A stretch of 64,000 nucleotides of DNA from Squalus acanthias (lineage: Eukaryota). The stretch covers positions 7,254,001 through 7,318,000 of the forward strand of contig CM059432.1 of assembly GCA_030390025.1 (NCBI GenBank), in the 5' to 3' direction. Made by a program: the position numbers and the translations under genes. This document shows, piece after piece, positions 1 through 64,000 of the stretch; position 1 is the stretch's first letter, and each line of letters opens with the position of its first letter. The notes under the pieces are model-generated. The model was not told the DNA's origin, made no database searches, and saw only the letters and a list, made by a program, of their open reading frames with translations.

Positions 1-130
1 TCGGGACCAGCAGACACGATTTAATGAAAATTGCATGGAGGCGGACTTGTGCTCGCCCGCCAGTTTTCGCAATTTTAACCCCCCCACACGCCTCCAAACC
101 CGCCTCCACGGGTCAATGAAAATCCAGCCC
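1..130. mobile_element. Right end of non-autonomous DNA transposon (MITE, TIR GGGCTGGATTTT family)
   Basis: Ends in aaaatccagccc, the same terminal repeat as 2588, 24774 and 59490. Confidence 0.7.
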
Positions 131-1221
131 AAAGACTCAGCATCCACAGCCCTCTTTGTTAGAGAATTCCAAAGATTCACAACCCTCTGAGTGAAGAAAT
201 TTCTTCTCATCTCAGTCCTAAATGGCCGACCCCTTATCCTGAGACTGTGACCCCTGGTTCTAGACTCTCCAGCCAGAGGAAACAGCCCCTGGGAATGGAA
301 TGCATTCCCGAGTGAACTATAGCTGCAGAATCAATAGAAATGTTCAGAATGGAAATAAGGTGAGGGGTTGATATGGGGAAACATGAAGGCCTGGATTTTA
401 AGTCAGGGTGGGGGTCAGTGCGTGTGAGGGGAGGGGCCTGGACGAGAGGGTGGGGCCTGAGTAAGGGGGGGTGGCCTGAGTGAGCGAGAGGGCGGGGCCT
501 GGGCTTGGGGACAGGTGTCCTCGCTGCCTGCAATTTAAAATTACAGTCGGTCAGATCAGGGTGGGGTAAGATCCCCCCCCACTCCATTTGGGGGAGTTAA
601 AATCGAGACGAAGAGTTGCAAAAGCAGGCTCAATGGGCTGAATGGCCTACATCTGTTTTTTTAAAATCATTCCTGGGATGTGGGCGTCGCTGACCAGGCC
701 AGCATTTATTGCTCATCCCTAGTTGCCCTCGAGAAGGTGGTGGTGAGCCGCCTTCTTGAACCGCTGCAGTCCGTGTGGGGAAGGTACTCCCACAGTGCTG
801 TTAGGGAGGGAGTTCCAGGATTTTGACCCAGCGACGATGAAGGAATGGTGATATACTTCCAAGTCAGGATGGTGTGTGACTGGGAGGGGAACTTGGAGGT
901 GGTGGTGTTCCTATACGCCTGCTGCCCTTGTCCTTCTAGGTGGTGGAGGTCGCGGGTTTGGGAAGTGCTGCCGAAGAAGCCTTGGCGAGTTGCTGCAGTG
1001 CATCTTGTAGATGGTACACACTGCTGCCACGGTGCGCCGGTGGTGGAGGGAGTGAATGTTTAAGGTGGTGGATGAGGTGCCAATCAAGCAGGTTGCTTTG
1101 TCCTGGATGGTGTCGAGCCTCTCGAGTCTTGTTGGAGCTGCACTCATCCAGGCAAGTGGAGAGTATTCCGCCACACTCCTGACTCTTGCCTTATAGATGG
1201 CTTTGGGGAGTTAGCAGGTGA
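131..1221. repeat. Left arm of long-range inverted duplication (partner 61391-62446)
   Basis: Composite of a CR1 3' piece, non-LINE spacer and a Crack-like LINE. It is the reverse complement of 61391-62446, including the junctions between unrelated elements. Confidence 0.95.
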
Positions 1222-1224
1222 GTC
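668..1224 (-). mobile_element. 3' fragment of CR1/L2-group (Crack/Daphne-like) LINE
   Basis: ORF 911-1174 EYSPLAWMSAAPT...IQDKATCLIG is an ORF2 C-terminus. Flanked by near-TSD acatctgtt/acacctgtt. Confidence 0.85.
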
Positions 1225-1719
1225 ACACACCTGTTCCTACATCCGATGCTTAAATAGTAGAGTAGAAGAAAGAGATGACAATTTGAATGACTTTTTAAGC
1301 AGATACTTTTTTTCTACTTTAATTTTAAGTGAATCTGGTTAACGTCTAGAGTCTAGTTGTGGACTCATTTAGTAGCTCAAATAGATATCACTCTTCGGAA
1401 AGTTAGTAGGATGTATTGCTGTGAATAATGATAATGCAAGGAGTGACTAGCTAAACCACAAGAACAAGAATTGGAATTATTATGGGAGATGTGACATTAA
1501 AAGCTGATATGAGTACAACCATAAGCACAAAAGAAATCATAGGAGCAAGAATAGATCACTGAGGTGGAACAAATACCAGGCAACACAAATTCGAGTTTGT
1601 TAAGTTAGGAATAAGAAAGGAAATCAGACGGAACTTTTTCACCCAAAGTACAAAGCTCTTGTGGAATAAGTTATCAGGGAAGGCAATTGAAGGGAAAATA
1701 GTTTTGTTTTGGAGAGAAG

Positions 1720-2175
1720 GGGCTGGATTTTGAATGACCCACGGAGTCCGGTTTGGAGGCGTGTGGGGGGTTAAATTTGCGGGGTCGGGGTTTCCGACCC
1801 CATCCCGACTCCATCCCGCCTCCACGCAATTTTGACATAATCAGTCGCGGGGTTCCCAACTCCGTCCCGCCTTCAAGAGGCGGGAGAGGCCTTTAAAGCC
1901 CTTAACAAGCTCTAAATTGGCTCTGTAATGCCATTTTGAAATGCTGTAGCTATTTTAACCCTCTTCTGACGTGAAGCACGCCTGGTGTGAAACACTCCAG
2001 TGAAACCTGGCGGGAGCACAAGTGGATAGCTGACTATCGGCTGCAGGTCCACTATTACAACGGAGATGTGATGAAGGTAGTAGTAGTATTAGGTCTGAAC
2101 GTCACCTCTGATGCTGCTGCATTGAATGTCTTCAGAGACTGCCTGGGAGGACTTGCTTGGCCAGAAATTAATTAA

Positions 2176-2224
<49 letters not shown>

Positions 2225-2588
2225 TCTGTCTCTCTCTCTCTCTGTCTCTCTCTCTCTCTGTCTCTCTCTCTCTCTGTCTCTCTCTCTCTCTGTCTCTCTC
2301 TCTCTCTGTCTCTCTCTCTCTGTCTCTCTCTCTGTGTGTCTCTCTCTCTCTCTCTCTCTCTCTGTCTGTCTCTCTCTGTCTCTGAGACTAGACAGTCAGC
2401 AATGATGACATCATCAGAGGCGGCTTTCAGACTGAAAACACTAATTAGTTCATGGGTTCCCACATGCTCCAACTCAATTGCACAATTAAGTGAAAATTGC
2501 ATCAGGCATCCACATTAATCTGGAGTCGGGGGGGAAACACGAAATGCGGATTACACAACCCCAACCCGACCAAGACAAAATCTAGCCC
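1720..2588. mobile_element. MITE with TIR GGGCTGGATTTT/AAAATCTAGCCC
   Basis: Terminal inverted repeats and 3-bp TSD aag on both sides. Confidence 0.85.
2179..2382. repeat. Compound (TC)n/(TCTG) microsatellite inside MITE
   Basis: Directly visible. Confidence 0.98.
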
Positions 2589-3217
2589 AAGGTATTTGAG
2601 GGATATGGTCGGTAGGTGTGGTTGAGATCTATCAAGAAGGGATGGGCTTGTTGGACATAATGCCTACTTTACTATTCCTAAAATGGCTTACATTCTCAAC
2701 AGGCCCATTAATTTTTGAAAAAAGCCTATATAATTGCTAACACGAAGAAACTTTGAAAGGGACCATCTACATCACCATGGTAGGTCGAGAATAGAAAACA
2801 GGCCATGAAGGTGATGTTGGAAGATAAAGATAGGATTACAATAAGGAGGGATGGCCAAGAACACATTGACAAATCGGATAGCACAGATTTCGATATCACT
2901 CTTGGGAAACTTACTACAGCATCAACAGGCAGAACAACCTTTCCTTCGCAGCTCATCCTGTTCCTATAATTGGTGACAAATGTAGCTTGTTACCTAACTA
3001 CATTCTTGTAATGGGTACAGGCTGTTGGATGGTGTGCTAAGATTGACAACTCGGGGAGGTTTCTCAAGTGTGTTTTGTACTTTTTTTTTCTGCAGAAGTG
3101 ATGCAAAATTATTATTCGTGCTAAAAATGAACAAGCAGTTCTGACCTTGGACATCAATGCTATGGGAGTTAGAAGAGTTGAGTGCTCTTTACTGGCACCT
3201 GTCTAAGGTGTTGGATG

Positions 3218-3663
3218 TGGCTCTTTCGCCTCTGAGTCCGAAGGTTGTGGGTTCAATTCCCACTCGAGACTTGAGCACATAAATCTAGGCTGACACTCCA
3301 GTGCAGTGCCAAGGGAGGGCTGCTCTGTCGGAGGTGCCTTCGTTTGGATGACACGTTAAACCGAGGCCCCGTCTTCCCCCTTAGGTGGACATAAAAGATC
3401 CCACAGCCACTATTTCGAAGAGGAGCAGGGAGTTCTCCCCGTTGTCCTGGCCAATATTTATCCCTCAATCAACATCACTAAAACATATTATCTGGTCATT
3501 ATCACATTGCTGTTTGTGGGAGCTTGCTGTGCACAAATTGGCTGCCATGTTTCCTACATTACAACAGTGACTACACTTCAAAAAGTACTTCATTGGCTGT
3601 AAAGCGCTTTGAGACGTTCATTGGTCACGAAAGGCGCTATAGAAATGCAAGTCTTTCTTTCTT
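3218..3663 (+). mobile_element. tRNA-headed Deu-type SINE (SacSINE1-like)
   Basis: B-box-like gggttcaattccc, central ttaaaccgaggcccc motif, 3' aaggcgctatagaaatgcaagt plus (cttt)n tail. Many copies in the window. Confidence 0.8.
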
Positions 3664-3664
3664 T

Positions 3665-4318
3665 CCATGTAACATCGCCCGGCTCCACCCTTGCCTCAGC
3701 TCATCCGCTGCTGAAACTCTCATCCATGCCTTTGTTACCTCTAGACTTGACTATTCCAACGCACTCCTGGCTGGCCTCCCATATGCTACCCTACATAAAC
3801 ATGAGGTCATCCACAACTCGGCTGCCCGTGTCCTAACTCGCACCAAGTCCCGTTCACCCATCTCCCCTGTGCTCGCTGACCTACATTGGCTCCCGGTTAA
3901 GCAACGCCTCGATTTCAAAATTCTCATCCTTGTTTTCAAATCCCTCCATGGCCTCGCCTCTCCCTATCTCTAATCTCCTCCAGCCCCACAGCCCTCTGAG
4001 ATATCTGCGCTCCTCCAATTCTGGCCTCTTGAGCATCCCTGATTATAATCGCTCAACCATTGGCGGCCGTGCCTTCAGCTGCCAAGGCCCTGAGCTCTGG
4101 AACTCCCTGCCTAAACCTCTCCGCCTCTCTACCTCTCTTTCCTCCTTTAAGACGCCCCTTAAAACCTACCTCTTTGACCAAGCTTTTGGTCACCTGCCCT
4201 AATTTCTCCTGATGTGGCTCAGTGTCAAGTTTTTTGTCTTTTAACACTCCCGTGAAGCACCTTGAGACGTTTTACTACGTTAAAGGCGCTATATAAATGC
4301 AAGTTGTTGTTGTTGTTG
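3665..4318 (+). mobile_element. L2 LINE 3' fragment
   Basis: IHAFVTSRLDYSN...LHWLPVKQRLDFKIL...GRAFS...LWNSLP; (TTG)n tail. Confidence 0.9.
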
Positions 4319-5009
4319 TATGTTCTCAGAAGAAGTGAATAACTGTTACTGCTGATTTCAATAAATTTCACTTGTAACGCCATCCATTAGCATATTCTTA
4401 ACCGTTACTCATTGAATCACTGATATCTTCCGAAGAAAATGAAAGAAAAAACAGAATTGGAAGAAATGAAAATAAAAATGTTAAATTCCATTTTCCTCTG
4501 TAAGTAAATCATTTAAGTTGACAAACTGAATTGAATAGCAGCTGAAGTGTTGAAACTTTTTAATGAACTTTCAATATCACGCAGCTGTGAAACACATTAA
4601 ACTAAACTGATACTTAAGGAGTACTGCCTCAGCTAAACGTGCCTAAGTACTGGAATACATCGTAAATGGACAGAACAAAAGTTTAAAGCAGATAGAGCAG
4701 TGACCCGCAAATTCCTGCAACGGTGAAATGGGCGACAAATGCCTTAAATTGGACAGTTGTGTCCCCTCGATTCTCCAGTGGCAAATTTACACCAGATTTT
4801 GCTGGAAAACTGATTTGAATATGGCGTAGGGAGCACAAGTGGTAAATCAGAAGTGACGCGGCTTACGACTTCTCCACCATGTACAGTTTGAAGTCAGGGA
4901 GAATACAGGGTCTCCTTGCTATTAATAAATGTCGCTTATTCAACTTATACTCCCTGTAAATATAAAAATTAACCGATAAATGCAAATTTATATATATATA
5001 GGCTGGTCT

Positions 5010-5362
5010 ATCTACAAGGTGCACGGCAGCAACTTGCCAAGGCTTCTTCAGCAGCACTTCCCAAACCCGTGACCTCCTCCACCTAGAAGGACAAGGGCAG
5101 CAGACGCGTGGGAACACCACCACCTCCAAGTTCTCCTCTAAGTCACACACCATCCTGACTTAGAAATATATCGGCCGATCCTTCATCGTCGCTGGGTCAA
5201 AATCCTGGAACTCCCTCCCTAACAGCACTGTGGGAGCACCTTCACCACACGGACTGCAGCGGTTCAAGAAGGTGGCTCACCACCACCTTCTCAAGGGCTA
5301 ATTAGGGAGGGGCAATAAATGCCGGCCTTGCCAGCGACGCCCACATCCCGAGAATGAAATGA
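5010..5362 (+). mobile_element. Crack-like LINE 3' fragment
   Basis: Matches the 3' end of the 13610-14480 copy. Confidence 0.8.
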
Positions 5363-6035
5363 ATAGGAACTTTCACACCTCCTGTTAAAACTGCAGTCAT
5401 GTGCGAAGCCACGATTGCAAAGTTTCCCCGCTGATTCATTATCAAGACTTTACTTTCAGCAGAGTCAAAGTTTCCTGATGGCTTTCTCCCAGTACGAAGC
5501 TTGAACTGCCGTTCGCAGACTGGTGAGCAAACTGCAATCATTTGAGATTATGAACCTGTTAACTTAATGAGCCATGGCCATGTTTGTTGTTCCATTCTGT
5601 GGTGGTGCAATTGCGTTCTTCAAAAAAGAATGCAAACTACAAAGCGAGAGCTGGTTTTGGGTAAAGTAGAGACTGTCTTTTTGTGACAAATTAGATTCAG
5701 CCCAAAGTTATCACCGCAATACTGAATGGGTGGGCTATGATCTTCAGCCGTAATCTCTCATAAAGTCTATTTTTGAACATTAAAGTGTTCATAAACCCGC
5801 CTTGACAAACTGCCACAGATCAAATAAGGATATTCTCCAGTTCTAAGTATTTGTGAATAAACAAATTATATTTGTAACATTCCTCTGTAACCTCCTCCCA
5901 CAGCATGACTCTGCTTTGGGAATCTTGCTCTATTTGGCCGGAATTCAAGTGTCTTATCCCGGCGGAAAGTGACACGCTGGTCTAATGTTTCCAATTTGCT
6001 CGTGTTGGGTTTCCAGTGTCGCTCTTCAGCTGCCT

Positions 6036-6505
6036 GTGTCAGCCGCGGCTCAGTGGGTCGCTCTCTCGCCTCGGAGTCAGAAGGTTGTGGGTTCAAGTCC
6101 CCACTCCAGAGACTTGAGCGCAAAAAATCTAGGCTGACACTCCCGGTGCAGTGCTGAGGGAGCGCTGCACTGTCGGAGGTGCCGTCTTTCAGATGAGACG
6201 TTAAAACCGAGGCCCCGTCTGCTCTCTCAGGTAGACGTCAATGACACTATTTCGAAGAAGAGCTGGGGGAGTTCTCCCCGGTGCCCTGGGTCAATATTTA
6301 TCCCTCAATCAACATCACCAAATGACAGGTTATCTGATCATTATCTCGCTGCTGTTTGTGGGAGCTTGCTGTGCGCAAATTGGCTGCTGCGTTTCCTACA
6401 TTAAAACAGTGACTACACTTCAAAAGTATTTACTCGGCTCTAAAGCGCTTTGGGAAGTCCTGAGGTTGTGAAAGGCACTATATAAATGCAAGTTCTTTCT
6501 TTCTT
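6036..6505 (+). mobile_element. Full-length Deu-type SINE
   Basis: A-box-like cggctcagtggg, B-box gggttcaagtccc, body shared with 3218 and 43234, (cttt)n tail. Confidence 0.85.
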
Positions 6506-6626
6506 CAGCTGGCTACCCTTGTGTTATTCTTTAGTTAGTGGGTCAATCGAGGTTCCTGTTATCACTCTTAACATTTTTAATTCTTGAGGAAGTTAGGTGG
6601 AGGCCCATATCTACAAGTTGCAGGAT

Positions 6627-7112
6627 ATGAGGCGATGCAACGAAGGTTCACTAGATTGATTCCTGGGATGAGAGGGCTGTCCTACGATGAGAGATTGTGT
6701 AGAGTGGGCCTATACTCTCTGGAGTTTAGAAGAATGAGAGGTGATCTCATTGAAACATACAAGATTCTGAAGGGGATTGACAGGGTAAATGCTGAGAGGT
6801 TGTTTCCCCTGGCTGGAGAATCTAGAACTAGGGGGCACAGTCTCAGGATAAGGGGTCGGCCATTTAAGACTGAGATGAGGAGGAATTTCTTCACTCAGAG
6901 AGTTGTGAATCTTTGGAATTCTCTGCCCCCGAGGGCTGTGAATGCTGAGTCTTTGAGTATATTCAAGGCTGAGATCGATAGATTTTTGGACTCTAGGGGA
7001 ATCAAGGGATAGAGGGATCGGGCGGGAAAGTGGAGTTGAGGTCGAAGATCAGCCATGATCTTATTGAATGGCGGAGCAGGTTTGAGGGGCCGTATGGCCT
7101 ACTCCTGCTCTT
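6627..7112 (+). mobile_element. CR1 LINE 3' fragment
   Basis: QRRFTRLIPG...RRMRGDLIE...RRNFFTQRVVNLWNSLP, followed by CR1 3' UTR. Confidence 0.92.
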
Positions 7113-8504
7113 ATGACCAAAGTTTGAAAAAGAGTGGGAGAGAGACAAAAATATAGTGGTTAGCTGATGCTATACTCAGATTATAAACGTTTGCAGATTT
7201 GTTTTAGGAGAAGTCTGAGGGAGGTTGCAAGTTCCACAGTTCTGAGGTCATGAGAAAGAGTGAGTTAGAACTGGAGACCTGTGGAGATGTCTCATGATGG
7301 TATGGCAGAAGATCTGGAACTCACTGTGTGTGTGTGAGGGGGGGAGGAAATAACCACAATAGCAAAACCAGAAATGTTATTATCCTTGTACCATAATCAA
7401 AGCAGTTGAATTGATCCAAGCAGCTCTGAGACCAGTTGTACTTGTGTGGGTTAAGAGGATCTGAAAGTAATGTGTTCTGCTGCGTTGGGAAGGGGATCCA
7501 AGAACTGAACTCAGTATGATACGTGGAATGTGAATCTGGATTCAGCACGAGCTGTTTGCCTACACAACAGTGGTCAGTGCACGTCATTGGCTGAAGATTG
7601 CTTTCAGATATTTTGACGTGATAAGCCCCCGGTGTAGTATAAATACAAAAAAAAAAAATTGTCTTATTTTAGAAGCTTCAAATCGATCGAAACTAGGATC
7701 TACAGCCAGAGAACGGGCTAAGGTTGGGCCGCCAACCCTTCGGGATGGCCCTGGCGTCTCCCAAGATTAATCTCCTGGACACTGCTGTGAGCAAAAAAAA
7801 ACCTGGGGGCATTGTTTTTTTGTTGAACATTTTTACTTATTAGTTAGTAAAGCATTGGGAGGTCGGGGAATAAGACTGGGCAGGATGGCTGGAGGTGGGA
7901 GGCCAAGTGATCAAACCTCCAGAGTTGGCAGCCCAAGAAGCAAGCGCCCACTAACTTGAATCCCTAACGAGCTCGGCTTAAGGTGTTTAGAAGGCAGTGC
8001 CTCGGCTCCTCACCTGCGATTGGTTTTATTGCCTTCCTTTTCTTTTTAAGAAGTTGCCAGTCTCCTTCGAGGAGCTTCGCTTGGTGCCGTGTAAAATGTT
8101 TTACTGAGCGCACGTCCTCCAAATGTCCTCCACTGACCTCAGAAATAAAACATTTTGCACGGAGAGCCACCACCAACAGCAGTTGTTGGCAGAAATCAAA
8201 GAGCTTTGAGATTATGAGGGAGGGGGGAAAAAAAAATGATTACATTCCAGCCAGAGTTCAGTTCAGCCACAATATTTAATAAATCGTTACCTTCTGATGC
8301 ACCAGATGGTGTATACAGAAAAAAAAAAGAAAGACTTTTTGTTTCTACAGCGCCTTTCACGACCTCAGGACGTCCCAAAGCGCTTCACAGCCAATGAAAT
8401 CATTTTTGAAGTACAGTCACTGTTGTTATGTAGGAAACGCGGCAGCCCATTTGCGCACAGCAAGCTCCCACACACAGCGATGAAGTGAATGACCAGATCA
8501 TGTA

Positions 8505-8935
8505 AACGCAACGTAAGCTCGAGGAACAGCACCTCATCTTTCTATTAGGCACTTTACAGCCTTCTGGACTCGACATTGAGTTCAACAATTTCAGACCATA
8601 ACCCCTGCCCCCATTTTTTCAGACGGCAGCTGTTGATTCTGCCATTCCCATTTACACCTCCTCTAGACCCATCTTTTGTTTCTTTACTTGTCCCATTACC
8701 ATCTCCTTTTGCTTTGTACTATCATACCTTTTGCCATTTAATCACTTCTGCTTACCATCCTATCACAGAACTTCCCCCCCTTTCCCTGCCTCTGTACTTG
8801 CTTAAAACCTGTTACATCTCTAACTTTTTCCAGTTCTGATGAAGGGTCATCGACCTGAAACGTTGACTCTGTTTCTCTCTCCACAGATGCTGCCTGACCT
8901 GCTGAGTATTTCCAACATTTTCTGTTTTTATTTCA
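8505..8935 (+). mobile_element. Penelope-like element 3' end (endonuclease C-terminus plus terminal repeat)
   Basis: RKLEEQHLIFLLGTLQPSGLDIEFNNFRP*, followed by an HHR-bearing tail. Confidence 0.85.
8832..8868 (+). ncRNA. Minimal type I hammerhead ribozyme motif
   Basis: agtt-CTGATGA-agggtc atc gacct-GAAA-cgtt-gact. Confidence 0.7.
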
Positions 8936-9864
8936 TGTGCCTTAGGTGTTGGTTGAATGCTGACTAGGACATCGGGGAGAACTTCCTTCTTCTAAATAGT
9001 GGCCATGGGATCTTTTACGTCCACCGGAGAGGGAGGACAGGGCCTCGGTTTAACATCTCATCCGGAAGGAATTAAGAAAGACCAGGGCAGATAACGGTTC
9101 TCTGAGGTTAACATTTTTCTTTGTCTTTTGTGCCATTCTGGCAGGAAACTCGTTTGTCGGCCCAATGAAAATGCCCTCTCGCCGATTTCAACAGAACATT
9201 ACTCCCCCTGAATGTACCAACATTTTAGACTCTCCCAGTTGCCTTCAGGGACCGCTCTTACTGATCTGTCCCCTGAATTGTTCATTTGTCTGTTATTATT
9301 ATAAGACGACAGTGCAAAAAGTATCAGCATTTTTGGGGGACAAACTTGGAAAAAGGGGAAACAATTTTGAAACCATTTCGATATTTAAATACTCGAGGGG
9401 GAAAAAAATTGCAGGACTACGGGGAAAGATCAGGAGAGTCGGACTAATTGGATCGCTCTTTCAAAGAGCCGGCACAGGCACGATGGGCCGAATGGCCTCC
9501 GTCTGTGCTGTAAGATTCTATGATAAGCTTTGAATGCCTTCAGACTCTTCGCCGGGAATTTCCTCGGCAGTTTTCCGGAGCAGAACTTCGACGCAAACCC
9601 TGGATAAATAAAGCAATGGTTTTGCTGAGCTTCCACTGAAGTTTGTTTTTATATTTTTTTCCCCGTTACCACTTTCGACACTCTGCTTGCTCACTGGCTT
9701 TTCCCTACGCCTCCAATAGGCGGGTAAATGGAGCTAGGGTACAGATCAGCCATGATCTCCCATTGGGCGGTGGAACAGGCTCTCGAGAGGCTGAATGGCC
9801 TGTTCCTGCACTTATGTTCTAATAGTGTCACCAGTGGGTTTCCCAATGGGAATGCCCATATCTG

Positions 9865-10135
9865 CACTGTCAGAGATGCTGTTTCTCGGACGAGGCATTA
9901 AACCGAGGCCCCGTCTGCTCTCTCAGGTGGACGTAAAAGATCCCATGGCACTATTTTGAAGAAGAGCAGGGGAGTTCTCCCCGGTGTCCTGGGCCAATAT
10001 TTATCCCTCAATCAATATCACAAAAACAGATTATCTGGTCATTATCACATTGCTGTTTGTGGGAGCTTGCTGTGTGCAAATTGGCTGCCGCGTTTCCCAC
10101 ATTACAACAGTGACTACACTTCAAAAGTCTTTCTT
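9865..10135 (+). mobile_element. Deu-type SINE internal fragment
   Basis: Similar to 6036-6505. Confidence 0.8.
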
Positions 10136-10250
10136 TATACATGTCTTCAAACCCCTCCATGCCTTCACCTCACTTTACCTCAGTAATCCATTTCAGCTGT
10201 AGGTTCCCACACGCATCTCCAACACCAGTTTACTTCCATTCAATGCAATA

Positions 10251-10720
10251 TCCTGGGATGAGAGGGCTGTCCTATGATGAGAGATTGTGTAGAATGGGCC
10301 TATACTCTCTGGAGTTTAGAAGAATGAGAGGTGATCTCATTGAAACATATAAGATTCTGAAGGGGATTGACAGGGTAGATGCTGAGAGGTTGTTTCCCCT
10401 GGCTGGAGTGTCCAGAACTAGGGGGGCATAGTCTCAGGATAAGGGGTAGGCCATTTAAGACTGAGATGAGGAGGAATTTCTTCACTCAGAGGGTTGTGAA
10501 TCTTTGGAATTTTCTGCCCCAGAGGGCTGTGGATGCTGAGTCGTTGAGTATATTCAAGGCTGATATAGATAGATTTTTGGACTCTAGGGGAATCAAGGGA
10601 TATGGAGATCGGGCGGGAAAGTGGAGTTGAGGTCGATGATCAGCCATGATCTTATTGAATGGCGGAGCAGGCTCGAGGGGCCATATGGCCTACTCCTGCT
10701 CCTAATTCTTATGTTCTTAT
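10251..10720 (+). mobile_element. CR1 LINE 3' fragment
   Basis: ORF2 C-terminal motifs plus 3' UTR; very close to 6661-7112. Confidence 0.92.
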
Positions 10721-10914
10721 ATCTGCTGCCACTCTTTCAGTTACTGTGCTCATGCCTTCTGGAATTTTCCTCCCTCAACACCTTTGTCTTTCAACCACCC
10801 TCCCTGGTTTTAAAAACCGCCTTAAAATCATTCTCTTCAAATATGTGTTTGCCCTCCTGTCTAACCTTTCTGTTTCCCTTTCCCCTGGTGTTGACCTTTG
10901 CCATCTGCCTTGCA

Positions 10915-11815
10915 AAGGAACACAGGAACAGGAGGGGGGCCATTCAGCCACTTGAGCCTTATCCCGCCATTCAATTAGATCTGTGCCTTAACTCAATTTA
11001 CCTGCCTTTGCTCCATATCCCTTGATATCCAAAAATAACAAAAAATCTATCAATCTCAGCCTGGAAAATGTTAAATGACCCAGCATCTAGAGCCTTTTGG
11101 GGGAAGAGAGTTCCAGATTTCCACTACCCTTTGTGTGATGAAGTGCGTCCTGATTTACCTCCTAAATGGCGTGGATCTAATTTTGATCATGCTTTCTTGT
11201 TCTGGATTTCCCCCACCAGAGAACATTAGAACATAAGAAATAGGAGCAGGAATAGGCCATACGGCCCTTCGAGCCTGCTCCGCCGTTCAATGAGATCATG
11301 GCTGATCATCTGCACCAACTCCACCTTCCCGCAATATCCCTTGGTTCCCTTAGTCTCCAAAAATCTATCGATCTCTGTCTTGAATATTCTCAACGACTGA
11401 GCCTCCACAGTAGAGAATTCCAAAGATTCACCACAATCTGAGTGAAGAGATTTCTCCTCATCTCAGTCCTAAATGGCCGACCCCTTATTCTGAGACTGTG
11501 ACCCCGTGTTCCAGGTTCCCCAGCCAGGGGAAACATCCTCCCTGCATCTGCCCCAGAGGAAATAGTTTCTCTGTATCTAGCCTATAGAATCCCTGAATCA
11601 TTTAAAATACATCGATTAGATCACTCCGCAAACCTTCTAAGCTCAAGGGAAATCAAGCCAAGCTCGTGCAACCTCTTCAAGCCCTGGTATCATTCTGGTG
11701 AATCTGTGCTGTACCCCATCCAAGGCCATTATATCTTCTCCGAGCTGTGATGCCCAGAACTGCGTGCGGTACTCCAGATGGGATCTGACCAAGGCTCTGT
11801 ACAACTGAAGTATCA
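10915..11815 (-). mobile_element. Nested CR1 3' fragments
   Basis: An older CR1 end interrupted at ~11220-11552 by a younger copy with a cataagaa-type tail. Confidence 0.75.
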
Positions 11816-13609
11816 CTCTACGCTGCCTCTTTGTAAATCAGGACTGTTTTTAGGAAGGGAAGTTGTTCCAGGCACAGACCTTTTAATCAATGAAAGGTGG
11901 CGTTTCAACTGTGAAGGCTCGAACCAGTAGGAGGCTCCTGTTTATAAACAAATAGGCAAATTGAGAGCATGAAAGATGGAGGCAACAATACAGGTCCCCC
12001 TCTGATCTTTACAGTAATTGAGCTTGTAAATAGCTTGACCAAGTACGAGTTTATAATATAGAGCAGAGAGTGGATTTTTATGCAGTTCATGATGATAAAT
12101 ACCCTGGTACTCCAAGGCCCTGGATCATAAAAGACATATCGTATGACATCCCATGTCATGGGGCACTGGTTTAATGAAGGCGCCCACAGCATTAAATAAA
12201 CTGGTGGCCATCAACACTGCTTATGAAAATATTTTAAAAATCACTCTCCTTTAACTAGTGTAAATAACACTGACCGGCTGTGAAGGATTTAAGGCAGTAA
12301 TACAATCCTGAACATAAAGGGCTCAAGATTCAGTATCATGTTTTGTAACATCATCTTGACCTTTGGATTCATTTATTGTCTCGCGTTTAAATTCTCAGTC
12401 AATAGTGCCCTGAGCATACAACAACTGGACTCTGAATCCACGAGAAAACAGCCTCACTCGAAAGCTGGGGCTGGGTGTGCATTGCTTCACTCAGGAGGCG
12501 GATACATTTAGACAGACTCCTTGCTGGATTGAATGACTCGAGACTCATCCAGGTGTAATAAACAGGTTTGACATTGCAACACTGGATGCTTATGAGAGAA
12601 TGACATCGAGTTAACCGCACAGAAACAGGCCGTTCGGCCCAACAGGTCTGTGCCGGTCTTTAGGAACCACACGAGCCTCCTCGCACTCTACTTTGTCTCG
12701 CCCTCTCAGCCTACTCCTTTCTCCCTCATGTGCTTATCTAGCCCCCCCCCCCCTTTAAAGGCATCCGTGCTATTCGCCTCGACCACTCCCTGTGGTCGCG
12801 AGTTCCACATTCTCACCACTCGCGAAAGAAGTTTCTCCTGAATTCCTCAATGGATTTCTTAGTGACGATCTTATATTTATGGCCCCTAGTTTTGGACTCC
12901 TAAAGATTTTTTTTAATAGAAAAGGATGTAAGGGCTCACTCTTCGTTGATAGACTGTGAGCACCCTCTACTGGCTTAACACATTGCTATTACATAGAGGG
13001 GCAGGATCCATGAGAGCTGTTTGAGAAGCGGGCTGGATGTGGATGTTTATCACCAATAAGAGTGATTCAATGCTTCTGTGTTCTAGTATTGATCAGGTGA
13101 ATCTTCATAAAGCAGTGATAGCTCTATAAGGCTGACTTTAGAAGCCAGATACAAATCTGATTAGATTCAGCGGCATCGTGTGACGATCTACGACTATCCC
13201 TTAATACGCCACGAAATAAAATGTGTATGACGTGTTGTTCTAGCGTTTAAGAAGGTAAAACCAGAAAACCCTGGGGCACTTACAAGATGTAATAGTTCTT
13301 TACAAAGCAACAGTACGTTTTTTGAAAAATAATTCGTATTTTTTGCCGCAACGCTGATTTTAAAAAAAGTCAGCGCGAGTTACTCGAAGATGGAACTCCG
13401 GAGAAAATGTGTGGGTCACTCAAACGGTGCGGGTTACTCAAAAACAGAACAAAGTCCGCACACAGTCAAATCACCCGAACGTAGGGGGTGGAATTCACTG
13501 GGCCTTTCCCGCCAGAGACTCGTGTAATCGGAGGGTAAAGCAAACACCCGGCGTAAAAGATCGAGGAAACTCTGGGGGCAAGTGAGTTATGCACGTAGTT
13601 TTAAAAAAT

Positions 13610-14480
13610 TCGTTCATGGGATGTGGGCGTCGCTGGCAAGTCCAGCATTTATTGCCCATCCCTAATTGCCCTTGAGAAGGTGGTGGTGAGCCGCCTTCTT
13701 GAACCGCTGCAGTCCTTGTGGTGAAGGTACTCCCACAGTGCTGTTAGGGAGGGAGTTCCAGGATTTTGACCCAGCGACGATGAAGGATCGGCCGATATAC
13801 TTCCAAGTCAGGATGGTGTGTGACTTGGAGGGGAACTTGGAGGTGGTGGTGTTCCCATGCGCCTGCTGCCCTTGTCCTTCTAGGTGGAAGAGGTCGCAGG
13901 TTTGGGAGGTGCTGTTGAAGAAGCCTTGGCGAGTTGCTGCAGTGCATCTTGTAGATGGTACACACTGCAGACACGGTACGCCGGTGGTGGAGGGAGTGAA
14001 TGTTTAAGGTGGTGGATGGGGTGCCAATCAAGCGGGCTGCTTTGTCCTGGATGGTGTCGAACTTCTTGAGTGTTGTTGGAGCTGCACTCACCCAGACACG
14101 TGGAGAGTATTCCATCACACTCCTTACTTGTGCCTTGTGGATGGTGGAAAGGCTTTGGGGAGTCAAGAGGTGATTCACTCGCCGCAGAATACCCAGCCTC
14201 TGACCTGCTCTTGTAGCCACAATATTTATGTGGCTGGTCCAGTTAAGTTTCCAGTCAATGGTGACCCCCAGGATGTTGATGGTGGGAGAATCGAAGATGG
14301 TAATGCCGGTGAATGTCATGGGGCGGTGGTTGGACTCTCTCTTGTTGGAGATGGTCATTGCCTGACACTTGTGTGGTGCGAATGTTACCTGCCACTTATC
14401 AGCCTAAGCCTGAATGTTGTCCAGGTCTTGCTGCTTGCAGGCATGGACTGCTTCATTTTCTGAGGAGTTGCGAATGGAAC
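13610..14480 (-). mobile_element. Crack-like LINE, 3' ~870 bp
   Basis: ORF 13744-14358 ILGVTID...RAGQRLGILRR...KAQVRSVMEYSP (RT thumb/C-terminus). Confidence 0.88.
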
Positions 14481-14822
14481 GTAGATACGATACGCCCAAA
14501 TTTCCGCACTCTTTTACGCCCGCTATTGATCCCTGCGCCTCATTATAATGGCTCCGCCCCCAGGCTAAAGACCCGTACACGCGAATTTCCTGCATTTACG
14601 CCGGTTCAAAACAGGTGTAAAATTAAGCCCAGAGTTTTGGGCGCAGCGGGAAACAATCATTTTTCGGTGTTGTATTGCGATTCTTTGAAGATTTAAAACA
14701 AAATTATCCTTACTGGGACATGCACTGCCTTTTCTGTTTCTTTGAATACATTTTTTATGGCATCAGTATCAGTCACATTAAAAATTGAAAAGCTTCCGCG
14801 ATTCATGCTCTTAAACAATGCT

Positions 14823-15598
14823 GGCCCAGATTTTGCGGTCAGCGGTGAAGGAACGGCGCTCGCCGTTCACCTCTCTGACAGCTGCCCACAGAGTTTTTAT
14901 GGGCTTCTAGAGTGGAGACGTACTCTAATCCAGCGTCCGATCCAGCGCGGCGCCCTCTACAGGGGATCTGTGGCATCTGTGGACAGGGAAGGAACAGCGA
15001 GGCTCTTCAACCAATCAGATTGAGGAATCCTCACTGAGACACGCAGAGTCAAAACCAGGAAGTATAAAGCAGGAAGTATAAATTAGATTTAAATCATGTG
15101 CAGAAAGCAAAATAAAGATGGGGAAATACAGATGGGATTAAGGGAGAGAGATAATAGAGACGGACAGAAAATGTAAAAAATAATTTTTATTTTTATTAAA
15201 TCTCCGACAGTAAGTATCCGGAGGGAATGAAACTCCACACTTGTAAAATTAATTTTTCAGGGCCAGAGACCTTGTTTGGAAGTAATTATCAAGCCATTAA
15301 AAATTCACTTACTCCTGAATGCACCGGTCCTAACTTTTTCAGCTGTTTTTAGTGGGGAAGTAGTGGGCAATACAGCAACTTCACGCCATTGCTGTGATTT
15401 CCGTGCCGAGTCTCTCAGTGAGGACTGCACCAGCGCGCCCTGTGGAGGAGCGGGGTATCTCTGACAGCAACTTCCAGATCTCCGCGTTTAATGGCGCATG
15501 TGCGGTCTCCGGAAGTTGCTGTCCGATTTACCCCGTTATAACGGTGAGCGCTCACAGCCTCGCCATTATTATTACAGCAAAATGCGATCCGGTGGGCC
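14823..15598. mobile_element. Probable MITE (left TIR ggcccagattttgc)
   Basis: Degenerate right TIR gcaaaat...gggcc; GC-rich ends and AT-rich core like the other MITEs. Confidence 0.5.
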
Positions 15599-15869
15599 GA
15601 ACGTGCATGAATGATGATTAGGCTTCTAACTTCAGTTTTCATACTTAAAGAAGAAATATCTGGGGTGAATTTGACACTTTCTCAGGGCCCTGATTGCTTA
15701 CACTGATTTCCGCTGGCACGCACCTATTTTTATGTTCCGCCGTATGTTAATGAGATTGGCAGGAAATGTGGGTGAAAATAGTCACGAGCAAATGGACCCA
15801 TGACTACACGTAATTCCAGGTGCAACTTCTCGATTAGGCCCCCACAGGAAATTCCACCCAACGGTGTGA

Positions 15870-17120
15870 AACAACCCATGACATTCAACGGTATTACCAT
15901 CACCAAATCCCCCACCATCAACATCCTGGGGGTCACCATTGACCAGAAACTTAACTGGACCAGCCACATAAATACTGTGGCTACAAGAGCAGGTCAGAGG
16001 CTAGGTATTCTGCGGTGAGTGTCTCACCTCCTGACTCCCCAAAGCCTTTCCACCATCTACAAGGCACAAGTCAGGAGTGTGATGGAATACTCTCCACTTG
16101 CCTGGATGAGTGCAGCTCCAACAACACTCAAGAAGCTCGACACCATCCAGGACAAAGCAGCCCGCCTGATTGGCACCCCATCCACCACCTTAAACATTCA
16201 CTCCCTCCACCACCGGCGCACCGTGGCTGCAGTGTGTATCATCTACAAGATGCACTGTAGCAACTCGCCAAGGCTTCTTCGACAGCACCTCCCAAACCTG
16301 CGACCTCTTCCTCCTCTTCTCCCCTTCTTAGACGGAACCGAGGATGACTTGCTTCCACATTTAAAATGAGTTCTCAGGTGACTGATGAGTCCAATGCGGG
16401 ACCTACAGTCTCTATCACAGGTGGGGCAGACAGTGGTTGAAGGGGCGGGCGGGTGGGGTGCTTGGGTTGACGTGCGCTCCTTCCGCTGTTTGCACTTGGC
16501 TTCCGCTTGCTCCCGGCGAAGAGACTTGAGGTGATCGGTGCCTTCTCGGATGCTTTTCCTCCACTTTGTGTGGTCTTGGGCCAGGGATTCCCAGGTATCG
16601 GTGGGGATGTTACACTTTTTCAAGGAGGCTTTGAGGGTGTCCTTGAAACGTTTCCTCTGCCCACCTGGGGCTCTCTTGCCGTGTCGGAGCTCCGAGTAGA
16701 GCGCTTGTTTTGGGAGTCTCGTATCGGGCATGCGGACAATGTGACCCGTCCATCGGAGCTGATCGAGCGTGGTCAAAGCTTCGATGCTGGGGATGTTGGC
16801 CTGAGCGGGAACACTGACGTTGGTGCGCCTATCCTGCCAATGGATTTGCAGGGCAGCAGGCGCATGGGAACACCACCACCTCCAAGTTCCCCTCCAAGTC
16901 ACACACCATCCTGACTTAGAAGTATATCGGGCCGATCCTTCATCGTCACTGGGTCAAAATCCTGGAACTCCCTCCCTAACAGCACTGTGGGAGCACCTTC
17001 ACCGCACGGACTGCAGCGGTTCAAGAAGGCGGCTCACCACCACCTTCACAAGGGCAACTAGGGATGGAAAATGAATGCTGGCCTTGCCAGTGACGCCCAC
17101 ATCCCATAAAACTAATAAAA
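15870..17120 (+). mobile_element. Crack-like LINE 3' fragment interrupted by RTE
   Basis: ORFs 15800-16018 and 16019-16369; element resumes at ~16850. Confidence 0.85.
16312..16850 (-). mobile_element. RTE (BovB-group) LINE 3' fragment
   Basis: LRWTGHIVRMPDTRLPKQALYSEL...GGQRKRFKDTLK...CPTCDRDCRSRIGLISHLRTH. Confidence 0.9.
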
Positions 17121-17464
17121 AAAACCCCGAGACTGTGTGAGTCCCAGAAATAGCCCGTCATATCTCAGCTGCTAAGGCACCGACGCAGTTAAATCACAGT
17201 CAGCATAGATGTAGATTAATCCTGCTGGCATCATTAACGGAGTAGATTGCTGCAAATTAACTATTCAATCTTAGAATGATACAGCACAGAAGGAGGCCAT
17301 CTGGCCCATCATGCCCGTGCCGGCTCTTTGAAAGAGCTCTCCAATTAATCCCACTCCCCCCCTGCTCTTTCCCCTTGGCCCTGCAAAAACTTTCTCTCCT
17401 TCAACGATGCATCATCCATTATTAGTTTGGCTCTCGAGCCATTAGAACTCTGATTGCTGTATAA

Positions 17465-17790
17465 GTTATTTCCCTTGGCAGAGCGGTCAATAACCAGGGG
17501 GCAGAGATTTAAAGTAATTGGTAGCAGGATTAGAGGGGAGTTGAGGAGAACTTTTTTCACCCAGAGGGTGGTGGTGGGTCTGGAACTCACTGCCTGAAAG
17601 GGTGGTAGAGGCAGAAACCCTCATCGCATTTAAAAAGTACTTGGATATGCACTCGAAGTGCTGCAACCGACAAGGCTACGGACCAAGAGCTGGAAAGTGG
17701 GCTTAGGCTGGATAGCTCTTTTTTCGGCCGGCACAGCCGGAGTGGGCCGAATGGCCTCCTTATGTGCTGTAAATTTCTATGATTCTATGA
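17465..17790 (+). mobile_element. CR1 3' end
   Basis: Same subfamily as 31288, 39110 and 48400; ttctatga tail. Confidence 0.8.
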
Positions 17791-18444
17791 TAACGTGGAG
17801 CAGACAGTCCTGTCATTGCGTTAATCTGTTTACTGAGCTCAGACTGCTCACCATGGGATAGGCCAGCCCATTGACCATGTCCAGAGACCTCACGCAATGG
17901 CCCCACAGGTAGCTGGGCCACACAGAGCTAGGTGACCCCAAGCTCAAACTACAATACGTGCTGAGTTACTCAGCTGAGGTGGGACTCCAGCCCCTACAAT
18001 TTGGTCTTGGTGTTCTTAAAGAGTGACTTACACTTCAAAAGCAATTCATTGGCTGTGATGCTTCGATTCTGCCAATCAACTGTGCTAGACTTATCTGAAT
18101 GATATATTACTTAGAAATTACAGTATGGAATCAGGCCATTCGGTCCAACTGCTCCATGCCGGTGTTTATGCTCCACACGAGCCTCCTCCCACCCCTACTT
18201 CATCTCACCCTATCAGCATATCCTTCTATTCCTTTCTCCCTCATGTGCTTATCCAGCTTCCCCTTAAATGCATCTATACTATTCGCCTTAACCATACCAT
18301 GTGGTAAAGAAGTTTCTCCTGAATTCTTTATTGGATTTATTAGTGACCAGGTTATATTTATGGCCCCTAGTTGTTAACAAGTGGAAACATCTTTTCTCCA
18401 TCTGAAGGTGAAGGGTAAAAGGCTCAACATATATATACACTTGA

Positions 18445-18860
18445 TTGGCATCCCATCCACCACCTTAAACATTCACTCCCTCCACCACCAGCGTACCGTG
18501 GCTGCAGTGTATACCATCTACAAGATGCACTGCAGCAACTCGCCAAGGCTTCTTTGACTGCACCTCCCAAACCCACGACCTCTATCTCCTAGAAGGACAA
18601 GGGCAGCAGGCGCATGGGAACACCACCACCTCCAAGTTCCCCTCTGAGTCACACACCATCCTGACTTGGAAATATATTGCTGTTCCTTCATCGTCGATGG
18701 GTCAAAATCCAGGAACTCCCTCCCTAACAGCGCTGTGGGAGCACCTTCACCACACGGACTGCAGCGGTTCAAGGCGGCTCACCACCACCTTCTCCAGGGC
18801 AATTAGGGATGGGCAATAAATGCTGGCCTTGCCAGCGATGCCCACATCCCATGAGTGAAT
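18445..18860 (+). mobile_element. Crack-like LINE 3' fragment
   Basis: Similar to the other copies. Confidence 0.82.
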
Positions 18861-19164
18861 ACAAAAAAAAATATGCATTTCTGTTGTCTTTCTTCCTTTT
18901 ATGTTCATCAATGGAAATAAAGCTTGTACCAAATGATATATTTCCCCACTCCAGCTGGTACTTCAAATGATGTTTTAATCACGAGCAGTAACAGCAGAAA
19001 TGCAATGCAGCATTAAAGTCATTGAGTTGAGCTGTAACATGGAGAGTAATATTTTCAATCTGGCACTGACTTGCTGTAAAATGAGTGAAAATCAGAATCG
19101 AGCCATTAATATTTTGTAAAATTCAATTTTCCAAAATTACAATCCCTTTATAAGATAGTTACGA

Positions 19165-19555
19165 ATTTAGGGAAGAGAAGGTTAAGCGGAGATTTAATAG
19201 AGGTGTTCAAAGTTACAAAGCGTTTCAGTAGAGTAAATAAGGAGAGACTGTTTCCAGTGGCAGGAGGGTCGGTAACCAGAGGACACCGATTTAAGATAAT
19301 TGGCAAAAGAACCCGAGGGGAAGATGAGGAGCAATTGTTTTTTAGGCAGCGAGTTGTTATGATCTGGAATGCGCTTCCTGAAACGGTGGTGGAAGCAGAT
19401 TCAATAGTAACTTTCAAAAGGACAATTACTTGAACAGGAAACATTTTCAGAGCTCTGGGGAAAGAGCAGGGGGGAGTGGGACTAATTGGAGAGCTCTTTC
19501 AACGAGCCAGCAGACACGATGGGCCGAATGGCCTCCTTCTGTGCTGTGAGATTCG
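19165..19555 (+). mobile_element. CR1 3' fragment
   Basis: ERLFPVAGGSVTRGHRFKI...QRVVMIWNALP. Confidence 0.82.
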
Positions 19556-19979
19556 ATGGTTCCCTGGGAATAAGGTACTGATGTTCAATGAGCTGCGACA
19601 AGGAGCTGCAGGAATCATTTTCAATTTAAAAAAAAATCTGAAGCGCTTTGTAAAGGTGAAAAATCAAAATAATTTTTCAGTCACCATTTTCAGAGAAATA
19701 GGCGGTCTCTCATTAATTTTGTAAAAAAGTACGCTGGCGTCTTTACCTAAAGTGCCATGCTGACATTATTTCAACGGTCTAAATCAGTGTGTGGAGCTTG
19801 GGGCTCAGACAAGATTCTATTTCAATTTTCAGCTGTAATTTGCTGTTTAAAATGAGTAATTACAGAACTTCTACAACAAGCTGGAATTCTCGCTTTTAAA
19901 AGGAGCTGTGTTGTCCTGGAGGGTAAGGGATTGATTGCAATAATGTCTTGGAACAACCATAAAGTGCAATTTTTTGATA

Positions 19980-20578
19980 TAGAATTACATCGGATATATG
20001 GCACCGAAACAGGCCATTCGGCCCAACCAGTCCATGCCGGTGTTTATGCTCCACTTGAGCCTCCTCCCGTCTTTCCTCATCTCACTCTCTCAGCATAACC
20101 CTCTATTCCCTTCTCCCTGATGTGTTTATCTAGCCTCCCCTTAAATGCATCTGTACTATTTGCTTCAACCACTCCCTGTGGTAGCGAGTTCCACTTTCTC
20201 ACCACTCTCTGGGTAAAGAAGTTTCTTCTGAATTCCCTATTGGATTTCTTGGTGACTATCTTATATTGAAGGCCTCTAGTTATGCTCTTCCCCACAAGTG
20301 GAAACATTCTCTCTGTATCCACTCTATCAAAACCTTTCATAATTTTAAAGACCTCTATTAGGTCACCCCTCAGCCTTCTCTTGAAAAAGGAGATCTAACC
20401 TGTTCCTGATAGGTACACCCTCACAGTTCTGGTATCATCCTAGTAAATCTTCTCTGCACCCTCTCCAATGCCTCTACATCCTTTTTATAATATGGCGACC
20501 AGAACTGTACGCAGTACTCCAAGTGTGGTCCAACCAAGGATCGATACAAGTTTAGCAGAACTTCACTACTTCTCAATT
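19980..20578 (-). mobile_element. CR1 3' fragment
   Basis: LYRSLVGPHLEYCVQFWSP...RRNFFTQRVV. Confidence 0.88.
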
Positions 20579-21413
20579 CCATCTTTTGAATTTTGATTGT
20601 CTTTCTTCCTTTTAAGTGTATCAATGTTTACAAAGCTTGTATCCGTTGGTACAAAACAAGTTGAGGGATGAACTATCAGGCCAGAATTTTGAAGTTTAGA
20701 CCTCCCGGGAGTGGGGGACGGGGTGGCTGGTATAACGGGGGATACCCGGATGTCCGGGTTTCCCCGCACGCTGTCCTCATCTCGCTGCAGCTGCCAGGAA
20801 TCTCGAGGCCCGGAATCCCTGACCAGCCACAGTTAAACCTGCACAGCCTGGTTAAATCAGAGGCTTCCAGCCTCATTATAATATTTAAAGTTATAATATA
20901 TATAACTGCCCGCCCCCCCGTCCCGCCTCCGTTACACCCAGAAGTAGGCGGGTTGAGTCGGGATTCACATTTTGTAACACTTTAACCTCCCACCCGACCC
21001 CAACCCGCCCGTTTTTTGGGGTTAAAATTCCCCCCTCTGTTTCTAATAATATCTGATTGTGGCACTCGAGCGTCTGTTATACACAATGAGTGACTTCCTT
21101 CTTATGATCTTATCAGATGGAGTTACTTACAGGAGTAAGCAAAATTCTGCAGTTTCTTTTTTAAGATGATAGAGTAAATAAGGAGAAAGTGTTTCCACGT
21201 CACAGGACAGCAGGTAGGTGATTGGTTGGTGAGTATTACAGCTCTTTTGCTCACTCAATTAGGTAAGTGGATTAAATTCAGAACTGGGAGAGTATTAACT
21301 ACTATAACTTAATTGAATTAATAACTTAAACTAAATTAACAAATTAAAATTAAAAATAATCGTTTGAATAAAAACTGTAACTAAATATATAAATAAAATA
21401 CGGTTAGATAGAG

Positions 21414-22350
21414 ATGGCAGTGCAGGTGGTGTGTCGTAACTGCAGCATGTGGGAGTTGGTGGAGACCAACGAGATCCCGAGCAACCACATCTGCGGTAAG
21501 TGGCTGCAGCTCGAGGAACTTCGGTTCAGAGTTGTTGAGCTGGAGTCCGAGCTGCAGACATTGCGGGGCATCAGGGAAGGGGAGAGTTACCTGGACACTT
21601 TGTTCTAGGAGGCAGCCATACCCCTTAGGCTAAGTAGTACTTTAGAATTAGTCAATGGTCAGGGACAGCAGGGTGTGACTGCGAGTCAGGCAGGGATGGG
21701 GACCCAGGACATAGTGATGGAGGAGCCTCAGCCCTTGACCTTGTCCAACAGGTATGAGGTGCTTACTATCTGTATGAATGAGAACAAGGACTGCAGGGAG
21801 GATGGGAAAACTGACCATGGCACCATGATGCAGGAGGCCATTCAAGTGGGGGGGGAGTGAAAGGGAATCTATTTGTGGTAGGTGACAGTATAGTCAGGGG
21901 GATAGATACGGTTCTCTGTAGCTACAACAGGGAGTACCGAAGGCAGTGTTGCCTGCCCAGTGCCAGGGTTAAAGACATCTCCTTGTGGCTGGAGAAGAAC
22001 TTGGAGTGGGAAGGGGAAGATCCAGTTGTCGTGGTCCACGTAGGAACCAACGACATAGGTAGAACTAGGAATGAGGTTCTGCTGAGGAAGTTTGAGGAAC
22101 TAGGATCCAAATTAAAAAGCAGAACCTCAAAGGTAATAATCTCTGGATTGTTACCTGAGCCACGCGCCAACTAGCATAGGGATAAGCAGATTAGAAGGTT
22201 AAATGCGTGGCTGAAAGAGTGGTGTGGGAGGCAGGGGTTTCGCTTCATGGGCCACTGGCACCAGTACTGGGGAAAGAGGGAGCTCTTCTGTTGGGACGGG
22301 CTCCAATTAAACTGGGCTGGAATAACTAGGGCAGTAGACAGGGCTTTAAA
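21414..22350 (+). pseudogene. CR1 ORF1 (zinc-finger/leucine zipper plus esterase), disrupted
   Basis: ORF pieces 21414-21608, 21675-21860 and 21857-22174 separated by stops and frameshifts. Confidence 0.85.
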
Positions 22351-22580
22351 CTAATGAAGGGGGGGGTGGGAGGATTCAGGAAAGAATAAATTTAAAAACA
22401 GCAAGGGAAATGTCGAGGCTCGAGAGCAGAGCAGAGTGGGTCAGGAAGGGACAGAGAGAGTAACAAAGGTAATAGAGCATCAGTGACTAAGGTGACATCA
22501 GGGAAAAATAGAAATAAGTCAAAGCTAAAGGCATTATATCTGAATGCATGAAGCATTCGCAACAAAATAGATGAATTAAT

Positions 22581-23066
22581 AGCCCGAAAATTAGACCTAA
22601 TACGCGAGAGTACGCACTGTGTACTCTCGCGTATTAGGTCCCGAATTGCCGGTTTCCTGCATGCACTGCGCATGCGCGGGAAACCGGCACTTCGTGTATT
22701 GCAAAGGGGGCGGTTCCTAAGTGAACCGCGTGCGCGCTACAGGCTGTGCGCACGCAGTGCACTTAGTTTTTTTTTCAGGTTTGAACGCGCAGGTAAGTGG
22801 TGAAGATTTTACACATAAAGAAAGCAGGCGTAGGACCCCCTTTTAACAAGGTAAGTAGTTAATTAAGTGTTATTTTAAATTGTTTTCAACAGGTTTATCT
22901 TTTTTAGAGACTTTAAAGAAAGGTAAGTTTATTTTTATAACTTTTAAAAAGAATTTAAATTTTTTCCAAAATTTAATTTTTTGTTTAAAGTGGTTAATTT
23001 ATTTAACTATAGTTATTTTATTAATCCTTACCCCCGTGGCAACCATCGATGTTTAATTTCTGGGCC
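22581..23066 (+). mobile_element. MITE family A copy 1 (internally deleted), TSD aat
   Basis: TIR agcccgaaaatt/aatttctgggcc; interrupts CR1 ORF2; homologous to 32150 and 57313. Confidence 0.88.
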
Positions 23067-23627
23067 AATAACGCAGATAGAAATTAATAGGTTTGATCTA
23101 GTAGTCATTACGGAGACGTGGTTGCAAAGTGACCAAGGTTGGGAACTAATTATTCCAGGATACTTAACTTTTAGAAGAGATAGGCAAAATGGAAAAGGAG
23201 GAGGGGCAGCCCTGATAATAAAGGATGGGATAAAGACAGTAGAGAGAAAGGATCTTGGCTTAGAAAATCAAGAAGTAGAATCAGTTTGGGTGGAGCTAAG
23301 AAACAGCAAGAGGCAGACAACATTGGTGGGAGTTGTTTATAGGCCCCCAAACAGTAGTTGTAATGTGGGGCAGAGTATAAATCAATCAATTAGAGACGCA
23401 TGTAATAAAGGTAATACAGTAATCGGGGGGACTTTAATCTACATATAGACTGGGCAAACCAAATTTGCAGTAATAATGTGGAGGACGAGTTCATGGAATG
23501 TATACAAGATAGATTTCGAGATCAGTATGTTGAGGAACCAACTAGGGAACAGGCTATTTTAGATCTAGTATTGTGCAATGAGAAAGGGTTAATTAATAAC
23601 CTTGTAGTAAAGGGGCCTTTAGGGAAG

Positions 23628-25830
23628 AACATAAGAACATAAGAAATAGGAGCAGGATTGGCCATTCGGCCCCTCGAGCCTACTCTGCCATTCAATAAGA
23701 TCATGGGCTTATCTGATCTTGGCCTCAACTCCACTTTCCTGCCCGCTCCCCATAACACTTGACTCCCCTGTTTTTCAAAAATCTCTCTATCTCTGCCTTG
23801 AATATATCCAATGACCCAGCCTGCACAGCTCTCTGGGGTAGAGAATTCCAAAGATTCATGACCCTCTGAGAGAAGAAATTCCTCCTCAACTCCGTTTTAA
23901 ATGGGCAACCCCTTATTCTGAATCTATGCCCCCTAGTTCTAGATTCCCCTATGAGGAGAAGCATCCTCTCAGCATCTACCCTGCCAAGCGGGTATGGAGG
24001 CGGGACTGCCGGGAAAATGGCAGAAACTGGGAGTGGCATCTTCTCGGGAGGCGGGTCCCCGAGTCGCGCAGGGACCCGTCTCCTCGAGGCAGGAAGGGGA
24101 TTAGAGCTAATTAACTGCCTGTTAACAGGTAGTTAACAGGCAGTTTTGAGGCTTTTCCCCATTTTACCCCTGCAATTGTGGGCTTCCCGATGGCTGCGAA
24201 CCTCGCCAGGGTCAACGAGGCGAGCAGTGGGTCTGCGGGGGTGAGAGGGGTCGAAATGACAGCTGTAGAGGTGAGTGATGGGTGCAAGTGTGGACAGGTA
24301 AGTATGAGAGGTGAGTGTAAAGTGTTGGAAAAAGTTTACTTACCTTTGTTTCTTCCTGCAGGCTTCAACCTTTGGGGATCCGGAGGTGCCTCATCTCAAC
24401 GGCAGAGATGACAGAATGGCTGCTGCATTCTCAGATGCAGCAGCCATCTGCTTTCTGCTGAGGAGAGCGGTTTGGGTGAGCCTTCGCTGCAAGGGCTCAC
24501 CTTAGAACAGAGATTGTCAGTGTCTGACAGCCTCGCAAAGCTGCCAAACGCTGATAATTCATCTGTCAAAATGTTTTCGACAGATGAAGCGTCATACGCT
24601 GACGTCATCTGTCACCGGCTTTCCCTTGATTGGCCGGTAAACCCGCAGGGCGGACTTAACAAGGTCAATTAAGGGAAAATAGCATGGGTTGGTCAGACGT
24701 CGCTGGGGGCGGGACTAAAATCCGAAAACCAGCAGTCCCGCCCCCAACGCGCCTTCATTGACAAAATCCAGCCCTTTGTGTCCTCCTCACAACTTACATT
24801 TCCACCTATCTTTGTATCATCAGCAAATTTGGCAACAGTACACACGGTACCTTCATCCAATTCATGAATATAGATTGTAAATAGTTGAGGCCCCAGCACT
24901 GACTCCTGTGGCACCCCACTAGTTACAGTTTGCCAACATGAAAATTACCCATTTATCCCAACTCTCTGTTTTCTGTTAGTTAGCCAATCCTCCATCCATG
25001 CTAATATATTACCCCCAAATCCATGAGCTCTTATCTTGTGCAGTAACCTTTTATGTGGCACCTTATTGAATGCTTTCTGGAAATCCAAATACACCACATT
25101 TACTGGTTCCCCTTTATCCACCCTGCTCGTTACATCCTCAAAGAACTCTTGTAAATTTGTCAAACACGATTTCCCTTTCACAAAACCACGTTGACTCTGT
25201 TTGATTGTATTATGATTTTCTAAATGTACTGCTACTATTTCCTTAATAATGGATTCCAGCATTTTTCCAATGACAGATGTTAGGCTAACTATAGTTTCCT
25301 GCTTTCTGTCTCCCTCCTTTCTTGAATAGGGGTGTTACATTTATGGTTTTCCAATCCGCTGGGACCTTTCCAGAATCCAGGGAATCTTGTTAGATTACAA
25401 CCAATGCATCCACTATCTCTGCAACCACTTCTTTTAAGACCCTAGGATGTAGGCCATCAGGTCCAGGGGACTTGTCAGCCTTTAGTCCCATTAGTTTGCC
25501 AAGCACTTTTTCTCTAGTGATAGTGATTGTTTTAAGTTCCTCCCTCCTTTTGCCCCTTGATTATCTACTATTATTGGGATGCTTTTAGTGTCTTCTACCG
25601 TGAAGACAGATACAAAATATTTGTTCAAAGTCTCTGCCATTTCCCTGTTTCCCATTATTAATTCCCATTATTAATTCCCCAGTCTCATCCTCTAAGGTGC
25701 GAACGTTTACTTTAGCTACTCTCTTCCTTTTTATATACCTGTAGAAGCTCTTATTGTCTTTTTTTATATTTCTTGCTAGTTTACTCTCATAATCTATCTT
25801 CTTCCTCTTTATTATTTTTTTAGTCATCCA
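23628..25830 (-). mobile_element. Antisense CR1 inserted into the large CR1, itself interrupted by a MITE
   Basis: 3' end at 23628-23985 and RT at 24775-25830. The host CR1 resumes at cataatatgatagaatttt. Confidence 0.85.
23985..24774. mobile_element. MITE (GGGCTGGATTTT family), left TIR lost
   Basis: Colinear with 58644-59490; right TIR aaaatccagccc. Confidence 0.8.
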
Positions 25831-26418
25831 TAATATGATAGAATTTTATATTGAGTTTGAAAGTGATTAAGTTAAGTCTGAAACTAGGGTCTTAAGTCTA
25901 AACAAAGCAAAATACGTAGGTATGAGGGGCGAGTTGGCTATGGTAGATTGGGAAACTACATTAAAAGGTATGACAGTAGAGAAGCAATGGCTAGCATTTA
26001 AAGAATGAATTTATAATTTACAACAAATATACATTCCTTTAAGGCACAAAAACCCCACAGGAAAAGTGGTCCAACCGTGGCTAACAAGAGAAGTTAAAGA
26101 TAGTATTAGATCAAAGGAAGAGGCTTATAATGTTGCCAAAAAGAGTAGTAAGCCTGAGGATTGAGAGGATTTTAGAATTCTGCAAAGGAGGACCAAGAAA
26201 TTGATAAGGAAAGAGAAAAAAGAATATGAGAGTAAATTAGCAAGAGACGCAAAAACAGATTGTAAACGTTTCTATAGGTATGTAAGTAGGAAGAGATTAG
26301 TGAAAGTAAACGTGGGCCCATTAGAGGCAGAGACAGGAGAAATTATAATGGGCAATAAGGAAATGGCAGAGACATTAAACAAATCACAGTAGAAGACACA
26401 AAAAACATTCCGGAAATA

Positions 26419-27870
26419 ATGGGGAACCAAGGGTCTAGAGAGAATGAGAAACTTAAAGAAATCAGTACAAGTAAAGACATAATGCTGGTGAAATTAATGG
26501 GACTAAGTGGCGACAAATCCCCTGGACCCGACGACCAGCATCCCAGGGTTTTAAAAGAGGTAGCTGCAGAGATAGTGGATTCACTGGTATTAATCTTCCA
26601 GAATTCCCTAGATTCTAGAACAGTCCCCAAGGATTGGAAGGTAGCAAACATAACCCCGCTATTTAAGAAAGGAGGAAGAGAAAAAACGGGGAACTATTGG
26701 CCAGTTAGCCTGACATCAGTAGTAGGCAAAATGCTAGAATCTATTATTAGGGACGTGGTAACAGGACACTTAGAAAATCATAATATGATTAGGCAGAGTC
26801 AACATGGGTTTATGAAAGGGAAATCGTGTTTGACAAATCTGTTAGAGCGTTTTGAAGATGTAACTAGTAGGATGGATAAGGGGGAACCAGTGGATGTCGT
26901 GTATTTGGATTTTCAAAAAGCATTCGATAAGGTGCCACACAAGAGGTTATTACACAAAATTAGGACTCATGGGATTGGGGGTAATATATTAGCATGGATT
27001 GAGGATTGGTTAATGGACAGAAAACTGAAAGTAGGAATAAACGGGACTTTTTTGGGTTGGCAGGCTGTAACTAGCGGGGTACCGCAAGGATCAGTGCTTG
27101 GGCCTCAGCTATTCACAATCTATATTAATGACTCGGATGAAGGGACTAAGTGTAACGTATCCAAGTTTGCTGCTGATACAAAGTTAGATGGGAAAGTAAG
27201 CTTGCAGAGAGACATAGACAGGTTGACTGAGTGGGCAAGAACATGGCAAATGGAATACAATGTAGGGAAGAGTGAAGTTATCCACTTTAGTAGGAAAAAA
27301 AAAAGCAGAATATTTTTTGAATGGTGAGAGACTGCGAAATATTTGCATACAGAGGGACCTGGGTGTCTTTGTACATGAAACGCAGAAAGTTAACATGCAG
27401 GTACAGCAAGCAATTAGGATAGCAAATGGCATGTTAGCTTTTGTTACAAAGGGATTAGAGTATAAGAGTAAAGAAGTCTTACTACAATTATACAGGGCAT
27501 TGGCAAGGCCACACCTGGAGTACTGTGTACAGTTCTGGTCTCCTTACCTAAGGAAAGACATACTTGCCATAGAGGGAGTGCAACGAAGGTTCACCAGACT
27601 GGTTCCTGGGATGGGGGTATTGCCCTATGAGGAGAGATTGAGTGGACTAGGCCTATATTCTCTAGAGTTTAGAAGAATGAGAGGTGATCTCATTGAAACA
27701 TAAAATTCTTACAGGGCTTGACAGGGTAGATGCAGGGAGGATGTTTCCCCTGGCTGGGGAGTCTAGAACCAGGAATCACAGTCTCAGAATAAGGGGTCGG
27801 CCATTTAGGACTGAGATGAGGAGAAATTTCTTTACTCAAAGGGTTGTGAATCTTTGGAATTCTCTACCCT
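26419..27870 (+). pseudogene. CR1 ORF2 reverse transcriptase, frameshifted
   Basis: ORFs 26419-27327, 27272-27703 and 27684-27872; catalytic FADD altered to FAAD. Confidence 0.9.
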
Positions 27871-29009
27871 AGAGAGCTGTGGATGCTCAGTCGTTGAGTA
27901 TATTCAAGACAGAGGTCGATAAATTTTTGGGAATTAAGGGATATGGGGATAGTTGAGGTAGAAGATCAGCCATGATCTTGTTGAATGGTGGAGCAGGCTC
28001 AAAGGGCTGAATAGTCTACTCATGCTCCTATATTTCTTATGTTCTTAATGCTGACATTGTTCTTTATCTCTTGTTTATGTTCTAATGGAGGGTCGATAAC
28101 CAGAGGACACAGATTTAAGGCAATTGGCAAAAGAACCAGAGGGGAGATGAGGAGAATATTTTTTTACGCAGCGAGTTGTGATCCGGAATGCGCTGCCTGA
28201 AAGGGCGCTGGAAGCAGATTCAATAGTAACTTTCAAAAGGGAATTGGAATAAATACTTGAAAAGAGAAATTTGCAGGGCTATGGGGAAAGAGCAGGGGGA
28301 GAGTGGGACTAATTGGATAGCTCTTTCAAAGAGCCGGCACAGGCACGATGGGCCGAATGGGCTCCTTCTGTGCTGTATGACTCTAGTCTATGAAAGTGTT
28401 ATCAATAGCAACCTGTCTGCACGGCAACATCAAAAATGGCAGCTGACTGCGAGTCTGACACTTATTTAGGTGTCACCTTTTTAAAAAAATTTGTGAATAG
28501 AGTAAAATAGAGTTTAAGTACTGTCATTTTTAGGTGAGAGAATCTGTGTGAAGGTTACATTAATGAAACACTTGGGAGCCTGACCTTCAACATTGCCAAT
28601 CAATAATAATTCAGTAGAACTGAGATTACACTCGTGAGACATCTGCGGAGGAGTCGAATTAAAGTTATCCACTAGATGGGGCTGTAGGTAATCATACGGC
28701 AGAATGCAGAGAACGTGACAGGTTTTTTTTAAAGGATCACTAAAATTTTCAACATAAATGCTCAGACCCTTTTTTGAGTCCCTTGAACTCAATGTAACTG
28801 AAAATCGTGCGGCTCCTATACTGAGCAGCCAATCCAAAAATGCCACTCTTTACACCCGGGTGTCAATCTATTCAACAAACAGATTTAAGTGCCTTAATTC
28901 TAGTGAAGACCATCTCTGCAGTTCCTTACATCGAAGTAAATTTGACAGCACACCTACCCAGTATTACTGCGGCCGTAGCATTATCTTCCGCAGTGAAAAT
29001 TGATGCGCT

Positions 29010-29500
29010 ATCTAGCTCAGTTCATCCAAAGCTCTGCTGCCCGTATCCTAACTCGCACCAAGTCCCGTTCACCCATCACCCCCTGTGCTCGCTGATGCTA
29101 CATTGGCTCCCGCTCCAGCAACGCCTCGAGTTTAAAATTCTCATTCTTATGTTCAAATCCTTCCGTGATCTCGCCCCTCCCTATCTTTGTAACCTCCGCC
29201 AGCCTCCGAGATCTCTGCGCTCCTCCAAGTCTGGCCTCTTGCGCAACCCCTGATTTCCTCCGCTCCACCATTGGCGGCCATGCCTTCAGCTGCCTGGGCC
29301 CTAAGCTCTGGAATTCCTCCCTAAACCTCTCGCCTCTCCACCTCTCTCGCCTCCTTTAAGACGCTCCTTAAAACCTACCTCTTTGACCAAGCTTTTGGTC
29401 ACCTGTCCTAATATCTCCTTAAATGGCTCGGTGTCAAATTATGTCTGATAATCGCTCCTGTGAAGCACCTTGGAACAACTTACTATGTGAAAGACGCTAT
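29010..29500 (+). mobile_element. L2 3' fragment
   Basis: LHWLPLQQRLEFKIL...GGHAFSCLGPKLWNS. Confidence 0.85.
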
Positions 29501-29900
29501 AACATTCACTCCCTCCACCACCAGCGCACCGTGGCTGCAGTGTGTACCATCTACAAGATGCACTGCAGCAACTCACCAAGGCTTCTTCGGCAGCACCTCC
29601 CAAACCCGCGACCTCTTCCACCTAGAAGGACAAGGGCAGCAGGCGCATGGGAACACCACCACCTCCAAGTTCCCCTCCAAGTCACACGTCATCCTGACTT
29701 GGAAATATATCGCCGATCCTTCATCGTCGCTGGGTCAAAATCCTGGAACTCCCTCCCTAACAGCACTGTGGGAGAAATCTTCACCACACGGACTGCAGCG
29801 GTTCAAGAAGGCGGCTCACCACCACCTTCTCAAGGGCAATTAGGGATGGGCAATAAATGCTGGCTTTGCCAGCGATGCCCACATCCCAGAACGAATAAAA
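29500..29900 (+). mobile_element. Crack-like LINE 3' fragment inserted in the L2 tail
   Basis: The L2 tail ggcgctat...ataaatacaagttgtt is split by this copy. Confidence 0.82.
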
Positions 29901-30158
29901 AAATATATAAATACAAGTTGTTCTTGCAGCTCATCAACCACAGTTTTATCCTAAGACCAAACCCAGACGGTAAATACATCAAAGGACCAAGGTGCTATTT
30001 AACTGTGTTCTGTCTTCTGACGTAACTGGAAAAAGCTTTATCAACAACAGTTACAATTATCCATTACCTCCTTTACTGAAGCCTCTTTAGTAGTCCTAAT
30101 ACTAGCTTAAGTTATCCTAGGCTGTTTTTAAATACTTTTCCCTAGTCTCTTGACAATT

Positions 30159-31183
30159 TGAAGAGATCGCAAAGTCTCTGTTTGAAGAATGGACTCAGTC
30201 GAGAATATTTTGTGGACTTTATGGGATTTTTCTGAGGGTATTTTCCCTGTGATGGGATCACCCTGTGCAGATATGTGAAAAACTGGTTTGTTAAAACTCC
30301 AGAGAATGCATGGCAGTTGGCTGTGACAAAAGAACTGTCAGTCATCCAGAATATGCAAAAGCACTTCTCACCTCCATCTCAGAAGAGAAGCAGAACAATG
30401 AACCCACTGGCCTAGCCAGCCGGAGAGGAGCCAGTTTTTCCCAACACAAAGATCAAAATATGTCCCAGACTTGGGGCCATTAGTCCAATCACGGAATACT
30501 CATGGGTCTGAGGATGACCCATCACTGATTAAGCACCAGAGTGCTTAGAAACAAAAGGATTTTAAAGATTGGCGGGAAAGATAGGGGTAGCGAGACTCCT
30601 ATAAAGATAACCCTTTCCCACCATTCTCTTTCTCTCTCGCTCTCGCTCCAACAAGATCGACCTAACAAGAAGTACCGGAGGAGCCGCTGAGCGGAGCGAT
30701 CGAGACCGACTGCGTGTGGGGGTAAGCATGGTCTCCAGTGTCCCAAGCCGGTAACCAGAGGGCTCAGAGTTTTGCTCAGAAGTGAAGCTTTTGGGCTATT
30801 CCGGGGTGGGAGCATTGTTTGGTTCAGCCAGGCGAAGGGGCTTATGCGACTGGGTAATTCGTTGGTAGGGGTGGAATTAGAGTCCACCATAGCAACAAGG
30901 GAATTACTGCTTGTCATAGTCCCCAGTTTTGTACTGTATGTATGTTGTTTGTAACCTGGATTATATTCTCCACAGAGACAGTGATTTCATTTAGTAGTGC
31001 ATGTTTTCGCCAGTGTATGTTAGACCAAATAAATATAAGTATGATTTTTCACCGAAGCATTCCTGTCCGTGACTTATTCCATTTACACTCTGAATAATAA
31101 TCCCCGGGTATAGAACTTTCGTAAGGCGGGGGCGATTCGAACCGTCCATCTAGCAATTGGGCTAGGATCAAAAACCGCTTACA
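30159..31183 (+). mobile_element. Probable solo LTR (~1025 bp, ERV/Gypsy type)
   Basis: TG(aag)...(ctta)CA ends, 4-bp TSD aatt, TATAAA at ~30600 followed by a pyrimidine tract, AATAAA at ~31028. Confidence 0.65.
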
Positions 31184-31287
31184 AATTGTACCTTTTATAC
31201 CTGATGATATAATCATTTATAGGTTAATATCCCCATGAATATCTCTGTTTTAGTCATTTAGGCTTCACGTTAGCATGAACCTAACAG

Positions 31288-31708
31288 ATTGGGTAGGCTG
31301 GGGTTGTTTTCTTTGGAACAGAGGAGGCTGAGGGGAGACTTAGTTGAGGTGCATAAAATTATGGAGGGCCTAGATAGAGTGGATAGGAAGGACTTATTTC
31401 CCTTAGCAGAAGGGTCAATAACCAGGGGGCAGAGATTTAAAGTAACTGGTAGAAGGATTAGAGGGGAGTTGAGGAGAACTTTTTTGACCCAGAGGGTGGT
31501 GGGGGTCTGGAACTCACTGCCTAAAAGGGTGGTAGAGGCAGAAACCCTCATCACATTTAAAAAGTACTTGGATAGGCACTTGAACCTACAGGGCTACGGA
31601 CCAAGAGCTGGAAAGTGGGATTAGGCAGGATAGCTCTTTTTCAGCCGGCACGGACAAGATGGGCCGAATGGCCTCCTGTGTCAGAAATTTCTATAATACT
31701 ATGATTCT
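31288..31708 (+). mobile_element. CR1 3' fragment
   Basis: ORF 31289-31624. Confidence 0.88.
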
Positions 31709-32089
31709 AACCCTTCATTCTATCCTTGGGATGTACCTAATAGCATGCCTCAAAGTATCTTTCTCAGATTTTCCTTTATAAGTGAAAGTTTAGCTCTCCT
31801 GCAATCAGGCACTGACATTAAATTATCTGCAGCAATAATTTGTCTCACCAAATCTAAATCTAATGATGCAATGATCGCTATTGCCCAGATGGAGATCGAA
31901 CAACTTCTTAGGATCTATGCTAAGGACTAAATATAATGAACTTCCCTGTCTAGTGTGCTCCCTAACATATTGAGTATGGAAGCTATCACTGAGAGTGCCA
32001 ACAACAACTTGCATTTAAATAGCGCCTTTAATGTAGTAAAACGTCCCAAGACACTTCCCTGGAGCGTTATCAGACATAATTTGATGCTT

Positions 32090-33337
32090 GTAAATCCTCC
32101 TTGGTTAGATCACACTTGGAGTACTGCGTACAATTCTGGTCGCCATATTGGCCCAGAAATTCGGCCGAATGCGAGAGAGTACGCACTGTGTACTCACCCG
32201 TATTCGGTCCCGAAGTGCCGGTTTCCTGCATGCACTGCGCATGCGCGGGAAACAGGCACTTCCGATATTGCGAAGGGGGCGGTTCCTAAGTGAACCGTGT
32301 GCACACTACAGGCTGTGCGCACGCAGCACACTTAGGTTTTTTTTCAGGTTTGAACGCGAGGGTAAGTATTGAAGATTTTACACATGAAAAAAGGAGGCGT
32401 AAGACCCCTTTTAACAAGGTAAATAGTTAATTAAGTATTATTTTAAATTTTTTTCAACAGGTTTATCTTTTTTAGAGACTTTAAAGAAAGGTAAGTTTAT
32501 TTTTATAACTTTTAAAAAGAATTTAAATTTTTTCAAAAATTTAAATTTTTGTTTAAAGTGGTTAATTTATTTAACTATAGTTATTTTATTAATGTGATGG
32601 TTTTTAAAAAAAATGTAATTGAGGTTTAGCTGTTCTTTTGGGATAAGTTGTATTCATAGTTTTGACAGCTCTTCCTGTCAAAACTATGAATGAAAGATGG
32701 TGTGCTGCCATTGGCTCTAACTGGCCCACGTGATCCCAGAGGTCGCATCGAACTAACTGCGCCTCTGGGACACGCACACACTGTGCGCCGGCACCAGGGA
32801 GAGGCCCAGGAGCAGAAGTTCGTGTGGGCCCGAACCATAAAGGCAGGCGCGGTAGGTAAGATCGCGCACGATCCCTTACCCCCGCGGCAACCATCGAAGT
32901 CTAATTTCTGGGCCATTATAAAAAGGATATAGAGGCACAGGAGAGGGTGCAGAGAAGATTTACAAGGATGATATCAGAAATGCGAGGTTATACCTATCCG
33001 GATTGGATGAACAGGCTGGGTCTCTTTTCTCTTGAAAAAAGAAGGCTGAGGGGTGACCTAATAGAGGTCTTTAAAATTATGAGAGGTTTTGATAGAGTGG
33101 ATACAGAGAGAATGTTTCCACTTGTGGGGAAGAGCATAACTAGAGGCCATCAATATAAGATAGTCACCAAGAAATCAAATAGAGGATTCAGAAGAAACTT
33201 CTTTATCCAGAGAGTGGTGAGAATGTGGAACTCGCTACCACAGGGAATGGTTGAAGCAAATAGTATAGATGCTTTTAAAGGGAGGCTAGACAAGTATATG
33301 AGGGAAAAGGGAATAGAGGGTTACGCTGATAGAGTTA
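32090..33337 (+). mobile_element. CR1 3' fragment interrupted by MITE
   Basis: HLEYCVQFWSPY, then the MITE, then QRRFTRMI...RRNFFIQRVV. Confidence 0.85.
32150..32914 (+). mobile_element. MITE family A copy 2, TSD att
   Basis: TIR ggcccagaaatt/aatttctgggcc; 765 bp. Confidence 0.9.
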
Positions 33338-33872
33338 CATAGAAACATAGAAGATAGGAGCAGGAGTAGGCCATTCGGCCCCTCGAGCCTGTTCCGCCAT
33401 TTAATGAGATCATGGCTGATCATCCAAATTCAGTACCCTGTCCCTGCTTTCTCCCCATATCCCTTGATCCCTTTAGCCTTAAGAAATATATCTAACTCCT
33501 TCTTGAATATATTTAATGAATTGGCCTCAACTGCCTTCTGTGGTAGAGAATTCCACAGGTTCACCACTCTCTGGGTGAAGAAATTCCTCCTCATCTCAGT
33601 CCTAAATGGCTTACCCCTTATCCTTCGACTGTGACCCCTGGTCTGGACTCCCCCGCCATCGGGAACATCCTTCCTGCATCTAGTCTGTCTAGTCCTGTTA
33701 GAATTTTATAAGCTTCAATGAGATCCCCTCTCATTCTTCTAAACTCTAGCGAATATAAGCCTAATCGACCCAATCTCTCCTCATACGTCATTCCTGCCAT
33801 CCCAGGTATCAGTCTGGTGAATCTTCGCTGCACTCTCTCCATGGCAAGAACATCCTTCCTCAGATAAGGACA
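33338..33872 (-). mobile_element. CR1 3' fragment
   Basis: Same subfamily as 44368-45905; catagaaa tail. Confidence 0.88.
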
Positions 33873-33984
33873 TTCTTCCTCAGATAAGGGAAGGATTGGA
33901 GGAGCCTCAAGTGGAGCATAAACACCAGCATGGACTGGTTGGGCCGAATGGCCTGTTTCTGTGCCGTATATTCTATGTAATTCT

Positions 33985-35022
33985 ATATAATTCATAATTT
34001 TGAACACCTCTATAAAATCCCCCCTTAACCTTCTCTGCTCTAAGGAGAACAAGCCCAGTTTCTCTAGTCTCTCCACACAACTGAAATCTTTCATCCCTGG
34101 TACTATTCCAGTAAATCTCCTCTGCACCCTCTCCAAGGCCTTGACATCCTTCCTAAAGTGTGGTGCCCAGAATTGGCCACAATACTCCAGCTGAGGCATA
34201 ACCAGTGTTTTATAAAAGTCTAGCATTGCTTCCTTGCTTCTGTACTCTATGCCTCTATTTATGAAGCCAAGGATTCCATCAGCCTTTTTAACAACCTTAT
34301 CAACTTGACCTGCTACCTTCAAAGACGTGTGTATGTACACCCCCAGGTCTCTCTGTTCTCTGCCCCCCCTTTAACTTTGTACCCTTTAGTTTATGTTGCC
34401 TCTCTTCATTCTTCCTACCAAAATGAATCACTTCACACTTTTCTGCGTAAAATTTAATCTGCCGTGTCTCTGCCCATTTCACCAGTCTGTCTATGTCCTC
34501 CTGAAGTCTGTTACTCTCCTCCTCACTGTTTACTACATTTCTGAGTTTTGTGTCATCTGCAAACTTTGAAATTATGCTCTGTATACCAAAGTCCAGGTCA
34601 TTCATTTATTTCAAAAAGAGCAGTGGTTCCAACATCTGCCCCTGGGGGACACCACTGCACACTTCCCTCTCGTCTGAAAAACAACCGTTCGCTGCAGCTC
34701 TCTGCATTCTGTCCTTCAGCCAATTATGTTTCCACGCAGCCACTGTCCCTTTAATCCCATGGGCTTCAATTTTGCGAACAAGTCTATTACGTGGTACTTT
34801 ATCAAACGTCTTTTGACAGTCACACCTCTGGTGGGGAAACTTTTAGAGACAATAATCTGGGACAAAATTAATTGGTATTTAGAAAAGTATGGGCTAATAA
34901 ATGAAAGTCAGCACAGATTCGTTAAAGGCAAATTGTGTTTGACTAACTTGATCGAGTTTTTTGATGAAGTAACGGAGAGGGTTGATGAGGGTAGTATTGT
35001 TGATGTTGTGTATTTGGACTTT
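33985..35022 (-). mobile_element. CR1 RT fragment with inverted 5' segment (34818-35022 on +)
   Basis: Minus part contains SKFADDTKL; plus part VGKLLE...DVVYLDF. Confidence 0.8.
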
Positions 35023-35024
35023 CA

Positions 35025-35163
35025 TTATCCCTTTGTCATTTAATTACTCCTGCCCTCCATCCTATCGAGATCTTCTCCTTTGATCTTTCCTCCCCTCCCC
35101 GCTTTTCCCTGGCTCTGCACTTGCTTAAAGTTGGTTCATCTCTAACATCTTCCAGTTCTGATG
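35025..35163 (+). mobile_element. Penelope-like tail fragment, cut after CTGATGA by a CR1 tail
   Basis: Similar to 8720-8842; ends ccagttctgatga|cataagaac. Confidence 0.65.
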
Positions 35164-37423
35164 ACATAAGAACATAAGAAATAGAAGCAGGAGGAGGCCT
35201 TTTGGCCCCTCGAGCCTGCTCCGCCATTCAATAAGATCATGGCTGATCTTCTACCTCACCAGTGGTGGAGGGAGTGAATGTTTAAGGTGGTGGATGGGGT
35301 GCCAATCAAGCGGGCTGCTTTGTCCTGGATGGTGTCGAGCTTCTTGAGCGTTTCTTCTTTGTTTCGCCGAGTGATCAGCAAACTGATGGGTCCGATGGCA
35401 ACTCTGGCAAGTGGATGTGAGGAACAGGTAGTAGATTTGCTGAGCTTAAAAATAAATGTGTTGTTTTAAAAAAAATGATTTTGAAAAGGAATAATAGAAA
35501 TAGCAATGGATTCTTCAAATGTGTAGCTGCTCTTAGTTCCCCAACATATTTTATTTTGCAGAAACTCAAAAAATATGAGAAAGTGACACTGAAAACACAG
35601 GCAGACTTTCTGTCCTGTCGGATTTCCTGCCGATGTCGCTCTGAAATCCCAGGCTGCTCCCTCTGAGGTTGGCCACTGGGTGTCATTGACATCATGTCCT
35701 ATTCCATCTATCTGGTGCAATAGAGCTGCTGGAGATGGAGCCAGTTCTAGGGCGGCCTTGATGTGAGCGATACGGAGATTGCAAATCAATGTAGAGCATG
35801 AAAAATGACACTAATAATAGGAAGTAAAGTGGAATCATATCATATCCTAGAATCATAGAAATTTACGGCACAGAAGGAGGCCATTCGGCCCATCGTGTCT
35901 GTGCCGGCCGAAAAAGAGCTATCCGGCCTAATCCCACTTTCCAGCTCTTGGTCCGTAGCCCTGCAGGTTATGGCACTTCAAGTGCATATCCAAGTACTTT
36001 TTAAATACCACCCTTTCAGGCAGTGAGTTCCAGACCCTCCACCACCCTTCTGGGTGAAAAAAGTTCTCCTCAACTCCCCTCTAATCCTTCTACCAATTAT
36101 TTTAAATCTATACCCCTTGGTTATTGACCCTTCTGCTATGGGAAAAAGGTCCTTCCTATCCACGCTATAGAAGGGACCACTTGGGTGACTACATGTTTCC
36201 CAAAAGAATGGAAAAAATGGTCATTTAGAATCTGGTACTGACACTCGAGTTGGAGTGGCTGTGGAGAATATTAATTATTATATTCAGTATTATCTTGCCA
36301 ATGGGGGGAGCAGCACTTGTTTAATCTGGAGAAAGCACTGGTAATTGTGCTAAAGGTGAGTTAAACTACTTTAAGTTTATTGCAAGCAGTTTTATGTATG
36401 ATCAGATCTGAGCACAGGGATTTAAATGTTGTCCATCTTCAAATCTTCCCATCGGAAGTTTAAAGTTTTACTATCATGACTGCAATAATTCAATTCATTC
36501 TTCAGAGTTTGATGCAACAGTGAAGAGTTGATAACAGAAGTGACTGATTAAAAACAATTTAGTTTCTTGGTGAGGTGTACATTATTTTACCAAGACTTGA
36601 TTATTTACATTATCTTAAGAAGAATGCGTTAGAAATGAAACAAGTGGAGAAGGAATGTTCCTTTGTGAAGAGATTACAACAAGGACCACTGGCTTACAGT
36701 GATCAAATAAATCAAATTCTGTTTTTTCATTGCATGGAATTCCGACATTTCCAAGATAGGGAAAAAAAAAACAATGCTTTGCTTATAATATATAAAGCGA
36801 CTGCTATCCTCGTTGTTTTATAGAATCATACTTCACCGAAGGAGGCCATTCAGCCCATCGTGCCTGTGCCGGCTCTTTGAAAGAGCTCTCCAATTAGTCC
36901 CACTCCCCCCTGCTCTTTCCCCAAAGCCCTGTAATTGTTTTCCTTTTCAAGTCTTTATCCAATTCTCTACTGAATCTGCTTCCACCATCTTTTCAGGCAG
37001 TGCATTCCAGATCAGAACAACTTGCTGCGTTGAAAAAAAAATTCTCCTCATCTCCCCCTCTGGTTCTTTTGCCAATTATCTTAAATCTGTGTCCCCTGGT
37101 TGGCCGACCCGCCTGCCACTGGGAACAGTTTCTCCTCATTTACTCTATGGTGACTTTAATATGTCAAATTCTGTTTCTAGGATTGTTACCAGTATCTGTT
37201 TACCAATTGTTTCACTGATCGATAGATCGTTGGACCAGCTAGTGTCCGATTGCATTCCAGTACATATTGAATAGATGTTTCTCCGCAGGGCAGACGTGGG
37301 TGGGAGAGGCTTTCCAGTAATTGCTAATGCAGGGCAAAGCTAAGTCAACCACACGTGTGAGAGGGTGTGAATGAGAATGTTTAATAGGAAAAAGCCATTG
37401 GACCAGCAAGCCTGTTCCCTTTC

Positions 37424-37740
37424 CGTCTTTCGGATGAGACGTTAAACCGAGGCCCTTTCTGTCCTCTCAGGTGGACGTAAAAGATCCAACGGCACTATTT
37501 CAAAGAAGAGCACAGGAGCTCTCTTGGCCAATATTTATCCCTCAATCAACATCACTAAAACAGATTGTCTGCTCATTATCACATTACTGTTTGTGGGAGC
37601 TTGCTGTGCACAAATTGGCTGCCGAGTTTCCTACATTACAACAGTGACTACACTTCAAAAGTACTTCATTGGCTGTAAAGCGCTTTGTGACATCCTGAGG
37701 TTGTGAAAGGCGCCATATAAATGCAAGTCTTTCTTTCTTT
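37424..37740 (+). mobile_element. 5'-truncated Deu-type SINE
   Basis: Similar to the other copies. Confidence 0.8.
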
Positions 37741-38646
37741 CGTTCAGATTACCAGCATCTGCTTTATTTTTGTTGCTTTGTTTAGGCAGTTGTTGGTGTT
37801 TGAATTGTATGGCTTGGTTCCTTCCTTCAGAGTCAGTGGCACAAAATGTTATTTGCAACATTTGTATCAATTTAAGCTGAGGGAAATTTCAAGCCGAAAA
37901 GTCTTGCTCTTTTCCTCAGCCGAGGATTCCCCTCCACCGTGACTGACAGGGTTGACCGTGTCCGCCCCATTCTCACATTTCTGCTCTCGCCCCTTCCCCT
38001 CCCTCCCAGAACCATGATTGGGTTCCCCTCATCCCCACCTTTCACCCCACCAGCCTCCACATTCAACGGATCATCCTCCGCCATTTCTGCCACCTCCAGC
38101 GTGATCCCACCACCAAACAAATCTTCCCCTCCCCTTTCAGCATTCCGAAGGGACCGCTCCCTCCGCGACACCCTGGTCCACTCCTCCATCACCCCCAACA
38201 TCCCTCAACTTCCCATGGCACCTTCCCTTGAAAGTGCAGGAGAAGCAACACATGCCCTTTCACCTCCTCCCTTCCCATTGTCCTGGTCCCCAAACACTCC
38301 TTCCTGTTGAAACAGCGATTTACTTGTACTTCATTCAACTTAGTCTGCTGTATTCGCTGCTCACGATGCGGTCGGCCTCCTCTACATCGAGGAGACCATA
38401 CACAGATTGGGTGTTCGCTTTGTTGAACACCTCCGTTCAGTTCGCAAGCGTGACCCCGAGCTTTCGCTCACTTGTCACTTTAATTCTCCGCTCCACTCCC
38501 ACTCTGACCTCTCTGTCCTCGGCCTCTTACACTGCTCCAATGAAACTCAGTGCAAGCTCAAGGAACAGCATCTCATCTTTCTACTAGGCACTTTCGAGCT
38601 TTCAGGTCTTAACATTGAGTTGAACAACTTTAGACCTTAACCACCG
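37650..38646. repeat. Left arm of inner inverted duplication (partner 42138-~43325)
   Basis: SINE tail, spacer and Penelope fragment; junctions and disabling lesions are shared with the partner. Confidence 0.93.
37905..38646 (+). mobile_element. Penelope-like element GIY-YIG endonuclease region, decayed
   Basis: AFRRDRSLRDTLVHS; FTCTSFNLVCCIRCSRC; RFVEHLRSV...CHFNS...EQHLIFLLGT...GLNIE. Confidence 0.88.
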
Positions 38647-39109
38647 TTGGATAACGTTCTGCCAGACTCCCCCCATCGAACTTGTTATTTGAACATTTGC
38701 CGCAGCGCCTTTGTCCATTTCATTCACAATCCCGCAAAGTTTCCGCTCTTCTAAAGGGCCGATGTCTCTTCCAGGGGGAATATTTCCCCAGCAAGTGGTT
38801 CGGCCATTTCAGGCTTTGAGCCTAGTGGATGTGTCGAGCCTCATGTACAGGAACAGCAGGAGGAGAATTTTGGTTTTAGTCATTTCAATGTATTTATTTT
38901 CTGATAGGTGCGCAAATGAGGAAAACAGGAGTTCTGAGAAATGGGAAGCAGTTTTTCAAATGTTTCGGTGCAAAATGATTGATTAGCTACGTACAATAGG
39001 AAAGATACATATAGAGGAATTGGATATATACTTTAAAAAGGAAACGTTTGCAGGGCTACGGGGAAAGGGCAGGGGACTGGGACTAATTCAGAGATTGGGC
39101 ACAGGCACG

Positions 39110-39570
39110 ATGGGGAATTTTAACTATGAGGAAAGATTGGAGAGGCTGCGGTTGTTTTCTTTGGAACAGAGGAGTCTGAGGGGAGATTTAATTGAGGTGT
39201 ATAAAATTATAAGGGGCCTAGATAGAGTGGATAGGAAGGACCTATTTCCCGTAGCAGAGAGGTCAATAAACAGGGGGCAGAGATTTAAAGTAATTGGTCG
39301 GAGGTTTAGAGGGGATTTGAGGGGAAATGTTTTCACCCCGAGGGTGGTGGGGGGTCTGGAACTCACTGCCTGAAAGGGTGGTAGAGGCAGAAACCCTCAT
39401 CGCATTTAAACAGTACTTGGATATTCACTTGAAGTGCCGTAACCTACAGGGCTACGGACCAAGAGCTGGAAAGTGGGATTAGGCTGGATAGCTCTTTGTC
39501 GGCCGGCGCGGACACGATGGGCCGAATGGTCTCCTTCTGTGCTGTAAATTTCTATGATTCTATGATGGGC
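39110..39570 (+). mobile_element. CR1 3' fragment
   Basis: ORF 39020-39373. Confidence 0.85.
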
Positions 39571-39959
39571 CGAATGGGCTCCTTCCGTGCTGTATGGTTC
39601 TATGAATACGATGTAGCCTAGTCCTTCAGTTTAGTTTACCCAGTAGCGCTCCTGTGCCTGCGTCAAGAGGTTGAGCTCAGAATTAGATGGAGTCCTGTAT
39701 TATTGGAGGTGCTGTCCATCTGGTGAGATATTAAACTGAGGCCGGTCTTCCTGTTTTGGTGGTTCAGATGAGTGCCAAAGATCCCGTGGCGCTATTTGAG
39801 GAAGAGCAGGGAGATTTTCCAAGTGTTCTCACAATATTCATCCTTCATCCACTGCCACAAAAAAACAGATTAACTGGCCAATCATCTTTTGCTGTTTATG
39901 CTGGAGTCTGGCTGGAGTCATACCTAGCACAATGGAAGATGGTTGTGATGGTTGAAGGT

Positions 39960-40280
39960 CATAAACAGCAATGTGACCAGATAATCTGTTTTTAGTGATG
40001 TTGGTTGAGGGATAAATATTGTCCAGGGCACCGGGGAGAACTCCCCTGATGATCTATCGAAACATTGCCATGGGCCCTTTTACATCCACCTGAGAGAGCA
40101 GACGGGGGCTTAGTTTAACATCTCATCGGAAAGACGGCACCTCCGACAGTGCAGCACTCCCTCAGTACTGCACTGGAGTGTCAGCCTAGATTTTGTGCTC
40201 AAGTCTCTGGAGTGGGACTTGAACCCACAGCCTTCCGACCCAGAGGTGAGAGTGCTACCCACTGAGTCACAGCTGACACC
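39960..40280 (-). mobile_element. Deu-type SINE
   Basis: tRNA-like head at ~40200-40280 on the minus strand. Confidence 0.78.
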
Positions 40281-40294
40281 TTTTGGTGGGGAGG

Positions 40295-40765
40295 GGATGA
40301 TACCAGAACTGAGAGGCTATAGCTATCAGGAAAGATTGAACAGGCTGGGGCTCTTTTCTCTAGAAAAGAGAAGGCTGAGGGGGTGACCTGATAGAGGTCT
40401 TTAAGATTATGAAAGGGTCTGATAGGTTAGACGTAGAGAAGATGTTTCCACTTGTGGGGGTGACCAAAACTAGAGGCCATAAATATAAGATAATCACTAA
40501 TAAATCCAATAGGAAATTCAGGAGAGACTTCTTTACCCAGAGAGTGGTGAGAATGTGGAACTCGCTGCCACAGGGAGTAGTTGAGGCGAATAGCAGAGAT
40601 ACATTCACGGGGAAGCTGGATAAACACATGAGGGAGAAAGGAATAGAAGATTATGCTGATAGGGTGAGATGAAGAGGGGTGGGAGGAGGCTGGTGTGGAG
40701 CATAAACACCGGCATGGAGCAGTTGGGCCGAATGGCCTGTTTCTGTGTTGAACATTCTTTGTAAT
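40295..40765 (+). mobile_element. CR1 3' fragment
   Basis: ORF 40409-40672. Confidence 0.85.
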
Positions 40766-41074
40766 TCTCTGTCACACTGACTTTGAGAAATAGATAACAT
40801 GTTGCGGTTAAAAGGCAAAGATTTACAGGAGGCTCCACCTAATTGGCCTTACAGAATGCCACAAGTACGCACAGACTGAGCAACAGATGGCATTGCGTTT
40901 AACAATGCTTAATACTATTTAACTGAAGTTTCAAAATGTCATGAAATCGTCTGAGCTGAGCAGCTCCAGTGCCGGTGAACTAAACTCAGCCTCGGCGGCT
41001 GTTTGCGCCCCGAGTTTATCCCAAAACGGTGAATTCCCCAAACCTCTCGTGTCTGTGAGAAAGTGGGAAAGACA

Positions 41075-41585
41075 AGGATGTGAAGGCCTCAGAGAGGGTG
41101 CAGAAAAGATTTACAAAAATGGTTCCAGGGATGAGGGACTTCAGTTACGTGGATAGGCTGGAGAAGCTGGGGTTGTTCTCCTTGGAGCAGAGAAGGTTGA
41201 GAGGAGATTTGATAGAGGTGTTCAAAATCATGAGGGGTCTAGACAGAGTAGATAGAGAGAAACTGTTCCCATTGGTGGAAGGGTCGAGAACCAGAGGACA
41301 CAGATTTAAGGTGATTGGCAGAAGAACCAAAGGCGACATGAGGAAAAACTTTTTTACGCAGTGAGTGGTTAGGATCTGGATTGCACTGCCTGAAAGGGTG
41401 GTGGAGGCAGATTCAATCGTGGCTTTCAAAAGGGAGTTGGATAAGTACCTGAAGAAAAAAAATTTGCAGGGCTACGGGGAAAGGGCGGGGGAGTGGGACT
41501 GGCTGAAGTGCTCTTGCAGAGAGCCGGCACGGGCTCAATGGGCCGAATGGCCTCCTCCTGTGCTGTAACCATTCTATGATTCTAT
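41075..41585 (+). mobile_element. CR1 3' fragment
   Basis: ORF 41080-41364; ttctatga tail. Confidence 0.88.
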
Positions 41586-41599
41586 AAGAGGGGAACGGA

Positions 41600-43075
41600 C
41601 TGTGATAAAAACAGAGAATGCTGAAAACACTCAGCAGGTCAGGCAGCATCCGTGGAGAGAGAAACAGAGTCAAAGTTTCAGGTCAGTGACGTTTCATCAG
41701 AAGTGGAAGAAGTTAGAGGTGTAACAGATTTTAAGCAAGTACAGGGCAGGGAAAGGGGGGGAGGGGAGGAAAGAACAAAGGGGAAGGTCTGTGATAGGGT
41801 GGAAGGCAGGAGAGATTAAATGACAAAAGGGATGATGGTGCGAGGCAAAAGGAGATGGTAATGGGACAAGTAGAGAAACCAAAGATGGGTCGAGAGGAGG
41901 TGTAAATGGTTACAGTAGAATAGCAGAGGAGGAGCATGGAAAATCTGGCAAAGAGAAGGGTCCCATGGCCCAGGAACAAAAGGTTTCCAAACAACACCCT
42001 TGTGTGCTGCAGACCACCCCGCCAGCTGGGATTCTTACCCTAAGCACTGGCCCACGCTTCCTTCACTCCTTCACTTCTGTAGCTCTGGTGTAGCCTTCCT
42101 CCATCACCCGCACCTGCTGTCTGAGAGAAAATGGAAGCGGTGGTTAAGGTCTAAAGTTGTTCAACTCAATGTGAAGACCTGAAAGCTCGAAAGTGCCGAG
42201 TAGAAAGATGAGATGCTTTTCCTCGAGCTTGCATTGAGTTTCATTAGAGCAGTGTAAGAGGCCGAGGTCAGAGTGGGAGTGGAGCAGAGAATTAAAGTGA
42301 CAAGTGTCGTAAGAATGAGCCTTACGCGTGGTGAACTTAAAGTAAGCTTTAATCAACTAAAAAGGTGCTACATACAAAAGAGGTCTTACTCTATGCCTCT
42401 CCAGGATCCAACTGATCAGTCCAGTATTTATCCTGGACTAATCACAGGAAGTGATGCAATAAAGTTCGAGTCACAGGAAGCTGTATTGTGTTACCACAAC
42501 AAGTGAGCGAAAGCTCGGGGTCACGCTTGTGAACTGAACGGAGGTGTTCAACAAAGCGATCACCCAATCTGTGTATGGTCTCCTCGATGTAGAGGAGACC
42601 GACCGCATCGTGAGCAGCGAATACAGCAGACTAAGTTGAATGAAGTACAAGTAAATCGCTGTTTCAACAGGAAGGAGTGTTTGGGGACCAGGACAATGGG
42701 AAGGGAGGAGGTGAAAGGGCAGGTGTTGCTTCTCCTGCACTTTCAAGGGAAGGTGCCGTGGGAAGTTGAGGCATGTTGGGGTTGATGGAGGAGTGGACCA
42801 GGGTGTTGCGGAGGGAGCGGTCCCTTCGGAATGCTGAAAGGGGAGGGGAAGATGTGTTTGGTGGTGGGATCACGCTGGAGGTGGCGGAAATGGCGGAGGA
42901 TGATCCGTTGAATGTGGAGGCTGGTGGGGTGAAAGGTGGGGACGAGGGGAACCCAATCGTGGTTCTGGGAGGGAGGGGAAGGAGTGAGGGCAGAAGTGTG
43001 AGAATGGGGCGGACACGGTCAACCCTGTCAGTCACGGTGGAGGGGAATCCTCGGCTGAGGAAAAGAGCAAGACTT
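41600..43075 (-). mobile_element. Penelope-like element 3' portion (endonuclease plus tail with degenerate HHR at 41668-41704)
   Basis: Endonuclease motifs as at 37905; tail colinear with 8590-8935; interrupted at ~41920-42110 and by an LTR. Confidence 0.85.
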
Positions 43076-43325
43076 TTCGGCTTGAAATTTCCCGCAGCTT
43101 AAATTAATACAAATGTTGCAAATAACGTTTTGTGCCACTGACTCTGAAGGAAGGAACCAAGCCACACAATTCAAACACCAACAACTGCCTAAACAAAGCA
43201 ACAAAAATAAAGCAGATGCTGGTAATCTGAACGAAAGAAAGAAAGACTTGCATTTCTATAGCGCCTTTCACAACCTCAGGACGTCACAAAGCGCTTTACA
43301 GCCAATGAAGTACTTTTGAAGTGGA
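42138..43325. repeat. Right arm of inner inverted duplication
   Basis: Reverse complement of ~37650-38646 plus a 194-bp LTR insertion. Confidence 0.93.
42305..42498 (+). mobile_element. 194-bp solo LTR
   Basis: TGTCGTAA...TTACCACA termini, 5-bp TSD acaag, AATAAA at ~42458. The empty site is seen in the left arm. Confidence 0.88.
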
Positions 43326-43706
43326 GTCACTGTTGTAATGTGGGAAACGCGGCAGCCAATTTGCGCACAGCAAGTTCCCACAAACAGCAATGTGATAATG
43401 ACCAGATCATCTATCTTTTGTGATGTTGATTGAGGGATAAATACTGGGCCAGGACACCAGGGATAACTCCCCCTGCTCTTCTTCGAATAGTGGCCACGGG
43501 ATCTTTTTTGTCCACCTGAGAGGGCAGACGGGGCCTCGGTTTAACATCTCATCTGAAAGACGGCACCTCAGACAGTGCAACACTCCCTCGGTACTGCACT
43601 GGGAGTGTCAGCCTAGATTTTTGGTGCTCAAGTCTCTGGAGTGGGACTTGAACCCACAAACCTTCTGACTCAGAGGCGAGGGTGCTACCCACTGAGCCAC
43701 ACAGCC
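43234..43706 (-). mobile_element. Full-length Deu-type SINE inserted in a Penelope tail remnant
   Basis: A/B boxes at ~43640-43700; Penelope-tail sequence on both sides. Confidence 0.85.
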
Positions 43707-44060
43707 GAAACAAAAACAAAATCCGAGAAACACTGAGCAGGTCAGGCAGCATTTGTGGAGCGAACCCACAAGGTTTGTTACCCGTCTTCAAAACTGTCTG
43801 ATTTGTTATATTACCTGAAGTGGTAGCTCCTTTTTCAATGTAGCTGACAGTCATTCAAATTCTAACTCCTTAGTGACTATTCTTTGGGACACTTAATTAT
43901 CCTGTACTGTCTAAGTGAACGTGGGAGAGATGGGTCTTATGAAGAGAACGCCAGGCCCTTCGGCATTCCGGGAGGCTTCAAGTTTCAAGGAGTTAGTAGT
44001 CTAGCATCTATCTTAAACATATTTACTTGTAGTAGATCGGGTTGCTAATGAAAAGTCATA

Positions 44061-46310
44061 GGGGGAAAAATTGGGTCGCACCCCCTTTGGGGCGCTAACT
44101 TCGCCGGGGCGCTAACTTCGCCGGGGCGCTATGGCCGAAATTCACTGGTAGCGCCACAAGAGGGAGATGGAGCACTACTGGAAGCGCCCCGCCTCCCTCT
44201 TGGGGCGCTGCGAGTGAATATCACGACGCTACGTTCCGCAGCGCCACGCTCTGCTGCACGTTGCGCCGCGGTACTGCAGGCCTTCCTCCCCTTATTAAAG
44301 GGGAGGGGCCTAGCGCAGTGCGACCCAGGGCCCAACTGGGCCACCGGGGATCGGAGAGCCGGCAAAAGTGGCCCTAGAAATAGTAGATGCATTGCTGATC
44401 ATCTTCCAACATTCGATGGAATCTGGAACTGTACCCATGGATTGGAGGGTAGCTAATGTTACCCCACTATTCAAAAAGGGTGGTAGAGAGAAAGCGGGGA
44501 ATTACAGACCGGTAAGCCTGACATCGGTAGTGGGGAAAATGCTAGAGTCCATTATAAAGGATGTAATAGCTGAGCATTTGAAAAACAGTGACCGGATCGG
44601 ACAACGTCAACATGGATTTACAAAAGGTAAATCGTGCTTGACTAATCTACTGAAATTTTTTGAGGATGTAACTGGGAAAATAGATAAGGGAGAACCAGTA
44701 GATGTGGTGTATTTGGACTTTCAAAAGGCTTTCGATAAGGTCCCGCATAAGAGATTAGCGGGTAAAGTTAAGGCACATGGGATTGGGGGCAAGGTATTGA
44801 CTTGGATAGAGAACTGGTTGGCGGACAGAAAGCAGAGAGTAGGAATTAATGGGTCTTTTTCCGAGTGGCAAGCAGTGACTAGTGGGGTACCGCAGGGATC
44901 GGTCCTTGGACCCCAGCTATTCACAATATACATTAATGATCTAGATAAGGGAATTAAATGTAATATCTCCAAGTTTGCAGATGACACAAAGCTGGGTGGG
45001 AGTGTGTGCAGCGAGGACGATAGCGAGAAACTCCAGGATGATCTGGACAGGTTGGGTGAGTGGGCAGAAGCGTGGCAGATGCAATATAACGTGGATAAGT
45101 GCGAGGTTATCCACTTTGGTGTCAAAAACAGAAAGGCAGACTATTATCTGAATGGCAATAGATTGGGAGAAGGGGAAGTGCAACAAGACCTGGGTGTCCT
45201 TGTGCACCAGTCGCTGAAAGTAAGCATGCAGGTGCAGCAGGCGGTGAAGAAGGCAAATGGTATGTTGGCCTTCATAGCGAAAGGGTTTGAGTATAGGAAC
45301 AGGGGGATGTCCTGCTGCAGTTGTACAGGGCCTTGGTGAGACCACACCTTGAGTACTGTGTGCAGTTTTGGTCGCCTTATCTGAGGAAGGATGTTCTTGC
45401 CATGGAAGGAGTTCAGCGAAGATTCACAAGGCTGATACCTGGGATGGCAGGAATGACATATGAGGAGAGATTGGGTCGATTGGGCTTATACTCACTGGAG
45501 TATAGAAGAATGAGAGGGGATCTCATCGAAACATATAAAATTCTGACAGGTCTGGACAAACTAGATGCAGGAAGAATGTTCCCGATGGTCGGAGAGTCCA
45601 GAACCAGGGGTCATAATCTACGGATAACGGGTAAACCATTTAGGACAGAAATGAGGAAGAATTTCTTCACCCAGAGAGTGGTGAACCTGTGGAATTCTCT
45701 ACCACAGAAGGTAGTTGAGGCGAAGTCATTAAATATATTCAAGGATGAGTTAGACATATTTCTTAAAGCTAAAGGTATCAAGGTATATGGGGAGAAGGCA
45801 GGGACAGGGTACTGAGTTTGGATGATCAGCCATGATCTCATCGAATGGCGGAGCAGGCTCGAGGGGCCGAATGGCCTAATCCTGCTCCTATCTTCTATGT
45901 TTCTAAAAGAGCCCGGCACTCAAGAGAAGTGCCGGGCTCACGGAACGCAGCCGGCACTCCGCGGGGGGGGCGGGGGGGCTGCACAGAAGGCCGGGGACGG
46001 CAACGGGGGCAGGTGCTGTTAGGCGTCCAGCAACAAAAATGGCCGCCTGGCACCTCCCCTTTAATTTGCGCCGCCCCGGTCGCAGGTAGGCCCCCCCCCT
46101 GACCCTGTCGGACATAGCGTCCGGCGGTAAGTCAGGGGGCGCTACCAAAGATTGCAGCCGGGGCGCTGCGCACGGCGATGACATCATTGCCGGAGGCGCA
46201 GCGCCGTGGGCCGCTAATGGTTACCGCCGCCGCCGCTAACCTCCCGCTGAATTTCATGGGAGGCGTTGGCGTCGCCGCGCCCAGGCGCAAATCAACAGAA
46301 CTTTTCCCTC
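44061..46310. mobile_element. GC-rich MITE (TIR gggggaaaaatt), TSD ata, containing a nested CR1
   Basis: Left cata|gggggaaaaatt, right aacttttccctc|ata; 17-bp tandem repeat at ~44091-44130. Confidence 0.75.
44368..45905 (+). mobile_element. Young 5'-truncated CR1 (RT region nearly intact)
   Basis: 323-aa open RT with FADD; single frameshift at a G-run near 45302; 164-aa C-terminus; ttctatgtttct tail. Confidence 0.95.
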
Positions 46311-46459
46311 ATAGAGTCATAACGGCATAGAAGGAGGCCATTCATAGAAACATAGAAACATAGAATCTAGGTGCAGGAGTAGGCCATTCGGCCCGTCGAG
46401 CCTGCCCCACCATTCAATACGATCATGGCTGATCATCCAAATCCAGTACCCTGTCCCTG

Positions 46460-46778
46460 CTTTAATCCCCACAGTACACATATCCCACCCTACCCCCGTA
46501 ACCCCACATATTTAATTCCCCCTAACATATCCCATCCTATCCCCATAACCCCACATATTTAATCCCCCCCTAACATTAAGGGTCAATTTATCATAGCCAA
46601 ATCAACCTACCCTGCACATTTTTGGACTGTGGGAGGAAACCGGAGCACCCGGAGAAAACCCACGCAGACACGGGGAGAATGTGCAAACTCCACACAGACA
46701 GTCACCCGAGGTCAGATTCGAACCCGGGTCTCTGGCGCTGTGAGGCACCAGTGCTAACCACTATGCCACCGTGTTGCC
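46460..46778 (-). mobile_element. V-SINE (HE1-like)
   Basis: Minus strand: ggtggcatagtggttagcac A-box, gggttcgaat B-box, V-domain gtggagtttgcacattctccccgtg...ggtttcctcccacagtccaaa. Confidence 0.88.
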
Positions 46779-46779
46779 C

Positions 46780-47215
46780 ATGGAGTCCGTGCCGGCTCTC
46801 TGTAGAGCAATCCAGTCAGTCCCAATCCCCCGCTCTATCCCCGTAGCCCTGCAAGTTTATTTCCCTCAAGTGCCTATCCAGTCTCCCCTTGAAAACATTG
46901 AGTGTCTCCGCTTCCACCACTTCTGTCGGCAGCGAGTTCCAGGTCCTCACCACTCGCTGCGTAAAAAAGTTTTTCCTCACATCCCCCCTGTATCTCTTGC
47001 CCAAAATCTTAAATCTGAGTCCCCTAGTTCTTGTACCATCAACTAGTGGGAACAGCCTCTCCCCGTCTAGCCCATGCAAACCCATCACAATCTTGTACAC
47101 CTCTATCAAATCACCCCTCAACCTCCTTTTGCTCTAATGAAAACAAATCCAGCTTCTCCAGCCTGTCCTTGTAGCTAAGATCCCCCATCCCCGGAACCAT
47201 TCTGGTAAATCTCAC
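46780..47215 (-). mobile_element. CR1 3' fragment
   Basis: ORF 46816-47121. Confidence 0.85.
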
Positions 47216-48039
47216 ATGGTACTGTCGTGTTTTTGTAAGGAGGTAGATATGGTTGGCGATGATTGGGAAGTGAGAGAATCAGTTGATTTAATTTGTAAGT
47301 GTCCTGTTGTCCATGATTGCATCTATTCAGTTGTGATTTATTTAGTTCATTAATTTGCACTTGGCCTTGCTCGACCAAAGCTTGATTGCATAAACTCGGA
47401 GTGCTTAAATTTAATTAAGCAATTAGTGCTCAGTGTCTGTCATCCTGCTGCAGCAATATTGGATGTATGAAGGGTAAATTTATTAAACTCATCAATTGGT
47501 GCTTGGACCAGTGCTGAGTAAGCCCAAGTGTGTGAAGGGCAGATTTAATTTATCTAGCGAAAATTGTTGCTGCTGGCCTCTTCACCACCACCCCCATCCC
47601 CCTCAATTGCGCATTGTGCCTGGCGGGCAGATTTATTTGCTTTAATAGATTGCCAAGCTTGCTCCCGCACCCCCCAAAGCCCCGTTGCATTTGTCGAGGC
47701 TGCCGTCTATTTACTTTTTGGATACACGAAGAGCTCTTTAAAGTTTTCTCTGGTGACATCTATCTTTGTAATGGATTGGTCGCTGCCTTGTCGCCCCTGA
47801 AGCCTGTTTCCAAGGTGACACGGTTGCTCCACAGGAGGATGTAATTTATTGAGGCTGCGTTTCTAAAAATGAGGAGGAGGTGGAGGTGGAGGTCCGGAGT
47901 AGCAGATGCGGAGTAGGCCGTGGTGGGGAACGAAAGCGCAAAGGGTGTGGGAGAGGACGAGAAGGCAGCAGAGGTCTGAGGGTTGGAGAAATAGGAGTAG
48001 CAGCAGGAGCAGGATCAGCCCTACGACCCCACGACCCCA

Positions 48040-48373
48040 CGACCCCACGACCCTCCGGGATCTCTGCGCTCCTCCAATTCTGGCCTCTTGAGCATCCTCG
48101 AGTTTCATCGCTCCACCATTGGTGGCCGTGCCTTCAGCTGCCGAGGCCCTAAGTTCTGGAATTCCCTCCCTAAACCTCTCCGCCTCTCTACCTCTCTCTC
48201 TCCTCCTTTAAGACGCTCCTTAAAACCTGCCTCTTTGACCAAGCTTTTGGTCACCTGTCCTAATATCTCCTCATGTGGCTCAGTGTCTGATTTTGTTTGA
48301 TAATCGCTCCTGTGAAGCGCCGTGGGACATTTTACTACATTAAAGGCGCTATATAAATGCAAGTTGTTGTTGC
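48040..48373 (+). mobile_element. L2 3' end, preceded by an (acgacccc)n 8-bp tandem
   Basis: GGRAFSCRGPKFWNSLP; (TTG)n tail. Confidence 0.85.
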
Positions 48374-48399
48374 TGGTGTGAGGCAGACCATGGAAAAGG

Positions 48400-48895
48400 G
48401 GGGCAGAGGGCAGGAAGGTTTACGAGGATGTTGCCTGGGCTGGGGAATTTTAGCCACGAGGAAAGATTGGATAGGCTGGGATTATTTTCTTTGGAACAGA
48501 GAGGGCTGAGGGGAGACTGAATTGAGGTGTGTAAAATTAGGAGGGGCCTAGATAGAGTGGATAGGTAGGACCTATTTCCCTTAGCAGAGAAATCAATAAC
48601 CAGGGGGCATAGATTTAAAGTAATTGGTGGGAGGTTTAGAGGGGATTTGAGGAGAAATCCTTTTACCCAGAGTGTGGTTGGGGTCTGGAACTCACTGCCT
48701 GAAAGGGTGGTAGAGGCAGAGACCCTCATCGCATTTAAAAAGTACTTGGATATGCACTTGAGGTGCCGTAACCTACAAGGATACGGACCAAGTGCTGGGA
48801 AGTGGGATTAAGCTGGAGAGCTCTTTGTCGGCCGGCACGGACACGATGGGCCAAATGGCCTCCTTCCGTGCTGTAAACTTCTATGATTCTATGAT
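48400..48895 (+). mobile_element. CR1 3' fragment
   Basis: Similar to 39110-39570. Confidence 0.85.
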
Positions 48896-49244
48896 GAAGG
48901 TAGTGTAGGCTGTGATGGGCGAAGAAAGCTAGGCAGCAGATAGGGTGTGGGCCTCTGAACCTCTGAGCACGGAAAGACAACAGGGTTTTTTGAAATTTAA
49001 AATTAAAATGAATTCATTCGTAAAAGGCCAGCAATAGATAAAATGAAAAATAAATCTTGCCTGCATAAAAGAAAATGGAGGATGGTGACGCGAGACGCAA
49101 TTGAGGCTCGTGTCTCCTAGTGGCCAGAATCTGTAACTGCAGGTCTGGTGACTTACAGTTACCTTGAAGAAGTTCTGCTCTTCTCTTCGACGGGATTTCC
49201 GTTTGGCTCTTCAACCTTGTTCTATTTGATTTCCAGCTCTTCCC

Positions 49245-49282
49245 AGTTCTGATGAAAGGTCATCGACCTGGAAACGTCAACT
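49245..49282 (+). ncRNA. Minimal hammerhead ribozyme motif 1 (one extra G before GAAA)
   Basis: agtt-CTGATGA-a aggtc atc gacct g-GAAA-cGTC-aact. Confidence 0.7.
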
Positions 49283-49509
49283 CTCTTCTCTCTCCACGGA
49301 ATGCTGCCTGGCCTGCTGAGTTTTTCCAGCGTTTTCTGTTGTTATTTCGGATTTCCAGCATCCGCAGTATTTTGCTATCGTATTAGTGTTTGGTTCACTG
49401 CCACCTCTCTTCTTGGAATGCCTACCTTGAAGAAGTTCTGCTCTTCTCTTCGTACGGGTATTTCCGTTTGGCTCTTCAAACCTTGTTCTATTAGATTTCA
49501 GCTCTTCCC

Positions 49510-49546
49510 AGTTCTGATGAAAGGTCATCGACCTGAAACGTCAACT
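49510..49546 (+). ncRNA. Minimal hammerhead ribozyme motif 2
   Basis: agtt-CTGATGA-a aggtc atc gacct-GAAA-cGTC-aact; stem I agtt/aact, stem II aggtc/gacct. Confidence 0.82.
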
Positions 49547-49701
49547 CTCTCTTCTCTCTCCACGGATGCTGCCTGGCCTGCTGAGTGTTCACTGCCACCT
49601 CTCTTCTTGGAATGCCTACCTTGAAGAAGTTCTGCTCTTCTCTTCGACGGGATTTCCGTTTGGCTCTTCAACCTTGTTCTATTTGATTTCCAGCTCTTCC
49701 C

Positions 49702-49738
49702 AGTTCTGATGAAAGGTCATCGACCTGAAACGTCAACT
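49702..49738 (+). ncRNA. Minimal hammerhead ribozyme motif 3
   Basis: Identical core to motif 2. Confidence 0.82.
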
Positions 49739-49994
49739 CTCTTTCTCTCTCCACGGATGCTGCCTGGCCTGCTGAGTTTTTCCAGCGTTTTCTGTTGTTA
49801 TTTCGGATTTCCAGCATCCGCAGTATTTTGCTATCCCATTAACCCTTTTGACCTTGTTTACTTGTTAATATTTGTGCCTATTAAATGTTCCTCCACATCC
49901 GCCTTTGGTGCTCCTGCCTTCCTCCTTTCATCTTCCTGTGTAAATACGGCGTTAAAATAGCTGTTAATCATCTCTGCCATTCTTTCGATATATA

Positions 49995-50775
49995 AAAATA
50001 AAAAAGCAGATTATTATTTAAATGGAGGGAGATTACAAAATGCTGCAGTACAGAGGGATCTGGGGGTCCTTGTGCATGAAACACAAAAAGTTAGCATGCA
50101 GGTACAGCAGGTCATCAGGAAGGCAAATGGAATGTTGGCCTTTATTGCAAAGGGAATGGAGTATAAAAGTAGGGAAGTCCTGTTACAACTGTACAGGGCG
50201 TTGGTGAGACCACACCTGGAGTACTGCGTACAGTTTTGATCTCCTTATTTAAGGAGGGATATACTTGCATTGGAGGCAGTTCAAAGAAGATTCACGAGGT
50301 TGATTCCTGAGATGAGGGGGTTGACTTATGAAGAAAGGTTGAGCAGGCTGGGCCTATACTCATTGGATTTTAGGAGAATGAGTGGTGAACTTATTGAAGC
50401 ATATAAGATACTGAGGGGGCTCGACAAGGTAGATGCAGGGAGGATGTTTCCCCTCGTGGGGGAATCTAGAACTCGGGGGCACAGTTTCAGAATAAAGGGA
50501 TCTCCCATTTAAAACTGAGATGAGGAGGAATTTCTTCTCTCAGAGGGTTGTAAATCTGTGGAATTCTCTGCCCCAGAGAGCCGTGGAGGCTGGGTCATTG
50601 AATATATTTAAGGTGGAGATAGACAGATTTTTGCAAGATATGGGAGTGAAGGGTTATGGGGAGCGGGCAGGGAAATGGAGCTGAGCCCAAGATCAGCCAT
50701 GATCTCATTAAATGGCGGAGCAGGCTCGAGGGGCCAAATGGCCGACTCCTGCTCCTGTTTCTTATGTTCTTATGT
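49995..50775 (+). mobile_element. CR1 3' fragment
   Basis: ORF2 C-terminal motifs; cttatgtt tail. Confidence 0.9.
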
Positions 50776-52329
50776 TTATTTGCTGCAGCACGATTGCTTA
50801 GCCTTGCGCCTCAATGGCATCAGTTCTTCCTTGACTGTCCTGTTAGAATCATAGAATCGTACAGCACAGGTGGAGGCCATTCGTTTACGGGATGTGGGTG
50901 TCGCTGGCAAGGCCGGCATTTATTGCCCATCCCTAATTACCCTCGAGAAGGTGGTGGTGAGCCGCCTCCTTGAACCGCTGCAGTCCGTGTGGTGAAGCTA
51001 CTCCCACAGTGCTGTTAGGTAGGAAGTTCCAGCCATAAGAACATAAGAATTAGGAGCAGGAGTCGGCCATACAGCCCCTCGAACCTACTCCACCATTCAG
51101 TAAGATCATGGCTGATCTTTGACCTCAACTCCACTTCCCCGCTCGATCTCCATATCCCTCGATTCCCCTAGAGTCCAAAAATCTATCGATCTCAGTCTTG
51201 AATATACTCAACGATTCTAAGAACACGCCCCTTTCCCCATAGCCCTGCAATTTTCTCCCCTTCAAATATTTACCCAATTCTCTTTTGAAAGTTACTATTG
51301 AATCATCACCACCCTTTTAGGCCGTACATTTCAGATCATATTAACTCACTGCATAAACGAATTTCTGCCAGTGGAAACAGTTTTTCCTTATTTACTCAAT
51401 CAAAACCCTTCATGAATTTGAACGCCTCTATTAAATCTCCCCTTAACCTGCTCTGCCCAAAGGAGAACAACCCCAGCTTCTCCAGTCTCTCCACGTAACT
51501 GAAGTCCCTCATCCCTGGTACCGTTCTGGTAAATCTCCTCTGCACCCTCTCCAATGCCTTGAAGCAAGCAATGGGTCGAGGGGGTGGGGTTTGATTGAAA
51601 TTACTCTGGAAGGTATTTTAAAAGAAATATATGTAATTCTTGAAACTTACTTTTAGTTGCTGTCTGTAGGAGTCGTGGTTATTAGGAAGAATGTTGCTAT
51701 GCACCGAATCAATGTCCAGTAAATTATGAAGAAGGCCACAGGGGCATATTTACAGGTTAGCTTAAAATCCTGTCCATCAATGATGGATACAGGGGTATTT
51801 GTGGCTGTATGTTGCCCTTGATTTTTTTTTCAAAACTTCCTCCTCCTCTCTGTCTCCATCCCACTTTCTTTCCCTCACTTGCACGCTCGTTCTCTTACAC
51901 TTTCTCATTTGTCTCACATTTTCTTTTTATGTTCCTCTCACTTTCTCTTTTTCCTGCTTTCCCTTGCTCTCATAATACGGGAAACTGACGGGTTTTACAC
52001 CCCGCCCAATTTCGCCATCCATTGGTGAGTAATATTGGCCGGGGGTGTAAAACGATGTCCCACCCAATCCCATGGGTTTCCTGCCCGGTGGAATCGGTTA
52101 AAATTACCGGGGGTGGGGGGGGGGGGGGGGGCGGCATAGTCTTTTCTTGGTTGGCTAGTCCTGAAAGGGACCTTTGGTTGGCATGTTCGATGCTTTCATG
52201 CTTTTCAGACGGGGAGGCCGCTTTCGGATGTTCATCCGTCTTCTTGATGATGTTAGCTGGCAAGTTCTGGGTGAACTAGCGCACACAGGGAGACCACGTG
52301 TAGGTTGTCATCGCACACGGGTGGTATCG

Positions 52330-52667
52330 ACCCACTATCCAGATGGAGGGAATCGTGGGCCGCACGGCAACAGAAAGAACCAACACCTCATCACTGACCT
52401 AACAGCAGAGGTCCCCGGCTTCGACCTCCCTTGAGACGGTGGACGGCGCTCAACCCAATCCACTCAGGACACGGACGATGCGACCACCTGCTCCACAAGC
52501 GGAAGATGGGGGACGACCCGAAGTGCGACTGTGGCCATGAGTCCCAGACCATGGAACACATCGCATCAACCTGCCCACTGAGATCTGTTGTGGGAGGCAC
52601 CTCATTTCTCCACTCGGCATCTCAGGAGGCCATCGAATGAAGAGCCGAACTCAATATCCCATTATAA
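52330..52667 (+). mobile_element. Vingi/Ingi-like (I-group) LINE 3' fragment
   Basis: ITDLTAEVPGFDLP / RRWTALNPIHSGHGRCDHLLHK...PKCDCGHESQTMEHIASTCPLR...LHSASQEAIE (C-terminal CCHC knuckle). Confidence 0.75.
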
Positions 52668-53524
52668 GCTTCTCCCTTCATATTAAATTAGTTGTAATAT
52701 AGTCCTTTCTCTCTCTCGCTTGTTATATTCTGCTCTTTTTTTCCTCTCGCTCTACTGCAAAATGATCAAAAGTGAGCAAAGGCAAATAATCTTGGCCCCT
52801 TTGTCAGAGTTACAGAGCAGTCTTCCTTCCCCACCTTGATTACTCCTGACATCGGTATCTCTGCACGCTAATCATATGTTCCATTAGAATCCGCGGGGAT
52901 GCAACAGTGGACTGAAGTCTCAAATCAATTCCAGATTTGGACAAAAAAAATTAAAGCATTCTTGGTTTGCCGCAGTAGTCAGCAGAATTTTGGTATTAGT
53001 TCAGATCTTATTACCTTGATTTTCTTCATGAATATTCTTGTCTAAAAAAATGTTCGTGGTGCTGCATATATTTTGGTCAGTTGTCTGTGTAACATGTAGG
53101 GAAACCCACTATTACTGAAGAGTCTCCAAACTTAAAATACTGAGAAATAGGGACATGGGAACAGGAGGAGGCCATTCTGCCCCTCGAGCCTGTTCCACCA
53201 TTCAATTCAGTCATGGCTGATCTGTATCTTAACTCCATCTACCCGCCTTGGTTCCGTAACCCTTAATGCCCTTGCCTAACACAAATCTATCAACCTCCGT
53301 TTTGAAATTTTCAATTGGCCCCCAGCCGAAGCAGCTTTTTGGGGGAGAGAGTTCCAGATTTCCACCACCCTTTGTGTGAAGAAGTGCTTCCTGACATCAC
53401 CCCCGAAGGCCTGGCTCTAATTTTAAGGTTTTGCCCCCTTGTTCTGGACTCCCCCATCAGAGGAAATAATTTCTCTCTATCTATCCAATCAAATCCTTTA
53501 ATCGTCTTAAAACATCCCCCACCA

Positions 53525-54262
53525 ACAACAACAACAACTTGTATTTATATAGCGCTTTTAACGTAGTAAACCATCCCAAGGCGCTTCACAGGAGCGTTTA
53601 TCAAACAAAATTTGACACCGAGCCACTTAAGGAGATATTAGGGCAGCTTGGTCAAAGAGGTAGGTTTTAAGGAGCATCTTAAAGGAGGAGAGAGAGGGAG
53701 AGAGGCGGAGAGGTTTAGGCAGGGAATTCCAGAGCTTAGGGCCTTGGCAGCTGAAGGCACGGCCGCCAATGGTGGAGCGATTAAAATCAGGGTTGCTCAA
53801 GAGGGCAGAATTAGAGGAGCGCAGATATCTTGGGGGGGTTGTGGGGCTGGAGGAGATTACAGAGATAGGGAGGGGCGAGGCCATGGAGGGATTTGAAAAC
53901 AAGGATGAGAATTTTAAAATCGAGGCGTTGCTTAACCGGGAGCCAATGTCGGTCAGCGAGCACAGGGGGTGATGGGTGAACGGGACTTGGTGCGAGTTAG
54001 GACACGGGCAGAAGTTTGCGGCGTGTAGAACGTGGGAGGCCGGCCAGGAGTGTGTTGCAAGAGTCAAGTCTAGAGGTAACAAAGGCAGGGATGAGGGTTT
54101 TAGCAGCAGATGAGCTGAGGCAGGGGTTGGAGTCGGGCGATGTTACGGAGGTGGAAATGGGCGGTCTTGGTGGTGCCGTGGATATGTGGCTGGAAGCTCA
54201 TCTCGGGGTCAAATGTGACACCAGGGTCGCGAATAGTTTGGTGCAGCCTCAGACAGAGGAGA
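53525..54262 (-). mobile_element. L2 3' fragment
   Basis: Reverse-strand match to 3665-4318; (CAA)n tail at ~53525. Confidence 0.88.
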
Positions 54263-54512
54263 TAGTTTCTCTCCAGCTACCCTATCAACTCCTTTAATCA
54301 TCTTAAACACCTCAATTAGATCAGCCCTCAATCCACATAAGTAGCTTCTGGTTTCAGTCAATTGACGCGCAGAATGTGGCAAATGTCACCATTGGTGGCT
54401 TGGAAGGGACCTTGTGCAATGAGTAAAAAGATGTGGATGGCCGGTCCCCTTGGTAGATCTTAGCTGCAGGAGTAGATTGTGTAATTCTGTGAGGCCTCCA
54501 TTTGGAAACATA

Positions 54513-55389
54513 GGCCGGAATTTTGCCGGTGCTCAGGGGGCGGGTTTGGAGGCGGGACCGCTGTCAAAATCGCAAAGATTGACAGCGGGCAGGAAACCCG
54601 CTGTCAACCCGCCTCCAATCAATCCTCCCAAGTGTCGGGTCCCCCGATTTGCGCATGCACCCGACACCTAGCGGCGGGAAGAGGATTAAAGCCACTTACC
54701 TTCCTGTCAACAGGTAGTTGATACTTGTTAACAGGCTCTTTTTCAATTTTGCCGCTTCTGCCTCGGGTTTCTCAACGTTCGGACACCACGCCAGGTAAGT
54801 GTGGCGTGTTGTGAGTCTGCTGTAATGTTTCTGCATTGATGACAGCTGCAGAAGTGGTGTGAAGGATCCAATGGTGCACTGGTGAGTTTCAGAGGTAAGG
54901 AAATGTTGGGAAAATCATTTTTAATGCATTTACACTTTTCTGTAGGTAACAAGTTTTGATTTGTATGTGTAGTCCCACCTCATTGGGAGAACCTCTCTCA
55001 CCAGTGACAGATCGCTTCTGTAACCTCACCTGCAGCTGCCATCTGTTCTGGCCTATGGAGGGAGTCATTGGAGAGCCTGGGTGCAAGAGCTCACCTTTGT
55101 ACAGTGATTGTCAGTGTTCGCAGCACCTCAATGCTGTCAAACACTGAGAAATCAGCTGTCAAAAAAAAATTGTGCGTGGTTCCTTTTAGAAAACCGGCAG
55201 ATGACACGTCATCAAATGACGTCATCTGACCGGCTTCCTCTTAATTGGCTGGCAAGCTCGCAGGGCGGGCTTAACAAGGTCAATCAAGGGAAAATAACGT
55301 CCGTGAGCCGGATGCAGTTGGGGGCGGGACTGGAACCCGGAAACCAGCTGACCCGCTCCCAAGCCGCATCCATTCACAAAATCGCGGCC
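54513..55389. mobile_element. MITE related to 58644-59490
   Basis: TIR ggccggaattttg/caaaatcgcggcc; flanks ata/gta; shared internal cagggcgggcttaacaaggtcaat. Confidence 0.75.
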
Positions 55390-56317
55390 GTAGATCACAA
55401 CGGCAGGTCTCCTCAGACACCGCCGATTAGGTATGAAGACTTGGATCAATTTTCGCGCAGGGAGGTTCTCCCGCTTGTCTGCCATAATTTTGTTTGAAAA
55501 AGCCGCGGAATCTGCCGGGAAAAAATTCCTGGTGTAAACGCTGAGGTTACGGCGGACGGGCGGGAGGAACACTACGGAAATTCCCCCCTCGATTCCTGGA
55601 ATAAGGTCCAACGGGCACCAGATGGCTGTGGGGCGCTTGCGGTAGCTTTGCTCCCTCTGTTTGAACTCTCTCTTTCCGCCTTGAAATCCAGCCCGAGGGA
55701 GTTCCACTGCTGAACACGGCTGTAGGTTACCGCCATTGAAGGAGCTTCTATCCGCGACGTCATGCTGTTTAGAAAAGGTATCGGTAAAAAAGGAGTCTCT
55801 CGGTACAAACATACAGCAGCGACTGACGTACCGAAGATAATGCAGAGAAGGTCAAGAGGGAGAATACTTCCAATGCAATAGTCACTCAAACCTTTCAAGA
55901 ATAAATAGAGCAGGAAATTCCAACTGTGCCTATTTCAAACAGATGGACAAAGCTGAAAGAAATCAGAAGATTTCAGCATGGGAACAATTTAGCTACAATC
56001 AGGAGGTACCACGAGACCCGCGTGTGCTCTGCGCGAGACCAGCATAAACCAATGCCCCTTTCATCACAATACCACTAAAAGCTTGGTGCTCAATCTCGGT
56101 CGAAGAAAACCCTTGTATTACATGCCTAGGTGTTCTGATAACACGGCTTTAAATATACCTTTTAACGTTGTTTGAGAAAAGCTGTTTTCAACTTCCTTCA
56201 TATTCTACAACGGATCCTTTTAATCATTGGCATGAGAGAAATATCTGAATAAAACCTTAAAAACGTAGCGCGCAGCGTGATTCTTCCTCCAAACTGGCGA
56301 AGTACTTTGCTGTTACA

Positions 56318-56765
56318 ATGATCAGCTCCGATGGACGGGTCACATTGTCCGCATGCCCGATACGAGACTCCCAAAACAAGCACTCTACTCGGAGCTCCGG
56401 CACGGCAAGAGAGCCCCAGGTGGGCAGAGGAAACGCTTCAAGGACACCCTCAAGCCTCCTTGAAAAAGTGCAACATCCCCACCGACACCTGGGAATCCCT
56501 GACCCAAGATCGCACAAAGTGGAGGAGAAGCATCCGGGAAGGCGCCGAACACCTTGAGTCTCTTCGCCGGGAGCAAGCGGAAGCCAAGCGCAAGGAGCGC
56601 ACGTCAACCCAAGCACCCCACCCACCCGCCCCTTCAACCACCGTCTGCCCCACCTGTGACAGAGACTGTAGGTCCCGCATTGGACTCATCAGTCACCTGA
56701 GAACTCATTTTTAGTGTGGAAGCAAGTCATCCTCGGTTCCGAGGGACTGCCTAAGAAGAAGAAGA
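56318..56765 (+). mobile_element. RTE LINE 3' fragment
   Basis: Same family as 16312-16850; (AAG)n tail. Confidence 0.9.
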
Positions 56766-56819
56766 TTTGCTGAGATGTTGCATCCCGGATGAGCCCTTGT
56801 TTTGTTACAAATATCTTTG

Positions 56820-58235
56820 CAGGCGGCAGGACAAGTTAGTATGGCTGTTAAAAAAGCATCTTTGGCTTTGTAAATAGAGGCACAGAGCACAAAAGCAAGG
56901 AAGCTAAGCTAAGCATTCATAAATCACTGGTTGGACCTCAGCTGGAGTACTGTGCCCAATTCTGGGCACCACACTTTAGGAAGGATGTCAAGGCCGAGGA
57001 GAAGGTGCAGAGCAGAACCACTAGAATGGTACCAGGGATGAGGGACTTCAGTTATTTGGAGGGATTGTTCTTCTAACAGCAGAGAAGGTTAAGGGGAGAT
57101 TCGATAGAAGTGTTCAAAATTAAAAAGGGTTTTGATAGAGTAGGTGGGGAGAAACTGTTTCCACTGGCGGGGGGGTTGATAACCAAAGGACACAGATTTA
57201 AGATAATTGATGAAAGAACTAAAGGGGATTTGAGGAGAAATTCTTTTATGCAGCGAGTTGTTATGACCTGGAATGCGCTGCCTGAAAGGGTGTTGGAAGC
57301 AGATTTAATAGTGGCCCTGAAATTCGCCTCTCCGGCTTGCCGCGGGGGTAAGGATCGCGCGCGCACTTACCTACCGCGCCTGCCGTTGACCTCTGGGCCC
57401 ACGGGGACTTCAGCTCCTGGTCCTGCTCCAAGAGCCGGCACGCAGTGCTTGCGTGTCCCAGGGGCGCAGTTAGTGCGATGCGTCCCCTGGGATCACGTGG
57501 GCCATGGAGAGCCAATGGCAGCAGACCATCTTTCATTCATAGATTTGACAGGAAGACCTGTCAAATCTGTGAATCGAAATCGGCCCCAAAAGAACAGCTA
57601 AACTTAAAATAAATTAAAAAAAAAACCATCACATTTATAAAATAACTATAGTTAAATAAATTAACCACTTTAAACAAAAAGTTAAATTTTTGAAAAAATT
57701 AAAATACTTTTTAACGGTGCTAAAAATAAACTTACCTTTCTTTAAAGTATCTAAAAAAAGATAAACCTGTTGAAAAATGTTTTAAATTATAATTAATTAA
57801 CCACTTACCTTGTTGAAAACGGGTCCTGTGCCTCCTTTTTAAATGTGCAGGTTCTTCAATACTTAACCTCCCGTAGAAACCTGAAAAAAACCCTAAGTTT
57901 GCTGCGTGCACGCAGCCTCTACCGCGCACGCGGTTCACCTAGGAACCGCCCCCTTCACCAGACCGGAAGTTCCGGTTTCCCGCGCATGCGCAGTGCATGC
58001 AGGAAACCGGCACTTCGGGACGCCTTACGGGTGAGTATGGACTGTGTACTCACCCGGGAAGGGCCGAATTTTTGGCCCAGTAACTTTCAAAAGTAAATTG
58101 GATAAATACTTGAAAAGGAGAAATTTGCAGGGCTATGGGGAAAGAGCAGGGGGAGTGGGACTAGTTGGAGAGCTCTTTCAAAGAGCTGGCACAGACACAA
58201 TGGGACGAATGGCTTCTTCAGTGCTGTACGATCTT
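56820..58235 (+). mobile_element. CR1 3' fragment interrupted by MITE
   Basis: KLFPLAGG...QRVVMTWNALPERV; resumes at 58079. Confidence 0.82.
57313..58078 (-). mobile_element. MITE family A copy 3, TSD agt
   Basis: Reverse-oriented homologue of 32150-32914; 766 bp. Confidence 0.88.
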
Positions 58236-58643
58236 CTGATTGCATGTGAATTCATAATTTCATAATTATATGTTCTCTTCAGATGCAAAAATTATTCAAT
58301 GTAAAATTCAGGATATTCTAAGCCGCAGTATGTTAGACAGCTGTGCTAGTAAAAGAGTATCCTGGGAGATTGCAACATTATCCAGGGAACGTTTGAGAAG
58401 GCAGGACTAATGAGCAACAGCCGAGAATGGTCAGAAGAACGAAGATTACATGAACTGCCTTGCTGTGTAAGTGCTCCTGACTAGAGCTGGTGTGTCTTCA
58501 CTTGCATCCATCATCTACATTTTATCCAGACAATTCAGCAAGATGGCCACACCTGCTGTGCACACAGAGGGCATTCAACAAAATTGGATCACTTAAAAAT
58601 ATGCTTCTTTCTTGACTTCATTCACGAAAAACATAGAGTGAAA

Positions 58644-59490
58644 GGGCTGGATTTTCCAAGCCCCGAGGAGGCGGGCATGGAGGCGGGACTGCCGGTAAAC
58701 TCGGAGAAAGTGGGGGCGGATGACAAACCCGCCCCCATCCCGCCTCCGTGCCCTTTTGCCAGGAGGCGGGAAGATGTGCAGCTTCGGGTCCCGTCTCCTG
58801 GAGGCGGGAAAGGCATTTAATCCTTTTAACTGCCTGTTAACAGGTAGTTAACAGGCAGAAAAAAGGATTAGTGTCATTTTACCTTTGCAGGTGAAGGCTT
58901 CCCGACCTCGGAGAACCCCGCCGGGTTGGAGGAGACGTGGAGGAGGTCTGCGGCGGTCAGAGGCACCTGGAAGTAAGGTGTAGAGGTGAGTGATGGGTGC
59001 AAGTGTGGAGTGGTAAGTATGTAAGGTGAGTGATAAGTTTAAGAAAGTGTTCACTCACCTTGTTTTCTTCCTACAGCCTTTAGCCGCGGTGGATCGGGAG
59101 AGCCGACATCCTGCTTGTCAATTTCACAGAATGGCTGTTGGAACCTCCGTTCCTACAGCGATGTGAAATTTACAAATTTGAAAGGTTTGATGAGTCCTCA
59201 ACACAAAGACTCATCAAACTAAAGAGAATGTCAGTGTTTGACAGCTTCACAGAGCCTGTCAAACGCTGACATTTCTTCTTACAAGAAGTCTTGACAGATA
59301 GCACATCTGACGTTGACGTGCTCTGTCAGTGACTTCCTCCCTAATTGGCCTGCTGAGCCCGCAGGGCAGGCTTAACAAGTTCAATCAGGGTAAAATCCCT
59401 CTGGTTGGTCAGGCGAGGATGGAGGCGGGACATTGATACGACAAGCAACTGTCCCACCTCCAACTCGCCTCCATTCACAAAATCCAGCCC
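58644..59490. mobile_element. MITE with perfect 12-bp TIR GGGCTGGATTTT
   Basis: gggctggatttt...aaaatccagccc; flanks aaa/ata. Confidence 0.88.
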
Positions 59491-59501
59491 ATAGAGTCGT
59501 A

Positions 59502-60395
59502 GGGGGAAAAATTCGGTTGGTTTGCGCCTCCCGTTAACGCCTTAAGAGGGCGCTAATGGGGCGCAAAGCAACTAGTGCCCGTGCACGGCGATGTTTGCGC
59601 CGCTCACAAAATTAACTAGACATTTTGCGGCGGCGCTAAACACTACCACCACGATCTCCTGCGGCGGCAGATTGTGACGTCAGCCGAGAGTGCAACGCCC
59701 CGGTAGCGCCCCGGACCGGATATTGAGTGGCGCCCGCTGTCTTACCGCCTGCCGCTAGTAACGACAGGTTGAGGGGAGCGTTTTGCAGTCAGGAAGGGAC
59801 TGGGGGAGCGCTATTTAAAGGCGACCGCTTCCTGACTTTTTTTGTCGGCAAAATTTTTGCACCACACATTCTGAGTGAGAGAGAGAGAGACTTCTGGAGA
59901 GATTCAACGCTGTGTGAAGGAGTTTTAGGTACTGAGCAGCATTTTGCAGGTTCTTTCTGGTTTGATCTTCCTTGCATCGATTTAGAAGAGAATATGGGGG
60001 CTGCTTTCTGAGCTCTTTCCCTGGGCCTCTCCATTGTTCTTTCCAACAGATTTGATGTACAGGTCTCTCCAGGCTGAGATTCAAGGCTGCAATGAGCAGG
60101 ATGTGGATGGAAAGCAAAAGCGACCCTCCCCTTTAAGAACTGGCCAGCGCCAGTGTGTCTGTGTTCCATTGCTGACTGACATCACATGAGCTTCGCCAGC
60201 GCTCTGAGGTAGCGCCTCGCTCCTCGGCCTTTGCGCCTTAAGACAGTTGTGAAGCGCCTGATTTAGCGCTCCAATCACCTCCAGGGGCGATAAAAGCCAA
60301 GTTTGCAGTCGGAGGCGATAATTAGCGCCAGGCGCTAATCTTTGCGCCCGGCCGATAATTGCGCCCCAAATGGGGCGATACTGAATTTCTCCCAC
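59502..60395. mobile_element. MITE (TIR gggggaaaaattc/gaatttctcccac)
   Basis: TIRs; flanks gta/ata within a catagagt-repeat CR1 tail. Confidence 0.72.
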
Positions 60396-61390
60396 ATAGA
60401 GTCAGAACGGTACAGAAGGAGGCCATTCGGCCCATCGAGTCAGTGCCAGCTCTCTGTAGAGCAATCCAATCTGTCCCATTCCCCCGCTCTATCACTGTAG
60501 CCCTGCAAGTTTATTTCCCTTAGGTGCCTATCCAGTCTCCCCTTGAAAACATTGAGTGTGTCCGCTTCCACATAAATCACTCCAGATACGTCAAGATTAA
60601 TGGGTTAATTTGCTGGTCTCTCTTTAACATTGTGTTAAAATAGATTTTGTTGTTTAGAGGGGAGAGAGAATAAAATGTTTTGCAAGTCAGAAAGCAGAGA
60701 GGAGTGGAGAACGGTTGTTTTTCAGACTGGAGGGAAGTATACAGTGATGTCCCCCCAGGGGGCGGTATTAGGACCACTGCTCTTTTTGATATATATTAAT
60801 GACCTGGACTTGGGTATACGGGGGGTGGGGGGGGGAGGGGGTGTAATTTCAATGTTTGCAGATGACACAAAGCTTGGAAATGCAGGAAACAGCCAGGTGG
60901 CTAGCAGCAGACTTCAGGAGGACTGGGGAAATAGGCAGACGCGTGGCAGATTTAATTTAACGCAGAGAAGTGTGAAGTGATTCATTTTGGTAGGGAGAAT
61001 GAGGAGAGGCAAAGTAAACTAAGTGGTACAATTTTAAAGGGGGTGCAGGAACAGAACCTGGGGGTGTACGTACACAAGTCTTTGAAGGTGGCAGGACAAG
61101 TTGAGAAGGCTGTTAAAAAAACATACGGGATCCTTGGCTTTATTAATAGAGGCTTGGAGTATAAAAGCAAGGAAGTTCTGCTAAAACTTTATAAAACACT
61201 GGTTAGGCCCCAGCTGGGCACCACATTTTAGGAAAGATGTTAAGGCCCTGGAGAGGGTGCAGAAGAGATTTACTGGAGTGGTTCCAGGGATTGAAGGACT
61301 TGAGTTATGTGGATGGACTGGAGAAGGTGGGATTGTTCTCCTTAGAGCTGAGAAGGTTAAGGAAAGATTTGATAGAGGTGTTCAAAATTA

Positions 61391-62446
61391 TCACCTGCTG
61401 ACTCCCCAAAGCCATCTACAAGGCAAGAGTCAGGAGTGTGATGGAATACTCTCCACTTGCCTGGATGAGTGCAGCTCCAACAACACTCGAGAGGCTCGAC
61501 ACCATCCAGGACAAAGCAGCCCGCTTGATTGGCACCTCATCCACCACCTTAAACATTCACTCCCTCCACCACCGGTGCACCGTGGCTGCAGTGTGTACCA
61601 TCTACAAGATGCACTGCAGCAACTTGCCAAGGCTTCTTCGGCAGCACCTCCCAAACCCGCGACCTCTTCCACCTAGAAGGGCAAGGGAACACCACCACCT
61701 CCAAGTCCCCCTCCCAGTCACACACCATCCTGACTTGGAAGTATATCACCGATCCTTCATCGTCGCTGGGTCAAAATCCTGGAACTCCCTCCCTAACAGC
61801 ACTGTGGGAGCACCTTCACCACACGGACTGCAGTGGTTCAAGAAGGCGGCTCACCACCACCTTCTCGAGGGCAATTAGGGATGGGCAATACATGCTGGCC
61901 TTGCCAGCGACGCCCACATCCCAGGATTGATTAAAAAAAAACAGATGTAGGCCATTCAGCCCATTGAGCCTGCTTTTGCAACTCTTCATCTCGATTTTAA
62001 CTCCCCCAAATGGAGTGGGGGGGATCTTACCCCACCCTGATCTGACCGACTGCAATTTTAAATTGCAGGCAGCGAGGACACCTGTCCCCAAGCCCAGGCC
62101 CCGCCCTCTCGCTCACTCAGGCCCCGCCCTCTCGCCCAGGCCCCTCCCCTCGCATGCACTGACCCCCACTCTGACTTAAAATCCAGGCCTTCATGTTTCC
62201 CCATATCAACCCCTCACCTTATTTCCTTTCTGAACATTTCTATTGATTCTGCAGCTATAGTTGACTCGGGAATGCATTCCATTCCCAGGGGCTGTTTCCT
62301 CTGGCTGGAGGGTCTAGAACCAGGGGTCACAGTCTCAGGATAAGGGGTCGGCCATTTAGGACTGAGATGAGAAGAAATTTCATCGCTCAGAGGGTTGTGA
62401 ATCTTTGGAATTCTCTAACAAAGAGGGCTGTGGATGCTGAATCGTT
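61391..62446. repeat. Right arm of long-range inverted duplication (partner 131-1221)
   Basis: Reverse complement of 131-1221 with a few small indels. Confidence 0.95.
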
Positions 62447-62460
62447 GAGTATATTCAAGG

Positions 62461-62605
62461 AACATCAGCGAGAAGTCGCACAACACCAGGTTATAGTCCA
62501 ACAGTTTTATTTGAAATCACAAGCTTTCGGAGCGCCGCTCCTTCGTCAGGTGAAGTAAAGGAATACAAATCGACAAAGCATATCTAGATAGAGAACGATG
62601 CATGT
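62461..62605 (-). mobile_element. Penelope-like terminal repeat fragment
   Basis: About 90 bp inverted match to 63719-63805. Confidence 0.8.
62517..62553 (-). ncRNA. Minimal hammerhead ribozyme motif (second family)
   Basis: Minus strand: tcac-CTGACGA-a ggagc ggc gctcc-GAAA-gctt-gtga. Confidence 0.78.
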
Positions 62606-62629
62606 GAAGCGTACAAATGGCAGACGACT

Positions 62630-63060
62630 ACCCCTGTGCACGCTGACCTACGTTGACTCCCGGTCCAGCAACATGTTCAATTTAAAATTCTCATCCTGGT
62701 TTACAAAGCCCTCCCTATCTCTGTAACCTCCGCCAGCCCTACAACCCTTTGAGACCTCTGCGCACCTCCAATTCTGACCTCTTGAGCATCCCCAATTTTC
62801 AGTCGTTGCACCACTGGCGGCCGTGCCTTCAGCGACCTGGGCCCTGAGCTCTGGAATTCCCTCCCTAAACCTCTCCGCCTCTCTCTCCTTTTTTTAAGAC
62901 GCTCCTTAAAACCTACCTCTTTGACTAAGCTTTTGGTCATCTGTCCTGATATCTCCTTATGTGGACCATTGCCAAATTCGGTTTGATAATCGCTCCTGTG
63001 CGGCGCCTCGGGACGTTTTACTACATTAAAGGCGCTATATAAATGCAAGTTGTTGTTGTT
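62630..63060 (+). mobile_element. L2 3' fragment
   Basis: Similar to the other L2 ends; (TTG)n tail. Confidence 0.82.
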
Positions 63061-63574
63061 TCTCCAGCCAAGGCCCTTTCCAGTTCACCGTTCTCTTTGG
63101 ATGAATTAGCACTACAATTGCTAGGACTGTTCAAAGTGCAACATATTTCTAAGTTTTTGAAAGATGTGCTGCCAAGCCCAGCAAGCCTCATGAAAGCTCT
63201 GATTCCAATGTAAATGAGTCCCCATCCTCGATTTAACAGCTTTTGGGCTGCCCCTTTACTCATGGTTCAGCCTGCCCGTATGAAACAAGCTCAATACGGT
63301 CGAGATGGTCTGGCCAGTTTTGAAGTTGGCTTTTTAAAGGTATGTAGCACATTTAAGTTGGTTGAGAATTCAGCCATTGTTTTTTTAATTTATTGCTTTC
63401 TCTGCCTTTTCATTAGTGGCTTGTGTTTTCTTGCAGCTTTGGCCTGAATGTACATTGCAAGATTCTCCTACAGCAGCCTTGCTTTCTGCTGCTCTTTCCC
63501 TTGTAGCGAGCTTTGTGGTCAGGAAGGGAATTCGTTTGGGGATTCCAATGGTGCTCCTAGTTATGTTTTCCTGA

Positions 63575-63846
63575 CTGACCTGTTTGGACACCATCCACAC
63601 CTTTGATTGCCGTGATTATCTCTCTGCCGAGGTGTGATAAAGGGCAGTTAGAAAGATTAACTGCAATCATCTGGCAGTGTTCTCTGACTATATATGCTGT
63701 GCCTATATGCATCTCTTCACTTCACCTGACGAAGGAGCAGCGCTCCGAAAGCTTGTGATTTCAAATAAAGCTGTCGGACTATAACCTGGTGTTGTGCGAC
63801 TTCTCACATTTGTCCACCCCAGTCCAACACCGGCATCTCCGCATCA
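63575..63846 (+). mobile_element. Penelope-like terminal repeat (pLTR)
   Basis: HHR followed by AATAAA and the end ...ccagtccaacaccggcatctccgcatca. Confidence 0.8.
63722..63758 (+). ncRNA. Minimal hammerhead ribozyme motif (second family)
   Basis: tcac-CTGACGA-a ggagc agc gctcc-GAAA-gctt-gtga; stem I tcac/gtga, stem II ggagc/gctcc. Confidence 0.8.
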
Positions 63847-64000
63847 AAATTATGAGGGTCTTTGATAGCGTAAATAAGGAGAGGCTGTTTCCACTGGCAG
63901 GAAGGTCAGTAACCAAAGGACACAGATTGAAGATAATTGGCAAAACACCCAGGGAGGAGATGAGGAGAATCTTTTTACGCAGCGAGCTGTTGTGATCTGG

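What the first reader, a model, noticed from the sequence alone, without database searches (positions are those of the whole stretch)
61382..63853. TSD-bounded 2.45-kb insertion ending in a Penelope HHR repeat carries an inverted copy of DNA from 60 kb away
Seen: a CR1 reading frame breaks at 61391 and resumes at 63844, with tcaaaattat at both 61382-61391 and 63844-63853. Inside lie 61391-62446 (reverse complement of 131-1221, sharing junctions between unrelated repeats), an antisense Penelope terminal repeat, L2 plus unassigned DNA, and a sense terminal repeat abutting the right TSD. The left copy keeps its own inner flank (near-TSD acatctgtt/acacctgtt around its LINE), so it is the donor, and this is an insertion rather than an inversion breakpoint. 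Inference: Penelope-primed reverse transcription jumped to a local template, such as a nascent minus-strand transcript across the region, or transduced flanking DNA. That would make Penelope elements a route to local segmental duplication.
Basis: partly seen in the sequence, partly recalled or inferred. Interest (0 to 1): 0.72.

Follow-up and report, generated by a model that had tools for sequence, protein, structure and literature searches.

The report
Penelope insertion that copied nearby DNA
A short piece of a Penelope-like jumping gene landed inside an old repeat in this shark-type genome and brought with it about 2.2 kb of ordinary chromosomal DNA, half of which has an inverted twin 60 kb away; this kind of capture is already known, but this case is unusually long and distant.

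Summary
The structure is real. A CR1-type repeat is split by a 2,452-bp insert with an exact 10-nt duplication (8 of 10 spanning CR1 copies give that register). The insert's left 1.06 kb is an inverted paralog of 131-1221 (4.1% substitutions, 3 indels), and the left copy keeps the original LINE site. Public contigs show the non-repeat parts are low-copy, which refutes a dispersed family. They also show that the sense Penelope piece is 285 nt (63562-63846), ends exactly at the family's 3' end, and that a Penelope-free continuation of the captured DNA exists in relatives. Best reading (0.6): one Penelope target-primed insertion whose 5' side was completed by copying about 2.17 kb of local sequence. 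DNA versus RNA template is open. 'The left copy is the donor' is not secure: two runs show only a 99+% identical form of 63061-63561, not the 96-97% mirror that model predicts, so an unseen sister copy or later conversion is possible. Host-DNA capture by Penelope termini (rotifer) and local templated insertions by L1 are published; the size, distance and vertebrate setting are the new part.

The parts
60688..61391 (+). Target CR1-type LINE, 5' (left) half
   Evidence: 78-86% identity to other window copies; Pfam RVT_1 E=2e-5, below the curated cut-off, in 60639-60977; the CR1 label is recalled
61382..61391 (+). Left target-site duplication (10 nt, AT-rich)
61392..61940 (+). Captured 5'-truncated LINE 3' fragment, starting 4-5 nt inside the 5' end of the same LINE copy at 657-1226
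   Evidence: shared 8-nt deletion and 13 shared derived sites with the left copy; clade not identified
61941..62286 (.). Captured low-copy DNA A (CR1-tail remnant, a moderately repeated stretch and low-copy DNA)
   Evidence: only other full-length match in the window is 287-647; summed depth 8-35 in bin 62138-62254 and 438-4,532 in bin 62021-62137, vs 1e4-1e7 in repeat bins
62287..62460 (+). Captured CR1 fragment of another subfamily, cut off at 62460
   Evidence: in the left copy it is interrupted by a MITE-like element at position 130
62470..62630 (-). Antisense Penelope-type end without the tail (HHR core 62525-62549), preceded by about 9 nt (62461-62469) of unassigned filler
   Evidence: depth at 62615 in the two organism A runs only (table 4); the inner boundary 62630 is set by where the L2 match starts
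62631..63060 (+). Old L2-type 3' fragment with a (GTT)n tail
63061..63561 (.). Captured low-copy DNA B
   Evidence: no other match in the window; single contigs in X1 (1 substitution and 1 gap in 511) and X5 (2 substitutions and 3 gaps in 513), about 4.4% diverged in organism B; contigs leave or stop at 63561
63562..63846 (+). Sense 5'-truncated Penelope-type 3' end (285 nt) with a minimal type I hammerhead motif (core 63726-63750) and a 41-nt tail (63806-63846)
   Evidence: high-copy from about 63562 and family end at 63846; fold with helix I, helix II and core; tail
63844..63853 (+). Right target-site duplication; its first 3 nt are shared with the Penelope 3' end
63844..64000 (+). Target CR1-type LINE, 3' (right) half
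131..1221 (-). Inverted paralog of 61391-62447 (donor or sister of the donor)
649..657 (.). 3'-side near-TSD of the LINE in the left copy (also present in the right copy)
1227..1235 (.). 5'-side near-TSD of the LINE, present only in the left copy
1..130 (.). End of a MITE-like element inserted in the left copy's CR1 fragment; it hides whether the mirror continues
   Evidence: 87% match to the terminus of the element at 1720-2590

Best explanation
One Penelope-like target-primed insertion with capture of local host sequence. (1) The GIY-YIG endonuclease made staggered cuts about 7-10 nt apart at an AT-rich spot in an old CR1 (the TSD is shown; the enzyme is inferred). (2) The lower-strand end primed reverse transcription at the tail of a Penelope RNA, helped by a 3-nt match, and gave 285 nt of cDNA (end geometry shown; priming inferred). 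(3) The 5' side was not joined directly. It was completed by copying about 2.17 kb of a nearby locus (LINE - low-copy A - CR1 fragment - older antisense Penelope end - L2 - low-copy B), either by the cDNA end jumping to that template or by the opposite target end invading it (inferred). I lean to a DNA template, as in synthesis-dependent strand annealing (about 55%), over a nascent RNA (about 45%). The template belongs to the lineage of 131-1221: the left locus itself (about 50%, needing later conversion or assembly collapse to fit the contigs), an unseen near-identical sister copy close by (about 35%), or something else (about 15%). These splits are judgement. The event postdates the split of organisms A and B. 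No function is implied; it is a neutral fossil.
For: Exact TSD in a collinear CR1 (8 of 10 spanning copies). The Penelope family 3' end falls at 63846, overlapping the TSD by 3 nt. By my estimate a later unrelated insertion would hit that spot in that orientation with odds near 1e-4 (2 copies of this family in 64 kb). Captured parts are low-copy (table 2). Their internal junctions are bridged by at least 31 letters on each side: LINE/A in X1 record 5 and X9 record 31, A/CR1 in X5 record 14 and X9 record 32. A Penelope-free continuation of low-copy B exists: organism B runs on for 165 unmatched letters beyond 63561, X1 for 32, and X5 stops exactly at 63561 as at a branch (table 8). The left copy holds the original LINE site. 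The sense piece carries the organism A variant at 63660 (C in 0 of 820,428 depth in X1, against 914,999 of 915,768 in X6). Precedent: PAc cuts AT-rich DNA, extends both strands and starts at the tail ends (PMC11167929); Penelope termini capture host DNA with TSDs (PMC3846280); L1 makes templated insertions from nearby DNA (PMC11702581; 10.1101/2024.08.27.596794).
Against: The mirror of 62447-63561 was never seen; no genome is held. If it existed at the left-right divergence, two unbroken near-identical contigs of low-copy B are unlikely: simulated 0.044 x 0.15 at 4.1% divergence and 0.116 x 0.41 at 2.6% (assuming random bubble collapse, which is recalled and not tested). Left vs right differ at 9 of 346 sites in low-copy A, X1 vs the window at 1 of 511 in low-copy B (Fisher p=0.002), so the two captured parts seem to have different ages. 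No listed contig bridges the outer junctions in the window's form. Junction homology at 61391 is 1 nt, plus an offset 6-mer that 4-8% of positions would show by chance. The copy ending 4-5 nt from the LINE's own 5' end is unexplained. Published L1 templated insertions are typically under 250 bp and within 15 bp of the site, far smaller and closer than this.
Confidence: 0.6

Rival explanations
1. Two-step 5' transduction: a truncated Penelope first inserted at the source after low-copy B, and a host transcript across it was later picked up by Penelope RT at that terminal repeat and reverse-transcribed for 2.45 kb without any jump.
For: Needs no template switch. pLTRs act as sufficient cis signals for mobilising host DNA in rotifers (PMC3846280). 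X5 stopping at 63561 fits a source that is polymorphic for the Penelope piece.
Against: X1 leaves the window's sequence at 63561 on a 99.8% identical contig, and organism B continues natively, so a Penelope-free source form exists. No host gene was found to supply a transcript.
Confidence: 0.15
2. Multi-template fold-back event: the two outward-facing Penelope ends (one tail-less, one tailed) were primed in the same event at two sites. L2 plus low-copy B was trapped between them, and the LINE-A-CR1 block came from the left locus as the DNA that primed the antisense end.
For: Inverted pLTRs with a tail at one end only are the standard PLE form (PMC8557442). The cores are 84 of 87 identical, and both pieces look organism A-specific. 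The two captured parts appear to differ in age. An earlier unchecked AI note reports local DNA trapped between Penelope arms in another shark genome.
Against: The two pieces differ upstream of the core, so two RNAs are needed. The TSD lies 1.07 kb outside the antisense end. It needs at least three junctions in one event.
Confidence: 0.12
3. Two unrelated events: an ordinary truncated Penelope insertion with a TSD, and a separate repair-type (template-switch) inverted duplication that landed at its 5' junction; or a longer original insert shortened by a later deletion at 63561.
For: A second local inverted duplication in the window (37423-38650 vs 43563-42137, 5.7% substitutions over the 1,053 bases aligned) has no TSD of 6 nt or more and no Penelope end, so such duplications arise here without this signature. 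A longer allele would explain X1 and X5.
Against: The second event must land within a nucleotide of the left TSD. A longer allele does not explain why low-copy B shows no paralog.
Confidence: 0.09
4. Not a local event: the composite is a dispersed non-autonomous family, or the structure is an assembly artefact.
For: No read or contig was shown spanning the whole insert.
Against: Depth over the low-copy bins is 0-70 against 1e4-1e7 in repeat bins. The copies differ by 4.1% and 3 indels, too much for a duplicated haplotig. An exact TSD in CR1 register is not what misassembly makes.
Confidence: 0.04

Closest known systems
Host DNA mobilised by Penelope pLTRs in the rotifer Adineta vaga (Pen3a-NRPS, Pen1 spacers; Arkhipova et al. 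2013, PMC3846280; passages and Discussion read)
   Same: Non-Penelope DNA inside one TSD-flanked insertion with Penelope termini, no ORF needed. The paper also notes non-coding sequences captured between solo pLTRs with TSDs.
   Different: There the cargo lies between pLTRs; here 1.07 kb of cargo lies outside the inner pLTR pair and only the 3' boundary is a Penelope end. A paralog is visible 60 kb away, inverted. The host is a vertebrate.
L1 templated insertions (10.1101/2024.08.27.596794, passages; PMC11702581, passages and section 7; supplementary figures not seen)
   Same: Retro-insertion whose 5' side carries sequence copied from genomic DNA near the site, duplicating it. SDSA-like invasion or end processing is proposed.
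   Different: Different enzyme class (GIY-YIG/telomerase-like RT, no poly(A)). Here the template is about 2.2 kb and at least 60 kb away, against typically under 250 bp and within 15 bp. Germline, not tumour or cell culture.
PAc, Poseidon-type PLE of Anolis (Frangieh et al. 2024, PMC11167929; parts 1-2 of 4 read)
   Same: AT-rich target with ATT, HHR in the terminal repeat, two RT start sites giving tailed and tail-less ends, as in the two pieces here.
   Different: No host-template capture was shown in the parts read.
Non-LTR retrozymes (10.64898/2026.07.22.740005, part 1 of 5 read)
   Same: Non-coding, type I HHR-bearing, Penelope-derived.
   Different: Retrozymes are tandem head-to-tail HHR repeats forming families; this is a low-copy composite with two inverted HHR pieces.

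Membership tests
Penelope-like element 3' end (pLTR) | Minimal type I hammerhead: core, unpaired base before helix II, short helix I, palindromic remnant of helix III | tested here: met
   Both pieces fold with helix I and helix II around the core in the shorter windows, matching the description in PMC4209133. Folding z-scores are not significant, and Rfam gave no HHR hit.
Penelope-like element 3' end (pLTR) | Optional 30-40 nt tail at one end only | tested here: met
   41-nt extension on the sense piece, absent from the antisense piece
Penelope-like element 3' end (pLTR) | Linked in full-length copies to an RT + GIY-YIG ORF | tested here: inconclusive
   No ORF of this family in the window; collection scans found nothing. 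Earlier unchecked AI notes on this genome link an HHR-bearing repeat to a Penelope-like element, and I did not check that it is this family.
Penelope-like element 3' end (pLTR) | High-copy family with a fixed 3' end | tested here: met
   Depth 1e5-1e6 over 63542-63892; records ending at 63846 (X1 record 8 and an X9 joint)
Penelope-mediated capture of host DNA (rotifer type) | Whole unit flanked by one TSD that is single in the empty site | tested here: met
   Met against paralogous CR1 copies (8 of 10); the orthologous empty allele was not seen
Penelope-mediated capture of host DNA (rotifer type) | Cargo enclosed between pLTRs | tested here: not met
   Only 62631-63561 lies between the two pieces; 61392-62460 lies outside
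Templated insertion during TPRT (L1 type) | Cargo is a copy of a nearby locus that keeps its own flanks | tested here: inconclusive
   Met for 61391-62447; source of 62447-63561 not located
Templated insertion during TPRT (L1 type) | Microhomology at the capture junctions | tested here: inconclusive
   1 nt at 61391 plus an offset 6-mer at chance level; the native continuation at 63561 was not shown
RNA-templated retrocopy / 5' transduction | A transcript of the right strand across the source, or intron loss | not testable with these tools
   No stranded RNA run was laid; no host exon found
Dispersed non-autonomous family or retrozyme | Many genomic copies of the whole unit, or tandem HHR units | tested here: not met
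   Low-copy bins have depth 0-70 against 1e4-1e7 in repeat bins; HHR pieces are inverted, not tandem

The most novel reading that the evidence does not exclude
In sharks, where Penelope-like ends are very abundant, Penelope insertion regularly finishes by copying kilobases of DNA from tens of kilobases away. It would then be a recurrent, recognisable source of local inverted segmental duplications, each marked by a TSD and one tailed terminal repeat, and it would show that PLE RT or its cut ends switch onto host templates in vivo.
Probability: 0.3. Interest if true: 0.7.

Novelty: new variant of a known kind. Interest (0 to 1): 0.42.

Why it matters
How Penelope-like elements finish an insertion is still undefined (PMC8557442; PMC11167929). 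A TSD-bounded insert with an intact Penelope 3' end and a traceable local paralog gives a simple search signature. A genome-wide count would tell whether capture is from DNA or RNA, how far it reaches, and how much of the local duplication in shark genomes it explains. As one non-coding fossil it changes little: capture by Penelope termini and templated insertion by L1 are both published. Searches listed no paper on kilobase-scale local capture by a vertebrate Penelope; the library lacks most subscription papers.

Tried and rejected
No genome is held for this window, so the DNA upstream of position 1 could not be read. Scans of metagenome contigs for a low-copy B motif and for the HHR core, and of viral contigs for the core, found 0 loci. 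Rfam gave 0 hits at gathering thresholds for the window and 1 chance-level hit (E=1.4) in 62400-63900. Host gene: Pfam on 21 chosen frames and on 150 frames (149 of the 167 listed plus one further frame from that list's end) showed RT, endonuclease and esterase hits of LINEs and a few weak sub-cut-off hits. A WD40_alt hit at 21408-21605 is, on reading the DNA, the start of a CR1-type ORF1 upstream of the GDSL hit, not a host exon (ORF1 layout recalled). No RNA holder listed. Contig depth as copy number was considered and dropped: one- and two-copy models both fit within noise, and the tool warns against it. Organism B has no cover at 62227 and organism D little over low-copy B; these holes were not used as evidence. 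The X6 joint 61271-63873 (depth 892) is a generic CR1 family contig, not an empty orthologous site. A simple inversion was rejected because both CR1 halves are collinear and the left copy keeps its inner flank. 3' transduction by the captured LINE was rejected because both copies are truncated at the same point and only the left has the LINE's 5' near-TSD. CR1 subfamily match of the halves is broadly consistent (83.7/84.6% to the copy at 19167-19358, 83.4/81.7% to 51560-51362) but not clean (84.7/74.3% to 41083-41365). Left-derived vs right-derived LINE changes (19 vs 7 after dropping 1 gap-edge column and 2 ambiguous ones, p=0.03) were not interpreted; by my reading against family copies the CR1 part leans the other way. 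Look-ups of earlier findings by place and by sequence returned nothing. PMC13174262, PMC6278893 and PMC12910113 were seen as search listings only.
Full report
1. Observation. The 10-mer TCAAAATTAT lies at 61382-61391 and 63844-63853. The DNA on either side is one CR1-type element: of 10 window copies that span this site, 8 align the two halves with exactly a 10-nt overlap, one is off by 1 nt and one by 14 nt (alignment). The duplication is therefore a true target-site duplication around a 2,452-bp insert. The CR1 and L2 labels are recalled; the only family hit is a sub-cut-off RT match in the left half.

The insert's first 1.06 kb is an inverted paralog of 131-1221: 43 substitutions in 1,059 bases and 3 indels. 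The copies share an 8-nt deletion and 13 derived sites in the LINE part, and the junctions between unrelated repeats. Only the left copy has the LINE's 5' near-TSD (8 of 9; 101 of 20,000 random pairs), and its flanks rejoin a CR1-tail remnant. Left-type sequence is thus ancestral. A MITE-like element at 1-130 interrupts the left copy 13 nt before the point where the right copy meets the antisense Penelope end, so the window cannot show whether the mirror continues. No genome was held.

2. Independent data. Contigs of 4 of the 22 listed runs were laid on 60500-64000 at 89% likeness: X1 and X5 (organism A, taken as the window's species or a very close one because record 1 has 0 differences in 169 letters), X6 (organism B) and X9 (organism D). 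(a) Depth is 8-35 in bin 62138-62254 and 0-70 in the bins from 63074 to 63541, against 1e4-1e7 in repeat bins. The composite is not a dispersed family. (b) The LINE/low-copy and low-copy/CR1 junctions are bridged in organisms A and D, so the cargo is old resident DNA. (c) 63562-63846 is one high-copy piece whose family ends at 63846, three bases into the TSD. (d) Contigs of low-copy B leave the window's sequence at 63561: X1 runs on for 32 unmatched letters, X5 stops there, and organism B runs on for 165 letters. The last figure reads minus-strand record positions as stored; that reading gives the expected 30-letter overlap between X6 records 23 and 24. A Penelope-free form of this DNA therefore exists. 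(e) The sense piece has the organism A variant at 63660 and 63805, and the inner part of the antisense piece has depth only in organism A, so both likely postdate the A/B split (about 4.4% divergence, 23 differences in 526 letters). The tables were cut, and no listed record bridges the outer junctions in the window's form.

3. The result against the simple reading. If the left locus mirrored the whole insert, low-copy B should have a paralog 2.6-4.1% diverged. X1 and X5 each gave one unbroken contig with 2 and 5 differences in about 510 letters. Logan contigs are simplified and lossy (10.1101/2024.07.30.605881, passages). Under random collapse of variants (an assumption from recall) the joint chance is 0.007-0.047. 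The direct template may therefore be an unseen near-identical sister of the left copy, or the two copies were later homogenised over this part, or the window's allele is a shortened form. Locality survives in each case, because a remote template would not by chance deliver its copy 60 kb from a paralog.

4. Mechanism. The right end has the marks of Penelope target-primed reverse transcription: an AT-rich target, a minimal hammerhead (PMC4209133, parts 1-2 of 4), a 41-nt tail absent from the antisense piece and a 3-nt overlap with the TSD. PAc cuts AT-rich DNA, extends both strands and starts at the two tail ends (PMC11167929, parts 1-2 of 4). I infer one event: 285 nt of cDNA, then completion of the 5' side by copying about 2.17 kb of a local locus (0.6). 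Whether the cDNA jumped or the opposite target end invaded, and whether the template was DNA or nascent RNA, cannot be told; no host gene was found to fix a transcript strand. Rivals are read-through of a resident terminal repeat (0.15), a multi-template fold-back event (0.12), two separate events or a later deletion (0.09), and a family or artefact (0.04). The link of this repeat family to a Penelope ORF rests on motif and tail and on earlier unchecked notes, not on a direct test. It remains unexplained that the copy ends 4-5 nt inside the LINE's own 5' end.

5. Base rate. The same window holds a second junction-sharing inverted duplication, 37423-38650 vs 43563-42137, with 60 substitutions in the 1,053 bases aligned. 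It includes part of a GIY-YIG-like ORF (Atlas score 0.95, family on 41-44% of members; no Pfam hit) but has no TSD of 6 nt or more and no Penelope end. Local inverted copies arise here by more than one route.

6. Comparison and novelty. Arkhipova et al. 2013 describe a host gene and non-coding sequences carried between Penelope termini with TSDs (PMC3846280, passages and Discussion; summarised in PMC6431247, passages). Inverted termini with one tail are standard (PMC8557442, passages). L1 makes templated insertions from nearby DNA (PMC11702581, passages and section 7; 10.1101/2024.08.27.596794, passages), typically under 250 bp and within 15 bp. Their supplementary figures, which I did not see, may hold longer cases. 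This case works like those, but it is not a member of the rotifer pattern in the strict sense, because half the cargo lies outside the two termini. Its length, distance and vertebrate setting were not found in the searches. An earlier unchecked note reports a 236-bp local capture in another shark genome, a lead that the habit recurs.

7. Verdict. Observation confirmed, interpretation partly supported. New variant of a known kind, interest 0.42. If a genome-wide scan showed this to be a regular outcome of Penelope insertion (probability 0.3), interest would be about 0.7.

Noticed in passing
window 37423-38650 (+) and 43563-42137 (-): A second local inverted duplication of about 1.2 kb (5.7% substitutions overall; 40 of 318 in the SINE-like part, 20 of 735 in the rest) sharing SINE / low-copy / GIY-YIG-like ORF junctions. 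The right copy has the whole SINE head and continues toward an HHR-bearing end at about 41600-41900, so it looks like the donor. No TSD and no Penelope end on the left copy.
   Followed up: partly
window 42306-42498: A TG...CA-bounded, solo-LTR-like insert with a short flanking duplication sits in the right copy of the second duplication only.
   Followed up: no
window 33994 (minus-strand CR1 copy 34711-33994): Another CR1 copy carries the same 10-mer and is broken 2-3 nt past it by unrelated sequence, so this AT-rich spot in CR1 may be a recurrent target.
   Followed up: no
window 8836-8860, 41676-41700, 49249-49274, 49514-49538, 49706-49730: A second hammerhead-core family, with three copies spaced 265 and 192 nt apart at 49249-49730, possibly a partial tandem of Penelope ends or a retrozyme-like array.
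   Followed up: no
window 61391-61940 vs 657-1221: In the shared LINE, the left copy has 19-20 derived changes and the right 7 against the family (p about 0.03); cause unknown.
   Followed up: partly
window 21408-23639 (+): Decayed long CR1-type element with ORF1-like start, GDSL esterase and endonuclease hits, all below Pfam cut-offs; its ORF1 gives a misleading WD40_alt hit.
   Followed up: yes
window 16333-16764 and 56741-56320: Two 93% identical copies of an RTE-like LINE 3' end (label recalled), the first inserted into a copy of the same LINE family that the finding's cargo carries.
   Followed up: no
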